Position numbers and translations under genes: made by a program. This document shows, one piece after another, positions 1 through 64,000 of a DNA stretch of 64,000 bases; positions within the stretch are counted from its first letter, which is position 1; the number at the start of each line of letters is the position of its first letter. The notes under the pieces are model-generated. The model was not told where the DNA came from. It was given only the letters and a program-made list of their open reading frames with translations, and ran no database searches. This DNA is from a virus, in the IMG/VR virus record IMGVR_UViG_3300044614_001845, positions 6,689 through 70,688 of that record. The stretch is one strand, 5' to 3'.

Positions 1-12
1 TTGCAGGACAAA

Positions 13-420
13 TCAAAGAGTGGAAACATAGTCAATAACGTCTTGCGGCAATTCTTCTTTCAGCCACGCGGATCCATATTTATGTCCATCATCAATAAGA
101 GAATCAAGCCCATGCAAATAATCGCAAGCTTTCTCATAAGTAGAAACATCAGAGCCTTTATTTTTTGCCTGTCGCAGAATTTCCTCTTGCACAAATGTTC
201 CAGCTCGCATGTCATTCAAATGCCAACGCTTCCAAATATCATACAAACGCGCAGGAATGAAATCTTTTACGCTTTCACGAATCTGCCCAAAACCAGTCTC
301 TTCGCCGTCTTCAAAAATAATCCCGGAAATGCTTAGCCTCTTAAATGAATTGCGCTCAGCAATTTCAATGCTAATCTCGCAGTCAAAATCTGAACCGCTG
401 TAGTAAAGAACTTTTTTCAT
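13..420 (-). CDS. hypothetical early protein (WHLNDMRAG motif)
   Basis: 135-aa ORF directly downstream of promoter-hairpin cassette at 456-533. Confidence 0.75.
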   Translation of the reverse strand: MKKVLYYSGSDFDCEISIEIAERNSFKRLSISGIIFEDGEETGFGQIRESVKDFIPARLYDIWKRWHLNDMRAGTFVQEEILRQAKNKGSDVSTYEKACDYLHGLDSLIDDGHKYGSAWLKEELPQDVIDYVSTL

Positions 421-496
421 GAATCTGTGAAATTAAACGAGCAGTGAACAAATAAACAAGCGAGAAAAAAACTACTTCTCTCGCCTGTTCCCTACT

Positions 497-533
497 ATTA
501 TAGCACGTATCACCTTACGTGTCAAGTACTAAT
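497..533 (-). promoter_or_regulatory. early sigma70 promoter P1
   Basis: minus strand ATTAGTAC-TTGACA-N17-TATAAT with extended -10 TG; hairpin at 456-488 downstream. Confidence 0.9.
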
Positions 534-1026
534 TTGCCTCCTTTCTAAAATAACCATCCCACCAAGTCTTTGATTCTTCAATCTGCGCTAACATTTGATT
601 GCAGAAATTCCTGGCATCTTTCTCGTCTTCGTAAATGTACGGGTATTGATCAAATTCATAAACACCGTGATAATCTACAAGCGCTAAATAAGCACTTGCC
701 CGTGTTACGACATTCGTACTAACTAATTTACTAACAAAATCATCAAAATCTATCTCATTGAATTCTGCAACTTCGCTCAACGAATCACTAAACCATTCAG
801 TATGCGTCGCATGAAATTTATTCGTGCCAACAAAAGTATTCTCCTCAATAATACGATGACACGGCTCTAGTGTAATTTCACTGCGCTTTTTGAAATCCTG
901 ATCGTAAATCAACATGATCGAATCATAAATACCACGGCGATCAATGCAAACAAATGCGCCGCCATGCTCAAATGGGTCAGCATCACCAAGATTTGCGATG
1001 CAAAAATAAGAAGGCTGTACAGTCAT
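529..1026 (-). CDS. hypothetical early protein
   Basis: 165-aa acidic ORF; stop TAG lies inside the promoter octamer. Confidence 0.75.
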   Translation of the reverse strand: MTVQPSYFCIANLGDADPFEHGGAFVCIDRRGIYDSIMLIYDQDFKKRSEITLEPCHRIIEENTFVGTNKFHATHTEWFSDSLSEVAEFNEIDFDDFVSKLVSTNVVTRASAYLALVDYHGVYEFDQYPYIYEDEKDARNFCNQMLAQIEESKTWWDGYFRKEAN

Positions 1027-1292
1027 TAGTTTGTTAATGCAATGTAACGAAAATGCGAGTATTCACCAGAAGCAATTGATTTGTTAATTTCTTCTAATGA
1101 ATCAATGGCAGTAATTGCCATCCAAGTTGTATCAGAAATTTTTACGTCAATAGTTTCGTAATCATGATGACAAATGTGAAAAGTCTTGTCGCAAATAAAT
1201 TCGTAGTAAATTACGTCATCTTTTAGATCAAAGAATCCATCACGCGGTAAACCTGAAACCTCTTCGCGTAGTTCCTCAAGCGTGAAATTCAT
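1026..1292 (-). CDS. hypothetical early protein
   Basis: 88-aa ORF, TAATG coupling to next gene. Confidence 0.7.
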   Translation of the reverse strand: MNFTLEELREEVSGLPRDGFFDLKDDVIYYEFICDKTFHICHHDYETIDVKISDTTWMAITAIDSLEEINKSIASGEYSHFRYIALTN

Positions 1293-1294
1293 GA

Positions 1295-1459
1295 TTAAAC
1301 CTCTGGAATTCCTGAAAATTTACTGTCGCTGATTTCAAAGTATTCGTAATAAAAACCCTTTGGAATTGATTTAATTGCAGCCTCCAGTGATGGTGCCGTG
1401 ACTCTGTAAATATCGTTGAATTTATTAAAAAAGATGTAAGTTCGCTTTGTTAAGCTCAT
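1295..1459 (-). CDS. small hypothetical protein (54 aa, not in ORF track)
   Basis: hand translation MSLTKRTYIFFNKFND...GIPEV fills the gap between neighbours. Confidence 0.6.
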   Translation of the reverse strand: MSLTKRTYIFFNKFNDIYRVTAPSLEAAIKSIPKGFYYEYFEISDSKFSGIPEV

Positions 1460-1462
1460 AGA

Positions 1463-1744
1463 TCAAATATGCGGGGTGGGATAATTAAACTCTGTGCCCG
1501 TAGAAAGCTTTGTAATTTCAATGTCTTCTTTGGGCAAACAAATCAAAGCCTGATCAAGAACCATTTTTGCAAATTCTTCTGATGCAGGCTTTGCATCAAT
1601 CATCTTGCCGTCTTGCGTTGTTTTCTCCATACGAAAACAATTTTCAAATGCGCCCCAATGAATTCGATGAAAGCGCACAATAAATAACTGTTTCGCATCT
1701 CGTCTGTCAAAGAGACGAAACTCTTGAATTTGTCGAATGTTCAT
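1463..1744 (-). CDS. hypothetical early protein
   Basis: 93-aa ORF in tight operon. Confidence 0.7.
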   Translation of the reverse strand: MNIRQIQEFRLFDRRDAKQLFIVRFHRIHWGAFENCFRMEKTTQDGKMIDAKPASEEFAKMVLDQALICLPKEDIEITKLSTGTEFNYPTPHI

Positions 1745-1747
1745 GAA

Positions 1748-2002
1748 TCAAGCCTGTTCGTAGAAGTTAACAAATGCGACTGTGCAGCTGCCAATCGGGC
1801 GCAGTTCAAAATAGTCTCCGTTGTCAAATGTTTTGCAACGAACACCAGTCAGCCCGAGTTCTTTTTTTGCAGCAGTAACAATTTGTCGCTGCGTTGCATT
1901 TTCTTGTGTGAAAAATGTACCGCGACGCACCCACGAATAATTTGCTTCACCAGCAAATGTATCTGTGTACTCGCATGTCCACTTGAAAACTTTGTCGCTC
2001 AT
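1748..2002 (-). CDS. hypothetical early protein (YTDTFAGEANYSWVRR motif)
   Basis: 84-aa ORF, first gene after promoter P2. Confidence 0.75.
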   Translation of the reverse strand: MSDKVFKWTCEYTDTFAGEANYSWVRRGTFFTQENATQRQIVTAAKKELGLTGVRCKTFDNGDYFELRPIGSCTVAFVNFYEQA

Positions 2003-2073
2003 GATTTTCTGTGAAATAAAAAAGAAACAAATGCGACGAAAAAGAAAGTAGTTCTCTCCCGTCGCATGTCTAC

Positions 2074-2110
2074 ATTATAGCACGTATCAGCTTACGTGTC
2101 AAGTATTAAT
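2074..2110 (-). promoter_or_regulatory. early sigma70 promoter P2
   Basis: ATTAATAC-TTGACA-N17-TATAAT; spacer nearly identical to P1; hairpin at 2031-2067. Confidence 0.9.
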
Positions 2111-2367
2111 CAATCCGCATAGGCAAAAGAATAACGCTCGTTATACAAATCGCAGGCGTATTTTTCTTCATTGCTAATTTCATCTTCGCCACACCTTGAA
2201 TCAATCCAGTCGGGCGACAATTCATTGCAGTCGAGCATGTCACGAATTTGATCGTGACTCATGAATTTAAGACACGCGAGAAGTAAATCGTTTTCCGTCG
2301 TATGTTCTTCCTCAAGTAACTGCATCGCGTAATCGCGTGGATCGTCTTGAAAATTGTCGAAGTCCAT
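2110..2367 (-). CDS. hypothetical acidic early protein
   Basis: 85-aa D/E-rich ORF. Confidence 0.7.
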   Translation of the reverse strand: MDFDNFQDDPRDYAMQLLEEEHTTENDLLLACLKFMSHDQIRDMLDCNELSPDWIDSRCGEDEISNEEKYACDLYNERYSFAYAD

Positions 2368-2376
2368 TTTCTGAAA

Positions 2377-2562
2377 TTAAAAGGGGTTTGTCCAGGAATT
2401 TGCTTGGCGATCAGTTATCTCGCCGTCTCTATGCAATGTGTCGATGAAATCAACAAATGCTTGTCGTTTTGCAACAACATCATTCTTTTGTTCTGGGCAT
2501 TGGAACTTAATGTAATGCGCCCATTCATCATTAAACATTGAAACGGCTTGTTTGTTTGTCAC
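2377..2562 (-). CDS. hypothetical early protein
   Basis: 61-aa ORF (FVDFIDTLHRDGEIT...WTNPF), first gene after P3. Confidence 0.7.
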   Translation of the reverse strand: MTNKQAVSMFNDEWAHYIKFQCPEQKNDVVAKRQAFVDFIDTLHRDGEITDRQANSWTNPF

Positions 2563-2623
2563 GGAAATAAATGCAAATGAACAAAAGTGCGATAAAAACT
2601 AATGCTCTCATCGCAACAAGTGC

Positions 2624-2660
2624 ATTGTAGCAGTTATCATGTTATTTGTCAAGTATTAAC
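2624..2660 (-). promoter_or_regulatory. early sigma70 promoter P3
   Basis: GTTAATAC-TTGACA-N17-TACAAT; hairpin at 2588-2615. Confidence 0.85.
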
Positions 2661-2943
2661 CTTCCACCTCCGAATAACTAACGCCGGGCATACCGCAAAG
2701 AAAGTTAGGACGATTTAATTTTTTATGCACATAGTTAACGTATTCGTTGAATGTTGCCGCAGGAACATTGCCAAACAAATACATGTGAAGCTTCAATGCT
2801 TCTCCCTTCGCATACAAATTAATAATGTCTTTATCTTGATCGTCTGCGATCTCTTTGTTGATTTCTAGTGCGTAATCAAGAATGTCCTGTTTGCAGGAAA
2901 ATTGAGCACGAAAGTTCATGATGTCCTGATTTGTGAGTTGCAT
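2656..2943 (-). CDS. hypothetical early protein
   Basis: 95-aa ORF; stop inside the promoter octamer. Confidence 0.7.
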   Translation of the reverse strand: MQLTNQDIMNFRAQFSCKQDILDYALEINKEIADDQDKDIINLYAKGEALKLHMYLFGNVPAATFNEYVNYVHKKLNRPNFLCGMPGVSYSEVEG

Positions 2944-2950
2944 AATTGAA

Positions 2951-3166
2951 TCAACCGTTTACAATTTGCTGAAATTGATCAAAAACTTTTTGCTTTGAAC
3001 CCTTCAGATTAAATTGATTTTTGATTACCGAATAAGCAGATTGCCCTCTAGAAATCTTCATGCCTTTAATTTCCAGGGCCAGTGCTCGCAGTAAAACTTT
3101 CATTCGATAAATCTGAATGTCGTCACCTGAAATAACAGTGCCGCCGTCAAAATTTTCAATTGCCAT
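2951..3166 (-). CDS. hypothetical early protein
   Basis: 71-aa ORF (LALEIKGMKISRGQSAY), first gene after P4. Confidence 0.7.
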   Translation of the reverse strand: MAIENFDGGTVISGDDIQIYRMKVLLRALALEIKGMKISRGQSAYSVIKNQFNLKGSKQKVFDQFQQIVNG

Positions 3167-3211
3167 GAAATTAAAAAAGAAACAACTGCGACAAAAGAGA
3201 TCAGATCTCTC

Positions 3212-3532
3212 TCATCGCATGTGACTATTATAGCACTTATCACGTTCCTTGTCAAGTACTAATTTGATGACTTCTTTAGCAAATATCTTTTGATCACAAA
3301 CATTGCACGTTAGAAATCTATCATTTTTATTCACGCAGTCTGTCTTAATGATCCAGGAATCAAGCGTCGCAAATCTTTCACGAAATACGTGACAGCATTG
3401 TGCGCAAGCAATAAAATTGCCATGAGTCAAAACGTATCTAGTCTTTGAGTGTCTTCTATTTGTCAGAAACTGCGCTGCAAGAATGTCCGCCGTGCGTAGT
3501 GAATAGCTCTTTGAACTCATCAAATCAATCAT
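3212..3532 (-). CDS. hypothetical protein with two CxxC pairs (possible Zn-binding)
   Basis: CAQC and CNVC; 3' end runs through P4. Confidence 0.55.
   Translation of the reverse strand: MIDLMSSKSYSLRTADILAAQFLTNRRHSKTRYVLTHGNFIACAQCCHVFRERFATLDSWIIKTDCVNKNDRFLTCNVCDQKIFAKEVIKLVLDKERDKCYNSHMR
3227..3263 (-). promoter_or_regulatory. early sigma70 promoter P4
   Basis: ATTAGTAC-TTGACA-N17-TATAAT; hairpin at 3187-3219. Confidence 0.9.
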
Positions 3533-3588
3533 CCATAAGTAAATCTACCTAGCCCTTAAAAGCCCCTGCAGTGCTCACGAATCTGACT

Positions 3589-3660
3589 GGCGCAGAAATA
3601 CCCGTGACGGGCGCAGAAAGCTGCTACTGGGGCAGGAATCAAGGGCTGAGGGCGCAGAAA
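3589..3660. repeat. GGCGCAGAAA direct repeats (3 exact, 1 degenerate), ~21-bp spacing
   Basis: copies at 3589, 3610, 3651; GGGGCAGGAA at 3629. Confidence 0.7.
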
Positions 3661-3673
3661 TCAACCAGCTGAA

Positions 3674-3859
3674 TCAAGAATCCAGCGTTTTCTTGATACG
3701 AGCGTGAAGATCTTTGTAAAGAATACGAACTTCTTTCCACGCCCGCTCATTTTCTTCTTTTGTGCCGCCCTTAATCAAAGGGACAAAGTTTTCACCAAAA
3801 TTGTGCATAAATGAAATTGCGGACAACAAAGCAAGTTTTTCTTTTTTACTCAGTGACAT
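3674..3859 (-). CDS. hypothetical protein
   Basis: 61-aa ORF overlapping the upstream stop. Confidence 0.6.
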   Translation of the reverse strand: MSLSKKEKLALLSAISFMHNFGENFVPLIKGGTKEENERAWKEVRILYKDLHARIKKTLDS

Positions 3860-4172
3860 CGTTCATTTCACGAATGATCCTGTTCGCCTGTGCAACTGTG
3901 CTTTGTGCAAATATCTCGCACAGCATCGAAAGTTGCTCGTCGTCAAATGCCTCAATAATCTTTAGGGGCGAACAAAATACTTGCATTTCATTGAAGTTGC
4001 CACTATTCATTTCTTGATAAAAAAGCAGAACTGCTGTAGTAAGCAGCTCCGCCTCAAGAACATAACAATGCAAAATCTCTTCTGCTGTTAGCTTGGATGA
4101 ATCTCTGTCGCCATTTTTAAGCGACATGTAATTCATCACAAGTCTGTCAGAATCTGCAATTCCTTGCATCAT
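3846..4172 (-). CDS. hypothetical protein
   Basis: 108-aa ORF, ATGA coupling. Confidence 0.65.
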   Translation of the reverse strand: MMQGIADSDRLVMNYMSLKNGDRDSSKLTAEEILHCYVLEAELLTTAVLLFYQEMNSGNFNEMQVFCSPLKIIEAFDDEQLSMLCEIFAQSTVAQANRIIREMNDVTE

Positions 4173-4717
4173 CCCTTCGCCTCCATTTTTTCTTGAAACG
4201 CACGAGCATAAATCTCATTAGCGGTTACAGGTGCCTCCCCGCCGCTGTTGTCATAAAGAAACTGCGGGGTTGGGTCAATAGTGCCAAACTCAATCGCAAA
4301 TTGACGCTGTTCGTTCATCAAGTATTCTGCTGTCGCAAAAAACTCGTCGGGATCCGTGCCCGAATCAACTAACTCGCCGCCTTCTTTAATCTCCCAGTAA
4401 ACATCGTGACCATCATGATAATTAACTTGATAGTAAACGGGCTGAGCTACTTCTGAACGTGGAATAATCTGCGTAGCATCAATGAAAATCTCGCAATTTT
4501 CAGGCTGATCGCCGCTGTGAATCTCTGCAATCATTTGCAGCACGTCTTTCATAGCGTCCTCCCCGCTTTTTTGTGAAACATTTTTCGTGAATTTTTTGGT
4601 CTCTTTATCGTAACCAAGCTTGTAGCGATTGACAAGCCAGAGAGCAGTATTTGACATTTCTTGATCGAAATAATCTGGTGGATCGAGAGGGCGAGGGTCG
4701 TAAATAAAGTCAGACAT
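4169..4717 (-). CDS. hypothetical acidic protein
   Basis: 182-aa ORF. Confidence 0.7.
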   Translation of the reverse strand: MSDFIYDPRPLDPPDYFDQEMSNTALWLVNRYKLGYDKETKKFTKNVSQKSGEDAMKDVLQMIAEIHSGDQPENCEIFIDATQIIPRSEVAQPVYYQVNYHDGHDVYWEIKEGGELVDSGTDPDEFFATAEYLMNEQRQFAIEFGTIDPTPQFLYDNSGGEAPVTANEIYARAFQEKMEAKG

Positions 4718-4913
4718 TTACTTTGTGAGCGAAAATGGATTGTGCAAAACGTGAGCCCGGTCCGTAAGCTTCAACAAGCTCAGGGAACGCTTTAATAATC
4801 TTTTGCTTGTTTGTACTGTCTGCCGCGCAAATTGCATCAGCCAGCTTTGTGCAGAAACTGCCGCCATAGCGACGCATGGTTTCTGTGAGAATGTAAAAAT
4901 CGTCTGAAGTCAT
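4710..4913 (-). CDS. hypothetical protein (MRRYGGSF...AD motif)
   Basis: start moved to ATG 4913 because the longer ORF runs through promoter P5. Confidence 0.7.
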   Translation of the reverse strand: MTSDDFYILTETMRRYGGSFCTKLADAICAADSTNKQKIIKAFPELVEAYGPGSRFAQSIFAHKVNV

Positions 4914-4970
4914 TTCTCTGTGAAAAGAATTTGCTTGTGAGAAGAGCGACTCGATTGCCGCTCTCAGTGC

Positions 4971-5007
4971 ATTGTAAGCGACGACGCGGCACATGTCAAG
5001 TACTAAT
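4971..5007 (-). promoter_or_regulatory. early sigma70 promoter P5
   Basis: ATTAGTAC-TTGACA-N17-TACAAT; hairpin at 4942-4965. Confidence 0.85.
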
Positions 5008-5011
5008 CAAT

Positions 5012-5431
5012 TCAGCTTAAATAAATTTTGCCGTCATCGCCAACGCAGGTAAAGATTTCATACTGACTACGCGCCGCATCTGTAAGAATTTCTGAAACCT
5101 CAGAAGCCCAGTCGCCGTCCCAAAATCCAGCGCCATGATGATTCCTGGTAAGTATGTAATCGTATTCGGTTTGATTTTCGCTTGGTTGCATTAAATCATA
5201 AAAGTCATCAATGCTGTCCCAAGTGTCGCCAACTTTTTCCATTATCTTGGGTTCAACAATCTCAATAAATTGCTGAAACTCGTTGTAAAGACTTTCTAGT
5301 GACTTTTGATCAAAGTCATTGATGCTGTAATTTTTATCAAGCGGCACGCCGTCAAAATCGCACTCCGTATAGAGAATTGTTTCTGCGAGTGCCTGAGCCG
5401 TTGGGTTCACAGTAATCATCGTCATCTTCAA
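5012..5431 (-). CDS. hypothetical acidic early protein (TRNHHGAGFWD motif)
   Basis: 139-aa ORF, very D/E-rich. Confidence 0.75.
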   Translation of the reverse strand: MKMTMITVNPTAQALAETILYTECDFDGVPLDKNYSINDFDQKSLESLYNEFQQFIEIVEPKIMEKVGDTWDSIDDFYDLMQPSENQTEYDYILTRNHHGAGFWDGDWASEVSEILTDAARSQYEIFTCVGDDGKIYLS

Positions 5432-5745
5432 TAAAGATTACCAAGTTCAAATTCTTTTAATGCTGAAATTGCTAATTCAGTCGAAACAAATGCAATAATC
5501 TCCGGTTTGTTTGTAAAAAAGAAATCTTTGTCACTCGCAAACTTCGCCCAATAAAGCGAGAAATGCGAGCCAGCAAAAGTTGTGGCGCGACTAACAGAGC
5601 TGGGCAGATAATCAAAATGACCCTCCTGGGAAAGCGCGTAAATCTGACATAGATCACGCATCAACTGATTAAATGTTTTGCCGTCGTGATTTTCCAAAAA
5701 CAGCAAATACTTGCCGCTTTCTTCACGTAATTTAAGTGATGACAT
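5428..5745 (-). CDS. hypothetical early protein
   Basis: 105-aa ORF, first gene after P6. Confidence 0.7.
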   Translation of the reverse strand: MSSLKLREESGKYLLFLENHDGKTFNQLMRDLCQIYALSQEGHFDYLPSSVSRATTFAGSHFSLYWAKFASDKDFFFTNKPEIIAFVSTELAISALKEFELGNLY

Positions 5746-5790
5746 TTTTCTGACGATAAAAAAGACCGCTCTGTGTTGAACGGTCTTTGT

Positions 5791-5827
5791 ATTATAGCAT
5801 CAATCGCAAGACTTGTCAAGTACTAAT
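5791..5827 (-). promoter_or_regulatory. early sigma70 promoter P6
   Basis: ATTAGTAC-TTGACA-N17-TATAAT; hairpin at 5761-5788 followed by a U run. Confidence 0.9.
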
Positions 5828-6128
5828 CTTGACTGGCTCTTTCACACATTTGCTGAAATGTAATAAATCCAAGATCGTCATCCATTCCCTCCGCCTGCAT
5901 AATTTTTTCTCGCAGTTCAGATATTTGATTGACGTGCCTCATGATCACATCAGCCTTAACGGCGAGAGTTGTATAAATCTCACGACTTAACCAAGGCGTC
6001 AAAAAAGCAGCAATTTGTGCTTTTGTTTTTTCTCGCTTGAGTGTTTTAATGCAATCCTCAAGCTGTAAATGCAATCCCAGTAGGAGCGCGTTTAACTCGT
6101 AAGTGTAAAGCTCTGATTTTAGTTTCAT
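5823..6128 (-). CDS. hypothetical protein
   Basis: 101-aa ORF; stop inside the promoter octamer. Confidence 0.7.
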   Translation of the reverse strand: MKLKSELYTYELNALLLGLHLQLEDCIKTLKREKTKAQIAAFLTPWLSREIYTTLAVKADVIMRHVNQISELREKIMQAEGMDDDLGFITFQQMCERASQD

Positions 6129-6131
6129 GAT

Positions 6132-6593
6132 TCAATCAAGATAGCGGGAAGCTTTGCCACAGAAAACAAGATCCATGACACCGTGAAAATCAGTGGGAGC
6201 AACACTGTAATCATAATCACCATTGCCCTTAGTGATGAAATAAAACCTTGCAGTTTCACGAATAATTTTGTTTTGAACGCTGGCGAGACGATCATCTTTC
6301 ATCAAGCGCAGCATGTGAATCTCGACCGATGAGAAATCATACTCAGATTCTTCTTGTTTGCGCTTTTCATAAAGCTTGCAATACATGGGAAGAAACAAAC
6401 TGCCCAGCTCGCTAATCATCCACAAGCGTGTATCGCCTTCACGCATTTTATTCAAAATCTTTCGATCATGAATAGCAACGTCAGTCCAGTTGTGTCTGAC
6501 AACATCTTCTGCTTCAAAACACATCCACTCGTGAAGCGTTTTATTTCGCAGAATACGTTTAACAGGCTCTTGCCTGCTAATAATTTGTGTCAT
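6132..6593 (-). CDS. hypothetical protein
   Basis: ATG at 6593 downstream of P7. Confidence 0.7.
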   Translation of the reverse strand: MTQIISRQEPVKRILRNKTLHEWMCFEAEDVVRHNWTDVAIHDRKILNKMREGDTRLWMISELGSLFLPMYCKLYEKRKQEESEYDFSSVEIHMLRLMKDDRLASVQNKIIRETARFYFITKGNGDYDYSVAPTDFHGVMDLVFCGKASRYLD

Positions 6594-6629
6594 TTGCACT
6601 GTACGCAAAGTTGAATGAAGAACGATGCC

Positions 6630-6666
6630 ATTGTAACAGGTTTCAGCTTACTTGTCAAGTACTAAT
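6630..6666 (-). promoter_or_regulatory. early sigma70 promoter P7 (no hairpin)
   Basis: ATTAGTAC-TTGACA-N17-TACAAT. Confidence 0.85.
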
Positions 6667-6677
6667 CTGATTGCGCT

Positions 6678-7223
6678 TTACAAGAAAGAAACCTGGAGAT
6701 CAGGGTAAATAACTTTGTTCATCAAACGTGGCAAGATTTTTCTTGCTTCGCTGATTGGCAGAAATGGCTCCGTGCGAACAAACCCGCACTTTGAATAAGG
6801 ACATACCCATTTCGCAATGTTGTTGTGAACATAAATCAATGGGTACTCACTCTTGTTGCCAATCCAAATACAACCTTCATCAACTGCAACATGCGAATTA
6901 AAGCGAGTGCGAACAAATGGAAAGAAAGCGCCCTCAGCAGCTGCAAAATTATTGTAATCAAAGTAAATTCCACCCCACGCCCGCTGCTGTAACTGAAAGT
7001 ATCTATCAGTAAAAAGCCCAGGTATTTGAAATTCTTTCATTGCATTGCGCTCAATATCCAACTGATCTTCATAAATACTTTTAAGCCTCAATGAATAAGA
7101 TTTATTGTTTGTCAGCGCCTCTTTACAAAGCGCGAATCTTTTCTTCGTTTGCGTTTCTGTAAATAGCAGTGCTCCAGTCTCCGAATATTTGAAGTGCAAT
7201 TTCTTCACTCGCCTTTGTGTCAT
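6678..7223 (-). CDS. hypothetical protein
   Basis: 181-aa ORF. Confidence 0.65.
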   Translation of the reverse strand: MTQRRVKKLHFKYSETGALLFTETQTKKRFALCKEALTNNKSYSLRLKSIYEDQLDIERNAMKEFQIPGLFTDRYFQLQQRAWGGIYFDYNNFAAAEGAFFPFVRTRFNSHVAVDEGCIWIGNKSEYPLIYVHNNIAKWVCPYSKCGFVRTEPFLPISEARKILPRLMNKVIYPDLQVSFL

Positions 7224-7671
7224 ACCTTTCGACTTCCGACAAAATTGGACGCTTTGTTACTATAAAGCCTTTCAGGTATTGATGAAGCTTCCATCCATAA
7301 TCTTTTGCATCTAAATTCCAAAGCCATTCAAGTATTTGAAAAGAGCGCAGACGGCACCAATACCAGTAAGAACGAAACTTAACCGCGTCTGTTGGCAAAG
7401 AAATCTGCGCGACATAAAAAGTCTCTGAGCAAAGAAACTCTCCAACTTCGGGAGCACCAATACGATTTATGAAATAATTATTCCACCATCGCTGTTTTAA
7501 TTTGACGTTTGCTTTCAAAACCTGAAAATAGTATCTGCGTCGCATGACGTACAAAGCTTTCTCCTTCCAGTCAAGAGAAGCGTGCTTTCTAGCTTTTCCA
7601 CTGCGCGGAGAAAAGTCGTGAGGAGCTAACTGAATCCGATGCTTGAAGGCTTTTTTTGTAGCGCTACTCAC
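7123..7671 (-). CDS. hypothetical basic/aromatic protein
   Basis: 182-aa ORF, first gene of the leftward arm. Confidence 0.6.
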   Translation of the reverse strand: MSSATKKAFKHRIQLAPHDFSPRSGKARKHASLDWKEKALYVMRRRYYFQVLKANVKLKQRWWNNYFINRIGAPEVGEFLCSETFYVAQISLPTDAVKFRSYWYWCRLRSFQILEWLWNLDAKDYGWKLHQYLKGFIVTKRPILSEVERYDTKASEEIALQIFGDWSTAIYRNANEEKIRAL

Positions 7672-7720
7672 AAATCCATTGCGTGCGCGAAAGATTGTAG
7701 GTTACAGTCGATGAAAGCTT

Positions 7721-7927
7721 TTGAGGGCTCATGTCGTGTCTCGCTTCCTCTACGCCGTAATTGTGCCTGATGGCGCAAATGAAATCGGGAAGACAAAAAT
7801 TCTTTCCGGGCGCCTTCTTGAACAAGACACGCTGGAAGCGATTAAAACGGTAGAGCGCCTACATCCAGATGCGCTAGAGCTTCACGTCTACCGGGAGAAG
7901 GCTCATGCAATTTCCAGCGTCAGATGA
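7721..7927 (+). CDS. hypothetical protein
   Basis: first ORF of the rightward arm; start uncertain. Confidence 0.5.
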   Translation: MRAHVVSRFLYAVIVPDGANEIGKTKILSGRLLEQDTLEAIKTVERLHPDALELHVYREKAHAISSVR

Positions 7928-8177
7928 AGAAAAGCGGCTCGTGCATGAATCTGTACGCGAGTTAATCGAGTCGCTTTCTAAATCAGCGAGCCTTGCAAGT
8001 AATCTCGTTGCGTTCTTAAACGAAAACTTTCTGGCAATAAGCAAAGACTATAGAAAAGAACTTCTTGCAAGCGTCACGGAAATTGATGCTTCTTTATGGC
8101 ACTTGAGCCTGCAGGTTTACAACATGAATAAAGCGAAAGAAAGAATCATTAGCAAGCCTGAGCAAAAACGCTGTTGA
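7905..8177 (+). CDS. hypothetical helical protein
   Basis: 90-aa ORF. Confidence 0.6.
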   Translation: MQFPASDEEKRLVHESVRELIESLSKSASLASNLVAFLNENFLAISKDYRKELLASVTEIDASLWHLSLQVYNMNKAKERIISKPEQKRC

Positions 8178-8191
8178 TACGCTGACTTGTA

Positions 8192-8220
8192 TTGACAGGA
8201 TGCCCCTAAGACTTTACACT
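8192..8220 (+). promoter_or_regulatory. sigma70-type promoter
   Basis: TTGACA-N17-TACACT upstream of 8248; imperfect inverted repeat overlaps the -10. Confidence 0.65.
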
Positions 8221-8247
8221 TAAGGGGTTCTATGCAAAAACCTTGCT

Positions 8248-8490
8248 ATGACAAGGCGTGAGAGGCTCAAGTTCAGGCCCGGCGAGACAGTCTTCGCTCG
8301 CTGGCACGGCACCAGCGAGTTTGAGATCGTTGAAGAAGTAGCCTGTAATTCTTTTTTGCCGCATTACAAATGTAAGACATGGGGCGGCAGAAAGTATGAC
8401 TACTGGGTTTTTCCTCAAATTCATCTTTCCCGCACTGCGATTGAAACCCTGATTGGGGAAGCAAATCGCAAGCAACTTTCTCTCATCTGA
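8248..8490 (+). CDS. hypothetical protein (possible SH3/Tudor-like fold)
   Basis: FRPGETVFARW pattern. Confidence 0.6.
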   Translation: MTRRERLKFRPGETVFARWHGTSEFEIVEEVACNSFLPHYKCKTWGGRKYDYWVFPQIHLSRTAIETLIGEANRKQLSLI

Positions 8491-8513
8491 TTAATTTCTT
8501 TTCCTCAGAAAAA

Positions 8514-8894
8514 ATGGCAACCTTTCTTTCTCGTCGAGAAGCGCAAGAGCGTGCGCGTAAAGAAAAAGAACAAAAGCGTCAAGATAAGCTGCGGCATAAA
8601 GATTTGCTCTGGGCGGCAAATCGTCGCTACCTAGACGATCAGGAATGGTACGAACTCTTCGTTCTTGATCGCACGTTTGGAAAATGGGGGCCAGAGCAAG
8701 CAGAGTACGAGTTCGGCAAACTAGGAGAACTGCGCGAATTCTTTGCACGTCACGCAGTTGGTAGCAAGTGCCCGCATCTCAATGCCCTAGAAAAGCATCT
8801 TGCTCTTCACGCAGAAAAAGAAGAAACCCAGGCAAAGCAAAAATCAAAGAAAATCGTCAAGGCCCACCCCAGTGAGAAGCTGGTTGCAAAGTAA
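8514..8894 (+). CDS. hypothetical protein
   Basis: 126-aa ORF with TCAGAAAAA-ATG leader. Confidence 0.65.
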   Translation: MATFLSRREAQERARKEKEQKRQDKLRHKDLLWAANRRYLDDQEWYELFVLDRTFGKWGPEQAEYEFGKLGELREFFARHAVGSKCPHLNALEKHLALHAEKEETQAKQKSKKIVKAHPSEKLVAK

Positions 8895-8960
8895 AGGCTA
8901 TGTGCCACTTGTACTACGTGGCACTAGTACACCTTAGCTACAAAAACGACATCCCATCCC

Positions 8961-9308
8961 ATGCTGGAAGAACTGGAACGCGCAGTGCGTATGCAAGAGA
9001 TTCTAACAAGCTCTCGCAAAAAATTCAAAGAACGCACAGAAAAAATCAAAGAAGAACGCAATGAGTTATTGCTTTTGATGACCACATGCGAAGATGGATC
9101 AGTTCAGTACGAAAACTTTGAAAGACAAATTGACGTACTTGATCAACAAGAGTTTGAGATTTACTCAAAGTACAAAAAAGTTCTTCAAGCTGCTGACAAA
9201 GAAATCAGTGAATCAATTACAAGAGTTGTTCAGCGACGCTTTGGATCCAGTGTCCATAGCAGTTCAGCTGCAGGAAATGCGTCCAATTATGACGACGGAG
9301 CAACTTAA
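8961..9308 (+). CDS. hypothetical coiled-coil protein
   Basis: 115-aa ORF. Confidence 0.6.
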   Translation: MLEELERAVRMQEILTSSRKKFKERTEKIKEERNELLLLMTTCEDGSVQYENFERQIDVLDQQEFEIYSKYKKVLQAADKEISESITRVVQRRFGSSVHSSSAAGNASNYDDGAT

Positions 9309-9465
9309 AAGATCAGAGGCGATAACGCAAATTATTGTTTCACTCGCAGCTCTAAAACTTGAACTTGCTGCGAAGCAAGATTCGCACGGTTTTGCACGCA
9401 TCTACAGACAGCAAGTAGAAGCGGCGAAACGAGGCTTGCTTATTTTGCAAGAGCTGCTAGACTAA
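9289..9465 (+). CDS. small hypothetical protein
   Basis: MTTEQLKRS..., internal ATG of the track ORF. Confidence 0.5.
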   Translation: MTTEQLKRSEAITQIIVSLAALKLELAAKQDSHGFARIYRQQVEAAKRGLLILQELLD

Positions 9466-9479
9466 ACCGCTCATTCTTT

Positions 9480-10340
9480 TTGCAGATGACTGACGAACCT
9501 TCACAGTACGCAAAAGCTGAAAACGAATCAGCTCGCTTCACAATGATTTTGAACGATGCGATCAGAGATGATCGTATCAGTTGGCGTGCAAAAGGAATAC
9601 TTGCAGGCTGCATGAGCCATGCAAATAGTTTTCAGTTTAGCAAGAGCTGGATTATTGAACACGGAACAGAGGGGCGAGACGCAGTAAATAACGCATTGAA
9701 CGAACTTCGCAAATACGGATACTTAGAAGATCGTATTAGCAAATGCTCCAAAACGGGCAAAATACTTGGCTGGGGCCTTATTTTCAAAGATCGCCCAAGT
9801 GAGCCGAAGGAGGACCGTCTCCCTGAAAACCCGTCAGACGGAGAAACCGTCTCACTGAAAACCCGTCAGACGGGTAAGCCGTCAGACGGAAAACCAGTGA
9901 CTATAAGAAGACCAATAAATCCAGAAGACCAATCTCAAGAAAACCAAGTAGCCCAGCGCCCGGCGACGCCAGAGACGGCAGCACGGGGCAGCGCACGCTT
10001 CACCGCCGAGACGAAACACATTCCATTCGACTTGCAAAATGTCGCTGCGATGATCTGTGAATTTTTCAACGAACACAAGGCGGGCGCAAAAACAAAGCGA
10101 GCTTTCGACGGATTAATCAAAGAGCTGCTGCAAATCAAACTTGACAAAAGCGGCGGGATCAAAGCTGTGCAAAATCAGCTATCGACAGCGATCAAGCGAT
10201 CTGCAATGGGCGAAAAGAAATGGGCATCCATTACTTACGAAAACTGGCAGCGGTTTGGGCAGGGCAATCAAAGTAATGCTAAATTGCAAACTCCGCAGCT
10301 CCCGATGATCTCTGTTGCTTTTGCAGAGGACATGGTGTAG
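9480..10340 (+). CDS. replication initiator protein (N-terminal wHTH, lambda O-like architecture)
   Basis: D.RISWRAKGIL...GRDAV..AL.EL...GYL motif; internal iterons; directly upstream of DnaB. Confidence 0.8.
   Translation: MQMTDEPSQYAKAENESARFTMILNDAIRDDRISWRAKGILAGCMSHANSFQFSKSWIIEHGTEGRDAVNNALNELRKYGYLEDRISKCSKTGKILGWGLIFKDRPSEPKEDRLPENPSDGETVSLKTRQTGKPSDGKPVTIRRPINPEDQSQENQVAQRPATPETAARGSARFTAETKHIPFDLQNVAAMICEFFNEHKAGAKTKRAFDGLIKELLQIKLDKSGGIKAVQNQLSTAIKRSAMGEKKWASITYENWQRFGQGNQSNAKLQTPQLPMISVAFAEDMV
9815..9898. repeat. iteron array / probable replication origin
   Basis: CCGTC starts at 9815, 9831, 9847, 9863, 9879 (16-bp period); three are palindromic CCGTCAGACGG; A-rich AGAAGACCAAT repeats follow. 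Confidence 0.8.
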
Positions 10341-10373
10341 GATCTGCAAACTCAACCTCAACCCTCAGAAAAC

Positions 10374-11801
10374 ATGACAGTGCTCGACATCAGCAAGTTT
10401 GAAACTGCTGAAGACTCTTCGACGATAGAAAAACATTTTCTTGCTGCCGCCTACAATCATCTTTCTTTTGATGTCGGCAATAATGAGTGGATCTGTGAAT
10501 TCATGGATCTACCAAAATCTGACGATCTATTCAGCGACGCATTTAACAGATACGCATACAGTTGCCTGTATGAAGAGTTCACCAACTTTTCACATGCGCC
10601 GATCAATGACATTACGTTTTCGACGCGACTAAAGAACGCAGCTTCTTGCGAACTAAGAACTGCTGAAGAGTATGTGCAAAAGATTGCAAGCCTGCCGATT
10701 GAAAATGATTTAGATACCTGGCGTTTTCAAATTCTGCCCATTTGGAAATTTCATCGTTCACGCCGCCTCATCAAAGATTACCTTGCAACTTCACTTGATC
10801 TTGTAAATAAAAGCTGCAGCCAAACTGAATCAAAAATTGCTCTTGCGAATGTTCTTCATGCCGCCGAGCTGCTCGATGGCAACGACCTCGCTCAGGAGGC
10901 CCTGCACCCCCTTCTCGCCTCACGAGAGATACTCCTGGGGCCAAAGCTGCTCAACAGGGTCTTACAGACCCGTTTCAGCGGGCTGAACAGCTGCCTGGGC
11001 GGAGGCATCCGTCACCCCGACAGCGCCGACAAGGGAAGACTGATCGTTGTGGCAGGACGACCGGGTTCTGGCAAATCAACCTGGGCAATGAATCTTGCAC
11101 TTGATGTTGCAATGAAGAATTGCAAAGTATTGTTCTATACGCTTGAGATGTCAGAAAAAGAAGTGTGCGATAGAATGATAAGTTGCATGGACTATCTTAA
11201 TTGCATAGAAAACAATGCACGTAATCCCTTGTCTTATGCACACATCATTCGACAAGCAAATGACAAGATGCAGGCGGATCGAATCAGAGAAATGCAATTA
11301 GATGAGATTGCGAAGAACTTAATCTTTGCAAAAACTTACGACGTTACACCAGATCAAGTAGTATCTAAGATCAAGACAGAAAAGCGCAAAAATAAAGATC
11401 TGGGCTTAGTTGTAATTGATTATCTTACTTTGCTCGATCTTGATTCGGAGAAAGTCTCAAGTGAAAACAGGGCACTGGCTGTTGGCAAGGCAACACGACG
11501 CCTGAAAACAGTTGCGCTGCAGACAGGAGTTGACATTCTCGCCGTCTGTCAGCTCAACAGGGGCGTTGAAATGCGCGACAACAAACGCCCAATGCTTTCG
11601 GATCTTCGTGAATCAGGGCGCATCGAAGAAGATGCTGACGTTGTAATTATGAATTACTGGCCTTACTACTACAACAAAGAAGAAGACCCGCTTTGTTATG
11701 AATACGCCGTTGTGAAAAATAGACAAGGTGCGACGGGAACGTGCAATGCAACATTCGCCGCCGAGTTCTATGCAATGCTTGATTCGATGAGCCAATTATG
11801 A
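10374..11801 (+). CDS. dnaB: DnaB-like replicative helicase
   Basis: Walker A GRPGSGKST, VIDYL, CQLNR, LSDLRESGRIEEDAD, KNRQG. Confidence 0.95.
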   Translation: MTVLDISKFETAEDSSTIEKHFLAAAYNHLSFDVGNNEWICEFMDLPKSDDLFSDAFNRYAYSCLYEEFTNFSHAPINDITFSTRLKNAASCELRTAEEYVQKIASLPIENDLDTWRFQILPIWKFHRSRRLIKDYLATSLDLVNKSCSQTESKIALANVLHAAELLDGNDLAQEALHPLLASREILLGPKLLNRVLQTRFSGLNSCLGGGIRHPDSADKGRLIVVAGRPGSGKSTWAMNLALDVAMKNCKVLFYTLEMSEKEVCDRMISCMDYLNCIENNARNPLSYAHIIRQANDKMQADRIREMQLDEIAKNLIFAKTYDVTPDQVVSKIKTEKRKNKDLGLVVIDYLTLLDLDSEKVSSENRALAVGKATRRLKTVALQTGVDILAVCQLNRGVEMRDNKRPMLSDLRESGRIEEDADVVIMNYWPYYYNKEEDPLCYEYAVVKNRQGATGTCNATFAAEFYAMLDSMSQL

Positions 11802-12439
11802 AACATTCATCACGTCGAGAGCCCTGCCCAGTTTGCAGTCGCAACAAAGATGACAAATGTAGGTGGAATGATGAAATGATATTTTGCTATGATGGCACAT
11901 CTTTTGCGCCGCCTCAGCATTTGAAGGTCGGCGACAAGGTGAAAGTCGGCTCAAACATTTACGCTTTATTTTCGCATCAATGTGGATTTGCAAATAACTC
12001 TTTTGGTTTTGCGTTAATAGATGACTTTGATTACAGGTTTTTGCCATACGAAGACAAGAGAGCTTACAGAAGAAAGTGCGTAAGCATAACTCGCACGTTC
12101 ATCAAAAAGCGCGACGCCTTGAATGCGTTTTTGTATCTAATCAAGCAAGAAGAATCTTTTCATGACATGACACTAGAGCTATTCAGGGTGAATAAAGGAT
12201 TCACGGTAAAAGCTAATTCCTTGCTCGCCCTTCTTTATCAATACATAACTGCGAACAAAAGATACATCATCGACTATCTAAAAGAGATTGAGAAAATTCA
12301 AGGATTGATGCGGGTGATGGATGAGAATATCAAATTGATGTATGCTTTTGAAGTGTTGCACTTCGGCGTGAATGGAGCTTCCGAAGACAAAGATCTCTCC
12401 AGCGCCCGATTGGACAGCAATCTTCACACTGCACCCTGA
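11798..12439 (+). CDS. protein with primase-type N-terminal Zn finger, no catalytic primase domain seen
   Basis: REPCPVC...C...C at N-terminus; coupled to dnaB. Confidence 0.55.
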   Translation: MKHSSRREPCPVCSRNKDDKCRWNDEMIFCYDGTSFAPPQHLKVGDKVKVGSNIYALFSHQCGFANNSFGFALIDDFDYRFLPYEDKRAYRRKCVSITRTFIKKRDALNAFLYLIKQEESFHDMTLELFRVNKGFTVKANSLLALLYQYITANKRYIIDYLKEIEKIQGLMRVMDENIKLMYAFEVLHFGVNGASEDKDLSSARLDSNLHTAP

Positions 12440-12575
12440 ACTCGATCCACCAGGATTTGCAGAGGTGTTTATCGACATTCACGAGAATCCTTACGTCAAA
12501 CCCAAGGAGGCGGATAAAGAAAAAACAGCGGCGAAAAAGAAAAAGAAAAAGCTGGGGCGCAACGAGAAAGCTTAG
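12372..12575 (+). CDS. small hypothetical protein with Lys-rich tail
   Basis: PDW..IF...PELDPPGF motif. Confidence 0.5.
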   Translation: MELPKTKISPAPDWTAIFTLHPELDPPGFAEVFIDIHENPYVKPKEADKEKTAAKKKKKKLGRNEKA

Positions 12576-12580
12576 AAGCG

Positions 12581-12874
12581 TCAGAACTCATCCCAGTTGC
12601 TGTCCTTTCGCTTTTCAAATTCATCCAGCGTCACCTTCTCAAAATCAATCGGCGCAACAGGAATCTTTCTTGTTAGATGCCTATTGTCAGAGTTTTCTTC
12701 TGTTGCAATTCCATTGATCTCGCAGTATTTCTCATACCACTCCTGAATCATTCTTCTATCAACAAACCCCTGCATCAAATTTGATACCGCTTGAACGCTC
12801 TCGCCCTTTTCAAAAAGCAGGTTGACGCACACACGCAGAATGCGATTAAGAGAAGTTGACGCTCGTGTGGGCAT
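12581..12874 (-). CDS. hypothetical protein
   Basis: 97-aa ORF divergent from ERF. Confidence 0.6.
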   Translation of the reverse strand: MPTRASTSLNRILRVCVNLLFEKGESVQAVSNLMQGFVDRRMIQEWYEKYCEINGIATEENSDNRHLTRKIPVAPIDFEKVTLDEFEKRKDSNWDEF

Positions 12875-12948
12875 TTTGCAACTAAGGCTTGACGGGTCGT
12901 GCTACGTGATGTTACCTTATGCTTTGTCCACTCGACCACTCAGAAAAC

Positions 12949-13698
12949 GTGTCGGTTCATCAGAAGCTCATGCAGGCACGCATCGCACTGCAGGGCACAA
13001 AGCTCACGAAAAGCGGTAAAAACAAATTCGCTGGATACAACTACTTTGAACTTGGCGATTTCCTGCCAACCGTTCAAGAAATCTTTTTGAAGCTTGGTAT
13101 TTGTGGTGTCGTTAGCTATGGCACAGAGCAGGCTGTCCTGACGATTTACGACTGCGAGAAGCCAGATAACAAGATCATGATCTCGTCGCCCATGTCGTCT
13201 GCAGCGCTCAAAGGCGCACACGAAATTCAGAATCTCGGCGCAGTGCAAACCTATCTGCGTCGTTACCTGTGGGTGACGGCAATGGAGATCGTTGAGCACG
13301 ATGCCCTTGATGCCGTGTTGGGCAGCGATTCCAACGCTCCCGCCCCTGTTCAGAAACGCGCTGCAGCTCCTGCACCTACTCCAGCCCCAGCCCCTGCCGC
13401 CTCTGAACCTTCCCTGCAGGACAAGCTGGAGGCCAAGCTGACTGATCTGGGCATCACGCCCTATGGCATCAAAACAGTGCTGGCGATCACAGAGGCTACA
13501 ACAGTTTCTGAAATTGCAGAAAACAAAGCAACTGCTTTGCTGAAAGCTGTTGGCCCTGATCACATCAAGATGTTCAATCTTGGCAAGAACAGCAAGGGGG
13601 CGCAAATTATCCCTGAGCCCGTGAAGGATCAAGTTAGCGCGGCAAATTCTATTGACGAGCTTGCAAAAGCAGCTGAGGAGGCTTTTGGTGATGACTGA
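12949..13698 (+). CDS. erf: ERF-family single-strand annealing protein
   Basis: KSGKNKFAGYNYFELGDFLP and QNLGAVQTYLRRYL motifs; GTG start after TCAGAAAAC; promoter TTGACG-N18-TACCTT at 12889-12918. Confidence 0.9.
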   Translation: MSVHQKLMQARIALQGTKLTKSGKNKFAGYNYFELGDFLPTVQEIFLKLGICGVVSYGTEQAVLTIYDCEKPDNKIMISSPMSSAALKGAHEIQNLGAVQTYLRRYLWVTAMEIVEHDALDAVLGSDSNAPAPVQKRAAAPAPTPAPAPAASEPSLQDKLEAKLTDLGITPYGIKTVLAITEATTVSEIAENKATALLKAVGPDHIKMFNLGKNSKGAQIIPEPVKDQVSAANSIDELAKAAEEAFGDD

Positions 13699-13855
13699 AC
13701 CAATTCAATGGAAGGTCACGCGCCTTCCCTCTCGTGGTCCTAAACCTGGACAATCTCAAGAGTCATTCCTGCGTGGTAAAGCGCAGGGTGACAAAAAATG
13801 GGATAAGCAACGAGAGGTCAATTTCAACAAGTTGCTCAACAACAAAAAGCCATGA
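13691..13855 (+). CDS. small basic hypothetical protein
   Basis: MTEPIQWKVTRLP..., overlaps the erf stop. Confidence 0.55.
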   Translation: MTEPIQWKVTRLPSRGPKPGQSQESFLRGKAQGDKKWDKQREVNFNKLLNNKKP

Positions 13856-14064
13856 CACAACAACTTTCACCTGCCGCAAATGCAATTCTCAAAGCGTTCT
13901 GTGAGCGCTATGACGAAATCTGCGATAGCGGAGTGCTTCATAAAAACTGGAAAGAACACTGCATAGCAGCTACTCTTACGGCGCTTGTAATGCGAATTAA
14001 AGGCGCTAACGGCATCCGACAAGACATCATCGACATTGTTTACGAACTGGAGGATTGCGATTGA
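13852..14064 (+). CDS. hypothetical protein
   Basis: 70-aa ORF, ATGA coupling. Confidence 0.6.
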   Translation: MTQQLSPAANAILKAFCERYDEICDSGVLHKNWKEHCIAATLTALVMRIKGANGIRQDIIDIVYELEDCD

Positions 14065-14225
14065 AGCACTGGTGGCGAATCATCGCTAAAGCTCTTGGTG
14101 AGAAAGCGCACTATCACAATCGGATCGCAGATCAAGTTGCAATGGTGCGCTTCTCCATCCTGCTTGCATATATGATCACGAATGTTTTTATATGTGCAGG
14201 CGTTATTCGGCACTGGAACAACTGA
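14061..14225 (+). CDS. small membrane protein of a type common in cyanophages (not in ORF track)
   Basis: hand translation MKHWWRIIAKALGEKA...AGVIRHWNN. Confidence 0.65.
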   Translation: MKHWWRIIAKALGEKAHYHNRIADQVAMVRFSILLAYMITNVFICAGVIRHWNN

Positions 14226-14234
14226 TTCTTTGTC

Positions 14235-14564
14235 ATGAAGCGAGACACTTTTCAAGTAACTGGCCTGCGAATTGAAAGGCAGTACGACAGGTGGAATGGC
14301 GCTTTGTTTGTTGCCTGGAAGCCCAACGTATCTATGTGCTTTCGCACACGCAAAGAGCTATTGAAATTTTGCTCTTGGCCAGCTAAAACACCAACCGGCG
14401 ACAAGCTCAGGGAATGGTTGAACAGCTTTGAGGTCAACGAAACTCAGGTTGATGATCCACAACCTCAGTCATCGCTAACAGAAGAACACCTAACCACTGG
14501 TTTTGGCCCAGAATGTCATCTAGACGAAACAGACCCGAATCATCAAACGCGAACGATCATTTGA
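14235..14564 (+). CDS. hypothetical protein
   Basis: 109-aa ORF. Confidence 0.65.
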   Translation: MKRDTFQVTGLRIERQYDRWNGALFVAWKPNVSMCFRTRKELLKFCSWPAKTPTGDKLREWLNSFEVNETQVDDPQPQSSLTEEHLTTGFGPECHLDETDPNHQTRTII

Positions 14565-14647
14565 TGGAGAATATCGTCACGCTATCAATTTGCATTTTTA
14601 GTGCAGTGTCCATTGGAATTTTTTACATCGCCACCATTCACAATTAG

Positions 14648-14896
14648 ATGCCAGAACTGCCACTTCAATCGGATCGGCGACCCAAAGGAAAGGGGCGTAA
14701 CTTCACGGTAAACATTCGCATGAGTCGTGAAGAAATCGAACAGGCTAGGCAACTCGGCGGAGGCAATGTCTCCATGGGTTTTCGCTGGGCGCTGCGCTAT
14801 GCAACAGAACGCAGAATGAAGCCGATTACACTTTCAACTTTGCTAAGATCAGCAGCAGTTCTAGCCAGTGAGCTTGAATCAAAAAACCATGGCTGA
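14648..14896 (+). CDS. putative ribbon-helix-helix DNA-binding protein
   Basis: NFTVNIRMSREEIEQA...NVS pattern. Confidence 0.55.
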   Translation: MPELPLQSDRRPKGKGRNFTVNIRMSREEIEQARQLGGGNVSMGFRWALRYATERRMKPITLSTLLRSAAVLASELESKNHG

Positions 14897-15395
14897 CCCT
14901 TATTTCAGAGAGCTTAGCTATCAGCCTGATTGGCTCCTTGATGAGATCAACTCAATCGACAAGGAGAAGCAAGTTTGGTCTGATCACTTTGGCTTTCATG
15001 CCATTGAACTTGACCCAAATCTGATTCAATCAGATGCTGCGCTGAAACTCGTGCATCATGTTCAGCCAATCGCAAGGCTTGGGCTTTTGATGATACGCCC
15101 ATCGAATTTCTACAAATGGCACAGGGACAGCATTAGACAGTGCTGTCTGAACATGCTGATCAGCCAAGATCACAACAGCCATACTTTATTTGGCCAAGAT
15201 CTTGACTTTCAAAACATGAGCATCGTTGAACTGAAGTATAAACCAGAAACGCTTTACTTGTTCAATAATCAAGAGCAACACTGCGTTGTTAATCTTGATG
15301 GCCCACGCTATTTATTCAGTCTTTACTTCCGCGACGAAACGCCATATCAAATAGTAAGAGATAGGCTTGCAACTGCTGGTTTGCTGAAGCCCTGA
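14889..15395 (+). CDS. putative 2OG-Fe(II) oxygenase / cupin-fold protein
   Basis: HxD (WHRD), distal H (QEQHCVVN) and R. Confidence 0.6.
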   Translation: MADPYFRELSYQPDWLLDEINSIDKEKQVWSDHFGFHAIELDPNLIQSDAALKLVHHVQPIARLGLLMIRPSNFYKWHRDSIRQCCLNMLISQDHNSHTLFGQDLDFQNMSIVELKYKPETLYLFNNQEQHCVVNLDGPRYLFSLYFRDETPYQIVRDRLATAGLLKP

Positions 15396-15604
15396 TGAGA
15401 TGCGCTAACTGCGATCACGAGCGAATCAACGTTGACAGAACATGCCGTGATACATCTGAGTCAATCCTGCGAAAACGCAAATGCCCTGAGTGTGGCTACA
15501 CGGTATTCACTCTTGAGGTTGAACTTCCAGACGGGCTTGTCAAGCATGATCACAACTTTATTATGCGTCGCTTACCTGGCTGTCTTCGTGTTCACTTCTC
15601 ATAA
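15395..15604 (+). CDS. NrdR-like zinc-ribbon protein
   Basis: MRCANC...RKRKCPECG.TVFTLE. Confidence 0.65.
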   Translation: MRCANCDHERINVDRTCRDTSESILRKRKCPECGYTVFTLEVELPDGLVKHDHNFIMRRLPGCLRVHFS

Positions 15605-15617
15605 TCACTAATCACCC

Positions 15618-15971
15618 ATGACACAACAACACCCCGTCACCCCACCACCGCACCTAATAGAGCGATGGATGCAAGATCACCCCACTAAGTACGCCCTAGC
15701 CCGCCGAGCCGCCCAATGGGGCGCAAACGAAGAACTCGAAGCGTGTCGAATGGAAATTATTGATGGAGCAGGACTTTTCTACATCGACGAAACCAGCGAC
15801 CGTGTTCGTTTAGCCGAAGACATCTGGACTGCTCGCCGCCCCAAGCCGCCAAGCTTGAAGAGGCAGGCGCTAGAGGCGTTAGCTCACATTCTCAATAACA
15901 GCTCTACTCAACTTGGTGCAGACACCATCCGCCGCGCTCTTGAACAACTTCCCGATCAAGAAAACTCCTGA
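15618..15971 (+). CDS. hypothetical protein
   Basis: 117-aa ORF. Confidence 0.65.
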   Translation: MTQQHPVTPPPHLIERWMQDHPTKYALARRAAQWGANEELEACRMEIIDGAGLFYIDETSDRVRLAEDIWTARRPKPPSLKRQALEALAHILNNSSTQLGADTIRRALEQLPDQENS

Positions 15972-16162
15972 TAGCCATGTCATTTTATTTTGCCTTTTTA
16001 TTTTGCGCGGCCTGCGGTGCTCTTGTCATTGCTCTTACTGGCTTCGCAGTTTTTGTGTGGCTGCAGGTTCTTAATGAGCTAGAAGAGCGTCGTGTTCACA
16101 AGAGGCGGCAACGTGAATCGCGCTTCTGATGTTTCAGCATCCTTGTGGTCGCTTTTACTTCT

Positions 16163-16372
16163 ATGCCCAAAAGAATTGATCTCACGGACGAGTACGCGCA
16201 CAGCGGTATCGACATCACCTGGACGCCTTCAGCTCAGCGTCTTGACTTTGGCGGGTGGTACGACTCGTTTGTCGGTCTTGAAAGCCACAGTTTCAAACTG
16301 CGCGAGTTTTTCGATGCACTTGGCATCACGGAAAAAGACTGCGCCAAAGCGTTTAAGTCTCAAGCCCAATAG
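16163..16372 (+). CDS. hypothetical protein
   Basis: MPKRIDL...GWYDSFVG. Confidence 0.55.
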   Translation: MPKRIDLTDEYAHSGIDITWTPSAQRLDFGGWYDSFVGLESHSFKLREFFDALGITEKDCAKAFKSQAQ

Positions 16373-16391
16373 TCGCCGTTGCTAATCCTTC

Positions 16392-16568
16392 ATGACAGAA
16401 CTAGACACAAAGCTTTGCTGCGCTATTTCTCCCAACATGAAAGAACCTGTGCCAGAGGAATGGGCGCCTGAAGCGAAACGTGCATTACTTGCAATTATTG
16501 GCGACTTGAGGGATAATGGGTATTGGCAGGCGGCTGACTACCTTCTGTCAAGCACGTCACTTCTCTAA
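16392..16568 (+). CDS. small hypothetical protein (not in ORF track)
   Basis: 58-aa hand-translated ORF filling the gap. Confidence 0.5.
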   Translation: MTELDTKLCCAISPNMKEPVPEEWAPEAKRALLAIIGDLRDNGYWQAADYLLSSTSLL

Positions 16569-16576
16569 TTCAGCTA

Positions 16577-17338
16577 ATGGCGCATCCTGGATCTGGCTTT
16601 TACATAAAAGATGACAAGCAATATGCTTCAGTGAGCACTGTCCTGGGGCGCACGTCTGAATTATTCAATCCCAACAAAATGAAGGGCTTGGATATTTGGC
16701 GGCAAATGGAGCCAAACTGGCAAGAGATCATGGAGAGAGCCCAGCGTCGGGGGACAATCATTCACGCCGAAGCCGAATTATTTTTTACCGGCGATGCAGA
16801 TAAACATAAATTGGATCACGCCACTATGGATGAGATCATGGAATACAACATCCATGAGTACATCTCATACTTATCGCCTGTTTTGGAACTGATTAAGTCT
16901 CAAAACTTCAAGAACGAAGTCAGCGCTCCATCATTCCTCATGGAAGAAGAGCTGTTCTGTGATCTTGGTTATGCAGGTACTGCTGACCTTCGCTTGAACT
17001 GGGACGGAAAGTACACAATTTGGGACTGGAAAACGGTGCGCTCGTACAAAGAAGAGGGCGTCAAGAAAAAACCCAAATCCATGTCGCATTACAAAGAAGC
17101 TGAGGTTCAGATTGCTGCATATGCACTTGCTCACAATCTTGCTGTAAAGAAAGGTGAGCTTGACAATCAGATAACTCAAGGTGTAATCTGTGTTTGCTAT
17201 GACTGGCGTGAACCACACATTCACGTTCTAGACAAGCAAGAGCTGAAAGCAAAGGCGCAAGAGTTCATCGAACGTCTTAACGCTTACTGCTCTCTTGAGA
17301 ACACCTCACTCCCTAAGGCGATTAACTTCGCAATCTGA
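16577..17338 (+). CDS. PD-(D/E)XK exonuclease (RecB/Cas4-like)
   Basis: SVSTVLG, RGTIIH, YAGTAD, DWKT, QIAAYA motifs. Confidence 0.9.
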   Translation: MAHPGSGFYIKDDKQYASVSTVLGRTSELFNPNKMKGLDIWRQMEPNWQEIMERAQRRGTIIHAEAELFFTGDADKHKLDHATMDEIMEYNIHEYISYLSPVLELIKSQNFKNEVSAPSFLMEEELFCDLGYAGTADLRLNWDGKYTIWDWKTVRSYKEEGVKKKPKSMSHYKEAEVQIAAYALAHNLAVKKGELDNQITQGVICVCYDWREPHIHVLDKQELKAKAQEFIERLNAYCSLENTSLPKAINFAI

Positions 17339-17340
17339 AC

Positions 17341-17691
17341 ATGCTTTCGATCACTGCCAGCGGCTACATCACAGGCGAACCAAAAGTCGAAGACACCGAG
17401 TACGGCAAACGTGCCACTATCACCATCCGTGCTAAAACCAGCAACGGCAAACAAACCCATTACATCAACGCCGTTTTCTACGGAAAGCGAATTGAGACTG
17501 TTTGCAAATATATGGCAGATGGGCGCCAGGTATCAATTATCGGGTCCGTAAGGCAAATGAGTGGCAAAAAGAAAAATGATGGCACAGAGTATTCCTCTAT
17601 TTACATGGATGCCAGTGATTTCAGCCTGCCAGAGCTGAACGGTGGAGATCCTGATCGCCGCAAACCTATTGATGAGGAGGTTGCGTTCTGA
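17341..17691 (+). CDS. ssb: single-stranded DNA-binding protein
   Basis: OB-fold pattern, acidic tail DEEVAF. Confidence 0.85.
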   Translation: MLSITASGYITGEPKVEDTEYGKRATITIRAKTSNGKQTHYINAVFYGKRIETVCKYMADGRQVSIIGSVRQMSGKKKNDGTEYSSIYMDASDFSLPELNGGDPDRRKPIDEEVAF

Positions 17692-17706
17692 TTCACTTGG
17701 CATGAT

Positions 17707-17890
17707 GGCTGGGTTTGATGGTTTTTTCCCAGCCTTTTACCTCCCTTGCGTTGACACTGCTACTGCTCGGGCCAAGTGGTAGAACAACGGTAATGCGCTG
17801 TAAGAGTTGGGTCTTGTCTAAGAGCAAGGCGGTACCAGCCAGTCATGGCTTCTGGGCCTTGTCAAGGTAAAATGTCAGTAAGTCCAAGAC
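17707..17890 (+). ncRNA. candidate structured non-coding RNA / riboregulator
   Basis: multiple nested and mutually exclusive stems in an intergenic region closed by a terminator (see findings). Confidence 0.5.
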
Positions 17891-17892
17891 TT

Positions 17893-17920
17893 GAAAGCTC
17901 CCGAAAGGGGGCTTTCTTGT
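17893..17920 (+). terminator. intrinsic terminator
   Basis: GAAAGCTCCC-GAAA-GGGGGCTTTC-TTGT. Confidence 0.8.
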
Positions 17921-17946
17921 ATCATGCAGTCGTCAGTGTTTTTGTT

Positions 17947-18501
17947 ATGGCACGCCTGATCGGACTTTACAGTCCCGCCCCTCAATCAGGAAAAACATTT
18001 ACAGCGAATGTCCTAACTCAGTACGGCTATCGCTCAATGAGCTTTGCCGAGCCAATCAAGCGAATGGCAGCTGAGTTCATCATGTCTTTCGGCTACACAA
18101 AAGACCAAGCGCTTCGGTTTGTGTGGGCTGACAAGGAAAAAGAAATCGCAGAGATCAAAACAACAGCACGTTATATTCTTCAAACACTTGGAACGGAGTG
18201 GGGGCGCAAGTGCATATCGAATGAGCTGTGGACTGAGTGCATGATGTATCGAATTGCGTCTTGCTTGAGAGACAAAGATTGCAGTATCGTGATTGACGAT
18301 GTTCGATTTGTTAACGAAGCCGAAACAATCAAAGGAATGGGCGGCGAGATGTGGATGATTATTCGCCCGTCAGCAACAAATTCAACAAAGCACGAATCAG
18401 AAGGCGGACTTGATAAGTGGGAGCACTTTGATCATGTCATCATTAACGATGGAACCATCGCTGACATGCGTAAAAAGGTTGACGAGTGCGCTAAATGCTA
18501 A
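17947..18501 (+). CDS. deoxynucleoside monophosphate kinase
   Basis: P-loop PQSGKT, SFAEPIK, R.ILQ.LGTEWGR, DDVRF.NE, HESE; start moved to ATG 17947. Confidence 0.9.
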   Translation: MARLIGLYSPAPQSGKTFTANVLTQYGYRSMSFAEPIKRMAAEFIMSFGYTKDQALRFVWADKEKEIAEIKTTARYILQTLGTEWGRKCISNELWTECMMYRIASCLRDKDCSIVIDDVRFVNEAETIKGMGGEMWMIIRPSATNSTKHESEGGLDKWEHFDHVIINDGTIADMRKKVDECAKC

Positions 18502-19232
18502 AAGACAGAAGTGACGAATTTTATGGGGCGCGACTTGTAGCTGACGCTCGATTGCACCTAGGCGCCATCGTCAACAACGAAAGCTCAGAAGCTTTCTTCG
18601 TTACAATGTGCAAAATAATCAAGAATGAATTTTATCTTGGCTACAAGACTTTCACGGGTAAAGAGATAAAGCTGTCTGGGATGAAGGATTTCATCTTTAA
18701 TTCAAATTATGGCCTGGGCATAAAACGAGAAACGATGCCAACTTTCTTGGCGAATTGCGCAAAAGCGGCAGTCAAAGACAAGACTCAGGCGCAGTGTGCA
18801 AAAAGATTTGTTAAGTGGCTGGGCGAACAGCACGATAAATACGATCTTCCGCACGAGTATCTTGAATATAGAAGAATTGACGCTTACATCAATGCAAAAT
18901 ACAAGGCAAACAAGCAGGAGAAATGGAGAAGAATAAACCTGCTCACTAGGATTTACAATCAGTACCCAGGGTATTTACAGGAAATAGGCGCAGAAAGAAA
19001 GTACAAGGATATTACAGATTGCGCACAAGACCTTGGCTTTTGGGAAAAGAAAGAACGACTCAAGCCACTTTCCCTCTACAAGCATCCAACTATTTTGCAA
19101 GTAGAGGATCTAGCGAAAGCGCTCAGCAAACGCCTTGACAGAAAGAAGCGTCGTGTTTTAATCGCTAAGCTAATTGAAATCTACAAACAGGAGCCACCTG
19201 TAAGTGACGGCGAATTTGGTGACGACACTTGA
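18495..19232 (+). CDS. hypothetical basic protein
   Basis: 245-aa ORF. Confidence 0.7.
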   Translation: MLKDRSDEFYGARLVADARLHLGAIVNNESSEAFFVTMCKIIKNEFYLGYKTFTGKEIKLSGMKDFIFNSNYGLGIKRETMPTFLANCAKAAVKDKTQAQCAKRFVKWLGEQHDKYDLPHEYLEYRRIDAYINAKYKANKQEKWRRINLLTRIYNQYPGYLQEIGAERKYKDITDCAQDLGFWEKKERLKPLSLYKHPTILQVEDLAKALSKRLDRKKRRVLIAKLIEIYKQEPPVSDGEFGDDT

Positions 19233-19743
19233 ACAGTGCTCCATTCAGTCCTATTCCTTCTTTGTCGCAGGCAAACCTGAAACGCAGGGCTCCAAAAGCG
19301 CTTTTGGGCGTGCCTACACGGACCGGGAAGGGCGTCAGAAAGTCGCAGTTGCAATGGTGGAGCAGTCGAAAGGACTCTATGCCTGGAGGGCCTCTATCGG
19401 GCGAATGGCAACGCTGATGCGCCCAAGAGACTGGCAGACAGATGGCATCTATCTACTGTCAGCATTATTTTGTATGCCCCGCCCCAAAATTCATTTTAAT
19501 AGTAAGGGCGAATTGAAACAAAACGCCCCAGTCTTTCATTCCGTGAAGGGCGATGCAGACAAGCTGTTGAGAGCCTGTGGTGACGCATTGACAAAAATAT
19601 GTTACGATGACGACGCTTTGATTGTCGCCGCCACGTCCATGAAGGTTTTTTGTGACCCACAGGACGGCCCCGGCGCACACATCAAGATCTGTCGTCTGGA
19701 TCAAACAGCAGCGTCAGCAATGATGCTTGCTCTTAAACCCTGA
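19204..19743 (+). CDS. rusA: RusA-like Holliday junction resolvase
   Basis: GKPETQGSK, F.MPRPK.H, DADKLLRA..DAL, DDALIV. Confidence 0.85.
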   Translation: MTANLVTTLEQCSIQSYSFFVAGKPETQGSKSAFGRAYTDREGRQKVAVAMVEQSKGLYAWRASIGRMATLMRPRDWQTDGIYLLSALFCMPRPKIHFNSKGELKQNAPVFHSVKGDADKLLRACGDALTKICYDDDALIVAATSMKVFCDPQDGPGAHIKICRLDQTAASAMMLALKP

Positions 19744-19805
19744 CGACGACTTGTTGCAAGATTGCGCTTCGTGTGCTAACTTGCACAAGTCATCACCACG
19801 CCTTC

Positions 19806-20354
19806 ATGGCACGCAAAAAACAGGACGCGCAAGCTGTCCTAGACCACACCGAACTAGACGCCACCCAAATGCCTACCGAAGCTGCTGTCCTGGAAACTGA
19901 AACCAGCGAAGCCACCAAGTCAAACAAAGTGAAAGTAAGCGGCGAACGCAAAGTCGGCCAAGAGCTGCTTGATTTCGTGCAAGCCAATCAGAGCCTGCCC
20001 CCTGAGGATCTGGCTTTTGGCGCTGGCTACTACACCAAGGAGACCGACTCCGAGACCGGCGAAACCAGCACCCGCCTGCACAAGAACGAGTTCTTCAAGG
20101 CCGTTACCGAAGCCAGCACCGGCATCGCTTTTGTTCCTACAAAGCGTGCCTTCACTGCTCGTCGTGGTCGCGCCCCGATCATCACTGTCGGCAAGACCGG
20201 CAACTGTGTTGTTGGCGCTCGTCATGCAACCATCGCTGGCTTTGCTCCTGGCAGCAAAGTGACCGTGACTGCAGAAGAGGGCAAGATTGTTCTGACTCCC
20301 TGCGGCGACAGCGATTCTGCTGACGAAGGCGCTGACGAAGATCTCGACATCTGA
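19806..20354 (+). CDS. cyanobacterial AbrB-like (cyAbrB) transcription regulator
   Basis: GQELLD...GY...FFKAV.EA..G...TVGKTGN.VVG...PG..V pattern; own promoter TTGCAA-N17-TAACTT at 19754-19782. Confidence 0.75.
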   Translation: MARKKQDAQAVLDHTELDATQMPTEAAVLETETSEATKSNKVKVSGERKVGQELLDFVQANQSLPPEDLAFGAGYYTKETDSETGETSTRLHKNEFFKAVTEASTGIAFVPTKRAFTARRGRAPIITVGKTGNCVVGARHATIAGFAPGSKVTVTAEEGKIVLTPCGDSDSADEGADEDLDI

Positions 20355-20375
20355 TCCTTCCTTCAACACGCAACG

Positions 20376-20402
20376 GCCTCGCCTCGGCGGGGCTTTTCTT
20401 TT
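20376..20402 (+). terminator. intrinsic terminator
   Basis: GCCTCGCC/GGCGGGGC stem followed by TTTTCTTTT. Confidence 0.75.
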
Positions 20403-20414
20403 AACTTCACTCGC

Positions 20415-20825
20415 ATGTCTAACCAAGAAGACACAGCTGGCGTCATTCTCGCTGGCGGAATTGCAATCATTGGTATTGCAATCATTGGCCTAGGAATTTG
20501 GGCCTTGCCGCAAATCGGTGTTTATAACCGCACACTGGCAGGCAAGGCAGCGTTGATGGAAGCCGAAAGCACCAGACAGGTGCGAGTTCTGGAAGCAAAG
20601 GCGAAGAAAGATTCAGCCTCTCTTGAGGCAGAGGCGGAGGTTGAACGCGCCAAAGGTGTCGCAGAGGCTAACAAAATCATTGGCGACTCCCTCAAAGACA
20701 ATCCACGTTACCTTCAATATCTTTACATCACTGGTCTGCAGGAGGGAAGCGAAAAAGGCAATCGCACCATTTATGTCCCCACCGAAGGCGGCCTTCCTAT
20801 TCCTACTCTTGGCATTGAAAAATGA
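20415..20825 (+). CDS. membrane-anchored SPFH/band-7-like coiled-coil protein
   Basis: N-terminal TM helix; AEAEVERAKGVAEANKIIG..L...YLQYL...IYVPTE. Confidence 0.7.
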   Translation: MSNQEDTAGVILAGGIAIIGIAIIGLGIWALPQIGVYNRTLAGKAALMEAESTRQVRVLEAKAKKDSASLEAEAEVERAKGVAEANKIIGDSLKDNPRYLQYLYITGLQEGSEKGNRTIYVPTEGGLPIPTLGIEK

Positions 20826-21223
20826 CATCGCTACAGAAACAGGCGCAACAGTGGAGAGAGGCTTTTGAAGTCAAAAGCGACAACAAAAAGGGCAGCGCTC
20901 AATACAATCTGCAGCTCAACTTAATTGCAGAGGAGTTCACAGAAGTATTTGAGGCGTTCAATCAATTAATACAGGACGACCTTGACACGCATGTGGATTT
21001 ACTGAAAGAACTTGCTGACCTTGTTTTTGTCTGCTATCAGGCGGCTGAAAACATGGGCTGGGATCTTGATGAAACAATGCAACGAGTGTTTGACAGCAAT
21101 ATGAGCAAGCTTGACAATGAAGGCCGTCCGATTCGCAATGAGTCGGGCAAGGTTCTAAAAGGGCCAAATTATCAGCCGCCCAATCTACTCGATTTGGTTC
21201 AAAATGAACAGATCGCCAGCTGA
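20822..21223 (+). CDS. MazG-like NTP pyrophosphohydrolase
   Basis: LIAEEF.E, KELADLVFV, SNMSKL, GKVLKGPNY. Confidence 0.85.
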   Translation: MTSLQKQAQQWREAFEVKSDNKKGSAQYNLQLNLIAEEFTEVFEAFNQLIQDDLDTHVDLLKELADLVFVCYQAAENMGWDLDETMQRVFDSNMSKLDNEGRPIRNESGKVLKGPNYQPPNLLDLVQNEQIAS

Positions 21224-21270
21224 TCTTCTTTGTTTTTTGATTACAGCATTTACCATCGCATTAATTTCTC

Positions 21271-21456
21271 GTGAGATCGTTGTCTATTCAACCAACACCA
21301 AAAACACGGAAGTTCTTCTTCCACTTTCCACTACTCAACATAATTGAGTGTTTCAACGCCCTGTCAGAGGTGGATGCTCGACATCAATTGATCAACAGTC
21401 GCTTCGCTCCCTACTACGGTCAAGCCGTTCTGCTCACGGCGGATGACGGACGCTGA
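21271..21456 (+). CDS. hypothetical protein
   Basis: 61-aa ORF. Confidence 0.45.
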   Translation: MRSLSIQPTPKTRKFFFHFPLLNIIECFNALSEVDARHQLINSRFAPYYGQAVLLTADDGR

Positions 21457-21598
21457 AGCCGATGCCATCATTGATCGGGTCTGGCAGTCGGAGGCTTCTC
21501 TGACGGCTAACCTCAGAGCCCTAGTGCGTGCTGCCGCCTGTTATGGATGGCGGTGCGCCCAGGCTGCTCGCTGGATCGAAAAACACTCAACTCGCTGA
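21443..21598 (+). CDS. small hypothetical protein (not in ORF track)
   Basis: hand translation MTDAEADAIIDRVW... Confidence 0.5.
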   Translation: MTDAEADAIIDRVWQSEASLTANLRALVRAAACYGWRCAQAARWIEKHSTR

Positions 21599-21600
21599 TC

Positions 21601-21750
21601 ATGGTTAATCCGATTGAAGAGCAAAAGCGACAAGATCGCTTAGAAGCCTGGTACGAAAACGACGGGCGGAACGATAAAAATCACCCCATGTACTCTCTTT
21701 ATACGGGACTCGCGGCTAAGTACATGAACAAGGAGCAAGCAGATGCCTGA
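21601..21750 (+). CDS. small hypothetical protein
   Basis: MVNPIEEQKRQDRL...HPM.SLYTGL. Confidence 0.6.
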   Translation: MVNPIEEQKRQDRLEAWYENDGRNDKNHPMYSLYTGLAAKYMNKEQADA

Positions 21751-21901
21751 TTCAATCAACCTGGAAGAACTCTTTCAGCAGTACTGGAAAGATTCTTTCC
21801 CATTTGCGCCCGCGAATAAGCAAAGCGCAGCCTCACACGTCGCTTTTGCTCAGTACGCAATCATGCAAGTAGAGGCATTGCGAAAAGAGAAAGATCAATG
21901 A
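21743..21901 (+). CDS. small hypothetical protein (not in ORF track)
   Basis: MPDSINLEELFQQYWKDSFP...; coupled to dcd. Confidence 0.55.
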   Translation: MPDSINLEELFQQYWKDSFPFAPANKQSAASHVAFAQYAIMQVEALRKEKDQ

Positions 21902-22425
21902 TTTTACATGACGCTGAGATCGAGCGGCTATGCAAAGAAGAGGCAATGATCTTGCCTTATGAGCCAGAGCAGCTCAATCCTGCTAGCTACGACGTGCGAT
22001 TGAGCGATCAGCTCATGATTGAATCAGTCGCAACTCAAGAGTTCATTCGGACGCCTATATCTGGATTCACCAAAGAGAATCCATGGTTGCTGCGTCCAGG
22101 GCAGTTTTGTCTTGGATGCACAGAGGAGCTATTGAACATGCCGGAGGACGTTGCTGGGCAGTTTGCGTTGAAGTCCAGCAGAGGGAGAGAGGGCTACTCT
22201 CATGCTCTCAGCGCCTTCATTGATCCTGGCTTTCACGGAAGCCGTCTAACGCTTGAGTTGCACAACATCAGGCAGGTACATCCGATTCCCTTGTATCCGG
22301 GAATGCTTATCGGGCAGATTGTATTTCAAAAGATGCTCGACACCCCACTTGTTAGCTACAAGCAAAAGGGGCACTATAACTTTAATGCAACTGTAATGCC
22401 TAGTATTTGGGCGCAGTCAAGCTAA
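21898..22425 (+). CDS. dcd: dCTP deaminase
   Basis: LNPASYDVRL, KSSRGREG, IDPGFHG, LTLEL, IGQIVF. Confidence 0.9.
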   Translation: MILHDAEIERLCKEEAMILPYEPEQLNPASYDVRLSDQLMIESVATQEFIRTPISGFTKENPWLLRPGQFCLGCTEELLNMPEDVAGQFALKSSRGREGYSHALSAFIDPGFHGSRLTLELHNIRQVHPIPLYPGMLIGQIVFQKMLDTPLVSYKQKGHYNFNATVMPSIWAQSS

Positions 22426-22656
22426 GTCTTCAAGTATATTCTTGTACTTATCAATAGAGAACTCCTCGCTCATATTTTTGCACGCTTCCATAATTGCCCA
22501 GTGAGCCCTGCTGTTATTAAAAGATGACTGATGATTAAGCAATAAAGCTAAATCAAGAAGTCCTTGGTAGTCTCTGCTCCTGAATAATTCCTTAAGGCGC
22601 TCTGCGTTAAGCCGCTCCTGGAATTGATCTTCGGCGCGATAGCTTGGAGATGACAT
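22417..22656 (-). CDS. hypothetical protein
   Basis: 79-aa ORF. Confidence 0.55.
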   Translation of the reverse strand: MSSPSYRAEDQFQERLNAERLKELFRSRDYQGLLDLALLLNHQSSFNNSRAHWAIMEACKNMSEEFSIDKYKNILEDLA

Positions 22657-22669
22657 TGACGTTCAAGAA

Positions 22670-22870
22670 ATGATTATGACTGAGATTACCGAGCCTTACC
22701 TTGAGGCGCCATGTAAAGAAAATGAGTGGAAGTGGCGCGTTTACGGAATCGGGATGGTGTGGGATCATGCGCAAGAGTGGCAGGCTCGATGGAAGCTCCA
22801 CTACTTACAGGTTTCACGAGGCACAACCACCGACAATGGCCCGCGACGCGACACAGGCTTACCTCAATGA
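22670..22870 (+). CDS. small Trp-rich hypothetical protein
   Basis: WRVYGIGMVWDHAQEWQA. Confidence 0.55.
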   Translation: MIMTEITEPYLEAPCKENEWKWRVYGIGMVWDHAQEWQARWKLHYLQVSRGTTTDNGPRRDTGLPQ

Positions 22871-23723
22871 GATAGGGCGATACCCCCTCCTGACGAAAAC
22901 TCAAGAGGTAATTCTTGGTACGCAGGTGCAGGCTTGGATGAACATAAAAGACAAAGATGAAAATCAATACACAGAAGAAGAGAAGCGCATAGCAAGAATT
23001 GGCAGGCGAGCAAGAGATAAATTCATCAAATGCAATCTTCGTTTAGTTGTAAATGTTGCACGCAAGTATGTCCCAAGATGCAACAGTCTTGACTTGATGG
23101 ATTTAGTGCAGGAAGGAAATGTTGGACTTGCAAGAGCTGTAGAAAAGTTTGACCCAACACGCGGGTATGCGATGAGCACATACGCATACTGGTGGATCAG
23201 GCAGGCGATACAAAGATCAATGCAATTCAGCGATGCAACAATTCGCCTACCAATTGGAATTCACGAATCAGTCATCAAGATCACAAAAACAACAGAGCGA
23301 CTGACAAAAGAGCTTGGGCGCGAGCCAACACTTGAAGAAATATCTATCGAGCTGGAAATTGCCATACCAGAGATCAAAGCAATACTTGATGCGCCAAGAG
23401 CCTCAACGAGCCTGGACAAACAGGCGAACGAATCTGATGGGAGTAGTCCGCTGATAGAACTAATCTCAGACTCCAAGCACTCCAACACGATAGAAGATGC
23501 AGAGCAAAGAATTGCAATTGAGGATGCGTATGCAGCGATAGAAAGTTATCTAGACGAAACCACGCAGTATGTGATCTTTGAACGCATGAAAGATCCGCCG
23601 ACGCCCTGGAAAGAGATCTGCGAGATTACAAAGATGACACGCGGAAGATTGCAACTAATGGAAAAGACTGGTCTACAACGCTGCGCACTCTTGCTGCGCA
23701 TCAAAAATAGATTCGATCTTTAA
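22836..23723 (+). CDS. RNA polymerase sigma70-family factor (group 2-like, lacks region 1.1)
   Basis: YLNEIGRYPLLT, NLRLVV, DLVQEG.VGL.RAVEKFDPTRGY..STYAYWWIRQ; start moved to ATG 22836. Confidence 0.92.
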   Translation: MARDATQAYLNEIGRYPLLTKTQEVILGTQVQAWMNIKDKDENQYTEEEKRIARIGRRARDKFIKCNLRLVVNVARKYVPRCNSLDLMDLVQEGNVGLARAVEKFDPTRGYAMSTYAYWWIRQAIQRSMQFSDATIRLPIGIHESVIKITKTTERLTKELGREPTLEEISIELEIAIPEIKAILDAPRASTSLDKQANESDGSSPLIELISDSKHSNTIEDAEQRIAIEDAYAAIESYLDETTQYVIFERMKDPPTPWKEICEITKMTRGRLQLMEKTGLQRCALLLRIKNRFDL

Positions 23724-24845
23724 TTACTTTGGCTGCGGGCAAGTACCAAGTTTGTAATCAACAAATAAATCATGCGGATCTGAATCTCTCAGCCAGCTGA
23801 CAAGCTTTCGATAGTCCGCTTCATTTGCAATTCCAATGCAACCTGCGGTGCCAGGTGAAGTTCTTGCATTGCTATCAATGTGAATCTCGATAGCACTGCG
23901 TTCAGTCCCCCCAGGCCCCAAATACCTCAGTGGTGTACTCACAGGCCCAAGGCCAGGCCCCCAGCTCCCCGAGTAGTTGTCCTTCCCACTCGCCCACTCA
24001 ATATCTTCAATGCCCCAGCGGCCCTCTGGAAGCGGTTCAAGGCTGCCAGCTCGACTGCGTGCCCCAACTCTGAATTGCTGCGCCCCAGGAGCCCCGGAAA
24101 CCACCAGTAGCGACCCGATTGATTCGCCGCCCTTGATGTACTCAAGCTTGAGTTGCTCAAGCCCACGTGCATCCAGCTTTCCCGTGCGAGTCAGCAGCAG
24201 ATGTGGCTTGGGGGCATTGGCAGGAATCGGACGTGCGCCAACAAAAAGATCAATTTCGTCTTTCCTGCGATTAACAAGTCCCTGTAAGATTTTGCCATCC
24301 GCCTTATTCCAACGTGGCAGCTCTTCAATAACAACTTTTACGGGATCTTCTTTGTTGAACAGTCTTTTGCGCAGAGTGCTTTCTTCTAATGCCCCAAGTC
24401 CAACATTGTAGGCGAAGGAAATAATTGCAGCAGTTTGCTCAGGGCGCCAAGTTTTTGCCATTGGCAGCAAAGCAAAAACACCCGGCGCAAAGAGATTCTC
24501 TACTTCATTTTGAAGCAGCTCTTCTGCCATGTCTTGTGTAATCTTGTCCCCCATTCGCACGGCGCGATCAATGAATCGAGTTGCGCCATATCCAATTGTC
24601 GGAACACCAGCTGGGCACTTATACGCCTCCAGTCTGCAGCCCTCCCATTTCCTGATAAGTCTGAGTGCAGGTGCAAGCCATGCAGGCGCAAGTGGTTGTT
24701 TCTGCAGTGGATCAGCCCGATACAACTCCGCAAACTCCTTCAGCACTTCATCAGAAAGCTTCCCCTGCAGCCAATCCCAAGCTGCAAGTTGATGCGGTAG
24801 TTCCTTGAAATGCTTTGCAGCACTGCGCAGTTGAATTGCACTCAT
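23724..24845 (-). CDS. endolysin: GH24 lysozyme plus C-terminal L,D-transpeptidase/Tlde1-like domain
   Basis: E-x8-C-x5-T (EGCRLEAYKCPAGVPT), GLVNRR; PLPEG...IEIH...GTAGC. Confidence 0.85.
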   Translation of the reverse strand: MSAIQLRSAAKHFKELPHQLAAWDWLQGKLSDEVLKEFAELYRADPLQKQPLAPAWLAPALRLIRKWEGCRLEAYKCPAGVPTIGYGATRFIDRAVRMGDKITQDMAEELLQNEVENLFAPGVFALLPMAKTWRPEQTAAIISFAYNVGLGALEESTLRKRLFNKEDPVKVVIEELPRWNKADGKILQGLVNRRKDEIDLFVGARPIPANAPKPHLLLTRTGKLDARGLEQLKLEYIKGGESIGSLLVVSGAPGAQQFRVGARSRAGSLEPLPEGRWGIEDIEWASGKDNYSGSWGPGLGPVSTPLRYLGPGGTERSAIEIHIDSNARTSPGTAGCIGIANEADYRKLVSWLRDSDPHDLFVDYKLGTCPQPK

Positions 24846-25111
24846 TTGTCGCTCCAGGGTGCTTTGATTTGCATTGCGCCGCCCAATTTGCGACTTTCGC
24901 CCGTCTGCAGAGTGTCGTCGGGCGCTTCATGCAAGACGACTGGCTTCTCTTGTTGTGGTTGAGCTGCCAACCAGTCGGCTTCAGCGCGATCTAAGCGAGG
25001 CTTGAGAGTGGCGTAAAACTTGTGATCCTGTGCTGCCTTGCGCAGGTGATCACGCCATGTCTTGTCGCCGAATCGCGCCAGCCAGACGGTTTCGGCGTTC
25101 AGCGCTTTGGG
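24842..25111 (-). CDS. lysis-cassette ORF, probably expressed as a -1 frameshift extension of the upstream membrane protein
   Basis: no ATG until the last 10 codons; frame entered at CCCAAAG. Confidence 0.6.
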   Translation of the reverse strand, partial: PKALNAETVWLARFGDKTWRDHLRKAAQDHKFYATLKPRLDRAEADWLAAQPQQEKPVVLHEAPDDTLQTGESRKLGGAMQIKAPWSDK

Positions 25112-25236
25112 AAAAGAATCTTGAGCGCTTTTACGATCAACTGCACCCAAGAATTTTCTTTAACAGGAAGCAGCGCGATAATTTCAGAGCCAGCTGCAAT
25201 GATAATTGCGATAACGGCTGCGGTGGTGGGGTCCAT
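25099..25236 (-). CDS. small holin-like membrane protein (45 aa, not in ORF track)
   Basis: MDPTTAAVIAIIIAAGSEIIALLPVKENSWVQLIVKALKILFPKR. Confidence 0.75.
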   Translation of the reverse strand: MDPTTAAVIAIIIAAGSEIIALLPVKENSWVQLIVKALKILFPKR

Positions 25237-25238
25237 GA

Positions 25239-25490
25239 TTAGCAGGAAGGTGGCCTTGCTTCCAGCTTAGAGACTCTTTGCTCAACTGTGTTAAGCCTTT
25301 GAAAAGTTTCTTTTCTGTCTTCTTTAATATCTTGATGAAGGACTTCAAGTTGAGTTGCAATATGCTCTACTGCACTTGTAAGACGAATAACTGCATCTCG
25401 TGCTTCATCGCTTCTACGTGAGAAGCCCATTGCCCCCATCGCTGCAACGGAGATAGACGCGCCAGCCACTGCGGCAAGGACTTCGATCAT
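25239..25490 (-). CDS. TM plus coiled-coil lysis-associated protein
   Basis: hydrophobic N-terminus, heptad C-terminus; first gene of the lysis cassette. Confidence 0.7.
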   Translation of the reverse strand: MIEVLAAVAGASISVAAMGAMGFSRRSDEARDAVIRLTSAVEHIATQLEVLHQDIKEDRKETFQRLNTVEQRVSKLEARPPSC

Positions 25491-25547
25491 GGCAGCAATG
25501 GCTACCCAAGAAGCATAGCGACCAAAAGGCTTAAGAGATAATTGCAG

Positions 25548-27965
25548 TTATGCAAACCTCAGCGAGAATTGATGTAGACCTTGATTGGCGGCATCAGATA
25601 GAACAAACATGCGGGTGCCGTCAGGAGACACGCGAACGCCCCAAGGTGTACTTACTGCTCCTGTTAAGCCATACAGAGGGATTAGCTCAACAGTGCTCAG
25701 CGTTGCAGTGGAGAGGTCGCTTGGAGAGGTCATTGCAATTTGCCTGACTTGACGCCCGCCATTCGCGGCACTGTTGTCAACAGTGGCGTAGATTCGCAAG
25801 CCATCAGCCATAACATGAACGCCAAATGATCCAGTCAAAGCAAGGCTCTGCGAAAGTGTGGCCGTGCCCAGTTCATAAGCAGTGCTTAATGTGTATTTGC
25901 GAATGTTGTCCGCGTCGCCCGCAAGAAACAACAACGTACCATCATTATTAACGTGAATACCACGCGGGGCTGATTCCGTGCCGCCTACATAAATAAATCC
26001 CTTAGCTGTGCTGATGTCCCAAGCTGTGCCAAGCTGGATTTCATATACAACATCGTTTGTAGATCCAACAAGATAAATTTCTGTGCCGTCATTTTTGAAG
26101 GTCACTCCTAGAGGAGAAGTTTCAAATCCAACAGATAATGCTTGTACAAATGAAATTGTTGATACGTTCCAGGCTGTAGATAGTGAAAACTCCCTAACTG
26201 TGTCATTCGTTGGGCCGGTAACGTACATCTTTGTACCGTCATCTTTGAACCATAATCCTGTAGGAGTTGCTTCGCCAATCGTTGCAGATACACGCACAAA
26301 AGATGCAGTGCTGATATTCCAAGCGGTGCTCAGATCGTATTCGTTTACATCATCGCCAGTAGCACCAGTAACATACATCTTGGTGCCGTCTGGCTTAAAG
26401 AATAAAGCGCTAGGAACGGTTTCTTGTTCATGGACCAAGTATCGACCCGTAACCGAACGTGGTTCCCAAGCAGTCGTAAGAGAATACTGGATAATACGAT
26501 CTGCGGTGTCTCCAACAATGTACATCTCCGTGCCATCATTCTTAAAGGTCATCCCTTGAGGTGTTGCATCGCCTGCAAAATAATATCCAAGGAATGAAAT
26601 TGTAGACACATCCCATGCTGTACTTAAACTAAAAACTCTTACAGTATCTGAACCTGTCCCAACCACAAACATTTTGTCGCCGGAAGATGAAAAGAAAACT
26701 GCACTTGGAGCTGTGTCGCCAGTGCCAGCAGATGCTCTCACGAATGATGCAGTTGAAATATCCCATGCTGTAGAAAGTGCATACTGATTAACGTCATCGC
26801 CAACAGTGCCAATGACGTACATCTTGGTGCCACTATCACCAAAGAATAAACCAGTGGGAACAGTTTCTTGACCTGCTACGCTAAATGAAACGGTATCATA
26901 AGTTGCAGTTGAGACATCCCATGCCGTTGACAGGCTGTATTGAAAGATCGAATCGGTGATATTGTTTAAGATATACATCTTGGTGCCATCATCCTTAAAA
27001 AATAAATCTGTACTCTCAGTTGCTTGAGCGTTGACACTTACACTTTTATTTGCATAGCTAGCTGTTGTGACATCCCAAGCTGTGCTTAATGTATATTGAA
27101 AGACAATATCGGTGGTTGCTCCAGGACTCATGACATACATTTTGGTGCCGCTATCATCAAAAGCAACGCCACTGATAGTGGTCGTTTGCCCTGACACAAG
27201 GAACGACTTGGCTACATAATCAGCAGTTGCAGTTGAAATATCCCATGCGGTAGACAATGTATACGAAAGGATGACGACGTTTGTACCACCAATTACATAC
27301 AGCTTTGTTCCGTTATCTCGAAAAAATAAAGCAAACGGAGTTGCGTCTAGCGTAGTTACGCTTAAACTTTTATTAGCATAAGAAGCGGTGCTTACGTCCC
27401 AAGCCGTGCTTAGTGTGTACTGATATACGGTATCATTCGTGCCACCCATGATGTACATTTTGGTGCCACTGTCACCAAAGAACGGTGTGCGTGGTGTGGC
27501 ATCTTGCGTGCCTACATAAAACTTTTTAACGTCAACCGTAGCTGTAGCTAGATCGTAAGGCGTGGAAAGCGTGCAGGACCACACAGTGTCTACAGCGTAG
27601 CCCGTAAAAAACAAACGAGTGCCGTCATCGCTAATTGCAATTCCGTTACAGTTAAGGTCGTAGTCACCGACTACCAAACTCTTACTGGAGTAAACAATGG
27701 TTGAGAGATCCCAGGGCGTTGTGCATTCGTACTGAAAAATGGTTGCAGTCAGTCGCGTGCCGCGCACAGCAACGTAAACGTAGCGACCATCGCGGCTAAC
27801 ATCAAAACCCTCTTCAATACCAGAACTACTCAGGGCATTGAAAACACCGTCATAGCTAAAGCGGCTGATGTATTTTTTGGCGTCTTGTAGCGCTACTGCG
27901 TCCTCGGGCTGATACACCCCGCTGGTGCGCTTGTTATCTGTGCCGCCGATCAGTCCGAGCCTCAT
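25548..27965 (-). CDS. beta-propeller repeat protein (putative receptor-binding/fibre tip)
   Basis: roughly 15 repeats of ~50 aa: DGTKMYV.G...D.V.QY.LSTAWD.STA. Confidence 0.8.
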   Translation of the reverse strand: MRLGLIGGTDNKRTSGVYQPEDAVALQDAKKYISRFSYDGVFNALSSSGIEEGFDVSRDGRYVYVAVRGTRLTATIFQYECTTPWDLSTIVYSSKSLVVGDYDLNCNGIAISDDGTRLFFTGYAVDTVWSCTLSTPYDLATATVDVKKFYVGTQDATPRTPFFGDSGTKMYIMGGTNDTVYQYTLSTAWDVSTASYANKSLSVTTLDATPFALFFRDNGTKLYVIGGTNVVILSYTLSTAWDISTATADYVAKSFLVSGQTTTISGVAFDDSGTKMYVMSPGATTDIVFQYTLSTAWDVTTASYANKSVSVNAQATESTDLFFKDDGTKMYILNNITDSIFQYSLSTAWDVSTATYDTVSFSVAGQETVPTGLFFGDSGTKMYVIGTVGDDVNQYALSTAWDISTASFVRASAGTGDTAPSAVFFSSSGDKMFVVGTGSDTVRVFSLSTAWDVSTISFLGYYFAGDATPQGMTFKNDGTEMYIVGDTADRIIQYSLTTAWEPRSVTGRYLVHEQETVPSALFFKPDGTKMYVTGATGDDVNEYDLSTAWNISTASFVRVSATIGEATPTGLWFKDDGTKMYVTGPTNDTVREFSLSTAWNVSTISFVQALSVGFETSPLGVTFKNDGTEIYLVGSTNDVVYEIQLGTAWDISTAKGFIYVGGTESAPRGIHVNNDGTLLFLAGDADNIRKYTLSTAYELGTATLSQSLALTGSFGVHVMADGLRIYATVDNSAANGGRQVRQIAMTSPSDLSTATLSTVELIPLYGLTGAVSTPWGVRVSPDGTRMFVLSDAANQGLHQFSLRFA

Positions 27966-28324
27966 CAGGAGATCTCCTCGTAACCGATCACCAGCTCTAG
28001 GTCGCTAGCTGCACTTGCCAAGGCACGGATACTGTCGCCTTCCTCCAGATAGAAGTAGGTCTCCTTGGTGCTGAGCACCTGCGTGGCGTCAGCAGGCACC
28101 GTGATGGTTTTGGCGATGTGGCGATCCGTCGTGCCGTCGTAAATGCTCACGCTGATATCAGCGGCGTTCACGCCATCCACGTTGGCGCAAAAGATGCTGT
28201 TGATCTTGAGCACCTTGCCACTGGAGGCGCCGTTACTCAGAGCAGCGGCCAAGCTAGTAGTGACGGCGTAACGAGCTGTGCGCCCCAGGATTGTCGTCGG
28301 TGACTTGAGATTTGGGGCGGCCAT
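27965..28324 (-). CDS. 119-aa virion adaptor-like protein, paralog A
   Basis: paralogous to 32112-32471 (KINSIFC.N...LEEGDSIRALAS...YEEI). Confidence 0.8.
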   Translation of the reverse strand: MAAPNLKSPTTILGRTARYAVTTSLAAALSNGASSGKVLKINSIFCANVDGVNAADISVSIYDGTTDRHIAKTITVPADATQVLSTKETYFYLEEGDSIRALASAASDLELVIGYEEIS

Positions 28325-28515
28325 CAGAAGATCATCCCAGAAACAACTGGATCGACGCCAGCTGCGCTAGCCCCGACCTCAACCATTGCCCCAGCAGCAT
28401 TTTTCACATAAAGCTTTCCGGCTGTTTTATCCCAGCCGGGCTCAGCAACATCAAAGTCGGCTGGATTCGGAGTGGTTGTACCCTGCCGAATAACAATCTT
28501 ATTATTACGAGGCAT
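28324..28515 (-). CDS. mini fibre linker (Mtd N-terminal-like domain plus DPVVSGMIF tail)
   Basis: KIVIRQG...AEPGWD...KLYV. Confidence 0.7.
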   Translation of the reverse strand: MPRNNKIVIRQGTTTPNPADFDVAEPGWDKTAGKLYVKNAAGAMVEVGASAAGVDPVVSGMIF

Positions 28516-29783
28516 CAGTATGTTCCTCCATCAATATCAAAACCACTTACTGCACCATTTTCAAGGAAAGTGACCAAATCGCTAAAAGCAACTTGAACCA
28601 TCGTTCCGTTGTCGTTAACCACCATTCGATCTGCAAGAGCCAGCGTGGTAGCAGTAGCAGATGTGGAGCCATCAATAATGGCGACTTCACTTGAAGTCAG
28701 CAGGGACAGCGCAGTAGCAGCGCCGGTTTGCATCCCAGAGAGCGTGTCAAGATCGGCGTCCCAAGCCTGAACATTCGTCCCAATCGCCAAGCCAAGACTG
28801 GTGCGAGCCGACCCAGCATCAGTTGCCCCAGTGCCACCATCGGCGATAGCAAGAGTGCCTGTGATCGCAGATGCGCTGAGATCAAGAGCAAGCTCGGTGC
28901 TTTCGATCACCAAGCCGCCATTTGCTTTCAGGTCAACGCTGACCACGCCTGCAGTGAAGTCAATTCCATCGCCAGCACTCAGAGTCTCCTGGGCGTTGAT
29001 GGTGATAGAACCACTGGCGTTGGTAATGCTGATGCCAGTTCCAGCAGTCAGGGTGGCTTTAGTCAAAGACCCGCTGGAATTACCAATCAGCAATTCGCCG
29101 TTTGCGTAGCCATTTGCATAACCAGTTCCACCAAGCGCAGTAGAAACTGTCGTAAATCCAGTTCCAAGGGCGCCGCTTGTCAGAGTTCCAACCGAAGTTA
29201 GCGAAGAACTAACAACAGTAGACCCAAGCGCTGTTTTTGAAAGAACGCCAGCGCCATCAATGCGATATGAAAGCCCAGCAGTTAGCTCTACGTTTTGATT
29301 GAACGTCCAGCTATCTGTTGAGTCATACCAAAGAATTGACTTATCAGTTGTACCTTTGAGAATGATCCCGCCCGAATCAGCGCCCGCATCTGTTGGAGTT
29401 GCGGTAGAACCAAGCTCAATATTTTTATCGTCTGTTGATACGGTCGTTGAGTTAATAGTTGTAGTTGTACCATTAACTGTTAAATCACCACCAATCGTAA
29501 CGGCGCCAGTTGTAGTAAAACCACTTACTGTTGCGCCGGAAATATCAAATCCACCCGTAAAAGTCTTGGCACCACTGACTGTTTGAGTACCAGTTAGATT
29601 CAGATATGCGCCATCGCCGCCAATTGCAATAATTGAAGTTGCTGTACCACCAGCGCCCCCGGTACCTTTTCCATACCAAAGGACATCGTTGATTTCGTTA
29701 AATGCAAGTTCTGCATTCTCAAGGGAAGACGGTGCGCCAGTAGCGCCAGAAACCCGCCGCCTAATACGAATCGTGTTGGCCAC
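28515..29783 (-). CDS. tail fibre protein
   Basis: N-terminal IRIRR...ELAFNE...LWYG; G/T/S-rich; GGTGAT repeats; ends DIDGGTY. Confidence 0.85.
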   Translation of the reverse strand: MANTIRIRRRVSGATGAPSSLENAELAFNEINDVLWYGKGTGGAGGTATSIIAIGGDGAYLNLTGTQTVSGAKTFTGGFDISGATVSGFTTTGAVTIGGDLTVNGTTTTINSTTVSTDDKNIELGSTATPTDAGADSGGIILKGTTDKSILWYDSTDSWTFNQNVELTAGLSYRIDGAGVLSKTALGSTVVSSSLTSVGTLTSGALGTGFTTVSTALGGTGYANGYANGELLIGNSSGSLTKATLTAGTGISITNASGSITINAQETLSAGDGIDFTAGVVSVDLKANGGLVIESTELALDLSASAITGTLAIADGGTGATDAGSARTSLGLAIGTNVQAWDADLDTLSGMQTGAATALSLLTSSEVAIIDGSTSATATTLALADRMVVNDNGTMVQVAFSDLVTFLENGAVSGFDIDGGTY

Positions 29784-30085
29784 TAAAAATTACCTCCATC
29801 GGTAAGTGTTGTTTTTGTGATTGTGGCGTCAAGACGAAAACTGTCAGAGGCCACGTCGTAATAGAGCAGGCTCCTATCTACCTTAGCGCTCGCATCTACA
29901 TCCGACATTCCGGCGAGTGAAGATACGCCAGACGGTCCCGGTGGCCCTTGTATTCCAGGAGGCCCCTGAGGCCCTTGAACAACAGTCGAAATAACAGTTG
30001 ACTGCGGTACAGTAACAACTGTCGTCTTGCTATTTTCTGTTACTACGACAGTATTTTCAACAGATGTGATATTTACGGAAGTCAT
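29783..30085 (-). CDS. collagen-like fibre connector
   Basis: GPQGPPGIQGPPGPSG; ends TDGGNF. Confidence 0.8.
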   Translation of the reverse strand: MTSVNITSVENTVVVTENSKTTVVTVPQSTVISTVVQGPQGPPGIQGPPGPSGVSSLAGMSDVDASAKVDRSLLYYDVASDSFRLDATITKTTLTDGGNF

Positions 30086-30420
30086 GCCGAATACCCTTGA
30101 GAGACGTAGATAATCCCCTCAAGATAGTATTCACGAAGCCCGCCAGCATTTACAAGCAAAACATCGTAGTAAACTTCATCTGGCAAGGTTGCCGTTTGCG
30201 TATTCGTCAGCAGAAGATCAACAGTGCCATTCGGGCGATCAGTGTAAGTTACTCCAAAGTCAGCATATTTTGTTGTTCGCCCACGATCCCAAACTTGAGC
30301 GATAACTGTCCAGCCAGTTAAATTGATTGCGACGTTAGAGCCGTCCTTAAATTGCAGGCGAACGGGATGATCCGCTCGCCTTTGCAAGGAGAAGTTGTAT
30401 GTCCCAGGTGTGACTGCCAT
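30082..30420 (-). CDS. BppU/LtfC-like fibre attachment protein
   Basis: INLTGWT..AQVW...G.V.L.LT..QT..L...YDV...YYLEG. Confidence 0.7.
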   Translation of the reverse strand: MAVTPGTYNFSLQRRADHPVRLQFKDGSNVAINLTGWTVIAQVWDRGRTTKYADFGVTYTDRPNGTVDLLLTNTQTATLPDEVYYDVLLVNAGGLREYYLEGIIYVSQGYSA

Positions 30421-30429
30421 AAGGCAAGT

Positions 30430-30567
30430 CTACCGGCCTTGACCACGCAAGGGTTTTTTGCCTCTGCGACGAGGGCGACTGTGCTGACCGAATCCCTGTG
30501 AAGTTGTTTTCGGGGGACCAGCTTTGTGCTCAACGCGAGCGGTGCCGACCTTACTTTTAACAGCCAT
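30430..30567 (-). CDS. small basic cyanophage-type protein ending RGQGR (not in ORF track)
   Basis: MAVKSKVGTARVEHKAGPPKTTSQGFGQHSRPRRRGKKPLRGQGR. Confidence 0.75.
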   Translation of the reverse strand: MAVKSKVGTARVEHKAGPPKTTSQGFGQHSRPRRRGKKPLRGQGR

Positions 30568-31103
30568 CAGCCTTCCTCCTGAGCAGCGTCATCAAGCGAC
30601 GGGAACAGCTCATCAATAAATGCCTGCGGGAGGTTGAACTGATTAGCAAGCTCTCCGACACTTTCAATTACTGCGTCAGAAATAAGATTAGCTGCAAAAG
30701 CAGCTTTCCAGCTATTCACAAAAATCCTGCTGTCGCCAACACTTGCATCCTTCAACCCGACAATCATCCCGCCGTAGAGACCGGGTGCAGCACTGATCAA
30801 GCCACCGAGCATCTCATTGATTGCCGCATCGCTCATTGCTGCAGCAGAGAACTCAACCCAGTGTGGAGTCGGCGGCGCAGGAGGAATCTCTACAACGTCA
30901 AACGACGTGCCATTCCAATTCAACGCTTGAGTCGCAGGATCATACTCAGGCTGCTCGATCAGAACGTAACCGGCTTCTGCAATCTCATCCTCGGTAAAGG
31001 TGCTGGGATCAGTGCGTGTAAATCCATTCGCAAGCGTAATGCGAAAAGGAAGTGGGGCAGGTGCTGCGCCGTTGAAAGAGTAAAGAACTGACATGGCAAT
31101 CAA
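30567..31103 (-). CDS. tail fibre assembly-like protein
   Basis: TRTDPSTFT..EI..AGY...P.YDP.TQ.L.W; follows fibre-tip gene. Confidence 0.65.
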   Translation of the reverse strand: MIAMSVLYSFNGAAPAPLPFRITLANGFTRTDPSTFTEDEIAEAGYVLIEQPEYDPATQALNWNGTSFDVVEIPPAPPTPHWVEFSAAAMSDAAINEMLGGLISAAPGLYGGMIVGLKDASVGDSRIFVNSWKAAFAANLISDAVIESVGELANQFNLPQAFIDELFPSLDDAAQEEG

Positions 31104-31110
31104 GAAAAAG

Positions 31111-32112
31111 TTAAGGCACTGCGTACCTAATGATTACAATCCCGGAGCCGCCAGCACCCGAAATGAGGGTGCCGGGTTGGCTCAAGGTTGCGCCTCCGCC
31201 GCCACTGCCTGTATTTGGCGCTCCATTCATTGGCGTGCGACCAGCCGGAAGAGCGTAATTTCCAACTGCAATACCACCCTGTCCTCCTCCCCCTAAGCCA
31301 CCAAGCCCTGTCGAAGAACCAACATTGTTGTTGCTCAAGGCGCCACCACCACCACCGCCCGCATAATACAAGCCGATCCCATTAATTGATACCAAAACAC
31401 CATTGCCGCCATTTCCGGGAGCGCTGATAGTTGCATTTGCGCCAATGCCTCCAGCGCCACCACCGCCACCAGATCCGTATGAGCTGCCAGAAGAAAGAGC
31501 CGGAGCGCTTCCGCCATTATTTCCCTGACCAGCCGTTCCTTGGCCGCCCAATTTTATACCGGTAGATGGAGGGTAACAGCCACCACCGCCAGAGCCGCCA
31601 TTTAAGCCAACTCCAGCACTCACGCCATTTCCAGAACCGCCGCCGCCCCCTAGGGCTACCAGGGAACTGAATGAACTATTCCCTCCGTTTAGCCCATCCT
31701 GCGTTCCAGGCAGAGCACCCGCCCCAACAACAACCGTATAACTTCCAGAGGCGAGCGATGTCAGAGTTCCAGTCAGAAGACCGCCTGCGCCACCACCACC
31801 GCCACCACCGCTGGCATTAATGCCGCCAGAACCGCCGCCGCCAACAATCAAATACTCAACTGTTTTTGCACTTGGCAAAACGAATGATGATGTTCCAACC
31901 GTTGTAAATTGATGCACGGCATAAAGCTGCGCACCAACTTGTATGTTGTAAACATCTTGGCCGCCAGTTGCAATTGAAACAACGGTGGTACTGGGCCACT
32001 TCTGCGTAGCCCTTCCCTTATAGACCTCTTGGAGGCTCCAGATTCCAGGCTGTTTCTGACTCTTTGTAGGGGAAAAGTCCCCATTAATAAAACCACCGTT
32101 GAATCCAGCCAT
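31111..32112 (-). CDS. glycine-rich domain virion protein (putative fibre tip)
   Basis: EYLIVGGGGSGG...GGSGIVIIRY; N-terminal GIWSL motif. Confidence 0.8.
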   Translation of the reverse strand: MAGFNGGFINGDFSPTKSQKQPGIWSLQEVYKGRATQKWPSTTVVSIATGGQDVYNIQVGAQLYAVHQFTTVGTSSFVLPSAKTVEYLIVGGGGSGGINASGGGGGGGAGGLLTGTLTSLASGSYTVVVGAGALPGTQDGLNGGNSSFSSLVALGGGGGSGNGVSAGVGLNGGSGGGGCYPPSTGIKLGGQGTAGQGNNGGSAPALSSGSSYGSGGGGGAGGIGANATISAPGNGGNGVLVSINGIGLYYAGGGGGGALSNNNVGSSTGLGGLGGGGQGGIAVGNYALPAGRTPMNGAPNTGSGGGGATLSQPGTLISGAGGSGIVIIRYAVP

Positions 32113-32471
32113 TACGCAATCTCCTCATAGGAAATAGTCAGAGTCAAATTGCTACTAGCGGAAGCAAGGGCGCGAATCAAATCACCCTCAAGCAGATAAA
32201 CGTAGGTCTCTTTTGTTCCAATCATCAAAGTAGACGAACCAGGAACAGTAATATTCCTTGCAATGTAGTAATCAACACCAGAGCGTTGAATTGCAACAGA
32301 AATGTCCGCAGGAGTAGCAGCAGTGATATTCGAGCAAAAGATCGAATTCACCTTAAAAACCTTGTTGCTTGCAGCTGCATTTGTTAGTGCAGTGCCAAGG
32401 TTTGTAGTGGGTGCGTAATAAACGGTGTTACCAACAATGGAATTGGCGTACCTGAGGTTAGGATTCGTCAT
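32112..32471 (-). CDS. 119-aa virion adaptor-like protein, paralog B
   Basis: paralogous to 27965-28324. Confidence 0.8.
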   Translation of the reverse strand: MTNPNLRYANSIVGNTVYYAPTTNLGTALTNAAASNKVFKVNSIFCSNITAATPADISVAIQRSGVDYYIARNITVPGSSTLMIGTKETYVYLLEGDLIRALASASSNLTLTISYEEIA

Positions 32472-35400
32472 GAGAAAAGCATTCCGAAGATGGGGTTGTC
32501 AGGAGCCTGTTGGGATCTCCAATAGTTTAGCCCTTGTACCGTCACAACTTGAGGAGCAGGATCGGCATCAATTGCTGCATTGATTTGAGTGTCAGTTCCG
32601 GTTGGAGTTGTTGTGTTTCGCAATGCCTGAGCACTTGCGAGACGAACAGGACCAGTGCGAGTTGTTTGTGCGTTGTTGACCTCGGGCAAGCCAGTGATGG
32701 TACCCGTCACATTCAATGAATTAACCGTCAGTGTGTCGGTAACATTCAAGAACGGGAAGGTCGTATTTTGGAAGTCATCAACAGAGCTGCTTCCAATATT
32801 TTCAACGCTTAGCGTTGTACCTGTTTCAACATCCTCAAGGCCCCTAGGCGAAACATTGAAGCCATCCTCGTTGCTACCTTGCGGAACAACACGACCACCA
32901 AGATCATTCGTAAAGTAATACGTGAACTTGTTTTGATCGCTCAGATCCTTCTGCGCAGCTGGGAACGACTTGGAGTAGTTCAGGTAGCCAGCCCACTCCC
33001 AAGCGTGCCCATAGAGCCGTAGGACCGATGGACGACGCATCTCCACTGCCCAGTTAGCCCGACCCGTTGCAGCCCCACCAGACGGCGCCGTGGGGAAGTC
33101 CACAGTGCTGGTTGGATCAAGCAGGCGAGCAGTGGAAAGTCTCGGTGTCAATGCCGTATGAGCGGCTGCGGTAGTAAAACCAAGCTCAACCAAGAAGAAA
33201 TGAAGGCCCTTGTAGTCCGTTGAAGACCTATAAATGTCTTGAACGGCTTTATAAGCAAGATCTTCTTGCGTTGTACCAGTTGTAGTCCAGATCGTTGTCC
33301 AGTTAATGCCAAGAGTCGTGCTATAGGGATTGGTGTCACGATCCCAGTCAATCTTCAGGATCTGGCCCTCTTCATCAATTCTGTCCTCTGCGTTGTAATC
33401 AGAACGCATGTGGACATAAATCTCCTTCCATACGCTGATATCGGGCGATGTAGAAGAAGTCCTGTTTGATTTAATTGCTTGATAGTGCTTGTTGTTGTGC
33501 TTAACAACTGTGCCGACAGGATAGTAAGTGTTATTTGCATATGTAATGCTTGGCGCACCACGGCGAATGGTGATCTCTGCCGTGCTCACAACGCCATCAC
33601 CGGCCAGCAAGCCAACGCCTGTCTGGCTGACAAGAACAATCTCATCGGTCGTGCTAAGAGTCCGCGAAATACCACCACCTGCGCCACGGTTAGGATCGGT
33701 CTGAAGTACGAAGTTGCGCTGGGGCAAGCGAGCGACTGCCGTGTTGTTCAGATAGATAGAAGCGCGACGTTCAGCCGGTGTGCGCGTATCAACTACACGG
33801 CGAACATAAACACGTTTGCCAGGTGCAAGGTTGACGCCATCTGGATCAGTAATTGAATCCTGTCCAGTCAGGGCGGCGGTAATGTTAATGACCGTTGGAG
33901 CAGTAGAACTCCAAGCAGAAGTAGCTAGTGGGGCATACCAAGGCTTACCAGCTGGATTTTCAACCCAGAGGTAAGTGGTCGGCATGAAACTATAGCCATC
34001 CTTATAAAGAATGTCAGGTACAGTCGATGACTCGCTGTTAATTGCGAGCCCAGTCGTCAACGTGATAGTTGTGCTAGTAACAGAATCAATTGTGCCAAGA
34101 TAGATGTAACGAACGTTGCCTGTTTTTTCGCTGAGATTCAGCGGAACACGCAAAGAGCCAACCGACCAGTTTTTGTCAGATGGGAACGCGAAGCTCTTGT
34201 AGCCCTTGCTAATTGCAGCGCAGCCACCAAAAGAGCTGTTGCTGTTGGTGATCGTGATTTCACCGCCGTTATCGGTGAAGTGATGAACACCATGCCCAAT
34301 GGCAAAAACAGAAACTTCTTGGATGAAGCAATCGTTGACAGCAGTGATATGCCGACTCATGCGAGCCGGATTCATGCGAATGTCGTTGGGGCTAGTGGAA
34401 ATGTAAGTAGCGTAGTTGGCGTCAACAGTTGTGGTACTGATCGCAGACCAAGTATTTGTCACATAACGCTGCCAGCAGCGCATGTCTTTCTGAAGTGAGA
34501 CGCCGGTAAAGTTGGCGCACACCATCGACTTCAGACCAGTGACCTTAGCGCCATCCATAAAGGCGCCAGACATTCCATAGTCAGATCGAATAGAGCAGTT
34601 AAAAATATAAGGAGAGGCACTGGCAGTTGTATCCCACGCAGAAGTGGGATTTTGAGTTGTATCAATCGGTCCTACGATTTCATACTCAGTAGTTTTCGTT
34701 GTTGCGAGAACAGAACTAAGGTCTGCGCCAGTGCCAACGGTGTTACGGCACTTGGTGTAGAAGTCGTCAAGTTCAGTCTTACCGCCAAACTGGAAAAGAT
34801 CAAGCAGGTGGTGGCTTTGGGCAAGGTTCACCTTGTCCATCGCGGTGAATCCAAAGAAGTACCCCGTACCGGTAATCTTGAAGATTGCGCAGCGATTGCT
34901 GTAGTTAGCAGTCTCGTCGGCAAGGGACGGGACATAGTTCGGGCGAATCGTGGTCTTCCTAAGGTCAGGACCACACAGCGAGCAACCACGAGGCAGCAGC
35001 AGACCGCCGACAACAGGGTTGAAGGCGATCAATTCAGCTGTAGTCGGGGTTTTGTCGGTACCCCAGCTGGCCAGCGCGGTTGAAGCGCTACCGGGATCGT
35101 TGTAAACGGTGTGAGTACCAGGCGAAAGAACAATGCTTACAGCATCAATATTCGCCCTTACATCCGTGTAGGTGTACCAGTTCTTAGATGTAATAATTGC
35201 TGCTTCGATGACAGCCCTGTTGATTGTTTTGAACGGGCGCTGAGGCGTATAGCCACAAGTCATCCGTTGCTTCTCAAGTCGCTTCAGCTTTTGGGCAATC
35301 TTTTCCTCGTCCGTGCCAGAAGCAAGCTCGTAGCTGTTATATGCACCACCAACAAACCTATCGCTACCCGTGTAAGGATTCACATACAAAACAAAGGGTG

Positions 35401-35566
35401 CGCTCAGCGGATCAAGGCTGGCTGCGCTACCTGCAACTACATTTGCGTCGCCGCCGACTTGACGAAACAGATCAACGAGGGTGGCCAGCTGCTGCCTTAG
35501 CTGCGCCTGCGTTACGTTGATGTCATCAAGAGCACCAGATGCGCCTGCTTGAGTTAACTGGGGCAC
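32468..35566 (-). CDS. large tail fibre/tailspike protein (possible beta-helix)
   Basis: 1032 aa; LYVNP...PFKTINRA, SPYIFNCS; ends NPIFGMLFS. Confidence 0.8.
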   Translation of the reverse strand: MPQLTQAGASGALDDINVTQAQLRQQLATLVDLFRQVGGDANVVAGSAASLDPLSAPFVLYVNPYTGSDRFVGGAYNSYELASGTDEEKIAQKLKRLEKQRMTCGYTPQRPFKTINRAVIEAAIITSKNWYTYTDVRANIDAVSIVLSPGTHTVYNDPGSASTALASWGTDKTPTTAELIAFNPVVGGLLLPRGCSLCGPDLRKTTIRPNYVPSLADETANYSNRCAIFKITGTGYFFGFTAMDKVNLAQSHHLLDLFQFGGKTELDDFYTKCRNTVGTGADLSSVLATTKTTEYEIVGPIDTTQNPTSAWDTTASASPYIFNCSIRSDYGMSGAFMDGAKVTGLKSMVCANFTGVSLQKDMRCWQRYVTNTWSAISTTTVDANYATYISTSPNDIRMNPARMSRHITAVNDCFIQEVSVFAIGHGVHHFTDNGGEITITNSNSSFGGCAAISKGYKSFAFPSDKNWSVGSLRVPLNLSEKTGNVRYIYLGTIDSVTSTTITLTTGLAINSESSTVPDILYKDGYSFMPTTYLWVENPAGKPWYAPLATSAWSSTAPTVINITAALTGQDSITDPDGVNLAPGKRVYVRRVVDTRTPAERRASIYLNNTAVARLPQRNFVLQTDPNRGAGGGISRTLSTTDEIVLVSQTGVGLLAGDGVVSTAEITIRRGAPSITYANNTYYPVGTVVKHNNKHYQAIKSNRTSSTSPDISVWKEIYVHMRSDYNAEDRIDEEGQILKIDWDRDTNPYSTTLGINWTTIWTTTGTTQEDLAYKAVQDIYRSSTDYKGLHFFLVELGFTTAAAHTALTPRLSTARLLDPTSTVDFPTAPSGGAATGRANWAVEMRRPSVLRLYGHAWEWAGYLNYSKSFPAAQKDLSDQNKFTYYFTNDLGGRVVPQGSNEDGFNVSPRGLEDVETGTTLSVENIGSSSVDDFQNTTFPFLNVTDTLTVNSLNVTGTITGLPEVNNAQTTRTGPVRLASAQALRNTTTPTGTDTQINAAIDADPAPQVVTVQGLNYWRSQQAPDNPIFGMLFS

Positions 35567-35617
35567 GGATGACGACCTTAATCACTTGCCCCATTATACG
35601 GAGACAAGGAAGCGTGG

Positions 35618-36529
35618 CTAGTTTGTCCCCATCCTCAGAGCAATTTCACCAACCGTCACAAAATTCAAAGAGCCTGCGATGATCTCGTCTGGTCTTGTAT
35701 TAATTGCTATCGAAGTGACCATTAGCTGAGTTTCATAGTAAAGGTCACCCGGCAAAAGGGTGCCGCCTTCTGCGGGGCGATTCTGAATCATCCAGAATTC
35801 AGCATCAGCCTTGCATCCCTTCTCTGTCATGAGCAGCAGGTTGAGAAGAGCGGTCGGATCTTGCGAGTCAGCCTCTTCGTTCCTATCTACAATAAAGTCA
35901 AGACTGCCGCCACCGGAAACAATGCTCTTAACTGCATCACCGAATTTTTCACCAACACCAGTTGTGTCAACTTCGGGCGCAGTCAGATTCAGTGACCACT
36001 CCCTGAGAAGCGACTGAATCTTCCAGTCAGACTCACTGACACTTAGTGCTATTTCTAGATCGCTTGAGTTGACCTTGAAAATAGAGACGCGATTGTTTGT
36101 CGCCCCACGCAGGGCATCCGCTCGCGTCGTATAGAAAGTAAGGCGACCGAGCTGATCTACATAAACGTAGAAAGTTGCTGTAGTTGTCTGCCCAACGTCA
36201 GCGGCTCTCACATAAAACTGAGAGGCATCCGAGACTTTGTAAAAGGCGGAAGACTCACTTGTGATGTGACTTCTATTTGAACCAAGAAGCCACTGGCCGC
36301 CAAAATAAGTCCCATGCCCATCCGGGCAATCAGGCCCAGCGAGCGCCGAATTGATGTTAAAAGGAAGTCCGACAGCGCTGGTAAGCGTAACTCGATCTCC
36401 ACTCCAGAATGAACTGGAGCCCAAGTAGATCGAATTGCTGGTTGTGTTAATGCTGGAGGCATCCAGCTCAACCGGATCGGGAGCTTCTCTCTTTAACTTA
36501 AGCTGGCCTCCTATGCCTAGGATTGCCAT
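35618..36529 (-). CDS. tail-tube-like protein with inserted domain
   Basis: REWSLN...EVDTT..G motif shared with the major tail protein. Confidence 0.7.
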   Translation of the reverse strand: MAILGIGGQLKLKREAPDPVELDASSINTTSNSIYLGSSSFWSGDRVTLTSAVGLPFNINSALAGPDCPDGHGTYFGGQWLLGSNRSHITSESSAFYKVSDASQFYVRAADVGQTTTATFYVYVDQLGRLTFYTTRADALRGATNNRVSIFKVNSSDLEIALSVSESDWKIQSLLREWSLNLTAPEVDTTGVGEKFGDAVKSIVSGGGSLDFIVDRNEEADSQDPTALLNLLLMTEKGCKADAEFWMIQNRPAEGGTLLPGDLYYETQLMVTSIAINTRPDEIIAGSLNFVTVGEIALRMGTN

Positions 36530-36921
36530 TAGAAGGTACCGCTAAGAGATCCAGTGATTTGGAAGTTAATGCTGCAGGCGGTAACTTCGCCAACAGAAAC
36601 AGGTGTGCTGACCTGAGTAACAATCGCAGTGCAGGTCAAAGAAGCACCACCAGAAGCGGTATTCAGAACCATCTGGATGCTGCTTGTGCCGCTGCTCAGA
36701 ATGCTGTTCAGGAAGCTCTTTGTCGTAACGTCGTCGGGATCATAAAGAACGGTCGCCGAACCAGTTGCACCACGCAGACCTTCAACATAGGTGCGATCAA
36801 CGCCGCCCAGAACAGTGGTTTCTAGGGCGTCACGGGAGATGTCAACTGAAAAGTTTCGGCACTTTCCAACAGCGCTACCCCCAAAGCGGATCTCACCGCT
36901 ATTGCCGGTCAGGACGGCCAT
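36529..36921 (-). CDS. minimal tail-tube-like protein
   Basis: MAVLTG...NFSVDISRDALETT..G...GSAT. Confidence 0.75.
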   Translation of the reverse strand: MAVLTGNSGEIRFGGSAVGKCRNFSVDISRDALETTVLGGVDRTYVEGLRGATGSATVLYDPDDVTTKSFLNSILSSGTSSIQMVLNTASGGASLTCTAIVTQVSTPVSVGEVTACSINFQITGSLSGTF

Positions 36922-36941
36922 GAGCTGTTAAGCCAACGCTA

Positions 36942-37349
36942 CTACTGCAGTCTAATCTCGGCGAGAAGAATCACGCGAACACTAGAGCGCCCATTAACTA
37001 CACTTTCAATGCTCGGTGGTTGATTGTCGTCAAAGTACCACTTAAGCCCCGCCGACATTGAACTCGCATCAAGCCATCCTTTTAGATTGGTAGATGCGCC
37101 AGCAAAAATGCTACTTGGCAGTGTCAGGTCAACGAGAGAGCCTTGCGCACTGTTGTACGCTTGCATAATTAACGCAGCGTTGTCATCTGAGATATTGTCA
37201 AATGACAATGTGAGTTGGCCTTTTCTTGGCAGACTTCCCCAAAGCCTAAAAGAGCTAACACCAGATTGACTGTCAATTTTTGTGCTAGCCCACTGCGGAG
37301 CAGAAAAACTTCTGCTCGTGGGCGTTAGCGATGGGAAAGTAACTGCCAT
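36942..37349 (-). CDS. minor tail (distal-tail-like) protein
   Basis: position; FPSL.P..R...L.L.F.NI pattern. Confidence 0.65.
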   Translation of the reverse strand: MAVTFPSLTPTSRSFSAPQWASTKIDSQSGVSSFRLWGSLPRKGQLTLSFDNISDDNAALIMQAYNSAQGSLVDLTLPSSIFAGASTNLKGWLDASSMSAGLKWYFDDNQPPSIESVVNGRSSVRVILLAEIRLQ

Positions 37350-40300
37350 TAGCCCTGTATGCTCCAGTTTGCAGAATCAGTGAAGCCCTCTGCCATTTTA
37401 AGAATGCCAGAAGAGTTGACAGGCATGTGAACAGCTTCAATGCTAAACCCGCCCTCTTGAACTGGGCTAATGCGCTCAATTTGATAAGTACGTGATCGTG
37501 TCTCGGAATTTATTAGCGTAAAGATAATTCCACTTGGGCTAGCAGTCTTGCCGTTATTTGAAACAGTTAGCGTGGTCTGAGCTGGAACATTTTGACTCGT
37601 CGGATCCCAAGCAAGAACTGTGTAGCTTCCGTTTGCAAATGGTTGCGTACTAACGAGAGAACCATCTTGCAAAACCACGCCATTACGCAGCTCGTCATAG
37701 TAATTCAGGTCAAGGGCAACTCTGATGTAATCGCCAGGCTGAATTGCAGCAACAATGCCTTCGTGCGTAGTTTCAAACTTGACTGCGTGCTCAGGAATTC
37801 TCCTCATCCTGATAATAAACTTCGCTGCATCAATTGCGTGCTGCCTATTTGTTACATAGTCAGACAGATCAACAGATTCAATCGGGGCGGTATCAGATCC
37901 ATATGGAGATACCTCCCTGACCAGCACTTCTTTTTCAACTGCAAACATGCCAGGGTTTGCCAAATTGCTAGAGAGCCTCTCCTCTCTGTACCTGACACTC
38001 ACCTGAATTGGCCTGCGATCTTCCGGTTCCATGAACTCCATCGCAAACGTGCCTTCCTTGATATTCCCTGCCGTGAAAATGCCTTTGATTGAAACGGCGG
38101 TGGGGGAAGAAACGGTTCCAGGCCATGCGGGGCGCAGCCAGAATTTCCCGCCAGCTTCGCCAAAAAGCAAAAGATGAGCAGCTGCTGCATCTGCTGCCCA
38201 TTGACGCAAATTCGTATTTGATGTAATAGCGCCATCAAAGAAGTACTTATGCGTCTGACACCAACTACTAGCAGCGGTAAAACTTGCCAGATCAATTTGC
38301 TGATCTGTTACCTGATCGCCCTTGCCGTATCTTGTATTTGTCAGTAGATCCTTGAGAACCTCGGGGAAAAGATGCGTGTTGGCGAGGCCGGAAGTCACGT
38401 AAACAGAAAACTGTCCAAACTGCTGCCACTCACTTCCAGACCTCATGTTGAGGCCAAGAATTGCAAGATTGTCATAAAGCGGCGCCTCGCTGTTATCTAT
38501 GTATTCATTAATTGCAACTATTTCATGCTCTGGGCCGCTATCAGCACTTGACTTGACTTCTTCATAAACAAAGGACTCAGCAAGCTTGCCCCAGTAGTCA
38601 AGATAAGAATCAACATCGGCGTATCCAATGCCGATCTCTGCAAGCCCACCCCTCTGCGCTGATGCGATCCTGAATTCGTTCGGTCCCTGCGATGCACGAT
38701 TGGCGCTAGATATAAGCTGCTTGCCATAGAAGCTGACACTGACTCCACCAGAACTGACGGTGCGAGTCGTCTTCATTCCAGAATCAACTAATTCAAGATC
38801 ACCAGTTGCAACGCCAGACCTGATCTCCCAACCGCTGAGCGGCTCAACCTGGAACTCCCATCTCTTTGTAGATGGCATCACAAACTTGATGCTGTTAAAT
38901 ACGCTTTGCTGGGTGATTCCGCGAATACCAAAACACTGCGGAAGCTTGGTGTATTCGCCAGAAGTTCCAGACTCTCTGTAGCCAATTCTGAAGAAGCTGT
39001 AGCGCTCTTCAGAGCTGCTCATTTGTCCACTGTTGAAAATATCAACAACTAACGTATCGCCAGGGCTAAGCTTGTCGCCCTTTTTGCTGAGACAAGCTTT
39101 ATTGTCGATCTGAGTGTAGCTAAGGCTGTCCTTGAAATTACACAAGCCATTAATTCTTATGCCCAGAGCACTGCGAATGCAGAAAGATACAATCCGGCAC
39201 TCGCGCAGGGTTGAAAAGTTAGCAATTGCAACCCTGAAAATATGAGATTGATTTGTCGCTGTGTAGAAAGCTGGGGCGGGACTATCCTCGTCTCCGTTCG
39301 CCTCAATATTGGCGAGTGGAATCGTGCTTCCAATTGAGCCAGACCTGATGATCCTGAAGTCAGCAGTCAGTGGATTGCCACCACTGGTCGGCGGCTCAAA
39401 TGCAGCGTTGGAGTTGAAGTTGTTATCAGTCGGAGTGCGATTTGTGCATATCGCTAAGGCCGAACCTATTTTGTATAGCTGCCCAATCTGAAGAGCGTCA
39501 TCATAAGAATTTTGCCTACCAGCCACAGCGGAAGCAACATCGCCACACCTTTCTTCGTGAGAAGAGTTAGCCGCGAAGTCGCGTGTTTTTGTAACGCTGA
39601 TCGGACTAAAGGTGTAATTTCTTGTAGTTACAGGCGGGGTGCCTGATGTGGTTTCGGAGATAACGGCGGTCACTGAGTGCCTTGCCGAAACCTGCTTGCC
39701 AGTATTTGCCTCAGCCCATGTAAAATATTTAATTACATAGGTACCAGTCGAAACCGAACCAAGTGCGGACTGTGCCGACGAGCTATTAAAAGTCCAAGTA
39801 ACACTTATGTTATTGTTATTGACGACGATATTACTTCCGGTTAGCCAACTTTTAACAGTAGTATCACTTATTCCGGGGAATGGGTTTTCCGATACAGTTC
39901 TCTTTGCTTCCCACGAATAAGGCTCTGCACTTGCAACAAATTCAGTGCTGGCGTCAGAAGTGTTAGAAAGATAGTAGGACCACTGACTGCCTGCTGCGCT
40001 AATTAGTCCGCTTCTACCAGAGAACTTGGCTTTGTATTTTTCACGCTGAGCCAATGAAACGTAGTCAAGCTCACAAACGACTCTTGCTTCTGCGTCTCCG
40101 CCCCCGCCTTTCTTGCCACCTCCACTCTCAACATCAACTGTCAGCTGTGCGTTAACGCCAGGGCGAAGACTTGGATTGACTCGGTAGCCAAGTCCATTGC
40201 CAATCATTGAATAAACGCCAAATTGCGTTTGAGTGTTGGGGCGATGAGAGTGACAGAAATTGGAAGCAAGAGCGCCGGAGCTATTTTGCACTGCATAAAC

Positions 40301-40984
40301 ATTGCTTGGCGATAGCGCTCCGTCATCATTTGAAGTGCCCGCAACTCTGTCAGAAGTGGTAATTCTTCCGCCATTGGGCCTGTAGTAAACAGTAAAGCGA
40401 GCGGCATCGTTTCCGCCAAGCAAGTAGGAGCCAAGGGTGTTATTACCAATTGCAATATTATTAATGTCAATCGAATAGGTGCTTACTCCTTCGCCAATTA
40501 AGAACATTGCACGCAGCAACTGCCCTTTGTCAAGCGTTAAAATCTCGCTCCAAATCAAAGGGACATTGATCCTGATTCCGCCGTAATATTCACCACCTAT
40601 CAGCTCACGTTTTGCGTAAACAAGTGGAACTGCGCTGCCAATTGTTGCAATGTCTTGGACCGAATCAAAACCCTGCCTTGGTGCATACTTTCTAATATTT
40701 GATGTTGTTTCGCCCTGAGTTTGTACTTGACGCAGCTGCGGTTGCTGCTGCTGCGACATTCGCGGCTTCAGAAAAGCAGAAGCAATCGAAAAGCCAGTCG
40801 AAAGCAGTGTTGTAATGACAAGCGCATAGATCCACCAGTCAGGACCAATTGCTACAACACTCGGCTGAGGGCCTTCTGCTGCACGCCTTCTAACCTCTGC
40901 GATGTAATACCGATACTGTTCGTCTGTCAGCCCAAGCAGGTCAGCAATGTAACGATCAGACGGAAGCAGAGGGTAGTCACTCAT
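37349..40984 (-). CDS. central tail/tip attachment protein (lambda J-like)
   Basis: 1211 aa; VPLVYA, IDLASF..A, FFDG, IQPGDYI. Confidence 0.8.
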   Translation of the reverse strand: MSDYPLLPSDRYIADLLGLTDEQYRYYIAEVRRRAAEGPQPSVVAIGPDWWIYALVITTLLSTGFSIASAFLKPRMSQQQQPQLRQVQTQGETTSNIRKYAPRQGFDSVQDIATIGSAVPLVYAKRELIGGEYYGGIRINVPLIWSEILTLDKGQLLRAMFLIGEGVSTYSIDINNIAIGNNTLGSYLLGGNDAARFTVYYRPNGGRITTSDRVAGTSNDDGALSPSNVYAVQNSSGALASNFCHSHRPNTQTQFGVYSMIGNGLGYRVNPSLRPGVNAQLTVDVESGGGKKGGGGDAEARVVCELDYVSLAQREKYKAKFSGRSGLISAAGSQWSYYLSNTSDASTEFVASAEPYSWEAKRTVSENPFPGISDTTVKSWLTGSNIVVNNNNISVTWTFNSSSAQSALGSVSTGTYVIKYFTWAEANTGKQVSARHSVTAVISETTSGTPPVTTRNYTFSPISVTKTRDFAANSSHEERCGDVASAVAGRQNSYDDALQIGQLYKIGSALAICTNRTPTDNNFNSNAAFEPPTSGGNPLTADFRIIRSGSIGSTIPLANIEANGDEDSPAPAFYTATNQSHIFRVAIANFSTLRECRIVSFCIRSALGIRINGLCNFKDSLSYTQIDNKACLSKKGDKLSPGDTLVVDIFNSGQMSSSEERYSFFRIGYRESGTSGEYTKLPQCFGIRGITQQSVFNSIKFVMPSTKRWEFQVEPLSGWEIRSGVATGDLELVDSGMKTTRTVSSGGVSVSFYGKQLISSANRASQGPNEFRIASAQRGGLAEIGIGYADVDSYLDYWGKLAESFVYEEVKSSADSGPEHEIVAINEYIDNSEAPLYDNLAILGLNMRSGSEWQQFGQFSVYVTSGLANTHLFPEVLKDLLTNTRYGKGDQVTDQQIDLASFTAASSWCQTHKYFFDGAITSNTNLRQWAADAAAAHLLLFGEAGGKFWLRPAWPGTVSSPTAVSIKGIFTAGNIKEGTFAMEFMEPEDRRPIQVSVRYREERLSSNLANPGMFAVEKEVLVREVSPYGSDTAPIESVDLSDYVTNRQHAIDAAKFIIRMRRIPEHAVKFETTHEGIVAAIQPGDYIRVALDLNYYDELRNGVVLQDGSLVSTQPFANGSYTVLAWDPTSQNVPAQTTLTVSNNGKTASPSGIIFTLINSETRSRTYQIERISPVQEGGFSIEAVHMPVNSSGILKMAEGFTDSANWSIQG

Positions 40985-41363
40985 GGCAGAAGCGGCGATA
41001 GTTCATGGGCTTAAGGCTTTCCGCTGGAGTCCATGTAACTCCAACATTAGGGCGAACTGAAAGCAAGCCGTTGTCAACGAATACAGCAATAGCAAAATCA
41101 GATGTTCTAGAAAGAAGTGTCATCGCATAGTCTTCGGGTCCAAACGTCTGCTCTGTTAAATTGTACCAGTCATCCATAATTATATTCATTTCATTTCTTG
41201 CCATATGAAGATACCATTCTTTCTTAAGCTCTGGAACGTACTTTCCGCCACTTTCTATGACGCGAAAAACTAGGTGGATGCAATCTGTTGCATTTGTTTT
41301 TTCTGGGTCGGCGCACAATCTATAGGGAAGTCCAACATATTTCATCCAGCGCTGATTCGTCAT
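40977..41363 (-). CDS. NlpC/P60-like tail tip protein (lambda K-like)
   Basis: YVGLPY...DCIHLV; located between L-like and J-like genes. Confidence 0.7.
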   Translation of the reverse strand: MTNQRWMKYVGLPYRLCADPEKTNATDCIHLVFRVIESGGKYVPELKKEWYLHMARNEMNIIMDDWYNLTEQTFGPEDYAMTLLSRTSDFAIAVFVDNGLLSVRPNVGVTWTPAESLKPMNYRRFCHE

Positions 41364-41833
41364 GACACTGTGATTGATCCAGTCGTGGGAAGATTTCCAA
41401 CAAGCTTAGTACTCAATGCCCTTTTTGGCACATGCGAATCAACGGCATCAAGCGGCGAAGAAAGTCTTAGCGTCGCTCGCTCTGTATTGACTTCAGGGCG
41501 CGAACAAACCCAAGTCTCTTGTGTGATTTGCTGAACAGTTGCGTAGGTTTGTGGATCAAGTAAAACCATCGTTATTTCGCACAACCAGTTCGACTGACAA
41601 GCTTCAACGAAAAGATTGATTGACAGTGGGTAAGGTGGCGCGATAAGGACAGCATCACTCCTGTCTCCACCCTTTGTGCCAGCGCCCGTCGTAACACCAA
41701 TCGGCGCAAAATTGTAAGAAACGCTTTGATACGTCCTCAATTCATTAACGTAAAAATTCTGATAGTTATAACCAGAAACATATGCACCTGCACTGGTCTT
41801 AAATCTGACAAAGTGGCAAATTGCAATCGTCAT
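41360..41833 (-). CDS. minor tail protein (lambda L-like)
   Basis: follows TMP; LSSPLDAV..VP.R. Confidence 0.65.
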   Translation of the reverse strand: MTIAICHFVRFKTSAGAYVSGYNYQNFYVNELRTYQSVSYNFAPIGVTTGAGTKGGDRSDAVLIAPPYPLSINLFVEACQSNWLCEITMVLLDPQTYATVQQITQETWVCSRPEVNTERATLRLSSPLDAVDSHVPKRALSTKLVGNLPTTGSITVS

Positions 41834-41834
41834 G

Positions 41835-44800
41835 TCAGATACCTATTTGACGGCGAGCTTTGACGCTGTTCTTGAGTGAGCTGAGTGTGAGGGCGCGTCC
41901 ACGCTCCGCAGCTTCGGCAAGTCCACGCTGGTACTGATCAACAGTAACATACTCGACATTGTTTATCATCTGAGATTCATACTTAATATCAAGCGGCTTG
42001 GTGATCGCAGTTACGTTGCTTTCCATGACACGCTCCATGTTCTTTTCCTTATTCATGCTTGACACAGAGCTGAGCACTTCTCGTGTCTGACTGATTGCGC
42101 TGCTCGTCTCCCTGCTATCACGCGCTTGCATGAGAGCGGAGATCGTCTCCTTCGTGGAAATAGCCGACTGAGAACCAGAAGACTTGCCAACTGCATTGCG
42201 TGAATCGCCAAAAGCAGAAGCCTCGGCTTTCTTAGAAGAATCAGGCGAGGAGATACGATCTGTGATTTTCTCAATGAACTCACGAGAGTTGGTAATCGCA
42301 CCAGCCTCGCCCACCTGTTGCATCTGATCTGGCTCGCCGCCACTGATTTCAGAAGCAAGAACGCCACGCGCAGCGGAAATGGCATCACCGTATGCAAGCT
42401 GCTGCTGAGAACCAGCGGCAAATTGATCAGTACCATCAGCGCTGCCAGTCTGATTATTTGTAATTTCACGAATCGTATTGCTATCTTTAGTTGCAAGCAG
42501 CTTGTAAAGCTCTCGTGTTTCAGGAGAGGCAGAAGCTGCAGCAGCAGCAGCTTTTGCATCATTCTCCTGAGTGATGCGCTTGATCATTTCAACGGCGCCC
42601 CTGGAATCGGAGATCGCCATTGCAGTAGCCCGCGACATCTTGCCTTGGGCTTCACCTGACTTGAGGCCCATAGCGCCATAGCCATCAGATGCGCTACCAG
42701 ACAGCTCCAGCCCTGTCGTTCCATCGCCCTGAGCCATTGCATCAGAAGCCTCATCAAGGGCATCCCTGGCTTCAGAGATGGCGTCAGAGAAGCCTGTTGC
42801 GTCAACGCCAAGACGACCATCGGCGCCACGGCTAAGGGGGATGATCGCTTCTGGGCCAGCCTCACCCATGAGGCCAGTCTTGCGAATTCCACCATCGGCA
42901 AACCTGAAGAGAGTCGGCGAGGAGACAATGGAATTCGTAAACATTCCACCGCTACCGAAAGAGGCAATTCCGCCGTTGAAATAAGCACCTTTCGCGGCAA
43001 GACCGCCGAGCATATCTGTAATATTCCCTGCCCCCGTATCAAGACCGGTATTAGTAGCCTGTCCCATCGAGCCAGGCAGCGATGTAGCGCCAGCGCTTCC
43101 AATAGAAGCAAAAAGACCAAGCGCTTTAATTGCTGAACCCCAAACAAACATCAGTATTTGATCTGCAACAATTTTTGCCGCCATTTCAGCAAAAGCATCT
43201 GCAATTCCTTGCATCATTCTTGATAAAGCATCTTTAACCTGTACACCAGTATTTGAAAGCTCATTCATCTTAAGCTTGGCTTGATTGATTTGATCTGTGT
43301 ATCTCTTGTACTCATCTGTGCCTTCTTCTGTCTTGGCGCGAAGTTTTTCAAACTGAGAAATTTCGCGTTGCAGATCAAAGCGCTCCTGCATGGTCCCTAG
43401 GCCAGTTGCACCAAGAAACACGTCTTGAATGCCTTGCTCAAGGGCACCACGCACACTTTCTGCGGTTGACCGTATCTGCTGCGCAGCCTCAAGTTTTCTT
43501 GCTAACTCGTCAGCAGCAGCAGCCTCTCTCAGCAATGCTTGGCCATGTTGATCGGAAAGATCAATTCCACGCACCTGAGCCTCTGCTTGAAGTTTCTGAA
43601 CTTCAGTTAGGCGGCCAAAAACATTCATCTGAGCCTCAAGCTCAAGCTTCAGCTCGTTGTTACCTTGGGTAAATTCAATTAATTTATCAGACTTAAATGT
43701 TTCGTCTTGCGCTTGGCGAATTTTATTGATAATTGCAGGTCTTCCGTTTTCTAGATTAAGTAAGGCTTGGAGCCTTTTCACTAGCTCATCATTTTTGCCG
43801 ATCTGGCTCTGTATTTGTTGATTAATCGCATCAACAAGAACCTGCTCAGCCGCTAAATCCTTAGACCTGACACCACCGCCTTGTCGGTACTGCTCAAACA
43901 GCTTGCTAGAAGAAATAATCTGCTTGTCAAGCTGATCAGTAATTGAGCTAAGAGCAGTTTCGCTATCAATTTGCGATATAAGACCCGCAATATCTTGCAA
44001 TGCAACTTTTAAGTTATTGCCAGCCTGCAGGGCTTCTGAGATGCCACGAGTCGAAACGCTGGAGCCACCCACAGCGCCGACACCTTTAAGTTTCCCTGGG
44101 GCAGAAATAGCTTTAATTTCCCCCTCGCCTTTTTTGATTGCATCAAGCTGCGCCCTGTAAACATCAATTGCATTTTGAATTCCTTGTGCTGCATCAGTTT
44201 CGCCCAAGGCTTTCGACTGCTTAAGTGCAACCTCAAATCCTTTAATTTTTGACTCAAAGCTAATTCGCTCCTGGGAAAGCTTGAACTGTGCAATTTTCTT
44301 TTCAAGGGTGAAGCGAGTGCTATCGTACTCTTCATTTCTTTGACGCACTTGCTCGTTAATATCGCTAACTTTTTGCGCTGTATCTAGGTTTAGCTTGCTA
44401 ACTTGATCTGCGATTTGAATTTTGTATTTTTCTGTATCTACAACGCTATTCTGAATATCAAGCTCAAGCTTGGCTCTTTGTGTAGCTGAGTCATTTTGAA
44501 TCTGAGCAACTGTTTCAACGGCGTTGAGCAGCTGATCCGTGACCTGACCCGCCGTGGTGTCAGCAAAAAGACCACGAAATTCTTGATTTGCTTGTTTGAT
44601 TTTTGCAAGTTCAAGCTCTGCAGATCTTGCTCTTAGATCAATTTCAGTCTCCGCATTTTCGCGCCTTTGTTGAAGAATCCTGCTTTCAACATCTTGGCGT
44701 ATTTGTGAAATACTTTCTTCGTAGGAGCGAACAAGATCCGCTCGCTGTTTGTCAAGATCCCGTTGCTCACGTGCGGCCTGCCTGACTTGATCCTTTAATG

Positions 44801-47800
44801 ATTTGCCAATATCAGTAGTTTCAAGCTTTTTTGTTAAAATAGCAATTTCTTGTTCTGTTTTCTGTGTTGCATCAGCTGCGGGCTTGAGCTTGACAGGAAC
44901 CGAGAAGTCCTTGAATTCATCTACAAGTTGAGCCCTAAGGTTATTCGCTTCTTCGTCAGAAAGAAAGTTACCGATGCCCAAATCACGTAAAATGCTTGCG
45001 CCGATGCCGCCACGACGCATCTCAATATCAATGCGTCTTTGCTCAAATTCTTGTTTTTTTGTACCCGATAGACCGGCTCCAATATCAGCTACTGCCGCCC
45101 TAGAGCGAGACTCCTGATTTGCCAGATTAAGAACTTTTGATACCCACTCCAGCAAGCCCGCCATTGGCCCAGCAAGTGCCGTTTGAAGCTGAAGACTAAA
45201 TTCAGCCCAAGCACGATTCAATCTGTCAGACGAACCTGCTAGCTGCTGCAGGGACTGAACGCCGGTTCTGCCAATCTTGCTAATAATCTCTTGTTGAGAA
45301 ATTACAGCCGCAGAAGCGACCAAACCAGCCTCTTGAAGCTTGCCTGCAAATTTTTCTGTTTGCGTTGAGCTAAATAATGCTCGTTCTTTTACTTTGTCAA
45401 ATGTTGCAGTTGTATCAGTTAAAGCTGCACCCAGCTCCGTTGCTCCTTGAACCGCAGTGTCAAAAGCAGTGCCAAGCGCCGTGCCAACCAAAGACAAACC
45501 AAAGCCAAGCCCGCCACCGGCAAAACCGCCAGCTGCACCACCAAGGCCGCCAAGCACAGACGCGCCCAAGCCCTGCCCAAACAGCAACGGGAAGGCGCCA
45601 CCAACTAGGCCCTCACTGACTGCACGACCGCCTCTAGAACCAAAGCGGCGGGTCAGAAAATCAGCATCAGGAGCACGGCGCTCAAGCTGACGATCAAGAT
45701 TGGCGGCAGTTTCACGAAGCTGCTTTTCAAGGCGATCAAAACCCTCAGATGTTGGATCAAGAATTGCCCTGAATTCCTTGAGAACCGCGCTGAGTGCCTC
45801 AAGCTCCTTAATAGATGCAGTCGCTGGCTTGGCCAGTTCCTTGAGTCCAAGCACAGCCTCTGGACCTTGGGCTACAGCTTCCTCAAAGCGACGACCAAAA
45901 TCTCCTGCTCCACCACCCGCTCCAGCGCGACCTCCACCGCCAAAACCACCAGGCGGCAACATGCCCCCAATGCTGTCAAATAGAGACGGAATAGCGTTAC
46001 GAACTCGATCTATTGCATTTTCAAACTTGTCAGCAATTGTAAAACCAAGAGCCTCAAGCGAATTCAGCAATGAGTCGGAGACGCGCTGAGATACATTCGC
46101 AACAGCAGAAGATGCACCAAGCCTTTTTTCTCCAGTAATAACATCCGTCACACTAGAAAGACCGGCGCCTCTGCCGGACTCTGTTAGTTTTCTTGCAAGT
46201 TTTGCTCCTCCAAGCTGAGCGCTTGATTTAACAATATTAGAAATAGCGCTAAATTGAGAATCTTCGCCTTCCCAGAAATTATTAACAGCGTCCCGATACT
46301 TCTTGATTGACTCAGATACGGCCCTGCTTGCATCGCTTCTTGTGCCAAGCCCACCAAGAGCAGAAATCGGCCCATCAACAGGGAACTGCTGAGCGCCACC
46401 CATCTGATAGCGCTGGAACGGAAAAGCTGAACCAGGCGCACCAATGGCAGCCTGCGGACGAATTGAGAACAATCCAGTTCCACCAAGGCCAACAGGGCCT
46501 TGCGAAAGCGGCGCAAACAAAGAAGAAGAGATTGCGCCTTGAGAACGAATAACAGAAGAAAGAGGACCAGTGAACGCACCAGTTTTAGAAACAGCGCGGA
46601 TAGCAGCATCCGTAATCGCCTGTTCAAGTCCGCCACCTGGAGCTGCAGCATTTCCACGCAACAACCTTCTTTCGTCAAGCGGCAACAATCTTGTCTCTGG
46701 AAGAATTTTTCCAGCCTCAAATGCCTTCCTTTGCATTGCTTGAGGAAGAACATTGCTAGATAAAATTTCTGGACCGGCAAGCTGCGCTAGCTGACGGAAC
46801 AATGACGGCTTTGCTGATGTTCTTCCAGCAAAGTTGGCAAGCTTTTCAATTAAATCTTGACCACCAGCAACAGAACCAGAAAGCGGCGCCTTTAGCACAT
46901 TTCCAAGTTTGGGCGCGAATAAATCTTCAACAGCAGCGCGAACAGCAGCTTTTCCAGCTCTTGCTGTATTGACCGCCGTATCAATAACATTCTCCATTGC
47001 CCTAATGGCAACACGAGAAGGGCTTTGAATTTCAAGTCCCTTGTTGAGGCCGTCTTCAACAGCTTCTCCGAGCGCTTCTCCAGCTCCAACAGCTTTTGGA
47101 ATTCCGGCACGCGCCTCGGAAACAAGAGCGCTAACTACATTGGCGCCAGCTCCTTTGCCAGGCTTGCCTGTATTGAACTCACGAACGATCTTGTCAATTC
47201 CCTGCGCAGGAGAAACACCACCAAGGAACTTTTCGCGTGCTGCGCGAGCGTTTCCAAGACTTTCAATTGCTTGCTCTAAGCCTGAGCCAGCTTCGCCGGA
47301 GCGTCGCCCAGAACCACCTTGACCAGCAAGTATTTGCTTCTGAAGAGATACATATCTTCCAGCAAGCCCAACTTGCTCAGTCAGAGCATCTAAATTATTC
47401 TGGGTAATTACATAATCTTCTCTCTTGGCATTATTTAATGCTTGCTGAAGGCTATTTAACTCAGAGGTTACGTCAACTCCCTTGCGCTGAAGATTTATCA
47501 GTCCCTGCTCAATGACTGCGCCAGAAGCAAGGGTGTAACGAAGACGACGAGGAGCATCAAGTCCAAGGGCTTCACCGCCTCTGATTGTTGTGCCACGAAT
47601 CGACTTTGGTTGCTGAGCTTCACTAATGAGCTTTTCTAGTCTTAAACGCTTAGCGGCTATCTCGTTTACGTCAAGTAAAGTATTAAGGGTCTTTTTAGTA
47701 TTTTGATAATCATCAGAACCAGCGTTAGCAATTGCATCCCTAACAGCAGAAAGCTCACGAGCAACATCAAGTCCTTCTTTTTGCGCAGAAAGAAGCTGCC

Positions 47801-49574
47801 TTTCAAGAATCTGAGAAGATAGAATAGCGCTTTCAACTCTTTTTTTGCCTTCAACCGGCGAAATCTGACCAGTTTTAATTATTTCTGGACGAATCTTGCC
47901 TTCCCGACTTTTTCTTTCTCGGTCTACTTCGGAGGCAATTGTTCTTGCAACAGTGAAACGCTTTTCATCAATAGCAAGACGCGCTTCGTCAAGATCAAGA
48001 AGTAGCTTTTTCTTCTGTAACTCATTGATTAAGCCTTTTTCGGCGGCTATTTGAATTCTCGTCTCGGCGCCAGACACCCTTTCTAGGGCCGAACTAAATC
48101 TTTCTCCAGCAAGGCGATCTTGTTTTTCTGTAATCTGTCTTGCTTTTTCTGCGGCAGCACGAGCCCTTACCTCTGCTCCGCCTCCAAGAACGGTCGCAAA
48201 TGGACGCTCGCCCGCTGCGCCACCCTTGCTCAATTCTTTGTTTCTATCTTTAATTTCACGAATCTGCCTCTTCAGTTCAACTGTTTGTTTTTTTGCCGCT
48301 TCAATTGAGCCAACACTTGTGTCTTGGTAGATTTTATCAATTTTATTTCTTAGCTCAAGCGCTTCATTTTGATCTAATGTTATTTTGGTTAGCTCGTACT
48401 CAAGATCAATGAGCTTGTCTACCTGCTGTTCTTGTTTTTTGCCAAGATTTTCTTGATATTTTGCACGCTTAGCAGCAGATTGGATACTGAACTGCGGCAG
48501 CAATTCTGATTTTCCCTGAGGAGCGGCAATCCCATCAGCAATAGCTTTTGCAAGACCGGAAGACTGTCCACGCAGGCCAGCAAATCTTTGCTCAAGCTGC
48601 TGCAGTTCGCCGTTTACATCATTGATGACTCCTTCAAGAAGATTCCACTCAGAGCTATCAAATGGAACAAGTGACTGAAGACTTGACGCCTGCGAAATGT
48701 AATCAGAAAGAGCAGCTCTTGATTTTGTGATTGCGCCATATGACTCAACAAAGGTTCCAATCAGTGACCTTGCGCCAGCCAAGCTTTCTTGACTGCCAAT
48801 TCTTTGCGCGGTCCTAGATCGAGCATTTTGCTCCTGCGGAAGCGCAAGTCCCTCCGCAAGCGCTTTTAACTGCTGCTGGCGTCCCTCAAAAATTTTCTGA
48901 TTGGCAACCTGTGAGGCAAGTACAAAGCGATTGAATTGCTTTGATGCGATCTCGGAGTTACTTGCAACAAGAGAAAGCGCCTCCGCCTGGCTTCGCAGTT
49001 GAGCAATACTTCCACTGCCTTGACTTGCTGCTACTTTTCCTGTTACGGGTGTCCTTGTTTGATACCTACCAAGCTTTAGATATTCGTCAGAAAGATCAGT
49101 AAGGGCTACCGTAAGTCTTTGAATTTGCTTGGTTTCGTCTAAATACCTCTGAGCGCCAGGTAATTTACTTTCTTGCCTTTGGAGTCTCTCTTCTAGTTGC
49201 CCTCTTTTTTTCTTTGCCTCAGTTAGCTTACCCTCTAGCTGCAATGACTTAAGCAATGCGTCAATATGTTTTTGACTGCCAACCGTTAGCTGCGATATTG
49301 CTTTATTAGCAGATATGAAATCTTTTTCAAGATTTTTGACAACTCTGTCATAGCTATTGTAATCTTTCTGTGCTTCGCGTATAGATTTTCTTACTTCTGA
49401 AAGCCCATCTGTTGCTGCATCAAGAGCAATATTTGCTTTGTTTATATCTAACTTAATCGGCGATGAGTTAATGCCATTTACAATTGATTCAAGTCGGCTT
49501 ACATTTTGAATTAGCCTTTCAAGCTTGGAACCGCCTTTTACTTCAAGATTAACAGAGGCGCTAATTCCAGCCAC
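41835..49574 (-). CDS. tape measure protein
   Basis: 2579-aa helical protein; Gly-rich hydrophobic segment; C-terminal GLMGEAGPEAIIPL. Confidence 0.92.
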   Translation of the reverse strand: MAGISASVNLEVKGGSKLERLIQNVSRLESIVNGINSSPIKLDINKANIALDAATDGLSEVRKSIREAQKDYNSYDRVVKNLEKDFISANKAISQLTVGSQKHIDALLKSLQLEGKLTEAKKKRGQLEERLQRQESKLPGAQRYLDETKQIQRLTVALTDLSDEYLKLGRYQTRTPVTGKVAASQGSGSIAQLRSQAEALSLVASNSEIASKQFNRFVLASQVANQKIFEGRQQQLKALAEGLALPQEQNARSRTAQRIGSQESLAGARSLIGTFVESYGAITKSRAALSDYISQASSLQSLVPFDSSEWNLLEGVINDVNGELQQLEQRFAGLRGQSSGLAKAIADGIAAPQGKSELLPQFSIQSAAKRAKYQENLGKKQEQQVDKLIDLEYELTKITLDQNEALELRNKIDKIYQDTSVGSIEAAKKQTVELKRQIREIKDRNKELSKGGAAGERPFATVLGGGAEVRARAAAEKARQITEKQDRLAGERFSSALERVSGAETRIQIAAEKGLINELQKKKLLLDLDEARLAIDEKRFTVARTIASEVDRERKSREGKIRPEIIKTGQISPVEGKKRVESAILSSQILERQLLSAQKEGLDVARELSAVRDAIANAGSDDYQNTKKTLNTLLDVNEIAAKRLRLEKLISEAQQPKSIRGTTIRGGEALGLDAPRRLRYTLASGAVIEQGLINLQRKGVDVTSELNSLQQALNNAKREDYVITQNNLDALTEQVGLAGRYVSLQKQILAGQGGSGRRSGEAGSGLEQAIESLGNARAAREKFLGGVSPAQGIDKIVREFNTGKPGKGAGANVVSALVSEARAGIPKAVGAGEALGEAVEDGLNKGLEIQSPSRVAIRAMENVIDTAVNTARAGKAAVRAAVEDLFAPKLGNVLKAPLSGSVAGGQDLIEKLANFAGRTSAKPSLFRQLAQLAGPEILSSNVLPQAMQRKAFEAGKILPETRLLPLDERRLLRGNAAAPGGGLEQAITDAAIRAVSKTGAFTGPLSSVIRSQGAISSSLFAPLSQGPVGLGGTGLFSIRPQAAIGAPGSAFPFQRYQMGGAQQFPVDGPISALGGLGTRSDASRAVSESIKKYRDAVNNFWEGEDSQFSAISNIVKSSAQLGGAKLARKLTESGRGAGLSSVTDVITGEKRLGASSAVANVSQRVSDSLLNSLEALGFTIADKFENAIDRVRNAIPSLFDSIGGMLPPGGFGGGGRAGAGGGAGDFGRRFEEAVAQGPEAVLGLKELAKPATASIKELEALSAVLKEFRAILDPTSEGFDRLEKQLRETAANLDRQLERRAPDADFLTRRFGSRGGRAVSEGLVGGAFPLLFGQGLGASVLGGLGGAAGGFAGGGLGFGLSLVGTALGTAFDTAVQGATELGAALTDTTATFDKVKERALFSSTQTEKFAGKLQEAGLVASAAVISQQEIISKIGRTGVQSLQQLAGSSDRLNRAWAEFSLQLQTALAGPMAGLLEWVSKVLNLANQESRSRAAVADIGAGLSGTKKQEFEQRRIDIEMRRGGIGASILRDLGIGNFLSDEEANNLRAQLVDEFKDFSVPVKLKPAADATQKTEQEIAILTKKLETTDIGKSLKDQVRQAAREQRDLDKQRADLVRSYEESISQIRQDVESRILQQRRENAETEIDLRARSAELELAKIKQANQEFRGLFADTTAGQVTDQLLNAVETVAQIQNDSATQRAKLELDIQNSVVDTEKYKIQIADQVSKLNLDTAQKVSDINEQVRQRNEEYDSTRFTLEKKIAQFKLSQERISFESKIKGFEVALKQSKALGETDAAQGIQNAIDVYRAQLDAIKKGEGEIKAISAPGKLKGVGAVGGSSVSTRGISEALQAGNNLKVALQDIAGLISQIDSETALSSITDQLDKQIISSSKLFEQYRQGGGVRSKDLAAEQVLVDAINQQIQSQIGKNDELVKRLQALLNLENGRPAIINKIRQAQDETFKSDKLIEFTQGNNELKLELEAQMNVFGRLTEVQKLQAEAQVRGIDLSDQHGQALLREAAAADELARKLEAAQQIRSTAESVRGALEQGIQDVFLGATGLGTMQERFDLQREISQFEKLRAKTEEGTDEYKRYTDQINQAKLKMNELSNTGVQVKDALSRMMQGIADAFAEMAAKIVADQILMFVWGSAIKALGLFASIGSAGATSLPGSMGQATNTGLDTGAGNITDMLGGLAAKGAYFNGGIASFGSGGMFTNSIVSSPTLFRFADGGIRKTGLMGEAGPEAIIPLSRGADGRLGVDATGFSDAISEARDALDEASDAMAQGDGTTGLELSGSASDGYGAMGLKSGEAQGKMSRATAMAISDSRGAVEMIKRITQENDAKAAAAAASASPETRELYKLLATKDSNTIREITNNQTGSADGTDQFAAGSQQQLAYGDAISAARGVLASEISGGEPDQMQQVGEAGAITNSREFIEKITDRISSPDSSKKAEASAFGDSRNAVGKSSGSQSAISTKETISALMQARDSRETSSAISQTREVLSSVSSMNKEKNMERVMESNVTAITKPLDIKYESQMINNVEYVTVDQYQRGLAEAAERGRALTLSSLKNSVKARRQIGI

Positions 49575-49610
49575 TTTGATCGACCCAGACTTCTCATCAG
49601 TCTAGCCAGC

Positions 49611-49640
49611 AAGAGAAAAGCCGCCCCGATTGGAGCGGCT
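49611..49640 (-). terminator. intrinsic terminator
   Basis: AGCCGCTCC/GGGGCGGCT stem followed by TTTCTCTT. Confidence 0.7.
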
Positions 49641-49840
49641 ATCGACGAGACTGACGCTTGATCTTCTCCATCTCTTGCTCTTGTCGCCTATTCTTGATTG
49701 CAAAGTAGGCAGACCACAAAAGCATTTCTTCGTCTGTGACCTTAGTTTTTAGTTCAGACAAAGTGCAATGAAGAACTTCGGCGAGAGATAGCTGGAAGAA
49801 CAATCTCCCGTCCGATTCAAGCTCAGACTCAATCGCTTTT
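49639..49840 (-). CDS. tail assembly chaperone frameshift extension (gpT-like)
   Basis: LSLAEVL..TLSEL...TDEE...WSAYF; directly before TMP. Confidence 0.75.
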
Positions 49841-50203
49841 GCTATCAGCTTCTGCTTCGTCCTCGCTATTAGGACGCAGCGCACAAAGGATCAGTTTTTG
49901 CAGATCCTCGTCAAGGATCTCGCGCTTCAGCACAGGAATGTCACCCGGACGGAACAGCTTTTCGCCGTTCTCATCAAGTGCTTTGGAGACAAGTAGCTGC
50001 ATTGCAAAGTCACTAGCGTTGTCAGACCTTGCATCTTTTTGCGCTTTTTCACGTTCGGCTGCTGTCAGCGGCGTAACGTAAAAAACAAACTCATCGCCAT
50101 TGCTGAGCAGGACTTCCTGCTTGATCGGCTCAAAATTTGCTGCTTTACGAAGACGGTCGATAGCCCTGATAGGACCAGTGGCTTGGGCTGGTGCGTTTGC
50201 CAT
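49829..50203 (-). CDS. tail assembly chaperone (gpG-like)
   Basis: PLTAAEREKAQ...KALDENGEKLF. Confidence 0.85.
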   Translation of the reverse strand: MANAPAQATGPIRAIDRLRKAANFEPIKQEVLLSNGDEFVFYVTPLTAAEREKAQKDARSDNASDFAMQLLVSKALDENGEKLFRPGDIPVLKREILDEDLQKLILCALRPNSEDEAEADSKSD

Positions 50204-50257
50204 AAAGGAAACATGGTCAGCCCGAAGCCTACTGCATTATCATCTAATTGACAATAA

Positions 50258-51577
50258 TCAGCGCGTTACCTCTTCCCAATCAACATTTCCATAGATGCTG
50301 CTGGAAGCAGTGTCACAGGAAACGGCAACAGTAAACGTCTGCGGAACAGAAGTAAAGCTATTCCTCTCAAGCTGAAGCTCAAAGATCTCTTGGCGCAGAA
50401 TGTTTGCCATTGAGGTTGACTGGTTAGAAGACGAGAAGTAGCCAGAGGCAACCACGTCACCACCAGTCAAAGAGGTTGAAGTGATGTTGTATTCAACAGA
50501 GGAGTCATCTCCCCCGCTCACCCAAGTACCACCAGTTACGGCACCACCCAAAATAACTTCCCACTTGTAGTTATGGCCATTGCCAACTCCCAAAAGAGAT
50601 GCGGCGGTGGGAATGACGATAGAAGAAAGCTCAGTGGTCTTTAGTCGCAGCGAAACAACTGGATATTTTACACCAGCAGTTGCCAGTGTATAAATTGAAT
50701 TAATCGCGGTGCCAATTGTTTTTTGTTGGCCGCGCAACTCGTAGCCACCTTCAGAAAGAACCGTCGAACAGATTTGCTTGAACGTACTGGAGCTAGCAGT
50801 AGCTGCAGTATTTGTAATTTCGTAGCGAATCGGCAGGCAAGCAGTTCCAATATGCGTTGTGCTCAAAATGTTTGCATGATGAAACTCATGGCAAACAACA
50901 GGCTCTCCATTAATTACAAAACCCATGCGCACAGTTCCAACACCAAGCCACTCGATGTCGGTAAACATAATTTGCGCTGCATCCACATCAAGCGTGATGC
51001 GAGAAGCGCCATTGCCATCAAGCCTGTCAACGTTCCATCCCGTATCACTTCCGCCGTAAACACCGCCAAAGCGGCTAATTTTTGTTTCTACGACAGAGCC
51101 GCTAGTAGAAGTACGGCGAACAAAACAAAGGCTGTTTTCATCGGCCCCAAGCTCAAGATAGTAGCCACTGACGGTATCAAAATAGCCAACGCGCTGACGA
51201 AGCCCTGTTTTCGGCGTAGCAAAAACAAAGCTATTCATCACAAGCAACGACTTGCCAGGCTGATAAGCAAATACCCGCTTGGTTTCACGCAGTACCTGAG
51301 ATCCAGAAGCTGTCGTTACGGCAAGATCAACGGAACCATGATTCGCATTGAAGCTAGTGGAGCCACTCGTTGCTGTTGAAGTATTCCAAAGCCCGTTATC
51401 AGCAAAACGATGGCTGGAATCAAACAGAGTCAACGGCGCAGAAATGCGCAGTCTTCCAAAAGCATCAACAGACGACCTTGAGAAACTTGCATCAACAGCA
51501 AGGCGTCCTTCATCAGTAGCGCCAATCTCTTTTGCGGCGCCAGTCGGCAAAGTACCGTGAACAACAGCATCAGGCAT
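50258..51577 (-). CDS. virion structural protein (lectin-like)
   Basis: VDAFGRLR, YQPGKS, IEWLGVG.VR.GF motifs typical of cyanophage virion proteins. Confidence 0.7.
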   Translation of the reverse strand: MPDAVVHGTLPTGAAKEIGATDEGRLAVDASFSRSSVDAFGRLRISAPLTLFDSSHRFADNGLWNTSTATSGSTSFNANHGSVDLAVTTASGSQVLRETKRVFAYQPGKSLLVMNSFVFATPKTGLRQRVGYFDTVSGYYLELGADENSLCFVRRTSTSGSVVETKISRFGGVYGGSDTGWNVDRLDGNGASRITLDVDAAQIMFTDIEWLGVGTVRMGFVINGEPVVCHEFHHANILSTTHIGTACLPIRYEITNTAATASSSTFKQICSTVLSEGGYELRGQQKTIGTAINSIYTLATAGVKYPVVSLRLKTTELSSIVIPTAASLLGVGNGHNYKWEVILGGAVTGGTWVSGGDDSSVEYNITSTSLTGGDVVASGYFSSSNQSTSMANILRQEIFELQLERNSFTSVPQTFTVAVSCDTASSSIYGNVDWEEVTR

Positions 51578-51594
51578 GACGAAACTCCTAAAAG

Positions 51595-51618
51595 AAAAAA
51601 GCCCCGCCGAAGCGGGGC
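51595..51618 (-). terminator. intrinsic terminator
   Basis: GCCCCGC-TTCG-GCGGGGC-TTTTTT. Confidence 0.9.
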
Positions 51619-51635
51619 ATGGACTTAACTCAAGC

Positions 51636-52430
51636 TCAAGCGACAGCGCTGAGATCGAAGGTCGGCTGATCCACAGGACGGAAGTTGATGCTCACCTGCT
51701 GGCCATCATCCGGGTTAACGGCGAGAGAAGCAGAGGTCAGAGCAACCTGCATGTAGATCGAACGGCTCAGGGCATTGCTGACCGTGCCACCGCTGATCAC
51801 TTGGTCAACATAAAGACGGACGCTGGCGCCAACCTGCTTACGCAGCAGCACGTCTTGGATGATCCGGTTTGCAGTGGAGGCATCCTCATCCGTCATGTAA
51901 ACGGTTGCAGAGCCAGTGGCTTCAGCAAAGCCAGGGATGAAGGTACGGAAGGGCACGAACTGGCCAGGAGCTTTACCAATGGTGGTAACGTCGATCTCAG
52001 TACGAGAGATCTCAAGGCTCCAGTCACGAACCTCTGCAACAGAGGAGAAATCGGCGTAGTAAACCTCAAACTTGTTAGGAGAGGCAAGGGTGCCGTCATC
52101 CGAGAAGTTGATGTTTGCACCACCCTGAGTAGCAGCAACAGTCAGGGCGCCAGTTCCATTGTTGTAGGAAGTGACGTAGTAGGTGCTGCTGGTGCTCAGG
52201 CTGCCAGAAGACAGAGCAGGCATCACGTTGGACGCATCAGGCGTCACGGTTACGCCTGTAGTCGGGTTATAAATACGGAACTTGACAGGATCGCCCGCAA
52301 GGAAGTTCAGGGAGGGGCTGATCGAGATCACATCAGTGGTGGTATTGATGGCAGTTTCGATGAAGCCATCAATCGTACCGGCTGGCTTGTAGTAAAAAGC
52401 GCCGGAAATGCCGGACAGAACGGTTGCCAT
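51636..52430 (-). CDS. major tail protein
   Basis: VAEVRDWSLEISRTEIDVTT; strong codon bias; own terminator. Confidence 0.85.
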   Translation of the reverse strand: MATVLSGISGAFYYKPAGTIDGFIETAINTTTDVISISPSLNFLAGDPVKFRIYNPTTGVTVTPDASNVMPALSSGSLSTSSTYYVTSYNNGTGALTVAATQGGANINFSDDGTLASPNKFEVYYADFSSVAEVRDWSLEISRTEIDVTTIGKAPGQFVPFRTFIPGFAEATGSATVYMTDEDASTANRIIQDVLLRKQVGASVRLYVDQVISGGTVSNALSRSIYMQVALTSASLAVNPDDGQQVSINFRPVDQPTFDLSAVA

Positions 52431-52488
52431 GACAAAACAGGGGTAGTGGCTTTAGTGGGCACTGCCCAGCTACAGACAGGCTAGCAAT

Positions 52489-52917
52489 TCATTTCACACT
52501 TGCCTGCCAACCTGTATCAAGCCTTCCCATAAAATGAGAGTAGTCATCAAGTGTTTGAAAGAATGGCCCTCTAATTTCACTCGTTCTTACATAAACACCA
52601 GAAGATGTTTTCTTTGATAAATTTATTTCATCAATAACACCTTTCGCAACTTCTAGCATTTTCTGACAGCGAGCCGGTCCGTATCCCTTTTCAGAGAAGC
52701 ATCGAATAATCAAAGCACCTCTTGGATAATCCCAAGACCTAGCAAGCGCAGACTCAGTGGTGACACCAAAAGTTAGGTTGACTCGCACGTATTCTTTTGG
52801 TGGATCAGGCGGAACAAAAGTGATATTGTCGAAATAGACAGGGATTGGAGGAGTTTGCGAATTAAAGGCGCTGAGCAGTGGGCCTTCAATTTTGGCGCGA
52901 ATGGCTTGATAGTTCAT
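52489..52917 (-). CDS. tail terminator-like protein
   Basis: MNYQAIRA...PVYFDN...; position. Confidence 0.7.
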   Translation of the reverse strand: MNYQAIRAKIEGPLLSAFNSQTPPIPVYFDNITFVPPDPPKEYVRVNLTFGVTTESALARSWDYPRGALIIRCFSEKGYGPARCQKMLEVAKGVIDEINLSKKTSSGVYVRTSEIRGPFFQTLDDYSHFMGRLDTGWQASVK

Positions 52918-53534
52918 CAGAAAGCTGCTTCGTATCCAAACTTGAATCCGACCTTCAGGTCCCTTTGCAATCCTCCGCCCTCCATATAAGTCTGAAACCA
53001 ATCCTTCGGAGCGGTTCTACTTGAATTTGCGTCTGGATCATTTTCATCAACAATTCCACCAATTGAATATCTAATCCCAGGACGCGGCTGCGCATCTCCA
53101 TGGACCCATTTACTTTCGTCAATAGGTCTTGAAGGATTACCGGGCCTTATAAACTTGGCCTCTTCTTCATCAATAGCAATTGAAGCGTGAGGCGACGTAT
53201 TGACTATATTGAACTTTGTGACGCCATTTTTTATAAATCTCTCGATATCTCTTACAGGAACATCGCTTTTTGTGTATCTGTAGATCTGCCCAGTTACGCC
53301 AGGCGTATCAGGGGTTACTCCAGCTGGTGCAAATCCCCACGATGCTGAAAATTCACCCGTCCAAGCAGGACCAATTTCGGCAAGAGTATTCATTGACTCG
53401 ATGGCAAAACCTTGAATGCCGCGAGCAAGCTCCTTATCTAACTGCCTCCTAAGATCTGCCGCTGCTCCTTTTTCTGCAGCAGCAGAATAAGAAGCAAGTT
53501 GCCTTGAAGTTGCACGCCGAGCCCTTCTTACCAT
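52917..53534 (-). CDS. neck/tail completion protein (HK97 gp10-like)
   Basis: GPAWTG.F..SW; position. Confidence 0.65.
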   Translation of the reverse strand: MVRRARRATSRQLASYSAAAEKGAAADLRRQLDKELARGIQGFAIESMNTLAEIGPAWTGEFSASWGFAPAGVTPDTPGVTGQIYRYTKSDVPVRDIERFIKNGVTKFNIVNTSPHASIAIDEEEAKFIRPGNPSRPIDESKWVHGDAQPRPGIRYSIGGIVDENDPDANSSRTAPKDWFQTYMEGGGLQRDLKVGFKFGYEAAF

Positions 53535-53535
53535 T

Positions 53536-53913
53536 TCAACCAAGCCTCGCAACTACTGAGTGCATTATAGGATTGTCGCCACGGTACGAAAACATGCCAA
53601 TAATTTTTGCAGTGCGAGTAGAGCCATTTTGCAAATACTTAATTGAATCAGTCGTCTGCGGATAATACCCAGACAGAGCATCGGCAGCAAAAATAATTTT
53701 TACATCAGTCTGCTGATAAAGCCCCTGCATCTCTTCTGGCTTTAATTCAGAAATGACAATCTTGATCGGAATCTCCGAGGAGTATCCCATCACAGTCCCG
53801 GTCTCAGGATTGTATGTTTGATTCTGAGATGCTTTTACATAAGTCGCATTGATTCCAAACTGACTAATCAGTGGCCCTGGAATCGAAGAAAAAATGCTGT
53901 CAACAAGTGCCAT
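53536..53913 (-). CDS. head closure protein
   Basis: TYNPETG; position. Confidence 0.7.
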   Translation of the reverse strand: MALVDSIFSSIPGPLISQFGINATYVKASQNQTYNPETGTVMGYSSEIPIKIVISELKPEEMQGLYQQTDVKIIFAADALSGYYPQTTDSIKYLQNGSTRTAKIIGMFSYRGDNPIMHSVVARLG

Positions 53914-53919
53914 GGCTCA

Positions 53920-54579
53920 TCACAGCGGATTGCTGTACCACCCGCCACGAGCAGGGAACACCTGCCCACCAGCAAAGCGAATGCGATTGGGCCTAAATGC
54001 AGCGTTTCCGTAGTAAGGATCAATCCTTGCAGTGCTACTGCGACTCACGTAAGGCTGGTTTAAGCTGGGATCAATCATGTAACGATACAAAATATCCATC
54101 GCAAACGGCGGAATGTAATCAACGCCGGTCTGCGGCATATCGCCTTGCTTGAACTTTACGCGCAGCGCCCCATCGCCAAGTTCGACTTCTTCGTATTGAT
54201 TCGTACCGAGAAGATTTGCGCCGCCATCATTCACAGCAACTGCTGTATAACCACCACCACTTCCAAGAAACGCAGCCATGTAAGCAACTGCAATTTCAAA
54301 ATCAATGGGAAGAGTCTCAGTTGTAAGCTGTCGCCCATCAATTTTGATCAGTCGCGGCCAAGACAACGATTGCGTTTCATCAAGAATTCGCCCCTTCCAC
54401 TTCAAGGGGTTGATTGTCATCGTTGCAGCAACAAGCGTCTGCTCTTTTTGCGTATTATTCAACGCAAGCCAAGCTGTAATACCGGCGCTTGCTGGCAATT
54501 CACCAAGTAGCGACGTGGCCCTCGCAACGCTCAGGAAGGAGTTGGCATTAGCAGCTCCCAGTGTCGATACGAAGGCCAT
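53920..54579 (-). CDS. head-tail adaptor (DnaT-like family)
   Basis: ANSFLSV...L..AT...WKG...QSLSWPR. Confidence 0.75.
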   Translation of the reverse strand: MAFVSTLGAANANSFLSVARATSLLGELPASAGITAWLALNNTQKEQTLVAATMTINPLKWKGRILDETQSLSWPRLIKIDGRQLTTETLPIDFEIAVAYMAAFLGSGGGYTAVAVNDGGANLLGTNQYEEVELGDGALRVKFKQGDMPQTGVDYIPPFAMDILYRYMIDPSLNQPYVSRSSTARIDPYYGNAAFRPNRIRFAGGQVFPARGGWYSNPL

Positions 54580-54598
54580 GTGCGTGCCTCTCTAGGGC

Positions 54599-54766
54599 TC
54601 AGCCCTTGACAGTAGTGGTCTTGGACTTGGCAGTGCTCACAGGTGCCTTCTTGGGCTCCTCAGCGGGCACTGGTGCAGGACAAGCGGCAGGAGCTTCGGC
54701 CTCAGCCTCTACTTGCAGCTTTGCCTCTTCTTGCTCACGAGCAAGTCGGAAAGTGGTAATCGACAT
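54599..54766 (-). CDS. small Ala/Pro/Glu-rich protein after capsid (not in ORF track)
   Basis: MSITTFRLAREQEEAK...KTTTVKG. Confidence 0.65.
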   Translation of the reverse strand: MSITTFRLAREQEEAKLQVEAEAEAPAACPAPVPAEEPKKAPVSTAKSKTTTVKG

Positions 54767-54785
54767 GGCAGTTACTTGATAGTTG

Positions 54786-54806
54786 AAAGCCCCTCCGAAG
54801 AGGGGC
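54786..54806 (-). terminator. intrinsic terminator after capsid gene
   Basis: GCCCCTC-TTCG-GAGGGGC-TTT. Confidence 0.8.
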
Positions 54807-54823
54807 CGTTACTACAGCAACGA

Positions 54824-55807
54824 TCAGATGTAGCAGCGCAGCTGCGTGATCCGAATGTTGCGGTTGTCGGTGAACACCTTGCTCCAGTTGGAACCAGTAG
54901 CAAGCTCGGCATTGGAAGGCGAGTTGCCAGCGGCATTACCAACCCAGCTGATACCGTTGGGATGCACCAGATAGTGCGTCCGGTTGATCAGGTAGTCGAT
55001 ACCCTTCAGGGAATCGCGGTCGGTTTCCAGAGGAGACTTGGCAGGAGCAGTTGCAAAAGCAAATGCGCCAGGGCCAAAGAAGTAGGTGTGCAGCACGTCA
55101 GCACCACCAGTGCCAGCGCCAGCATCGACAGGCAGGGTGTCATCAACGAACACCGGGCGACCCAGATAGGTACCCAGCTCAAGACGTTGAGCGGACAGGC
55201 GGGTGTCGAGCTGAGAGGTACTGGAAGCAGGAACAATCAGATCCAGCTTCATCAGGGCGTAATACACACGGGAGTGCATCAGAACGCCAGTCAGCTCCTG
55301 ACCTGCATCACCCAGCTTGGCGATAGCATCAACCATCACGCTCTGAGAGAGCTGAGTGGAAGTGCCGCCAGCAGCGTGAGAAGAGGTCAGAGGACCGCCA
55401 GTTGCAAACAGACCCTTGATCACGTTGATCAGGGAAGTTTGCATGTCACGCACCCAGTACTGACCGGTGCGACGAGCAATGGCCTGCATGGGATCCGAAC
55501 CAGCCAGTTCACCAGCCAGGTCCGAGGCTTTCCAAGCCTTACCACGCATGTTGCGAACGCCGGTCTGCACATCACCAGCCAGAGTGGCGGCGGTCAGACC
55601 AACGGTGTCGTCAAGGATCTCCGAATCGCCGGAGAGGTCACCGAAGAAAGGCAGATCAATCGTCTTGCCGCCTTTGGCGAACTCAGCCTGAATAGCGGAG
55701 TTAGTAACCATCAGGCCAGAAGTGACCAGAGCGTTACGGTTTTGCAGCTCCTCCTGCTGGTATTCCAGGAAAAGCTGAGGAATGAAGGGAATGCCAGCGA
55801 GGAGCAT
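54824..55807 (-). CDS. major capsid protein
   Basis: GGKTIDLPFF.DL.G, RGKAW...DLA..LAGSDPM, YLGRPVFVDD, ETDRD, HPNG.SW. Confidence 0.92.
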   Translation of the reverse strand: MLLAGIPFIPQLFLEYQQEELQNRNALVTSGLMVTNSAIQAEFAKGGKTIDLPFFGDLSGDSEILDDTVGLTAATLAGDVQTGVRNMRGKAWKASDLAGELAGSDPMQAIARRTGQYWVRDMQTSLINVIKGLFATGGPLTSSHAAGGTSTQLSQSVMVDAIAKLGDAGQELTGVLMHSRVYYALMKLDLIVPASSTSQLDTRLSAQRLELGTYLGRPVFVDDTLPVDAGAGTGGADVLHTYFFGPGAFAFATAPAKSPLETDRDSLKGIDYLINRTHYLVHPNGISWVGNAAGNSPSNAELATGSNWSKVFTDNRNIRITQLRCYI

Positions 55808-55842
55808 TGTCTTTGCCTCAAGTGAAAGTATGAACGAGTGCC

Positions 55843-55921
55843 AGCAGCACTGCTGCTAAGCAAAAGCTTGCGGTACAACCGCGATGCGAGCACTGGGCTC
55901 GACTTCACGAGGCACGGCCTC
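55843..55921 (-). promoter_or_regulatory. four tandem pentaloop hairpins in capsid leader
   Basis: GAGG-CCGTG-CCTC, CGAGC-CCAGT-GCTCG, GCGG-TTGTA-CCGC, AGCAG-CAGTG-CTGCT. Confidence 0.65.
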
Positions 55922-55957
55922 TAACGATCAAAGAATAGCAAGAAGCCGGAGCAGTGA

Positions 55958-56146
55958 TCACTTTTTCTTGTAGGCAGGCTTGCCTTTTTTCTTGGCTGGC
56001 TTTTTAGCCATTCCACTTTCGCTGGCAGCAATAGCAGCGGCCTGCGCACGAGTCGTTACCTTTTTACCCGAAGACGACTTCAGGGTTCCGGCGTAGAACT
56101 CACGCATGACTTTTGCAAACTTGTCCTGAGACTTGCTCTTTTTCAT
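55958..56146 (-). CDS. small basic protein
   Basis: KVMREF.AGTLKSSSGKKV..R.QA.AIA.SE. Confidence 0.75.
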   Translation of the reverse strand: MKKSKSQDKFAKVMREFYAGTLKSSSGKKVTTRAQAAAIAASESGMAKKPAKKKGKPAYKKK

Positions 56147-56166
56147 GACGAGTAAAGCAATTTAAT

Positions 56167-56190
56167 AAAAAAGCCCCACCGAAGTGGGGC
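56167..56190 (-). terminator. intrinsic terminator
   Basis: GCCCCAC-TTCG-GTGGGGC-TTTTTT. Confidence 0.9.
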
Positions 56191-56209
56191 ATTGCACCTG
56201 AAAAATAGA

Positions 56210-56500
56210 TCAGGCGGTGGTATCCAGAGTCCAACCCTTGCCAGTAGCAACGGCTTTTTCTCCAACAGTGACGGTGGCGTTGCCGGTGGTGCCGCTGATG
56301 TCCAGGGTTTGAGTCCCGGTCACAGTGGGCAGACCAGCAAACAGTTCCACCAGGTTGGTACGGGTGAAGGCAGCAGGGATCACATAGATGCTGCCGCTGG
56401 CAATACCGGCGTCGTAAGCAACGCGGATAGCGGTGATGACCTCTTCAACGGCAGTAGTGACCTGACGGCCAATGACGTTGCGATCAGTTTTGAAAGGCAT
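56210..56500 (-). CDS. putative head decoration/structural protein
   Basis: MPFKTDRN...; capsid-like codon bias; own terminator. Confidence 0.6.
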   Translation of the reverse strand: MPFKTDRNVIGRQVTTAVEEVITAIRVAYDAGIASGSIYVIPAAFTRTNLVELFAGLPTVTGTQTLDISGTTGNATVTVGEKAVATGKGWTLDTTA

Positions 56501-56577
56501 GGCGAGTGAGGGTGAGCGCTCTAACACATGCTAAGAACCCGGCGAAGAATTAGTCTTCATCAGAATTAACTGGAGCC

Positions 56578-56769
56578 GTGTCAGAAAGAAGAACTTGGGA
56601 CTCTCCAGTGCGACAGCCTTGGAATCCCATCATTCATCATTTGCTAAAAGCAGTTGATACGCATAATCAACTTTATTTTCGCACTGGCAATCTATGGCAT
56701 TTGCAGAAAGCAAATGAAGCAAGAATTTATGTTAAAGAACTCAAGGATTGGATAAAAAGTCAAGAATAA
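56578..56769 (+). CDS. hypothetical protein (opposite strand in head cluster)
   Basis: W..P.R.PWN..I...L.A.D.H pattern. Confidence 0.6.
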   Translation: MSERRTWDSPVRQPWNPIIHHLLKAVDTHNQLYFRTGNLWHLQKANEARIYVKELKDWIKSQE

Positions 56770-56778
56770 ACTCTTTAT

Positions 56779-57063
56779 CTACCATTTTACCTTATCGGCC
56801 CAATAAGCTGCACTTAATTTCCCTTTTGCAATATTTTGGGCGTGTCTTGCCTTAAAAGAGCGACGACGCGCTTTTTCTTTCTCGGTATCAGGACTGCTGC
56901 CAGCGCCACTTACGCCCTGCTGCCCAAAGCGAATCAACTTAACCTTATCGCCTTCTTTTGCAACAACAACGTGCGACTTGGTTGGATGATTCGGAGTGCG
57001 CTTGGGTTTGTTGTACCCAGAAACACCGGCTCTTTCAAGGCGCGGATCTTTCTTTTTCATCAC
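56779..57063 (-). CDS. small basic protein
   Basis: LIRFGQQG...RRRSFKARH...SAAYWADKVKW. Confidence 0.8.
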   Translation of the reverse strand: MMKKKDPRLERAGVSGYNKPKRTPNHPTKSHVVVAKEGDKVKLIRFGQQGVSGAGSSPDTEKEKARRRSFKARHAQNIAKGKLSAAYWADKVKW

Positions 57064-57218
57064 TTCCTCCTCTTGCGGGAAATAACAAGCTTGCCGTCTT
57101 TTTCTTTTACGCTCATGCCAGCTTGCTCAGTCTGCCGTTTGAGCGAAGCGTACTTTTGAGCAAGTGTCATCTTCCTGCCTTTCTTTTTACTCTTGCCCGG
57201 TGGGTAGTACTCAGCCAT
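57060..57218 (-). CDS. small basic protein (not in ORF track)
   Basis: MAEYYPPGKSKKKGRK...RKRRK. Confidence 0.6.
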   Translation of the reverse strand: MAEYYPPGKSKKKGRKMTLAQKYASLKRQTEQAGMSVKEKDGKLVISRKRRK

Positions 57219-57251
57219 TTACGGAAGCCCAGCTACAGGCACCGTAGCAAT

Positions 57252-57283
57252 AAAAAACCTCCTGAAGCGCGAAGCTCAGGAGG
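57252..57283 (-). terminator. intrinsic terminator after scaffold gene
   Basis: CCTCCTGA/TCAGGAGG stem followed by TTTTTT. Confidence 0.75.
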
Positions 57284-57309
57284 CCCGTCCGTCATCATCC
57301 AATAGCAGG

Positions 57310-58152
57310 CTACATCGCCTGCAACGCTCGGCCAAGTACCGGATCAAGCTTTCCAGCAAGACGTGCTTCGTTCATCAAGCGCTTCGCCTTATCAGGATCT
57401 TTCTGCATCAGCTCAGCTGCCTTGGTGGCATTCACGCTGTCCTTGTTGAAGGGGTTGTTGGAGTAGGTCGAAGTCGCAGCGCGAGCAGTCGTCATGCCCG
57501 ACCCAGTTGCACCGCTACCGGCGAAGTAAACAGCAAACTCTTCGTCATCACGCAGTTTTGTAACGGCGTCACGCAAAGAAACCGGATCATCCTCCGAACC
57601 AAACACAACTGTGCTTTCGTCATCAAGAAGACGAAACTTCTCCTTCATTAACTTATAAAGATGAGAAGGGCGACGACACTCAGCTTTTGATAGCTCGTCG
57701 GTGACAAAACGCTCAAGCTTGCTCTCACGACGCTTTTCACGTTCTTGATTGCGCTCTTGCTCAAGCTGCTCATTCGTTTTACGAAGATCGCTCAGCTCTT
57801 TGCGCAACGAAGCAAACTGGGCCTTTACTGCTTCATTCATCGCATCAGAAGGCACTTGGCCCTGCTGAGGCTGAACAGTTTGCTGCGCGGAAGGCTCCTC
57901 TTCGCCCGACCTGGCAGGCTTCAAACCAGCAATGCGCTCGGCAAGAGCGTCTTCATCAAGCTCATCGGTCAGCTCGATGCCCGCAACTTTCAAGAAAGTA
58001 TCGACGGTTTTCTTTTTCTTGAGATCCTTGAGCAACCCTTGATTTGTAGCTTTTAACTTGGTGCTTTCACTTTCAAGCGCATCTGCCTTCTTTTGAAGAG
58101 CTTGCACAAGCGCGAGAGCGTCTTCAAGAGTTTCTGGGGTGTGTTCGGTCAC
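57310..58152 (-). CDS. capsid scaffolding protein
   Basis: coiled coil; F..SGATGSG...NPF.K...N.T. Confidence 0.8.
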   Translation of the reverse strand: MTEHTPETLEDALALVQALQKKADALESESTKLKATNQGLLKDLKKKKTVDTFLKVAGIELTDELDEDALAERIAGLKPARSGEEEPSAQQTVQPQQGQVPSDAMNEAVKAQFASLRKELSDLRKTNEQLEQERNQEREKRRESKLERFVTDELSKAECRRPSHLYKLMKEKFRLLDDESTVVFGSEDDPVSLRDAVTKLRDDEEFAVYFAGSGATGSGMTTARAATSTYSNNPFNKDSVNATKAAELMQKDPDKAKRLMNEARLAGKLDPVLGRALQAM

Positions 58153-58173
58153 GCAAAGTCGTGTCTTGACTCG

Positions 58174-59895
58174 TTAAATAGTAGCACCGTCTGCCTCGTT
58201 TAGCTCAACAGAAGCCTCTAGCGCCTCAAGGTCACGACCTTCGCTCATCGGGGACGTGTTATCAACTGGGATCTGCCCACGATTTGCAACCTGTGCCCCT
58301 GCGCCAACACCAAGCTGACGAGCGGTTTCTGTACCCGTCAAGCCCATATCGGCAAGAAGATCCTTAACTGCAAAGTCAGGCAGCCCTTCAAACATCTCGC
58401 CCGCTTCAAGCATCCGCAGGAACATTTCAATAGTAATGGCGTTGCTGTCCTTAAACAAAGAACTGAGCGCCATGACTTGCTGAGAATGCAGCTTAACGGG
58501 GATGAAGTTCTTGCTAATCGCTACGCGCACTTCAGGAATTTGACGATAGGCGGACGCATAAAGCAATGCTCGATTGATCGCGTCCTCAAGGCTCTGCACC
58601 AGCACGGCGAGCTGCGAATCGCTCTGAGAGCGGTCCAGGAGCTTCGCAAAGCCGCTTTCCGCCTGCGTCTTGCCCGTTGTCATGGCAACTGCCGCAAGGC
58701 GCTCCATGGCCTGCTCAATGCGCCTCAGATTCTCCAGCGTGACCGATGCGCCCTCCATGGAGGCACTCATCAGATCGAACTTGGCATCAGGGTTTTGCGA
58801 GAACAAGGCACGACCGGCACCCGCCTTGATCTCATCGTCGGGACGCACGCCCGTACCGGTCAGAATCGGCGATGAAGTGAGGTGGATGGTCTCTGCAAGG
58901 TCAGCAGAGATACTCCAATGATTCAAATTAAGACGTGCGATATCAAAAAGTAGGGGGCGAGCACGGAAAAATGCTTCTTTCTTGCCACCAAAAACGGGCA
59001 CAAACGGAATAAACGGGATCGAAAGATACGTTGTATCCTCAAGCGTGTACTTATCTACGTCGCCAGGCGTGTTTATTTTTGCGTACAGGCGACAGCGAAC
59101 ACGTTGCGTCGAAATCGTGGCTTCAGGCTGATCAGATAGCTCAGAAACGCTGTTATCTGCAAGATTTTGAATATCATAAACACGCACTGCAGGAATAACT
59201 TCCTCAAAAAATTCGTTCTCCTCGCTTTGGCGACGGATCTCGGTCTTGACTCGCAAGTAGGTCGGGAATGCGCCGAATATATTCTGCGCCCCTACTTGTG
59301 CATTGAACACGTCGTAGCGACATTCAAGCACTTGCTCCATGCGCATCAGCACAAAGTAAGGGCGTGGATTAAGCAGACGCTCCTCAGCGGCGCTCAGATC
59401 CGGCGGAAGCTTGGGGTACTCCACCCAAATTGCCGACACACCACCATCCAGCGCCTCCGTAAAGGCTTCCTTGGCGAAGGACAGCATCGAGTGACCCTCT
59501 AGGTCAACGTCCTCAAAAAAATTGCCCCACTCGCTAGGGATCGTTTCAGGGGTGCCAACACCCTTGCGCAGCGCTGTCCCGCAAACAAGATCTCTCAAAT
59601 GACAATAGTAATTCTGAAAACTACTTTGCGCACGAGTTTTGCGTACTTCGTAGCTCTTCTGCTCTTCTAAATAATCTTGCGGGATATATTCGTCTGATGC
59701 TTCAAGCAGAAAAAATTCCGGTAGCGTGCAAAAACGAATCGGCGCAAGCCGTGAAAATTGCTCGGCCTGCTCTAAGGAGTACGCATCGACACCAACAACC
59801 TCTTCAAACGCCTGCTCATACTCAGGGAAGCGACGTTCAAACGGCAACGTCAGGTTGTCACTCGTTGGAACAAGCGAGTTGGGGACGATTGCCAC
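58174..59895 (-). CDS. portal protein (DUF4055-like)
   Basis: Y..R..RA, VDLEG, RPYF, IPFVP, PLL.DIA.LN..H. Confidence 0.88.
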   Translation of the reverse strand: MAIVPNSLVPTSDNLTLPFERRFPEYEQAFEEVVGVDAYSLEQAEQFSRLAPIRFCTLPEFFLLEASDEYIPQDYLEEQKSYEVRKTRAQSSFQNYYCHLRDLVCGTALRKGVGTPETIPSEWGNFFEDVDLEGHSMLSFAKEAFTEALDGGVSAIWVEYPKLPPDLSAAEERLLNPRPYFVLMRMEQVLECRYDVFNAQVGAQNIFGAFPTYLRVKTEIRRQSEENEFFEEVIPAVRVYDIQNLADNSVSELSDQPEATISTQRVRCRLYAKINTPGDVDKYTLEDTTYLSIPFIPFVPVFGGKKEAFFRARPLLFDIARLNLNHWSISADLAETIHLTSSPILTGTGVRPDDEIKAGAGRALFSQNPDAKFDLMSASMEGASVTLENLRRIEQAMERLAAVAMTTGKTQAESGFAKLLDRSQSDSQLAVLVQSLEDAINRALLYASAYRQIPEVRVAISKNFIPVKLHSQQVMALSSLFKDSNAITIEMFLRMLEAGEMFEGLPDFAVKDLLADMGLTGTETARQLGVGAGAQVANRGQIPVDNTSPMSEGRDLEALEASVELNEADGATI

Positions 59896-59938
59896 TGCTT
59901 TTTATGACTGCGATACAAGCAGTGTAGCTCTTGTGTCT

Positions 59939-61336
59939 TCAGCGCCAACGCGGACGACTGAAGTGAGCGGTTGCACGCGGCATCGTATGCCAAACCAAAT
60001 AACGCAAAGCATCACCTGCGTGAGAAAGATCATGCTTTCCGCCCTTCATTGGTCGATAATTTTCATCATAGCCCCAATTCTCTAAACTTTGCAGCGTTTC
60101 AGGGCATGATGTTGGATTAACAAGAACAGAACAGGCGTGAAGGTAAAGGTTAGTGTGTGCAATCGTCTCTGCAACTGGTGGGTTACGACGTTCTGCAACT
60201 ACTTTGATACCCGCATTACGCAAAATGTCGTGATCGCTCTCTGTTGCACTCGTGCTCGCATGACTACCGCTGGCATCTGGGTGGCATGTCACCATCCCAT
60301 TCGCAAGCTGCCTGGGGAAACGCTTTTTGACGTGCTCAACGAGATCAAACGTCGTGCGACACATGTACTCCTCAAAGACGTGAACAGCCTGCCCAGTCGG
60401 CGAAGGACGAACAACGCCATAACAGGACATGCTTTTGCCCACGTTGAAGTCTGCGCCAAAAACAATTCTTTCGTTTGGCTCGGGGTGAAACACACTCGTG
60501 CAATGCTTTTGACGATCAAACTCATGAAATACAGTTGCCTGCGCAAGATTAACAAACTCGCCATTCAAGTATGCTTCAATTAAGTTTGCTGGGTATGTTG
60601 CGCGTAGGTTTTCAATGAAGCCTGGGTCAAGATAAGGGTTGTCAGCGGTTTTTGCTTTATAGAGCGCTTTCTCGTCTGATGATTCGCGCACGAACATGTT
60701 GTATAGCGCTTTGTGACCCTCAGGCGTAGATGCAAAACATAGTTGAGGGCACTTGCCCACACGAACACGCCCTTGCAGTTTTACAATTGCCGCCTCAGCT
60801 GTTTGCGTCGAAACTGTATCAATTTCGTCAACAACCATACTTGCAGCATTAACACCGATAATTCTATTGTAGTTTTCAAATGAGCGCAACAATATAGGTG
60901 TATCGCCCTTGGGGAGCTTCAAAGTAAAAACAGGAAGTGGGCTTGTTCTGAATTCATGCGGGATGCCATAGCGATCTAATACGCTTTGCCAGGCAGGAAT
61001 TGCAACGTCACGCAGTAGCGGGATTGTCGGTTCAAGAAATAGATGCGTAAAGCCCTGACTGCGGAAGCATAAAAGTACTGATTTTGTGACTGCTGCAAAA
61101 CTCTTCCCGCTACCAAACCCACCGCATAATGCCACCATGCGATGATCAAAGTCAGTGACAAAGCTTTTTTGATGCGGAAGCAAGTCAGAGACTATCTTGA
61201 TTTCACATGCGGCATGATCAAATGAATTATTGCCCTTTCGTGCAACTGCACGTAGTTTCGATGTGTCGCTAAAAAGCCCTAACGATTGCAGAGCTGCTCG
61301 ATCTGCATAACGACTGCTACGCGCTTTGGCTGGCAC
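59939..61336 (-). CDS. terL: terminase large subunit
   Basis: Walker A GGFGSGKS, VVDE, STPEG, GADFN, H..DALRY. Confidence 0.93.
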   Translation of the reverse strand: MPAKARSSRYADRAALQSLGLFSDTSKLRAVARKGNNSFDHAACEIKIVSDLLPHQKSFVTDFDHRMVALCGGFGSGKSFAAVTKSVLLCFRSQGFTHLFLEPTIPLLRDVAIPAWQSVLDRYGIPHEFRTSPLPVFTLKLPKGDTPILLRSFENYNRIIGVNAASMVVDEIDTVSTQTAEAAIVKLQGRVRVGKCPQLCFASTPEGHKALYNMFVRESSDEKALYKAKTADNPYLDPGFIENLRATYPANLIEAYLNGEFVNLAQATVFHEFDRQKHCTSVFHPEPNERIVFGADFNVGKSMSCYGVVRPSPTGQAVHVFEEYMCRTTFDLVEHVKKRFPRQLANGMVTCHPDASGSHASTSATESDHDILRNAGIKVVAERRNPPVAETIAHTNLYLHACSVLVNPTSCPETLQSLENWGYDENYRPMKGGKHDLSHAGDALRYLVWHTMPRATAHFSRPRWR

Positions 61337-61596
61337 TACTTCTTCTTGCGCTTGTGTTGATAGCTTATGCGCTTACTGCTGGTCTTTGCACGCTTGAAGC
61401 GTTTCTTTTCTTCAGGCGTCAGCTCTTTGCTTGTTTTCGGCGTGTCAGCTGAAACTCGTTTGGATGGGCGACAGGCAGGGTAGCCACGACGTTTCTCGCC
61501 ATCGGAACGCCCACAGGGCTTGCCCGTCTTGATATCTACCCATTCCTCCTTGAACCAACGAGAGAGGCCCGAAGAGGCGCGACGAGAGCGAGGCAT
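61336..61596 (-). CDS. small basic protein
   Basis: GLSRWFKEEWVD...PCGR...YPACRP. Confidence 0.75.
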   Translation of the reverse strand: MPRSRRASSGLSRWFKEEWVDIKTGKPCGRSDGEKRRGYPACRPSKRVSADTPKTSKELTPEEKKRFKRAKTSSKRISYQHKRKKK

Positions 61597-61601
61597 GACA
61601 A

Positions 61602-61757
61602 TTAGCCCTTCTCTACACGATAACGCCCACCACGCTTTTTATATTCACGTACTAGCCAAGCATTAGCATATGCGCTTGGATAGACTTTGAATTTACGTTT
61701 AGCAGCTGCTTTAACGCGAGCGTAGAGCGCTTTGTCAGTCGGGACGTTCTTCGACAT
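61602..61757 (-). CDS. small basic protein (not in ORF track)
   Basis: MSKNVPTDKALYARVKAAAKRKFKVYPSAYANAWLVREYKKRGGRYRVEKG. Confidence 0.75.
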   Translation of the reverse strand: MSKNVPTDKALYARVKAAAKRKFKVYPSAYANAWLVREYKKRGGRYRVEKG

Positions 61758-61986
61758 CTTGCGTCTCATCACGCAGTTCAATCAAAGCATAGCTCTTCAT
61801 CTTTGTTTCAAGTGCTTGTGATACGTTTTCAAGCTGCTGAAGTGTTGGGTAGAACTCAACACGACAGAAAGGGAGACTATCAACATCAAGATCAATCTCA
61901 ATGCGCTTAACAAATTTCAAGTCAAGCTTGAGCGCAGCAAGGATTGCAGGGGCGATATGCGTAGAAGAGACAAGTTCTTGAGTCAA
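61735..61986 (-). CDS. hypothetical protein
   Basis: 83-aa ORF. Confidence 0.6.
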   Translation of the reverse strand: MTQELVSSTHIAPAILAALKLDLKFVKRIEIDLDVDSLPFCRVEFYPTLQQLENVSQALETKMKSYALIELRDETQDVEERPD

Positions 61987-62264
61987 TCTTCAATAAAAAC
62001 GAATGTGTCAGGAATCATATCAGCATCTGTCAGGCTGTCAAATGGTTTTTGAGCAATTGAATCAGGCACAAAGTACAGCATCATGTTGTTTTCTTGAAAA
62101 GTAACAATAATATGTTCAATATCATTGACTTTTTGAGTCATGCGTAGCATCAATCGACAATTGTGATTACTTTTTGATAGATATACGACGCGAATAAGGT
62201 CTTGAGGACGTAAATACTCGTGCAAAAAAGCGACTAAATCTTGCTTTGAAAGCTTGTCTGTCAT
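61983..62264 (-). CDS. hypothetical protein
   Basis: coupled ORF. Confidence 0.6.
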   Translation of the reverse strand: MTDKLSKQDLVAFLHEYLRPQDLIRVVYLSKSNHNCRLMLRMTQKVNDIEHIIVTFQENNMMLYFVPDSIAQKPFDSLTDADMIPDTFVFIED

Positions 62265-62464
62265 GTCACGCACTCATTAGAAACACTTGATGGAATATTA
62301 CGGTGTCTTGGGGCTCGTGCTAGCTCAACAAATCTTTTGAATTGTTGTAAATCACGAATATCTTTCAAAATTAAGTTAATTGCAGCATTTAGTTCTTGAT
62401 TTTCTTCTTTTAATTCAGCAACAATTGTCTCTAGTTCTGCGATTCGCTCTTTTTTGCTTGACAT
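62261..62464 (-). CDS. small coiled-coil protein
   Basis: MSSKKERIAELE...; downstream of promoter at 62486-62515. Confidence 0.6.
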   Translation of the reverse strand: MSSKKERIAELETIVAELKEENQELNAAINLILKDIRDLQQFKRFVELARAPRHRNIPSSVSNECVT

Positions 62465-62485
62465 GCGATAAAAGAAATCAATTTG

Positions 62486-62515
62486 ATCGTAGCACTGTCC
62501 GGCGCAATGTGTCAA
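62486..62515 (-). promoter_or_regulatory. sigma70-type promoter heading the packaging operon
   Basis: TTGACA-N18-TACGAT with extended TG. Confidence 0.6.
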
Positions 62516-62649
62516 GTCTGTTTATTTTGTAAGTTGTCTGCCGGAATAGGGGAAAAAAATTTGGGAGGGGGGGTAATTAAGCCCCGCCTGCTGGCAAGGG
62601 CTACCCCTGGTGAGGGCCCGGTGTGGTGGCCGGGCCCGTGGGGCTAGGG

Positions 62650-63270
62650 TCAGTCGGCGGATTCCTGCGCGATGGCGTCAGAGAACGCGGTTAAGTGCGC
62701 GACCCATAACTGGGCCCATAGATCGGCTCCGGGCATCTCGCCGGGAAGCTCGCAGTGGAGCCATCCGGCGTTATCGGCTGGCCTGGTGACGGTGCAGCCT
62801 GTCAGGGCTGACAGCCTGGCAGCGAGCTGAGCGGGGCCGGTGATCTCCACGTTCAGCTGGGAGGCTACTGCGGCCGCTTCGGGGATCCACACTCGACCGG
62901 CTGAGCGGCTGAGTGTGCTGCAGATGCCCGCCCAAAACTGAGCGCTGGCCTGACGCTCCGGGCTCAGATCCCGGAACGTGGCCACCTTCACGTTGGGGCC
63001 GGGCTTCACGCTGGCCCGCGGCTTAGGTTCGGCTGGCTTGCTTGAGCTGAGCTTCCCTGCCCAACCCATACGGGCTAGGGCTGCCTTGTCTCGGGCTGTT
63101 AGCGGCTGCGCTAGCACTTCCGCTTTGCCTTGGGCGGTGCGGCGTGCTGCGCTTTTGCACTGCTGGGTGGCGGCCATAGCCTGCAGGGCTGCGGCCAGTA
63201 GGGAGGCGGGGTCCTGGGCGGCGTTGCGCTTGGGATCGGGGGCGGCGGCGGCGGTCTTGGTGCGGGTCAT
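62650..63270 (-). CDS. Ala-rich hypothetical protein (GC-rich arm)
   Basis: ATG 63270 chosen to avoid overlap with the upstream ORF. Confidence 0.65.
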   Translation of the reverse strand: MTRTKTAAAAPDPKRNAAQDPASLLAAALQAMAATQQCKSAARRTAQGKAEVLAQPLTARDKAALARMGWAGKLSSSKPAEPKPRASVKPGPNVKVATFRDLSPERQASAQFWAGICSTLSRSAGRVWIPEAAAVASQLNVEITGPAQLAARLSALTGCTVTRPADNAGWLHCELPGEMPGADLWAQLWVAHLTAFSDAIAQESAD

Positions 63271-63301
63271 TTGAGGTTCTCTGTAGGTGTGTTGGTGTGA
63301 G

Positions 63302-63631
63302 TCAGGCTGCGGTGGATCGCAGCCAGCGGAGCATCTGCTGCGCTTGTGGGCGGTTGATCTCAGCCACCAGAGGGGCCGCGATCTGCTCAACGTCTTGCAA
63401 GGGCAAGACGCCATCCATCCACTGCCAGAACGCTTCCAGTGCGGTCTGGCGTGCGCTTTCTAACGCTGGGTCGATCTGGCCATCGGTGTGACGGGCTAGC
63501 ATCCGGGCGTCGTTGATCAGCAGGCTTTCGAGCTGGTGGGCTCGCTGTCGCTCCTGCTGCTGCTGCTGTCGGCGTTGCTGGCGGTGCTCTGGTGATCCGG
63601 GACGGATCGGGCGTACTAGGGCTGCGGTCAT
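63302..63631 (-). CDS. hypothetical protein with Gln-rich tract
   Basis: 109-aa ORF. Confidence 0.6.
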   Translation of the reverse strand: MTAALVRPIRPGSPEHRQQRRQQQQQERQRAHQLESLLINDARMLARHTDGQIDPALESARQTALEAFWQWMDGVLPLQDVEQIAAPLVAEINRPQAQQMLRWLRSTAA

Positions 63632-63648
63632 CGGTATTCGGTTTGTGG

Positions 63649-63840
63649 TCAGTAGTGGATAACGCCATTAGCGGCGTTGCAGTTCTGCCAGAACTGCTGC
63701 CAGTTGGCGACCTTGGTAGGGCGGTGGCAGCAACGCCAGAACCATCTGGCGGCAGCTCGGCGCTGCGTGCGTGTGGCTTTTGGCCATGCTGCGGCGACTG
63801 CTGCGGCGTGGCGCTTGTGTGAGGCGGAAACTGGGAGCAT
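63649..63840 (-). CDS. hypothetical protein
   Basis: 63-aa ORF, first gene after the boxA-like leader. Confidence 0.5.
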   Translation of the reverse strand: MLPVSASHKRHAAAVAAAWPKATRTQRRAAARWFWRCCHRPTKVANWQQFWQNCNAANGVIHY

Positions 63841-63903
63841 TGATCTATGGGGATAGGTGGGCGGCGGGGGCGCGGGGGCGCGGGGGTTATGCGGGCCGGA
63901 GCC

Positions 63904-63974
63904 GTTTTCAAGGTTCAGCGAGACCTTCGGCTCGCTTGCTTTTGATCTTAAAGGATGCGCGAACGGCTTTGCAC
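63904..63974 (-). promoter_or_regulatory. promoter plus boxB-like hairpin plus boxA-like element
   Basis: GTGCAA-N18-TAAGAT, AGCGAG/CTCGCT hairpin, GAACCTTGAAAAC. Confidence 0.55.
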
Positions 63975-64000
63975 GTTTCGACTGATCAGTTCTCTTTATA

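Follow-up and report, generated by a model that had tools for sequence, protein, structure and literature searches.

The gap between the ssb and dNMP kinase genes of the window (the whole 64,000-nt stretch of viral DNA analysed here) contains a structured RNA whose fold, strand, family and genomic context are established by comparison with relatives. Its core, the 193 nt at 17696-17888 on the plus strand, forms 11 helices, with helix P1 closing the 5' and 3' ends, and is recovered by cmsearch with covariance model R1 at 146.9 bits (E 5e-32, model positions 1-200). The family, which comprises 103 distinct cores on viral and metagenome contigs, lies behind ssDNA-binding-protein genes of aquatic phages and is apparently undescribed. 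An initial annotation of this DNA had proposed a new phage non-coding RNA in the gap, and the finding of a covarying plus-strand RNA that matches no Rfam family, tRNA or tmRNA bears this out.

The window spans bases 6689-70688 of the virus record, which is 70,688 bp long and has direct terminal repeats, and most of the DNA runs that contain it carry the label of a lake water metagenome. The RNA lies in a plus-strand replication-recombination module with the gene order DnaD-like initiator, DnaB helicase, Erf, PD-(D/E)XK exonuclease (16577-17338), ssb (17341-17691, 116 aa), the 255-nt gap, dNMP kinase (17947-18501, 184 aa), RusA, MazG-like pyrophosphohydrolase, dCTP deaminase and a sigma-70-type factor. 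The exonuclease gene directly precedes ssb, whose stop codon ends 4 nt before the RNA. Matches of the two flanking proteins to PF00436 (E 2.8e-8; phrog_44) and PF21448 (E 1.8e-18; phrog_139), respectively, confirm the genes between which the region had been placed, and the sequence strings quoted in the initial annotation are all present at their positions. Further along the window, the sigma-70-type factor (22701-23723, plus strand, 340 aa) contains regions 1.2, 2 and 3 and has thousands of homologues; the best 120 of these are all metagenomic and phage-like, and gave no indication of the host. Protein searches with the terminase and the nuclease likewise did not indicate a host, with identities to isolates of at most 40% and 29%, respectively. 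On the minus strand, a 2579-aa open reading frame (41835-49574), unusually long for a 70-kb phage, matches tape-measure PHROGs in its C-terminal part.

Protein searches in viral contigs yielded 8 loci through the kinase and 14 through the SSB. In every relative that spans the gap, the spacer measures about 255-260 nt; it is alignable throughout and shows compensatory changes. RNAalifold, applied to 12 of these relatives, predicted a fold with pairing between the 5' and 3' ends of the element. The same fold, with further compensatory changes, is retained in the more distant locus L009 (57% kinase identity). A pattern describing the loop of hairpin P6 (L6) matched 78 viral-contig stretches, most of which share other motifs, and a two-motif pattern matched 70 metagenome stretches, some of them marine. 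When R1 was run over the 77 sources of the viral-contig set, there were 66 real matches (64 full length and 2 cut by contig ends), while the 70 metagenome stretches gave 66 full-length matches, 2 cut by contig ends, 1 match to the loop only and 1 miss. Candidates L069, L091, L099, L102, L103, L108, L112, L115, L118, L123 and L127 had been judged chance occurrences of the pattern, and R1 matched only their loop or nothing at all.

The evidence for a structured RNA comes from comparison and not from the folding of single sequences, which was unremarkable relative to shuffled controls (z = -1.8 on the plus strand and -2.8 on the minus strand). We aligned 28 relatives of the window's broad type with MAFFT and drew a structure of 54 pairs in 11 helices by hand. 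In this alignment, which is free of any bias from R1, 94.4% of cells pair, compared to 27–49% when the 3' partners are slid, and two-sided changes occur in 26 pairs, compared to 6–9. The alignment of 56 distinct members of the viral set was fitted to R1, which favours the model, and showed 93.4% of cells paired (39–47% slid), two-sided compensatory changes in 46 of the 54 pairs (15–24 slid) and a covariation score of 0.543 (at most 0.115 slid), with none of 500 shuffles reaching the observed values. In the metagenome set, whose 62 distinct rows were fitted to R1 with the same bias, 92.2% of cells are paired, 45 of the 54 pairs show two-sided changes and the score is 0.602. The 15 strongest mutual-information pairs, ranked separately, all lie inside the model. 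Covariation among homologs, which the initial annotation had named as a check, is thus present over most of the structure.

Paired cells (4917) include 512 G-U or U-G and 118 A-C or C-A combinations. This large excess of G-U over A-C indicates that the plus-strand RNA is the functional form, in agreement with the earlier remark that the G-U pairs fit the plus strand. A coding role for the gap was rejected: all three plus-strand frames carry stops in 79 of 96 members, reading frames are not kept among relatives, and the open reading frames at 17715-17870 (plus) and 17693-17827 (minus) have no Pfam match. We also rejected the idea that the gap is better conserved than its genes, with nucleotide identities of 64–70% in the core versus 63–76% in the flanking genes.

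The conserved fold has P1 as its closing helix, a multi-helix junction bounded by P3 and P4, and arms formed by P6, P7 and P8-P9. P1 is made up of P1a (17696-17700 with 17884-17888), in which CUUGG/CCAAG changes to GGGG/CCCC or GCGG/CCGC in relatives, and P1b (17703-17706 with 17874-17877), with two-sided changes at all four pairs; in the internal loop of P1, C17701 and A17702 stand opposite a conserved GUAAGU (17878-17883). P2 is a hairpin of 7 bp with a 14-nt loop (17707-17734), two-sided changes at 7 of 7 pairs and 80% of cells paired. The initial annotation had read its stem, GGCUGGG/CCCAGCC, together with the U tract that follows, as terminator-like. The hairpin itself covaries, but P2 in relatives lacks the U tract and is therefore not the ssb terminator; the tract is limited to the window's closest relatives, where it forms the 5' strand of P3. 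P3 (17735-17742 with 17865-17872) has two-sided changes at 7 of 7 modelled pairs and 97.6% of cells paired. Its pairing, UUUUACC/GGUAAAA, had been taken for part of a long-range alternative and proves to belong to the conserved fold, while the UUGACA/UGUCAA pairing proposed alongside it found no support.

Within the junction, P4 pairs CCC (17743-17745) with GGG (17809-17811) and has two-sided changes at 4 of 4 model pairs, for example CCUC/GAGG in L055. P5 (about 17748-17751 with 17795-17798; 79–82% of cells paired) encloses P6, and is the least well aligned helix, with an uncertain exact register in the window sequence. The P6 stem (17761-17766 with 17776-17781) covaries around the near-invariant 9-nt loop L6 (17767-17775), which reads UCGGGCCAA in the window. 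This hairpin had been noticed as CUACUGC/GUGGUAG, but the long stem that was thought to enclose it pairs in 63% of cells compared to up to 60% when slid (12 relatives). P7 is a small hairpin (17812-17815 with 17820-17823; UCUU/AAGA, loop GUCU) with two-sided changes at 3 of 4 pairs. P8 (17824-17830 with 17856-17862; two-sided changes at 7 of 7 pairs, 99% of cells paired) is followed by the bulge J8/9 (GGUA, 17831-17834), which lies between P8 and P9a (17835-17837 with 17853-17855) and around which GG and CC are invariant; the arm ends in hairpin P9b (17838-17849).

The pairings CAAGGC/GCCUUG in P8, and CCAG/CUGG and GCCA/UGGC in P9, were all proposed initially and covary, but the stem suggested to close this domain, GUCUUG/CAAGAC, is not conserved. 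It is present in only 14 of 94 distinct members, competes with the covarying P1a, which the initial annotation had missed, and is invariant in the 12 closest relatives and therefore uninformative among them. A subgroup-specific alternative that uses this stem is possible. As a whole, comparison produced one conserved fold and no evidence for the mutually exclusive folds originally envisaged, since neither the long stem around P6 nor the GUCUUG/CAAGAC stem is conserved.

The closing terminator described earlier is present at 17894-17920 on the plus strand, where we read from the sequence a 9-bp stem (17894-17915), a GAAA loop and a U-rich tail. It starts 6 nt past the RNA core and is kept in the window's subgroup. 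A simple terminator scan did not report it because of pairing between the A and U tracts. Right behind the terminator tail, a perfect TATAAT occurs in relatives L007, L012 and L014, and the window reads TATCAT there (17918-17927). Going by its sequence, this element could be the -10 box of a promoter that restarts transcription for the kinase operon; no -35 box was found at normal spacing to it, and the promoter scan reports none.

Several members depart from the typical form. Short variants of 156-157 nt (L272:1309-1464 and L304:3366-3522) are without P2 and P3, so the minimal core consists of P1 and P4-P9. Members rich in G+C (65–71%), namely L074:3494-3672 (minus strand), L125:3809-3987, L083:1764-1950 and L107:12568-12758, are low-scoring and full length with R1; the pattern for the GUAAG motif at the 3' end was not found in these four. 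In L074 and L125 the RNA lies behind an Erf gene and not behind ssb. Locus L104 carries an extra element of about 85 nt (8175-8262) between its SSB-like gene and a full RNA, with the same end motifs (GGGCA at the 5' end and GUAAGUCCCAA at the 3' end) and no inner helices. Judged by these motifs, it may be a degenerate or minimal copy, and if so, the P1 loop motif would be suggested as a module of its own. In L105, a pair of neighbouring tRNA genes (6460-6618) is found about 3.4 kb beyond the RNA on its downstream side.

The near-invariant bases of L6 and J8/9, together with the internal loop of P1, are candidates for a functional pocket. Most members were fetched with patterns containing L6, and the metagenome set also through GUAAGNCC, so that the invariance of both is partly by construction. 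An independent test of L6 was based on 66 loci fetched through the nuclease protein, of which the 53 not close to the window were given to R1. The RNA was present in 15 of the 53, and 8 of those 15 are on contigs new to the set. Only 7 independent members show L6 and so test its invariance; in these, the loop stays YCGGRCYRN, with CGGRC kept, while the stem covaries. Among 96 members, the L6 purine and the first base of J8/9 are G:U in 64, A:C in 12, A:A in 10, G:C in 3, A:U in 2 and other combinations in 5, and in L335 both partners of the neighbouring pair are altered (C to U in L6 and G to A in J8/9). These patterns tentatively suggest that L6 and J8/9 form a 3-bp pseudoknot, in the window between G17771-C17773 and G17831-U17833; L335 is the one compensatory case, and the A:A class (10 of 96) does not pair.

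Across the family, the constant neighbour of the RNA is the upstream gene, which protein matches place in several families of ssDNA-binding proteins. Of 94 distinct cores, 91 could be checked for an upstream open frame of 60 codons or more, and in 79 of these such a frame stops 2-9 nt short of P1; 70 of the 80 upstream frames found stop either 3 nt (44) or 4 nt (26) before it. Upstream proteins match the SSB families PF00436 and phrog_44, the "single strand DNA binding protein" families phrog_1607 and phrog_1192, and Erf, while 11 of 24 upstream representatives match nothing known. More than half of the upstream frames found (53 of 80) end in [VMLI][AP]F, which we take to be reminiscent of the Pro-Phe tip of SSB tails. 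The RNA is always oriented as its flanking genes.

This arrangement raises the possibility of a 3'-UTR element that acts in cis for the upstream ssDNA-binding-protein mRNA, either by guarding it from 3' decay or Rho, or by coupling its own folding to ribosomes that terminate 3-4 nt upstream and would have to open P1. The narrow spacing across unrelated upstream proteins, the association with SSB, Erf and phrog_1607 genes, and, in the window, the terminator directly behind the RNA are consistent with such a role. On the other hand, a plain hairpin would be enough for protection, and eleven helices with invariant loops suggest more than that; tight spacing may merely reflect the compaction of phage genomes; and the one RNA library available has a contig on the RNA and none on ssb. 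Taking both sides together, we think it rather unlikely that the RNA is an element of this kind.

A more speculative proposal, which we consider doubtful, sees in the RNA a dedicated partner for the ssDNA-binding and recombination modules of phages that would be produced together with SSB, in cis and in a fixed register to its stop codon. It could be a decoy or regulator that masks or times the phage SSB, a protein that has been reported, in two 2026 preprints, as a trigger of reverse-transcriptase-based host defences. Alternatively, it could work as a device in which every ribosome that terminates on ssb resets the fold. Either version, if true, would be a new class of RNA-based phage function.

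Downstream of the RNA, the next gene varies and may be a dNMP kinase (in the window's type only), a PD-(D/E)XK nuclease, KilA-N or a small open reading frame of no known function. Clustering of neighbour proteins within 5 kb in 93 loci showed that the commonest family occurs at 46 loci with a mean length of 261 aa and agrees in position and length with the nuclease gene at 16577-17338, which lies before ssb in the window's type and behind the RNA in another type. After it come a 245-aa protein without a known family (42 loci), the kinase family (38 loci) and a cluster of SSBs (34 loci). In the window, the 245-aa protein is encoded after the kinase (18495-19232, plus strand) and has no Pfam or PHROG match; its relatives lie near the RNA in 42 of 93 loci, 3 of which belong to another RNA type. 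In the 75 nt behind the RNA, 57 of 94 members have a terminator-like hairpin with a run of U and 37 lack one, and in the L087/L128/L251 group the next start codon comes 5-8 nt after P1.

These observations bear on the suggestion that the RNA is a riboswitch or other cis sensor, in which folding of an aptamer would set terminator read-through or access to the next start codon, and so time the genes behind ssb. Its architecture is typical of aptamers, with a junction closed by P1, invariant junction and loop bases, and variable peripheral stems, of which P2 and P3 are dispensable, and the varied 3' sequences, whether terminator or nearby start codon, resemble expression platforms. However, the downstream genes are unrelated to each other and it is the upstream gene that stays constant, which argues against a dNMP-kinase riboswitch in particular; what precedes the element is a stop codon and not a promoter; and in the window P1 ends (17888) before the terminator stem begins (17894-17915), with no overlap and no conserved antiterminator found. 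The competing stems drawn in the initial annotation fail comparison in that they do not covary, and with a varying downstream gene and terminator-like hairpins in only part of the family, its riboswitch-like attenuator for nucleotide genes finds no support in the form given. A cis-acting sensor in general we consider to be rather unlikely.

Expression evidence comes from the single metatranscriptome (X20) among the runs holding the window stretch, the DNA runs X2 and X5 covering the whole stretch. X20 contains one 162-nt contig that is identical to 17723-17884, at a depth of 10.4, nothing on ssb or the first 400 nt of the kinase gene, and a weak, diverged contig at 18350-18547. This hints that the RNA core outlives its mRNA, as seen in one run, from contigs and not reads, with ends that are not mappable and from a type of library that DNA can contaminate. 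The presence of the core alone in an RNA library, together with the one-strand excess of G-U pairs, makes it extremely unlikely that the element acts as an ssDNA structure such as a priming or replication signal. That idea, which includes the primosome assembly site of the initial annotation, draws on the location among replication and recombination genes, and it also fits poorly with a complex junction containing invariant loops that is always oriented as the flanking genes.

The same contig is unbroken over 17723-17884, which speaks against the RNA being a new ribozyme that would cleave or process itself and in this way separate ssb from the following gene on the polycistronic transcript. 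The size of the RNA, its invariant core bases, its intergenic place in a phage operon and the 3' end without a defining terminator in 37 of 94 members would be in keeping with a ribozyme; no Rfam ribozyme family matches, and we regard this explanation as very unlikely.

The reading that we prefer, with slightly less than even confidence, is that of a stable non-coding RNA formed from the 3' end of the ssb transcript, which would use the L6-J8/9 pocket and the GUAAG loop to act on a partner that many hosts have in common. The spacer is too short to accommodate a separate promoter, because the RNA begins 4 nt after the ssb stop, and a promoter scan of 17200-18100 found none on the plus strand. 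We infer that the RNA would be transcribed as the 3' end of an early replication-recombination transcript ending with ssb, and would survive as a stable non-coding domain of about 200-230 nt. Its function would be exerted through the invariant pocket, made up of L6 (17767-17775), probably pinned to J8/9 (17831-17833) by the 3-bp pseudoknot, and the GUAAG internal loop of P1, on a protein, nucleic acid or small molecule that is conserved across many hosts. Certain features count against a stable free RNA. The members without a terminator-like hairpin, and those in which a start codon follows P1 within a few nucleotides, fit cis-regulation at least equally well. The narrow spacing between stop codon and P1 hints at coupling to translation termination, which a stable RNA leaves unexplained, and the core is no better conserved than the flanking genes.

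Searches for a known counterpart support the novelty of the family. Motifs from surveys of the Weinberg type are normally included in Rfam. Rfam 15 (4227 models) gave no matches to the whole 64-kb window at gathering score, in line with the check named in the initial annotation, that a match to a described family would mean that the RNA was not new. Relaxed Rfam searches of 17600-18000 (E up to 10) and of 7 member loci (E up to 5) returned chance-level matches only, none of them recurring, and 12 diverse member loci yielded only two tRNAs, both located elsewhere in L105. ARAGORN detected no tRNA or tmRNA genes in the window. The RNA was not found by blastn in 50,697 phage records, with the region from the window, two further members and the L6 hairpin as queries, and the only matches were chance ones in Gordonia phage coding sequence. 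Among the matches listed for the L6 pattern in prokaryote genomes (at least 120), none has GUAAGNCC downstream and all look like chance, and the two-motif pattern was not found in samples comprising 4 named-locus genomes, 401 genomes of one order and 401 of one class. No description of the RNA was found in the literature searched, which included the 2010 and 2017 Weinberg papers and two 2026 preprints; a motif confined to a supplement could escape such a search.

With more than 100 distinct members among phage sequences from lakes and the sea, the family closes a gap in RNA family libraries, where the region is unannotated, and it could reveal how the replication-recombination module is controlled or protected by phages. 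The 11-helix model and the fixed address behind unrelated ssDNA-binding-protein genes make the RNA a ready target for biochemistry.

Time and again, large and strongly covarying RNAs with an invariant pocket have proved to be ribozymes, riboswitches or the cores of RNA-protein machines. Like riboswitch aptamers that work with an intrinsic terminator, the phage RNA is built around a multi-helix junction that P1 closes, with loop and junction bases that are near-invariant and peripheral stems that vary, and a terminator or start codon comes right behind it. Unlike riboswitches, it follows a stop codon and does not lie in a 5' UTR, its downstream genes share no function, P1 and terminator do not overlap, no conserved antiterminator is evident, and Rfam has no match. 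A second parallel is found in the T-box, whose antiterminator bulge pairs with the tRNA acceptor end, and in RNase P, a loop of which binds the same end. The two-G bulge of J8/9 similarly appears to pair with an R-C-C followed by A in L6, and the base beside the GG tracks R. In the phage RNA, however, both partners belong to one molecule, there is no stem I or specifier, and the location is behind ssb, whereas the T-box precedes tRNA synthetase genes; the Rfam T-box model did not match 17600-18000 at E up to 10. With small RNAs derived from 3' UTRs, and with phage RNAs cut from longer transcripts, the family shares the lack of room for a promoter of its own, the use of the upstream mRNA's terminator and the hint of outliving the mRNA. 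It differs from 3'-UTR-derived small RNAs in being far larger and more structured, with a putative invariant tertiary pocket in place of their single-stranded seed.

Two described RNA elements come closer in genomic setting or in complexity. STAXI, according to its description (PMC2864571), is a short pseudoknot repeated two or three times, often near ssDNA-binding-protein genes in mobile DNA. It thus resembles the phage RNA as a structured element near such genes, but the latter is a single, non-repetitive junction of 190 nt and has no Rfam match. GOLLD and ROOL are presented in PMC5737381 as large phage-associated RNAs with no known role. Like the family described here, they are complex, strongly covarying RNAs carried by phages; they exceed it in length several times over, are located near tRNA genes and are represented by Rfam models, whereas the phage RNA of this study matches no such model and is tied to ssb.

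Follow-up and report, generated by a model that had tools for sequence, protein, structure and literature searches.

A programmed -1 ribosomal frameshift on the slippery heptamer C CCA AAG very probably yields two proteins, of 45 and 130 aa, from a small membrane protein gene in the lysis cassette of a freshwater cyanophage. Most ribosomes on the 45-aa open reading frame (ORF) would stop at its UGA, and some would slip back by one base on the heptamer, with tRNA-Pro and tRNA-Lys re-pairing on CCC AAA, and read on in the -1 frame as far as position 24842. The outcome would be a short form and a long form with a common N-terminal membrane helix, the long form carrying an additional domain of 87 aa. 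Such a pair of forms with a common membrane anchor had been proposed in the original prediction, and comparative evidence from related phages, set out below, strongly backs it.

Organization of the cassette

The window, that is, the whole stretch of 64,000 nucleotides that was analysed, contains the site between an 805-aa tail-fibre-like gene and the endolysin gene (Table 1). The 45-aa membrane ORF on the minus strand does end in TTC CCA AAG CGC TGA, as the original prediction had read it, with the heptamer in frame as X XXY YYZ; translation across the slip gives the expected junction ..ILFPK/ALNAETVW.., and the -1 frame is open to 24842, its sole ATG lying 10 codons before the end. Upstream this frame is open from 25159 (its stop being 24844..24842), and the only start-like codon there is a TTG at 25150. 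The predicted short product of 45 aa stands; the long one, put at about 131 aa, comes to 130 aa (43 + 87).

The -1-frame stop overlaps the endolysin ATG as ATGA (24845..24842). The suggestion that coupling of the two genes meters endolysin translation is not needed, because the endolysin has its own GGAG ahead of its ATG, an arrangement also present in the cultured phage S-CBS3. The endolysin matches Phage_lysozyme at E 5.3e-37; a YkuD-like match (E 0.0011) falls below the cut-off.

Table 1. Features of the lysis cassette and of the candidate frameshift site, with one further gene of the window (window coordinates)
Feature	Position	Strand	Basis or remark
83-aa protein gene, first in the cassette	25239..25490	-	ORF list
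Short-form zero-frame ORF, 45 aa	25099..25236	-	ATG start; one hydrophobic helix
Slippery heptamer C CCA AAG, candidate -1 shift site	25105..25111	-	In frame as X XXY YYZ
Second heptamer T TTC CCA, in frame, overlapping the first	25108..25114	-	Not conserved
Zero-frame stop TGA	25099..25101	-	One codon past the heptamer
Hairpin CGCCGAA/UUCGGCG	25066..25097	-	7 nt 3' of the heptamer
-1-frame extension, 87 codons and stop	24842..25105	-	Open reading frame
GGAG, 6 nt 5' of the endolysin ATG, within the ..APWS codons of the extension	24852..24855	-	Sequence
Endolysin gene, 373 aa	23724..24845	-	ORF list; Phage_lysozyme match
Tape-measure-like ORF, 2579 aa	41835..49574		

Conservation of the heptamer

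The window has 7 copies of CCCAAAG where 8.4 would be expected, so it is the comparison with relatives that carries the case; what exceeds chance is the position of the heptamer and its conservation across these relatives. The added domain was found in 123 loci, in 120 of which CCCAAAG or AAAAAAG lies in frame within the overlap. Two others (L110 and L151) have the heptamer by inspection, and the last (L140) is not evaluable, its sequence beginning past the site. Alignment of homologous cassettes, proposed together with the original prediction, thus finds C CCA AAG or A AAA AAG kept in 122 of 122 evaluable loci (92 unique sequences), which are kin and so do not count as independent events. The stop follows one codon past the heptamer in 87 of the 92 unique cassettes. 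Two cultured phages carry the A AAA AAG type: gp21 of S-CBS3 ends in GGA AAA AAG CTC TAG and its -1 ORF reaches the endolysin start, and CPKG_00007 of KBS-S-2A ends in GCA AAA AAG AGC TGA, followed by an unannotated -1 ORF.

The codons that make up the heptamer are fixed. In the C CCA AAG type TTC, CCA and AAG are each present in 54 of 54 unique cassettes, against a codon-usage expectation of 0.072, and in the A AAA AAG type AAA and AAG are each present in 33 of 33; the flanking Leu, Lys, Val and Arg codons, unlike these, vary synonymously. Before A AAA AAG the codon is GGA (21), AGA (7) or GCA (5), such that the amino acid differs and the third base is always A. The overlapping T TTC CCA is found in 25 of 58 unique C CCA AAG cassettes (24 of 57, plus L088, a locus with both heptamer types). 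On the tree of the domain the heptamer type changes 7 times, and at least 3 of these changes are forced by well-supported branches. Cassettes designated type D, which are without the domain, still have TTC CCA AAG in 10 of 11 unique sequences, so that part of the conservation may come from shared ancestry or from another constraint.

Frame of selection across the site

Upstream of the site, the mean entropies at the three codon positions of the zero frame are 0.58, 0.22 and 1.26; downstream, in the -1 frame, they are 0.74, 0.57 and 1.28. The position of highest variability accordingly shifts at the site from position 3 of the zero frame to position 3 of the -1 frame. Judged by these profiles, the heptamer marks the point where purifying selection passes from the zero frame to the -1 frame. 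The -1 ORF is intact in the 92 unique cassettes, with lengths of 63-95 aa, and contigs from three further runs span the site without an indel. In a search of close relatives, 77 homologs of 47-153 aa included no in-frame fusion of the two frames; three candidates for such fusions (P0063, P0137 and P0149) proved from their sequences to be read-through or indel artefacts.

Alternative explanations

Could the -1 ORF be translated without a shift? Independent initiation within it is hardly credible. TTG 25150 is listed as a start, public predicted proteins begin at the equivalent codon, and gp22 of S-CBS3 is annotated from an internal ATG; the original prediction would by its own account be refuted by homologs without the heptamer and with a separate start for the downstream ORF, such as TTG 25150. 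The heptamer is kept, however, and TTG 25150 is not a general start, because the -1 frame is closed within 18 nt upstream of the heptamer in 28 of the 92 unique cassettes and because in 77 of the 92 no ATG, GTG or TTG follows the last -1 stop before the heptamer is reached. Past the heptamer the first start-like codon falls anywhere from codon 3 to codon 79. In addition, a stop separates the TTG position from the heptamer in L003, the internal Met of S-CBS3 is Leu in L045, conservation extends to residues ahead of any such start, and KBS-S-2A has no annotated start whatever. Termination followed by reinitiation at a CUG, UUG or GUG overlapping the UGA (NUGA), which would release a free soluble protein of 85 aa and no fusion, is improbable yet conceivable, since 80 of the 92 unique cassettes have such a codon over the stop (CTG 65, TTG 12, GTG 3) and the distant locus L399 uses a GTG that overlaps its TGA. 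Free-standing relatives with starts of their own exist as well: 61 of 62 unique distant relatives have one shortly past the upstream stop (54 within 9 codons, 31 codons at most). Against reinitiation, 12 of the 92 have TAA or TAG stops and hence CTA, TTA or GTA, from which it could not start, and CUG, which overlaps the stop most often, starts translation poorly in bacteria. The relatives with their own starts mostly have their own hydrophobic helix (most distant relatives have a central, moderately hydrophobic one in the same frame as the domain), and the present ORF has none. Nor would reinitiation explain the invariance of the heptamer at synonymous sites, the third-base A that stays fixed when the amino acid changes, or the loss of the heptamer exactly where a real start exists, L399 having the broken version TTC CCG AAG. 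Another distant locus, L406, has TCA AAG only, then one codon and the stop.

The two frames might also be joined before translation, or not at all. Transcriptional slippage, in which the RNA polymerase would add or drop a base and so produce mRNA with the frames fused, has the six-A run of the A AAA AAG variants in its favour. The site in the window has just three C and three A, however, homopolymer runs known to cause polymerase slippage are far longer than three bases, and both heptamers obey the in-frame X XXY YYZ re-pairing rule, which polymerase slippage does not need; we regard it as very improbable. Equally little probability attaches to the view that there is no recoding, in which the -1 ORF would be a remnant in decay, or the split an error of assembly, with a heptamer that arose by chance. 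In its favour, the window has no excess of the heptamer, and cassettes of types C and D manage without the domain. Such a view is at odds with the purifying selection on the -1 ORF, with its integrity throughout the unique cassettes, and with the fact that cultured phages and contigs of independent runs show the same frame arrangement. A -1 ribosomal frameshift remains our preferred reading of the site.

Hairpin and host decoding

The original prediction had placed a hairpin with an inner helix 7 nt downstream of the heptamer, and this structure is indeed part of the minimum-energy fold. A 65-nt segment folds at -20.7 kcal/mol, an energy ordinary for its composition, since z is -0.21 and 85 of 200 shuffled sequences fold equally well; for 92 nt, z is -1.75. 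Among relatives, the suggestion that the hairpin acts as a conserved stimulator is not supported: the consensus folds are weak, 73.0% of cells are paired against 71.4% in shuffles, and covariation is limited to one pair. One consensus fold, of -3.9 kcal/mol, has a single kept pair with both bases changed, and another, of -10.9 kcal/mol, has none. Neither a conserved 3' structure nor a 5' Shine-Dalgarno-like stimulator was found, and in the window the sequence ahead of the heptamer shows no Shine-Dalgarno-like element.

The data show the site, its conservation, the missing alternative start and the change of frame in selection; that the shift takes place, and how often, we infer. According to a published study, C_CCA_AAG is highly shift-prone in E. 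coli (PMC5009743). Two picocyanobacterial metagenome-assembled genomes (MAGs) with related loci, incomplete and presumed to represent hosts, gave 73 tRNA matches (one of them cut by a contig end and not typed), in which the sole Lys tRNA anticodon is UUU, with one copy per MAG. A host that decodes AAG by tRNA-Lys(UUU) alone would make A AAG prone to shift.

The 45-aa protein and its 83-aa neighbour

In the 45-aa protein, 15-residue hydropathy reaches its maximum of 2.5 over residues 8-22; after the hydrophobic helix comes a basic amphipathic tail that ends in ..FPKR. It has conserved homologs, and its only match in PHROGs is phrog_22542 (E 1.5e-09), a family of unknown function; Pfam and NCBIfam gave no match. 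With its one hydrophobic helix and a place one gene upstream of the endolysin, the ORF fits the layout of small holins, and in cassettes of types C and D other small membrane ORFs occupy its slot. The holin/antiholin or spanin-like roles suggested in the original prediction are putative: in Pfam, PHROGs and NCBIfam no family of holins, antiholins or spanins matched the 45-aa protein or the added domain. The ORF has a single ATG and no second start nearby, and so lacks the dual start of the lambda S type; there is no Cys in it or in the 87-aa extension, and thus no lipobox of the kind found in o-/u-spanins.

The 83-aa protein encoded at the head of the cassette has a hydrophobic helix at its N-terminus and a tail resembling a coiled coil, and is kept in all cassette variants. 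It belongs to phrog_26178 (unknown function), with a weak PHROG match to Rz-like spanins (E 0.013) and a weak TIGR03495 LysB match (E 0.043; 14.1 bits against a cut-off of 92.75). At least 568 relatives are present in IMG/VR, the best 80 of them at 88-100% identity; of the 80 loci fetched with this gene, 37 have the frameshift cassette.

The added domain

Just past the site, residues L9, F12, G13 and W17 of the extension are at least 90% conserved. The domain, for which an AlphaFold2 model has a mean pLDDT of 81.6, consists of a long helix and then a small strand motif, which ends in a conserved ..LQTGxSRxLGGAMxIxAPW tip. Searches of Pfam, PHROGs and NCBIfam found no family for it, a sequence profile search of the PDB returned no matches at E up to 1, and the ESM Atlas gave nothing above 0.81, which was uninformative.

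In one clade the C-terminal half of the domain is fused to a lysozyme, and this fusion therefore provides a first lead to the role of the domain; the lysozyme-fused form (P0130/P0170) was absent from IMG/VR and from the JGI metagenome scan. A further protein, P0150, had no match in IMG/VR, and L321, taken up as an unusual form, proved to be an ordinary cassette. As to topology, read from the sequence and its hydropathy profile, the basic residues past the helix argue for a cytoplasmic C-terminus, and the relatives with signal-like N-termini (in some distant relatives, Cys after a basic N-terminus and a hydrophobic stretch) argue for a periplasmic domain.

Comparison with known systems

The site resembles that of E. 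coli dnaX (tau/gamma) in several ways. Its heptamer is of the same bacterial class, X XXA AAG (the A AAA AAG of dnaX is also what the S-CBS3 and KBS-S-2A variants have), the two products would share their N-terminus, and a stop is near. In dnaX the shift gives rise to the shorter of the two products, helped by a 3' hairpin and by a Shine-Dalgarno-like element ahead of the site; here, by contrast, it would yield the longer product, no conserved stimulator was found, and both gene family and function are unrelated. A-site slippage on A AAG is reportedly used by insertion sequences, at CGA AAG in IS1222 and at A AAA AAG in orfA-orfAB of the IS3 family, where it likewise fuses overlapping ORFs; the TCA AAG of L406 resembles the hexanucleotide type. 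Those sites lie in transposase genes, unlike the present one in a phage lysis gene.

Among phage genes, the tail assembly chaperones G/GT, in which frameshifting is said to occur in lambda and other tailed phages, offer a likeness in mechanism: a -1 slip towards the end of a short ORF carries translation on into an ORF that lacks its own start, and so sets the proportion of short to long product. G/GT serve tail assembly and are flanked by the major tail gene and the tape-measure gene, whereas the present site lies between a tail-fibre-like gene and the endolysin and would extend a membrane protein. If the 45-aa protein is a holin, lambda S105/S107 would be a parallel in function, since there too one gene gives a small membrane protein for lysis as two isoforms at a set ratio. 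The lambda isoforms arise by alternative initiation and are two N-terminal residues apart; those proposed here would differ by a recoded C-terminal domain of 87 aa, and no sequence relation was found. Lysis expression is tied to an overlapping upstream frame in the RNA phage MS2 as well, whose L protein is reportedly made after frameshift errors followed by termination and reinitiation, and in a lactococcal phage whose lysin itself is said to be encoded in two overlapping genes; neither case joins a domain to a small membrane protein. We found no description in the literature of frameshift expression of lysis-cassette genes of this kind.

Implications

In our reading, the long form would serve the lysis cassette as a membrane-anchored accessory, produced at a fixed ratio to the holin-like short form; it may work with the short form, with the endolysin or with the cell envelope. 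A more specific proposal, which we offer tentatively and consider possible rather than likely, is that the frameshift is a stoichiometry device: the short form would be the hole-former, the long form would be a regulator or a tether to endolysin or envelope, and the timing of lysis would be set by slippage, and therefore by the tRNAs and the translation state of the host.

The domain is widespread in cyanophages, and the group of phages concerned is large, as indicated by the number of IMG/VR relatives of the upstream 83-aa gene. The -1 ORF is nevertheless easily missed in annotation: it is absent from the KBS-S-2A record and truncated in that of S-CBS3, and in metagenome gene calls it begins at a spurious TTG. 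The presence of the site in two cultured phage-host pairs makes the frameshift testable. If the stoichiometry proposal is true, the cassette would represent a new and widespread lysis module of cyanophages (PHROGs 22672 and 3316, function unknown), and the first holin-type isoform pair to arise by recoding instead of by dual starts. Most known cases of programmed frameshifting in tailed phages concern the tail chaperones and the capsid; with a conserved site among the lysis genes, the mechanism would also act at the step that times the bursting of the cell, and would link lysis to the translation apparatus of the host.

Layout of the cassette in the window

The virus record containing the window is complete (70,688 bp, with terminal repeats), and the genes bordering the endolysin are collected in the table. 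The 45-aa ORF ends in such a way that C CCA AAG is in its frame, read as X XXY YYZ, and the −1 frame is open across it to a stop that overlaps the endolysin ATG as ATGA. Upstream in the −1 frame the sole start-like codon is TTG 25150, and the sole ATG lies 10 codons from the end; a slip is predicted to yield a product of 43 + 87 = 130 aa. The window sequence confirms the in-frame slippery heptamer and the open −1 frame up to the endolysin start, as claimed in the original prediction. The hairpin placed downstream also folds as described, with an energy ordinary for its composition (−20.7 kcal/mol, z = −0.21), and heptamers number 7 in the window against 8.4 expected; the window alone therefore makes the site plausible, and nothing more.

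Features of the window and of related loci
Feature	Sequence	Position	Strand	Remarks
ORF, 2,579 aa	window	41835-49574	-	probable tape measure
Tail-fibre-like gene, 805 aa	window	27965..25548	-	first in the listed gene order
Gene, 83 aa	window	25490..25239	-	N-terminal hydrophobic helix, coiled-coil-like tail
ORF, 45 aa	window	25236..25099	-	ends TTC CCA AAG CGC TGA
Open −1 frame	window	from 25159 to stop 24844..24842	-	
Heptamer	window	25111..25105	-	C CCA AAG
−1-frame extension (the domain), 87 aa	window	25105..24842	-	
Endolysin, 373 aa	window	24845..23724	-	Phage_lysozyme, E 5.3e-37
Sigma-70 family gene	window	22701-23723	+	
Annotation gap	KBS-S-2A (L479, NC_020854)	1484-1687		about 205 nt
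Conserved −1 ORF	KBS-S-2A (L479)	1426..1716		
gp22	S-CBS3 (L001)	2948-3115		
TTC CCA AAG lacking the domain	L057, a type D locus	2883-2889		
Small ORF and domain gene	L399, a distant locus	1852-2279		
Membrane ORF and domain	L406, a distant locus	1645-2111		

The 805-aa protein, probably a tail fibre or a protein that binds the receptor, comprises about fourteen repeats of a ..TLSTAWDVSTAS.. unit and has beta-propeller matches (Lactonase, SGL); the probable tape measure has coiled-coil-like and Gly-rich stretches and is followed by a 1,211-aa ORF. The C-terminal half of the endolysin has a weak YkuD-like match (E 0.0011, below the cut-off) and S-CBS3-type endolysins end in another C-terminal domain. 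Exchange of the catalytic modules is independent of the cassette with the frameshift site. The sigma-70 family gene is convergent with the endolysin, the two ORFs abutting at 23723/23724, and the cultured phage KBS-S-2A has a sigma factor gene as well, some 0.4 kb past its endolysin and on the opposite strand.

Cassettes in related phages

Among deposited phages the sole DNA match is Synechococcus siphovirus S-CBS3, whose gp21 (46 aa) ends GGA AAA AAG CTC TAG: its heptamer, A AAA AAG, is another canonical one and stands at the same place, one codon before the stop, and the −1 frame likewise extends to the endolysin start. At least 568 relatives of the 83-aa protein occur in IMG/VR, and in 80 fetched loci of these we compared the slot between its gene and the endolysin. 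The slot holds the window type (..FPKR plus domain) in 7 loci, the S-CBS3 type (..KGKKL plus domain) in 30, an unrelated 61-aa membrane ORF adjoining the endolysin in 21, and a 45- or 48-aa ..FPKQRR-type ORF adjoining the endolysin in 19, with three unresolved. Querying with the domain added 80 viral and 5 genome loci; three of the related phage-like loci (L162, L163 and L165) belong to MAGs assigned to Gammaproteobacteria, Candidatus Fonsibacter and Hyphomonadaceae, and are more likely phage contigs mis-binned into these MAGs than a sign of such hosts.

In KBS-S-2A, CPKG_00007 ends GCA AAA AAG AGC TGA; the annotation gap separating it from the endolysin is occupied by the conserved −1 ORF, a gene missing from the deposited record. 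S-CBS3 gp22 is annotated from an internal ATG whose Met is Leu in the related locus L045, and conserved residues lie upstream of the annotated start, which is probably wrong. In type D loci (L041-L081), where the −1 domain is absent, TTC CCA AAG is kept in 10 of 11 unique sequences (L066, with CCT in place of CCA, is the exception) and the −1 frame spans 32-72 codons through the out-of-frame endolysin start; this may reflect either inertia after domain loss or a second use of the site. In three loci (L050, L063, L071) the 83-aa gene is separated from the small membrane ORF by an extra 62-aa ORF (MSSVISTEDLG..).

Selection on the heptamer and access to the −1 frame

The domain is present in 123 loci, 120 of which have an in-frame CCCAAAG or AAAAAAG inside the overlap. 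Inspection found the heptamer in two more (L110 and L151), and one (L140) was left out because the locus begins after the site, so that every one of the 122 evaluable loci (92 unique sequences) has the heptamer. Among the C CCA AAG sequences, TTC, CCA and AAG are each found in 54 of 54, while neighbouring Leu codons (CTG 30, CTT 10, CTC 8, CTA 3, TTG 2) and Lys codons (AAG 39, AAA 13) vary; from the codon usage of these loci, FPK would be written TTC CCA AAG 7% of the time. Among the A AAA AAG sequences the codon before AAA AAG (GGA 21, AGA 7, GCA 5) always has A as its third base despite the change of amino acid. Variability at the three codon positions runs 0.58/0.22/1.26 in the zero frame ahead of the site and 0.74/0.57/1.28 in the −1 frame beyond it; third-position variability thus moves to the −1 frame past the site, and purifying selection therefore switches frame at the heptamer. 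The domain tree shows 7 switches of heptamer type, with well-supported branches forcing at least 3 of them, a count drawn from a short alignment and to which recombination may contribute.

Independent initiation of the −1 ORF, for example at TTG 25150, is contradicted by the relatives: 77 of the 92 unique cassettes lack ATG, GTG or TTG between the last −1 stop and the heptamer, and in 28 the frame is closed within 18 nt upstream. Past the heptamer the first start-like codon falls anywhere from codon 3 to codon 79, and L9, F12, G13 and W17, just past the site, are at least 90% conserved. Gene callers place the start of the −1 ORF at a spurious TTG or at codons within it, and the called lengths range over 50-134 aa.

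The most serious rival is termination-reinitiation, in which ribosomes ending at the UGA stop would restart at an overlapping NUG. A CTG, TTG or GTG does overlap the zero-frame stop in 80 of the 92 cassettes, but the stop is TAA or TAG in the other 12, CUG initiates poorly, and reinitiation leaves the invariance of the heptamer unexplained. The distant locus L399 serves as a natural control: the domain gene of this locus starts at a real GTG overlapping the TGA of an FPK-type small ORF, and there the heptamer is broken (TTC CCG AAG). In a second distant locus (L406), an unrelated 62-aa membrane ORF ends TCA AAG AGC TAG, and the domain lies in the −1 frame after TCA AAG, one codon and the stop, with no start for 71 codons. 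An assembly error at the site is excluded because many loci share it and contigs of three further runs cover the site with no indel. With the heptamer selected across relatives and most cassettes lacking a start for the −1 frame, the −1 frameshift at C CCA AAG is very likely real.

Stimulators and decoding

As a conserved stimulator the hairpin is not supported: across 47 window-type sequences 73.0% of cells are paired versus 71.4% in shuffles, with a 5-bp core kept and one pair covarying, and RNAalifold gives weak consensus folds for the window-type family (−3.9 kcal/mol) and the S-CBS3-type subfamily (−10.9 kcal/mol, lacking covariation). These comparisons brought out no conserved stimulator.

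A AAG is slippery in E. coli, where tRNA-Lys(UUU) is the only Lys tRNA. In two picocyanobacterial MAGs with related loci (both incomplete, their host status inferred), tRNA-Lys(UUU) is likewise the sole Lys tRNA among 73 tRNA matches, one of them cut by a contig end and untyped, which fits this condition. According to PMC5009743, C_CCA_AAG is highly prone to shifting in E. coli.

The added domain and possible functions of the predicted products

The domain finds no match among Pfam, PHROG and NCBIfam families or among PDB sequences. Its AlphaFold2 model (89 sequences; mean pLDDT 81.6, pTM 0.39) begins with a short helix and a long one (residues 15-47), after which a strand-helix-strand covers the conserved tip. 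A profile search of 1.84 billion representatives returned 91 proteins. In one clade (P0130, P0167, P0170) the C-terminal half of the domain is fused in frame to the N-terminus of Phage_lysozyme, a GH24 enzyme (hhalign probability 97.6; Pfam lysozyme domain at residues 98-232; a 9-member cluster spread over at least 25 contigs of up to 36.8 kb). Cyanophage relatives of about 95 aa form a large set (PHROGs 22672, 3316 and 16742, function unassigned in PHROGs); of 62 unique ORFs in it, 61 have their own start, and a central hydrophobic helix in the same frame has a 17-residue hydropathy of at least 1.5 in 8 ORFs, 1.19-1.46 in 36 more, and lower in the rest. In other relatives the N-terminus is signal-like, or it is basic and followed by a hydrophobic stretch and a Cys. 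The domain thus follows a hydrophobic segment in most relatives and is carried on a lysozyme in one clade. In the window clade the equivalent helix is polar, and the upstream ORF would supply the membrane helix through the frameshift; the comparison supports the fusion protein as the probable functional product.

The 45-aa protein is holin-like in size, hydrophobic helix and position, with no holin family match in Pfam, PHROG or NCBIfam, and its 83-aa neighbour has weak Rz/LysB-like matches. The domain is absent from 40 of the 80 related cassettes, a dispensability in keeping with an accessory or regulatory role. The basic residues that follow the helix suggest that the C-terminus of the long form may be cytoplasmic, and relatives with signal-like N-termini suggest that the domain may be periplasmic. 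Metering of endolysin translation by coupling, also part of the original prediction, is not supported: in both the window and S-CBS3 a GGAG belonging to the endolysin stands 6 nt ahead of its ATG, and so the endolysin has no need of coupling to the long form. On the best reading, the long form would be an accessory of lysis, anchored in the membrane and produced at a fixed ratio to the short form; a holin/antiholin pair is a hypothesis.

In the papers examined from full-text searches of the literature, no holin, antiholin or spanin gene is reported to contain a frameshift, and the phage frameshift work found there concerns tail chaperones; the S-LBS1 paper mentions neither a frameshift nor a holin. 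[quoted passage not shown] The site itself is one of the bacterial X XXA AAG sites, a known class; its gene family and functional setting are ones in which no frameshift is reported in the literature searched.

What the first reader, a model, noticed from the sequence alone, without database searches (positions are those of the whole stretch)
25548..35566. Daisy-chain fibre system: each gene's C-terminal tag is matched to the next gene's N-terminal domain, in two parallel branches
Seen, branch 1: BppU-like (30420), then a collagen linker ending DGGNF, then a fibre starting with an Mtd-N-like domain and ending DGGTY, then a 63-aa protein starting with the same domain type and ending DPVVSGMIF, then 119-aa adaptor A, then a propeller protein starting GLIG...SGVY. 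Branch 2: a 1032-aa spike ending NPIFGMLFS, then paralogous 119-aa adaptor B, then a Gly-rich protein starting GFING...PGIWSL, then a chaperone-like gene. Three rules each occur twice: DGGx(F/Y) precedes Mtd-N-like; P..GM.F precedes the adaptor; the adaptor precedes G.I.G...G(V/I)(W/Y). The 63-aa gene is essentially one input domain plus one output tag, i.e. a converter between the two tag systems. Nearly all junctions are translationally coupled. Inference: a plug-and-socket code for assembling and swapping receptor-binding tips.
Basis: partly seen in the sequence, partly recalled or inferred. Interest (0 to 1): 0.78.

Follow-up and report, generated by a model that had tools for sequence, protein, structure and literature searches.

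The report
Modular phage tail-fibre junction system
A cyanophage-like virus builds its host-recognition fibres from many small genes whose ends carry matching peptide motifs around a conserved, undescribed 119-residue adaptor protein, a pattern repeated in well over a hundred other aquatic phage contigs.

Summary

The three "rules" recur in related viral contigs:
- The hydrophobic C-terminal tag precedes the adaptor in 64 of 80 cases, against 1 of 594 other ORF ends.
- An adaptor-independent DNA search for the tag found an adaptor next to it in 40 of 40 cases.
- The N-terminal "plug" follows the adaptor in 73 of 81 cases, against 7 of 575.
- DGGx[FY] ends precede the I-x-I-R-R-type starts in 25 of 27 cases.

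Other findings:
- The tag is conserved as a peptide, not as DNA.
- The adaptor is a confidently modelled jelly-roll with no Pfam, PHROG, NCBIfam or PDB relative.
- Natural fusions join it to lectin, CBM, Gly-rich and propeller domains.
- The Gly-rich tip is a Pam3 gp24-type fibre whose plug is disordered when modelled alone.

Physical binding is inferred, not shown. The "Mtd-N-like" label was not confirmed. I read this as a new variant of modular, non-covalent receptor-binding-protein assembly.

The parts
32468..35566 (-). 1032-aa tail fibre/spike of branch 2; its last residues NPIFGMLFS are the C-terminal tag (GMLFS class)
   Evidence: ORF. phrog_529 tail fibre, E 2.9e-97. The same tag sits upstream of all 6 adaptor-B-type adaptors found.
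32112..32471 (-). Adaptor B, a 119-aa jelly-roll protein with N-terminal arm MTNPNLR
   Evidence: 55% identical to adaptor A. Matches the adaptor-family profile, E 5.4e-43.
31111..32112 (-). [quoted passage not shown] The N-terminal plug MAGFNGGFING...PGIWSL covers residues 1 to about 40.
   Evidence: PF21722 Gly_rich_2, E 2.1e-26. AF2 pLDDT 84.8, but residues 1-23 are below 50. VIA Z 15.3 to 7ypx_A (Pam3 fibre) and Z 14.7 to Bxb1 tail-tip chain 9d93_Qa. Profile hit to the Pam3 fibre, E 2.6e-4.
30567..31103 (-). 178-aa gene at the position of a fibre-assembly chaperone
   Evidence: phrog_28130, E 3e-27, function unknown. A homologous MLYSF..PLPFRI.LPNGFTRTD gene follows the tip in most related loci. 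Pam3 gp25 occupies the same position (PMC9608196, sections 3.2-3.3 read). No PDB sequence match.
30430..30567 (-).
   Evidence: ORF. Conserved in L022, L026, L055 and L080. phrog_516, E 2.2e-4.
30082..30420 (-). 112-aa protein that starts branch 1; probably a collar or anchor
   Evidence: phrog_1084, E 7.7e-20, and phrog_3304 'L-shaped tail fiber protein assembly', E 1.7e-8. No Pfam or PDB match.
29783..30085 (-). 100-aa collagen-like linker ending TLTDGGNF
   Evidence: G-x-y run GPQGPPGIQGPPGPSG. PF01391 at 18.3 bits, below its cut-off of 27.2.
28515..29783 (-). 422-aa fibre shaft; starts MANTIRIRRR and ends FDIDGGTY
   Evidence: phrog_30158 (E 3.4e-27), phrog_6002 and phrog_31660 'tail fiber'.
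28324..28515 (-). 63-aa 'converter': an I-x-I-R-type N-terminal domain, a short linker and the tag DPVVSGMIF
   Evidence: Alignment A2 has invariant D55 P56 V57 M61 I62 F63. One search found 26 distinct mini-proteins with different N-termini and the same tag.
27965..28324 (-). Adaptor A, a 119-aa jelly-roll protein with conserved N-terminal arm MAAPNLK
   Evidence: AF2 pLDDT 94.6, nine strands. 1174 cluster representatives at E<=1e-3. No named family.
25548..27965 (-). 805-aa beta-propeller tip with N-terminal plug MRLGLIGGTDNKRTSGVY
   Evidence: PF10282 Lactonase, E 2e-12, and PF08450 SGL, E 5.3e-12. 36% identical (E 7e-31) to a propeller inserted inside an adaptor domain in P0100.

Best explanation
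The region encodes two host-recognition fibres that are assembled end to end from separately translated segments.

A 119-aa jelly-roll protein (adaptor A or B) forms the last joint. On its proximal side it would receive the free, hydrophobic C-terminal peptide of the preceding fibre segment. That peptide is a Gly-rich linker followed by ...DPV[IV]xGMIF, or NPIFGMLFS in branch 2. On its distal side it would hold the first 25-40 residues of a receptor-binding tip (M..G[FL]NGG[LF]IG...G[VI][WY]).

The tip in branch 1 is a beta-propeller. The tip in branch 2 is a Pam3 gp24-type TNF-like/glycine-rich fibre, followed by a gene at the position of its assembly chaperone.

Further up branch 1, a second junction type (DGGx[FY] end followed by an M..I.I[RK][RNQ]G-type start) joins the collagen-like linker, the shaft and a 63-aa converter. 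The converter only changes one junction type into the other.

Shown: the grammar, its exclusivity, peptide-level selection on the tag, the jelly-roll fold, the covalent fusions of adaptor with tip domains, and the disordered plug.

Inferred: that these elements physically bind, that the chain is serial, and that the adaptor is a trimer in the virion.
For: 1. Synteny with changing partners. In 80 loci with adaptors 75-100% identical to A, 64 of 80 upstream genes end in the tag, against 1 of 594 other ORF ends. Of 81 downstream genes, 73 carry both plug motifs, against 7 of 575; all 7 are extra tandem tips. There are 50 distinct upstream lengths (51-1167 aa) and 43 distinct downstream lengths.
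2. Converse test. A degenerate DNA pattern for DPVIAGMIF plus a stop-like triplet, searched over the viral-contig collection, gave 40 stretches. All 40 lie at a stop codon and are followed at once by an adaptor-family ORF.
3. Depth. The triple persists at 37-47% adaptor identity with tag variants ...AIAMAMVFGG...AIAMSIVFGG and ...AIAFSIIFGL. It is also present in S-SKS1, DSL-LC04 and pelagiphage HTVC033P. Over all loci there are 143 adaptor ORFs in 139 loci; 115 of the 138 with an upstream ORF to examine carry a hydrophobic ...F-type tag. The tag class tracks the adaptor's N-terminal arm: PNLK with xMxF, PNLR with GMLFS, PNIV mostly with AxAxxxFGx, PNLF with QIFN.
4. Selection on the peptide. 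50 tags are encoded by 29 distinct DNAs giving 9 peptides, with 1539 synonymous against 349 non-synonymous codon differences.
5. Unrelated folds share the plug. Of 40 non-redundant tips, 12 match Gly_rich_2, 9 Laminin_G_3, 7 SGL (beta-propeller type) and 2 F5/8 type C.
6. Fusion evidence. The adaptor is fused at its C-terminus to Laminin_G_3, CBM_4_9 or Gly_rich_2 domains. Alternatively it carries a propeller or other domain inserted in the loop at residues 62-68 or after residue 36. The inserted propeller is homologous to the window's tip.
7. Structure. The adaptor model is confident (pLDDT 94.6) and is a jelly-roll. Its best matches are the KHP40 trimeric cement protein (Z 9.3) and nucleoplasmin-type cores (Z 8-9.6), close to the typical best Z (7 to 8) of models without a clear match. 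In the tip model residues 1-23 have pLDDT below 50 while the core is well folded.
8. Second junction type. 25 of 27 DGG-type ends are followed by the I-x-I-R-type start, and 25 of 31 such starts are preceded by a DGG-type end. This covers 16 distinct junctions.
9. Eight of ten junctions in the window overlap.
Against: - No physical interface has been obtained, so binding, stoichiometry and order are inferred from genomics.
- The loci are related to each other. The large counts and the Fisher p-value therefore overstate the number of independent events.
- The covariation between tag class and adaptor arm involves only about six classes. The two elements are also adjacent in the DNA, so linkage alone could produce it.
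- Exceptions: 9 adaptors follow a ~250-aa protein ending ...EWWG[NS]; 14 follow other ends, including 4 ending ...NAIKYLRS and 2 ending ...LNRTYITK; 4 adaptors are followed by a protein (MAVTKQTYTATA...) without the plug.
- No fibre-adaptor fusion was seen among the 150 best representatives and 30 longer proteins, apart from one odd single-member protein, P0159.
- In the jelly-roll model the fused tips leave from the C-terminus while inserted domains sit in loops, so which face is distal remains open.
Confidence: 0.6

Rival explanations
1. The adaptor is the terminal knob of the tagged fibre, but the 'tips' are independent fibres. They would dock elsewhere, for example on the baseplate as Pam3 gp24 does through its N-terminal region. 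The adjacency would then only reflect a shared host-range gene cassette.
For: The Gly-rich tip is a structural homologue of Pam3 gp24. According to PMC9608196 (abstract and section 3.2 read), gp24 docks to the baseplate by its N-terminal helical domain. In L097/L098 the adaptor and tips occur without a tagged upstream fibre. Two or three tandem tips can follow one adaptor.
Against: Adaptor-tip covalent fusions and tip domains inserted within the adaptor show that the two act as one unit in many phages. Stop-start overlaps occur at 77 of 81 adaptor-tip junctions: 60 at -1 and 17 at -4. The plug is found only directly after an adaptor or after another tip.
Confidence: 0.15
2. The 119-aa protein is an assembly factor: a trans-acting cap or trimerisation chaperone for the upstream fibre end or for the tip. 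It would be released before virion maturation, and the tag and plug would be its recognition signals.
For: Small genes next to fibre genes are often chaperones. Pam3 gp25 and Mu Tfa bind distal fibre parts (PMC9608196, section 3.3). The tag is a hydrophobic free C-terminus, of the kind a chaperone might shield (inference).
Against: A separate, conserved gene already occupies the chaperone position after the tip. Receptor-binding domains fused to, or inserted into, the adaptor would make little sense for a released chaperone. Tandem adaptor duplications also exist (P0001, P0008, P0151).
Confidence: 0.12
3. The conserved gene ends are recombination linkers. Under this view, short conserved boundary sequences let phages swap fibre modules by homologous recombination, and the peptides themselves bind nothing.
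For: Very extensive mosaicism sits exactly at these boundaries: the same adaptor appears with 50 distinct upstream and 43 distinct downstream partner lengths. Tag and adaptor are always inherited together.
Against: The tag varies freely at synonymous sites but hardly at the peptide level: 29 DNAs give 9 peptides, with 1539 synonymous against 349 non-synonymous differences. A DNA-level signal would show the opposite. The tag persists in recognisable form at 37-47% adaptor identity.
Confidence: 0.08

Closest known systems
T-even (T2/T6/S16-type) gp37-gp38 long-tail-fibre tip
   Same: A separately encoded adhesin with a conserved N-terminal attachment domain sits non-covalently on the distal end of the fibre. 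It carries a glycine-rich receptor-binding domain, and the conserved ends flank shuffled variable parts (PMC12032242, passages read; PMC9608196 section 3.2).
   Different: Here a third protein, the 119-aa jelly-roll, lies between fibre and tip. The fibre end is a short free peptide on a Gly linker. The same plug serves at least four unrelated tip folds. No sequence relationship was found.
Cyanophage Pam3 fibre gp24 with chaperone gp25
   Same: The window's Gly-rich tip shares the TNF-like plus glycine-rich fold (Z 15.3, 182 residues aligned, 25% identity; profile E 2.6e-4). It is also followed by a gene at the chaperone position.
   Different: Pam3 gp24 docks directly on the baseplate through a long N-terminal helical bundle (PMC9608196). 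Here the N-terminus is a short Gly-rich motif, disordered in the model, and the gene always follows the adaptor. The 178-aa gene has no detectable sequence match in the PDB, which includes the Pam3 fibre entry 7ypx.
Klebsiella phage anchor/branch receptor-binding-protein systems (KP32, KP34, K11)
   Same: Receptor-binding proteins attach to the virion indirectly, through a separate anchor protein or a docking domain on a first RBP. The modules are exchanged between phages (PMC8262889, passages read).
   Different: Different proteins and folds are involved. No short C-terminal tag, jelly-roll adaptor or converter mini-gene is mentioned in the passages read there.
Phage KHP40 trimeric cement protein, nucleoplasmin cores and Ena spore-appendage subunits (single jelly-roll oligomers)
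   Same: They give the best structural matches to the adaptor model (Foldseek E 1.5e-4 to 7dou_4; VIA Z 9.3, 9.6 and 9.2).
   Different: Sequence identity is 3-16%, the biological roles differ, and the Z values are near the range the tool calls common. This is fold resemblance only.

Membership tests
Adaptor: any named protein family (Pfam, PHROG, NCBIfam, PDB) | Significant sequence match to a curated family or a solved chain | tested here: not met
   No Pfam, PHROG or NCBIfam hit for either paralog (NCBIfam on adaptor B only). Best PDB E-values are 0.54 for the single sequence and 0.012 for the profile. The nearest Atlas clusters are all 'hypothetical protein' and viral.
Adaptor: single jelly-roll beta-sandwich (viral/TNF-like class) | Eight- or nine-stranded two-sheet sandwich | tested here: met
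   AF2 pLDDT 94.6 with nine strands. Matches to jelly-roll proteins at Z 8-9.6.
Adaptor: single jelly-roll beta-sandwich (viral/TNF-like class) | Trimeric assembly on a fibre axis | not testable with these tools
   Only a monomer model was obtained. The matched proteins are trimers, pentamers or helical polymers.
Pam3 gp24-type fibre (Gly_rich_2, PF21722) | Glycine-rich domain above the Pfam cut-off | tested here: met
   93.7 bits against a cut-off of 24.3, E 2.1e-26.
Pam3 gp24-type fibre (Gly_rich_2, PF21722) | TNF-like plus glycine-rich fold superposable on the solved fibre | tested here: met
   7ypx_A at Z 15.3, rmsd 2.9 over 182 residues; the next unrelated rows are at Z 7.5 or lower. Foldseek E 1.1e-5.
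Pam3 gp24-type fibre (Gly_rich_2, PF21722) | Long N-terminal helical bundle that docks on the baseplate | tested here: inconclusive
   The model has only one short helix (27-35) at pLDDT about 57, and residues 1-23 are below 50.
Mtd_N (N-terminal domain of the Bordetella phage BPP-1 Mtd) | Sequence or profile similarity to Mtd_N or to the BPP-1 Mtd N-terminus | tested here: not met
   No Pfam hit even at E<=10 for the 13 members of A2. hhalign of A2 against BPP-1 Mtd gave probability 0.5%, and not at the N-terminus. The family name and accession are recalled, not returned by a call.
BppU / T5 collar (p132)-like anchor | Match to the family | tested here: inconclusive
   phrog_3304 'L-shaped tail fiber protein assembly', E 1.7e-8, and phrog_1084 (unknown function), E 7.7e-20. 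No Pfam or PDB sequence match. No fold was computed. The link between that PHROG and T5 p132 or BppU is recalled.
Collagen triple helix (PF01391) | G-x-y repeats above the Pfam cut-off | tested here: inconclusive
   18.3 bits against a cut-off of 27.2. About five G-x-y triplets can be read directly. Six of 32 tagged upstream proteins in relatives do pass.
Beta-propeller (Lactonase/SGL) | Pfam match above the cut-off | tested here: met
   PF10282 at 47.4 bits against 21.7, and PF08450 at 46.3 bits against 26.3.
T-even gp38 adhesin system | Monomeric adhesin bound directly to the gp37 tip, with homologous sequences | tested here: not met
   No sequence match of the tip to any PDB chain. gp38 (6F45) is not among the fold-search rows, which counts only as inconclusive. 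An extra adaptor gene intervenes here. The system works like it but is not a member.

The most novel reading that the evidence does not exclude
Aquatic phages use a small set of orthogonal peptide 'addresses' at gene ends to assemble fibres combinatorially from up to six gene products. At least three types are seen: a free hydrophobic C-terminal tag into a jelly-roll adaptor; DGGx[FY] into an I-x-I-R-type domain; and ...R[IV]VV[LIV]G into an MA[RQ][KQ]F... start. Dedicated 54-130-aa converter genes translate one address into another. The adaptor acts as a universal socket. It accepts the tag as a free C-terminal strand and presents any of several receptor-binding folds, whether non-covalently, as a C-terminal fusion, or as a loop insertion. 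If so, tip specificity could be read and re-wired from sequence alone across cyanophages, pelagiphages and freshwater phages.
Probability: 0.35. Interest if true: 0.82.

Novelty: new variant of a known kind. Interest (0 to 1): 0.7.

Why it matters
Host recognition is among the least predictable parts of marine and freshwater phage genomes. Most of the genes in this cluster are annotated as hypothetical in the cultured relatives.

A conserved adaptor with recognisable tag and plug motifs gives a simple sequence rule. It identifies which ORFs are fibre segments, which are receptor-binding tips, and how they are likely to be connected. The adaptor family has 1174 cluster representatives at 50% identity.

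The family is present in at least three named groups: cyanosiphophage S-SKS1, the HMO-2011-type pelagiphage HTVC033P, and the freshwater phage DSL-LC04. The rule also predicts natural exchange points for tips.

If binding is confirmed, it would add a new, very compact joint to the known ways phages attach receptor-binding proteins.

Tried and rejected
- Complex prediction: 3 copies of adaptor A (alignment A1) with 3 copies of the 63-aa protein (alignment A2). Score 0.14 against a mark of 0.32. The verdict was 'no answer', the controls were not run, and it counts neither way.
- Mtd_N homology: Pfam at E<=10 and hhalign against BPP-1 Mtd gave nothing. BPP-1 Bbp9, the gene before mtd, ends ...ADLGGIA. 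I keep that only as a weak resemblance to DGGx[FY].
- In-frame fused forms of the three junctions were sought by regular expression in all six frames of the loci then held. There were none; the single hit was spurious.
I used single proteins instead.
- Relatives cannot be drawn for a virus record.
- The genome-contig scan found only one hit, L148, in a MAG.
- Megablast of the 10-kb region against isolated phages found no match.
- PDB sequence searches for the spike, the shaft, the 112-aa gene, the 178-aa gene and the tip found nothing significant.
- Literature: searches for S-SKS1 with 'tail fiber', modular cyanophage adaptors, HTVC033P, 'strand complementation' with 'tail fiber' (0 papers), cyanosiphovirus and DSL-LC04 turned up no description of this adaptor, tag or plug. 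The HTVC033P paper (PMC9038755) and the DSL-LC04 paper (PMC10611076) do not discuss these genes in the passages searched. Their supplements were not seen and may hold annotations.
- The Bxb1 paper (PMC12124961) is not held.
- Earlier findings of the scan were not open.
- The first by-eye count of the DGG rule (17 of 21) was replaced by the scripted count.

Full report
**What is there**

The window is part of a complete 70,688-bp virus record with direct terminal repeats. Its portal is only about 26% identical to those of Prochlorococcus siphophages. It has a 2579-aa ORF that I read by size and position as the tape-measure gene. It also has tail genes just upstream of the region.

On the minus strand, from 35566 down to 25548, lie eleven genes:
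- a 1032-aa tail fibre/spike
- a 119-aa protein (adaptor B)
- a 333-aa Gly-rich protein
- a 178-aa protein
- a 112-aa protein
- a 100-aa collagen-like protein
- a 422-aa fibre
- a 63-aa protein
- a second 119-aa protein (adaptor A)
- an 805-aa beta-propeller protein

The two 119-aa proteins are 55% identical. Eight of the ten junctions are stop-start overlaps.

**Is the pattern more than chance?**

Adaptor A has 308 relatives in the viral-contig collection, and I examined the best 80 loci.
- Upstream: 64 of 80 neighbouring genes end in the hydrophobic tag ...DPV[IV]xGMIF, against 1 of 594 other ORF ends. That one exception was itself next to an adaptor that my gene chaining had missed.
- Downstream: 73 of 81 neighbouring genes carry both halves of the N-terminal plug, against 7 of 575 other ORF starts. 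All seven are second or third tip genes in tandem.
- Partner sizes: upstream partners range from 51 to 1167 aa (50 distinct lengths) and downstream partners from 117 to 819 aa (43 distinct lengths).

The converse test did not use the adaptor at all. A degenerate DNA pattern for the tag, searched over the viral-contig collection, matched 40 stretches. All 40 lie at a stop codon and all 40 are followed directly by an adaptor-family ORF.

The arrangement persists in more distant groups:
- adaptor-B-type loci, all with the tag NPIFGMLFS
- adaptors only 37-47% identical, with tags such as ...TGKAIAMAMVFGG
- the cultured phages S-SKS1, DSL-LC04 and HTVC033P

Over all loci, a profile search found 143 adaptor ORFs in 139 loci. 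Their upstream ends fall into these classes:

| Upstream end | Adaptors |
|---|---|
| xMxF | 64 |
| AxAxxxFGx | 39 |
| GMLFS | 6 |
| QIFN | 3 |
| ANIVF | 3 |
| WWG[NS] | 9 |
| other ends | 14 |
| at a contig edge | 5 |

The second rule also holds. Of 27 DGGx[FY]-type ends, 25 are followed by an M..I.I[RK][RNQ]-type start. Of 31 such starts, 25 are preceded by a DGG-type end. This covers 16 distinct junctions.

All these loci are related to one another. The numbers therefore show a conserved grammar, not that many independent events.

**Selection on the tag**

Fifty tags are encoded by 29 different DNA strings that give only 9 peptides. Between these strings there are 1539 synonymous and 349 non-synonymous codon differences. 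The peptide is what is conserved, which argues against a purely DNA-level recombination signal.

**The converter**

The 63-aa protein consists of a small N-terminal domain, a short linker and the tag. One search found 26 distinct mini-proteins of 54-130 aa. They have at least six unrelated N-terminal types, read by eye:
- MPRN.KI.IR.G
- MANLIRHKRG or MANTIKIRRS
- MARKFLNGID
- MARQFLTDIEL
- MSLVRQTANLV
- MPYKFNPF, and MAIDFPSSP

All of them end in a Gly-rich linker plus ...VDPVIAGMIF. In other relatives the collagen-like segment carries the tag directly, for example L020 (190 aa) and L015 (297 aa). So the same start and end points can be joined by one polypeptide or by several.

**The adaptor**

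The family has 1174 cluster representatives at E<=1e-3. It has no Pfam, PHROG, NCBIfam or PDB relative, and its Atlas clusters are all viral 'hypothetical protein'.

AlphaFold2 gives a confident nine-strand jelly-roll (pLDDT 94.6). The best matches are single jelly-roll oligomers: the KHP40 cement trimer, nucleoplasmin-type cores and Ena subunits. Their Z values of 8-9.6 mean fold resemblance only.

The first eleven residues (MAAPNLKSPTT) score lowest in the model (first ten-residue block pLDDT 78). Yet they contain the most conserved positions of the family, M1, P4 and N5. The residues after PN track the tag class.

Longer relatives are informative.
- Nine proteins have the adaptor followed by a C-terminal domain. 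Where Pfam matched, it was Laminin_G_3, CBM_4_9 or Gly_rich_2.
- Five proteins carry an inserted domain in the loop at residues 62-68, and one after residue 36.
- Three clusters are tandem adaptors.

The propeller inserted in P0100 is 36% identical to the window's own propeller tip (E 7e-31). The same kind of receptor-binding domain is therefore attached to the adaptor covalently in some phages. In this window it is encoded by the next gene and starts with the plug.

**The tips**

Forty non-redundant downstream proteins share the plug but not the fold. They comprise 36 k-mer cluster representatives of 64 distinct complete tips, plus the window's two tips and those of DSL-LC04 and HTVC033P. Of the 40, 12 match Gly_rich_2, 9 Laminin_G_3, 7 SGL (beta-propeller type) and 2 F5/8 type C.

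The window's Gly-rich tip models well (pLDDT 84.8) except for residues 1-23, which are below 50. Its core matches the solved Pam3 fibre (Z 15.3) and a Bxb1 tail-tip chain (Z 14.7), far above the next rows (profile E 2.6e-4).

In Pam3 that fibre is a trimer with a receptor-binding glycine-rich end, an N-terminal docking region and a downstream chaperone gp25 (PMC9608196; abstract and sections 3.2-3.3 read). The window's 178-aa gene sits at that position, and a homologue follows the tips in most relatives. No sequence similarity to a solved chain was found for it.

The tagged upstream proteins are tail-fibre and collagen-like proteins.

**How it most likely works**

Branch 1 would run in this order:
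1. the 112-aa anchor
2. the collagen-like linker
3. the 422-aa shaft
4. the 63-aa converter
5. adaptor A
6. the propeller tip

Branch 2 would be the spike, adaptor B and the Gly-rich tip, with a chaperone-like gene after it.

Each joint would be non-covalent. The adaptor would bind the free hydrophobic C-terminal peptide of the preceding segment, possibly through its conserved N-terminal arm. It would also bind the otherwise disordered plug of the tip.

The grammar, the folds, the fusions and the selection pattern are shown. The contacts, the serial order and the oligomeric state are inferred.

The rival readings are, in order of weight:
- tips that dock elsewhere
- an adaptor that is a released assembly factor
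- boundaries that are only recombination linkers

**Exceptions and limits**

- Nine adaptors follow a ~250-aa protein ending ...EWWG[NS].
- Fourteen adaptors follow other ends.
- Four adaptors are followed by a protein without the plug.
- Some freshwater second tips keep only the second half of the plug.
- 'Mtd-N-like' was not confirmed, and 'BppU-like' rests only on PHROG matches.

**Comparison with what is known**

The system works like the T-even gp37-gp38 tip (PMC12032242, passages) and like the Klebsiella phage anchor/branch systems (PMC8262889, passages). It differs in three ways: a new adaptor family, short terminal peptide addresses, and converter mini-genes.

My six literature searches on these phages and terms found no description of it. 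Supplements could not be read.

I rate it a new variant of a known kind, with interest 0.7.

Noticed in passing
window 30430-30567 (-): A 45-aa, very basic ORF (MAVKSK...RRRGKKPLRGQGR) fills the 'gap' before the 112-aa gene. It overlaps the stop of the 178-aa gene and recurs in L022, L026, L055 and L080. It has a weak phrog_516 match (E 2.2e-4) and its function is unknown.
   Followed up: partly
L001 3463-3807 (S-SKS1); L028 341-682; L043 (113-aa ORF): A distant adaptor-like protein of 113-114 aa (MALALNNY... or MAAVALN...) sits upstream of the giant tagged fibres. The gene before it ends in its own hydrophobic tail (...LSLGGF...ILSLGAL...NPLIIALG). The S-SKS1 copy matched the adaptor profile. 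This suggests a second, more proximal joint of the same kind.
   Followed up: partly
L006, L009, L016, L055, L092: Two more recurrent junction types appear. One is ...[FY]R[IV]VV[LIV]G or ...TIVVVG followed by MA[RQ][KQ]F.... The other is ...AG[LF]ARL[TLI] followed by M[AP][RK]K[FI]FTD.... Both occur between fibre segments.
   Followed up: no
L015 7000-7308; L018 6972-8051: Read by eye, ORFs beginning MTATI..QQ...NRLYVGWFGVLM look like psbA (the D1 protein). They lie within a few kb of the fibre module, so at least these relatives are cyanophages.
   Followed up: no
L100 4599-6125 and 3438-4583 (Bordetella phage BPP-1): Bbp9, the gene before mtd, ends ...ANIGLADLGGIA, and Mtd starts MSTAVQFRGGT. 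This loosely echoes the pairing of a DGGx[FY] end with an I-x-I-R-G start.
   Followed up: partly
L068, L015, L080, L091, L097, L001: Two or three tip genes, each with its own plug, follow a single adaptor in tandem. They may be alternative tips for one socket.
   Followed up: no
L128, L131, L138, L141, L142, L144, L147: Freshwater loci have a second Gly-rich tip that starts M[AP]TGLFTL[KR]QQ.QA..Q.AW. That is only the second half of the plug, so the two halves may be separable elements.
   Followed up: no
window 21898-24845: Next to the fibre cluster lie a dCTP deaminase (PF22769, E 2.7e-31), a sigma-70-type factor with regions 1.2, 2 and 3, and a 373-aa phage lysozyme with a long C-terminal extension.
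   Followed up: partly
window 1-8000: G+C is 39-42% here, against 45-57% in the rest of the window.
   Followed up: no
L148 (MAG contig CALGUV010000039.1): This was the only hit in the bacterial and archaeal genome collection. An adaptor 82% identical to adaptor A sits on a 50-kb contig of a MAG labelled Microbacteriaceae. It could be a prophage or a binned phage contig.
   Followed up: no
L002 5324-5944; L003 10533-11877: 2OG-Fe(II) oxygenase genes lie just downstream of the tip genes in DSL-LC04 and HTVC033P.
   Followed up: no
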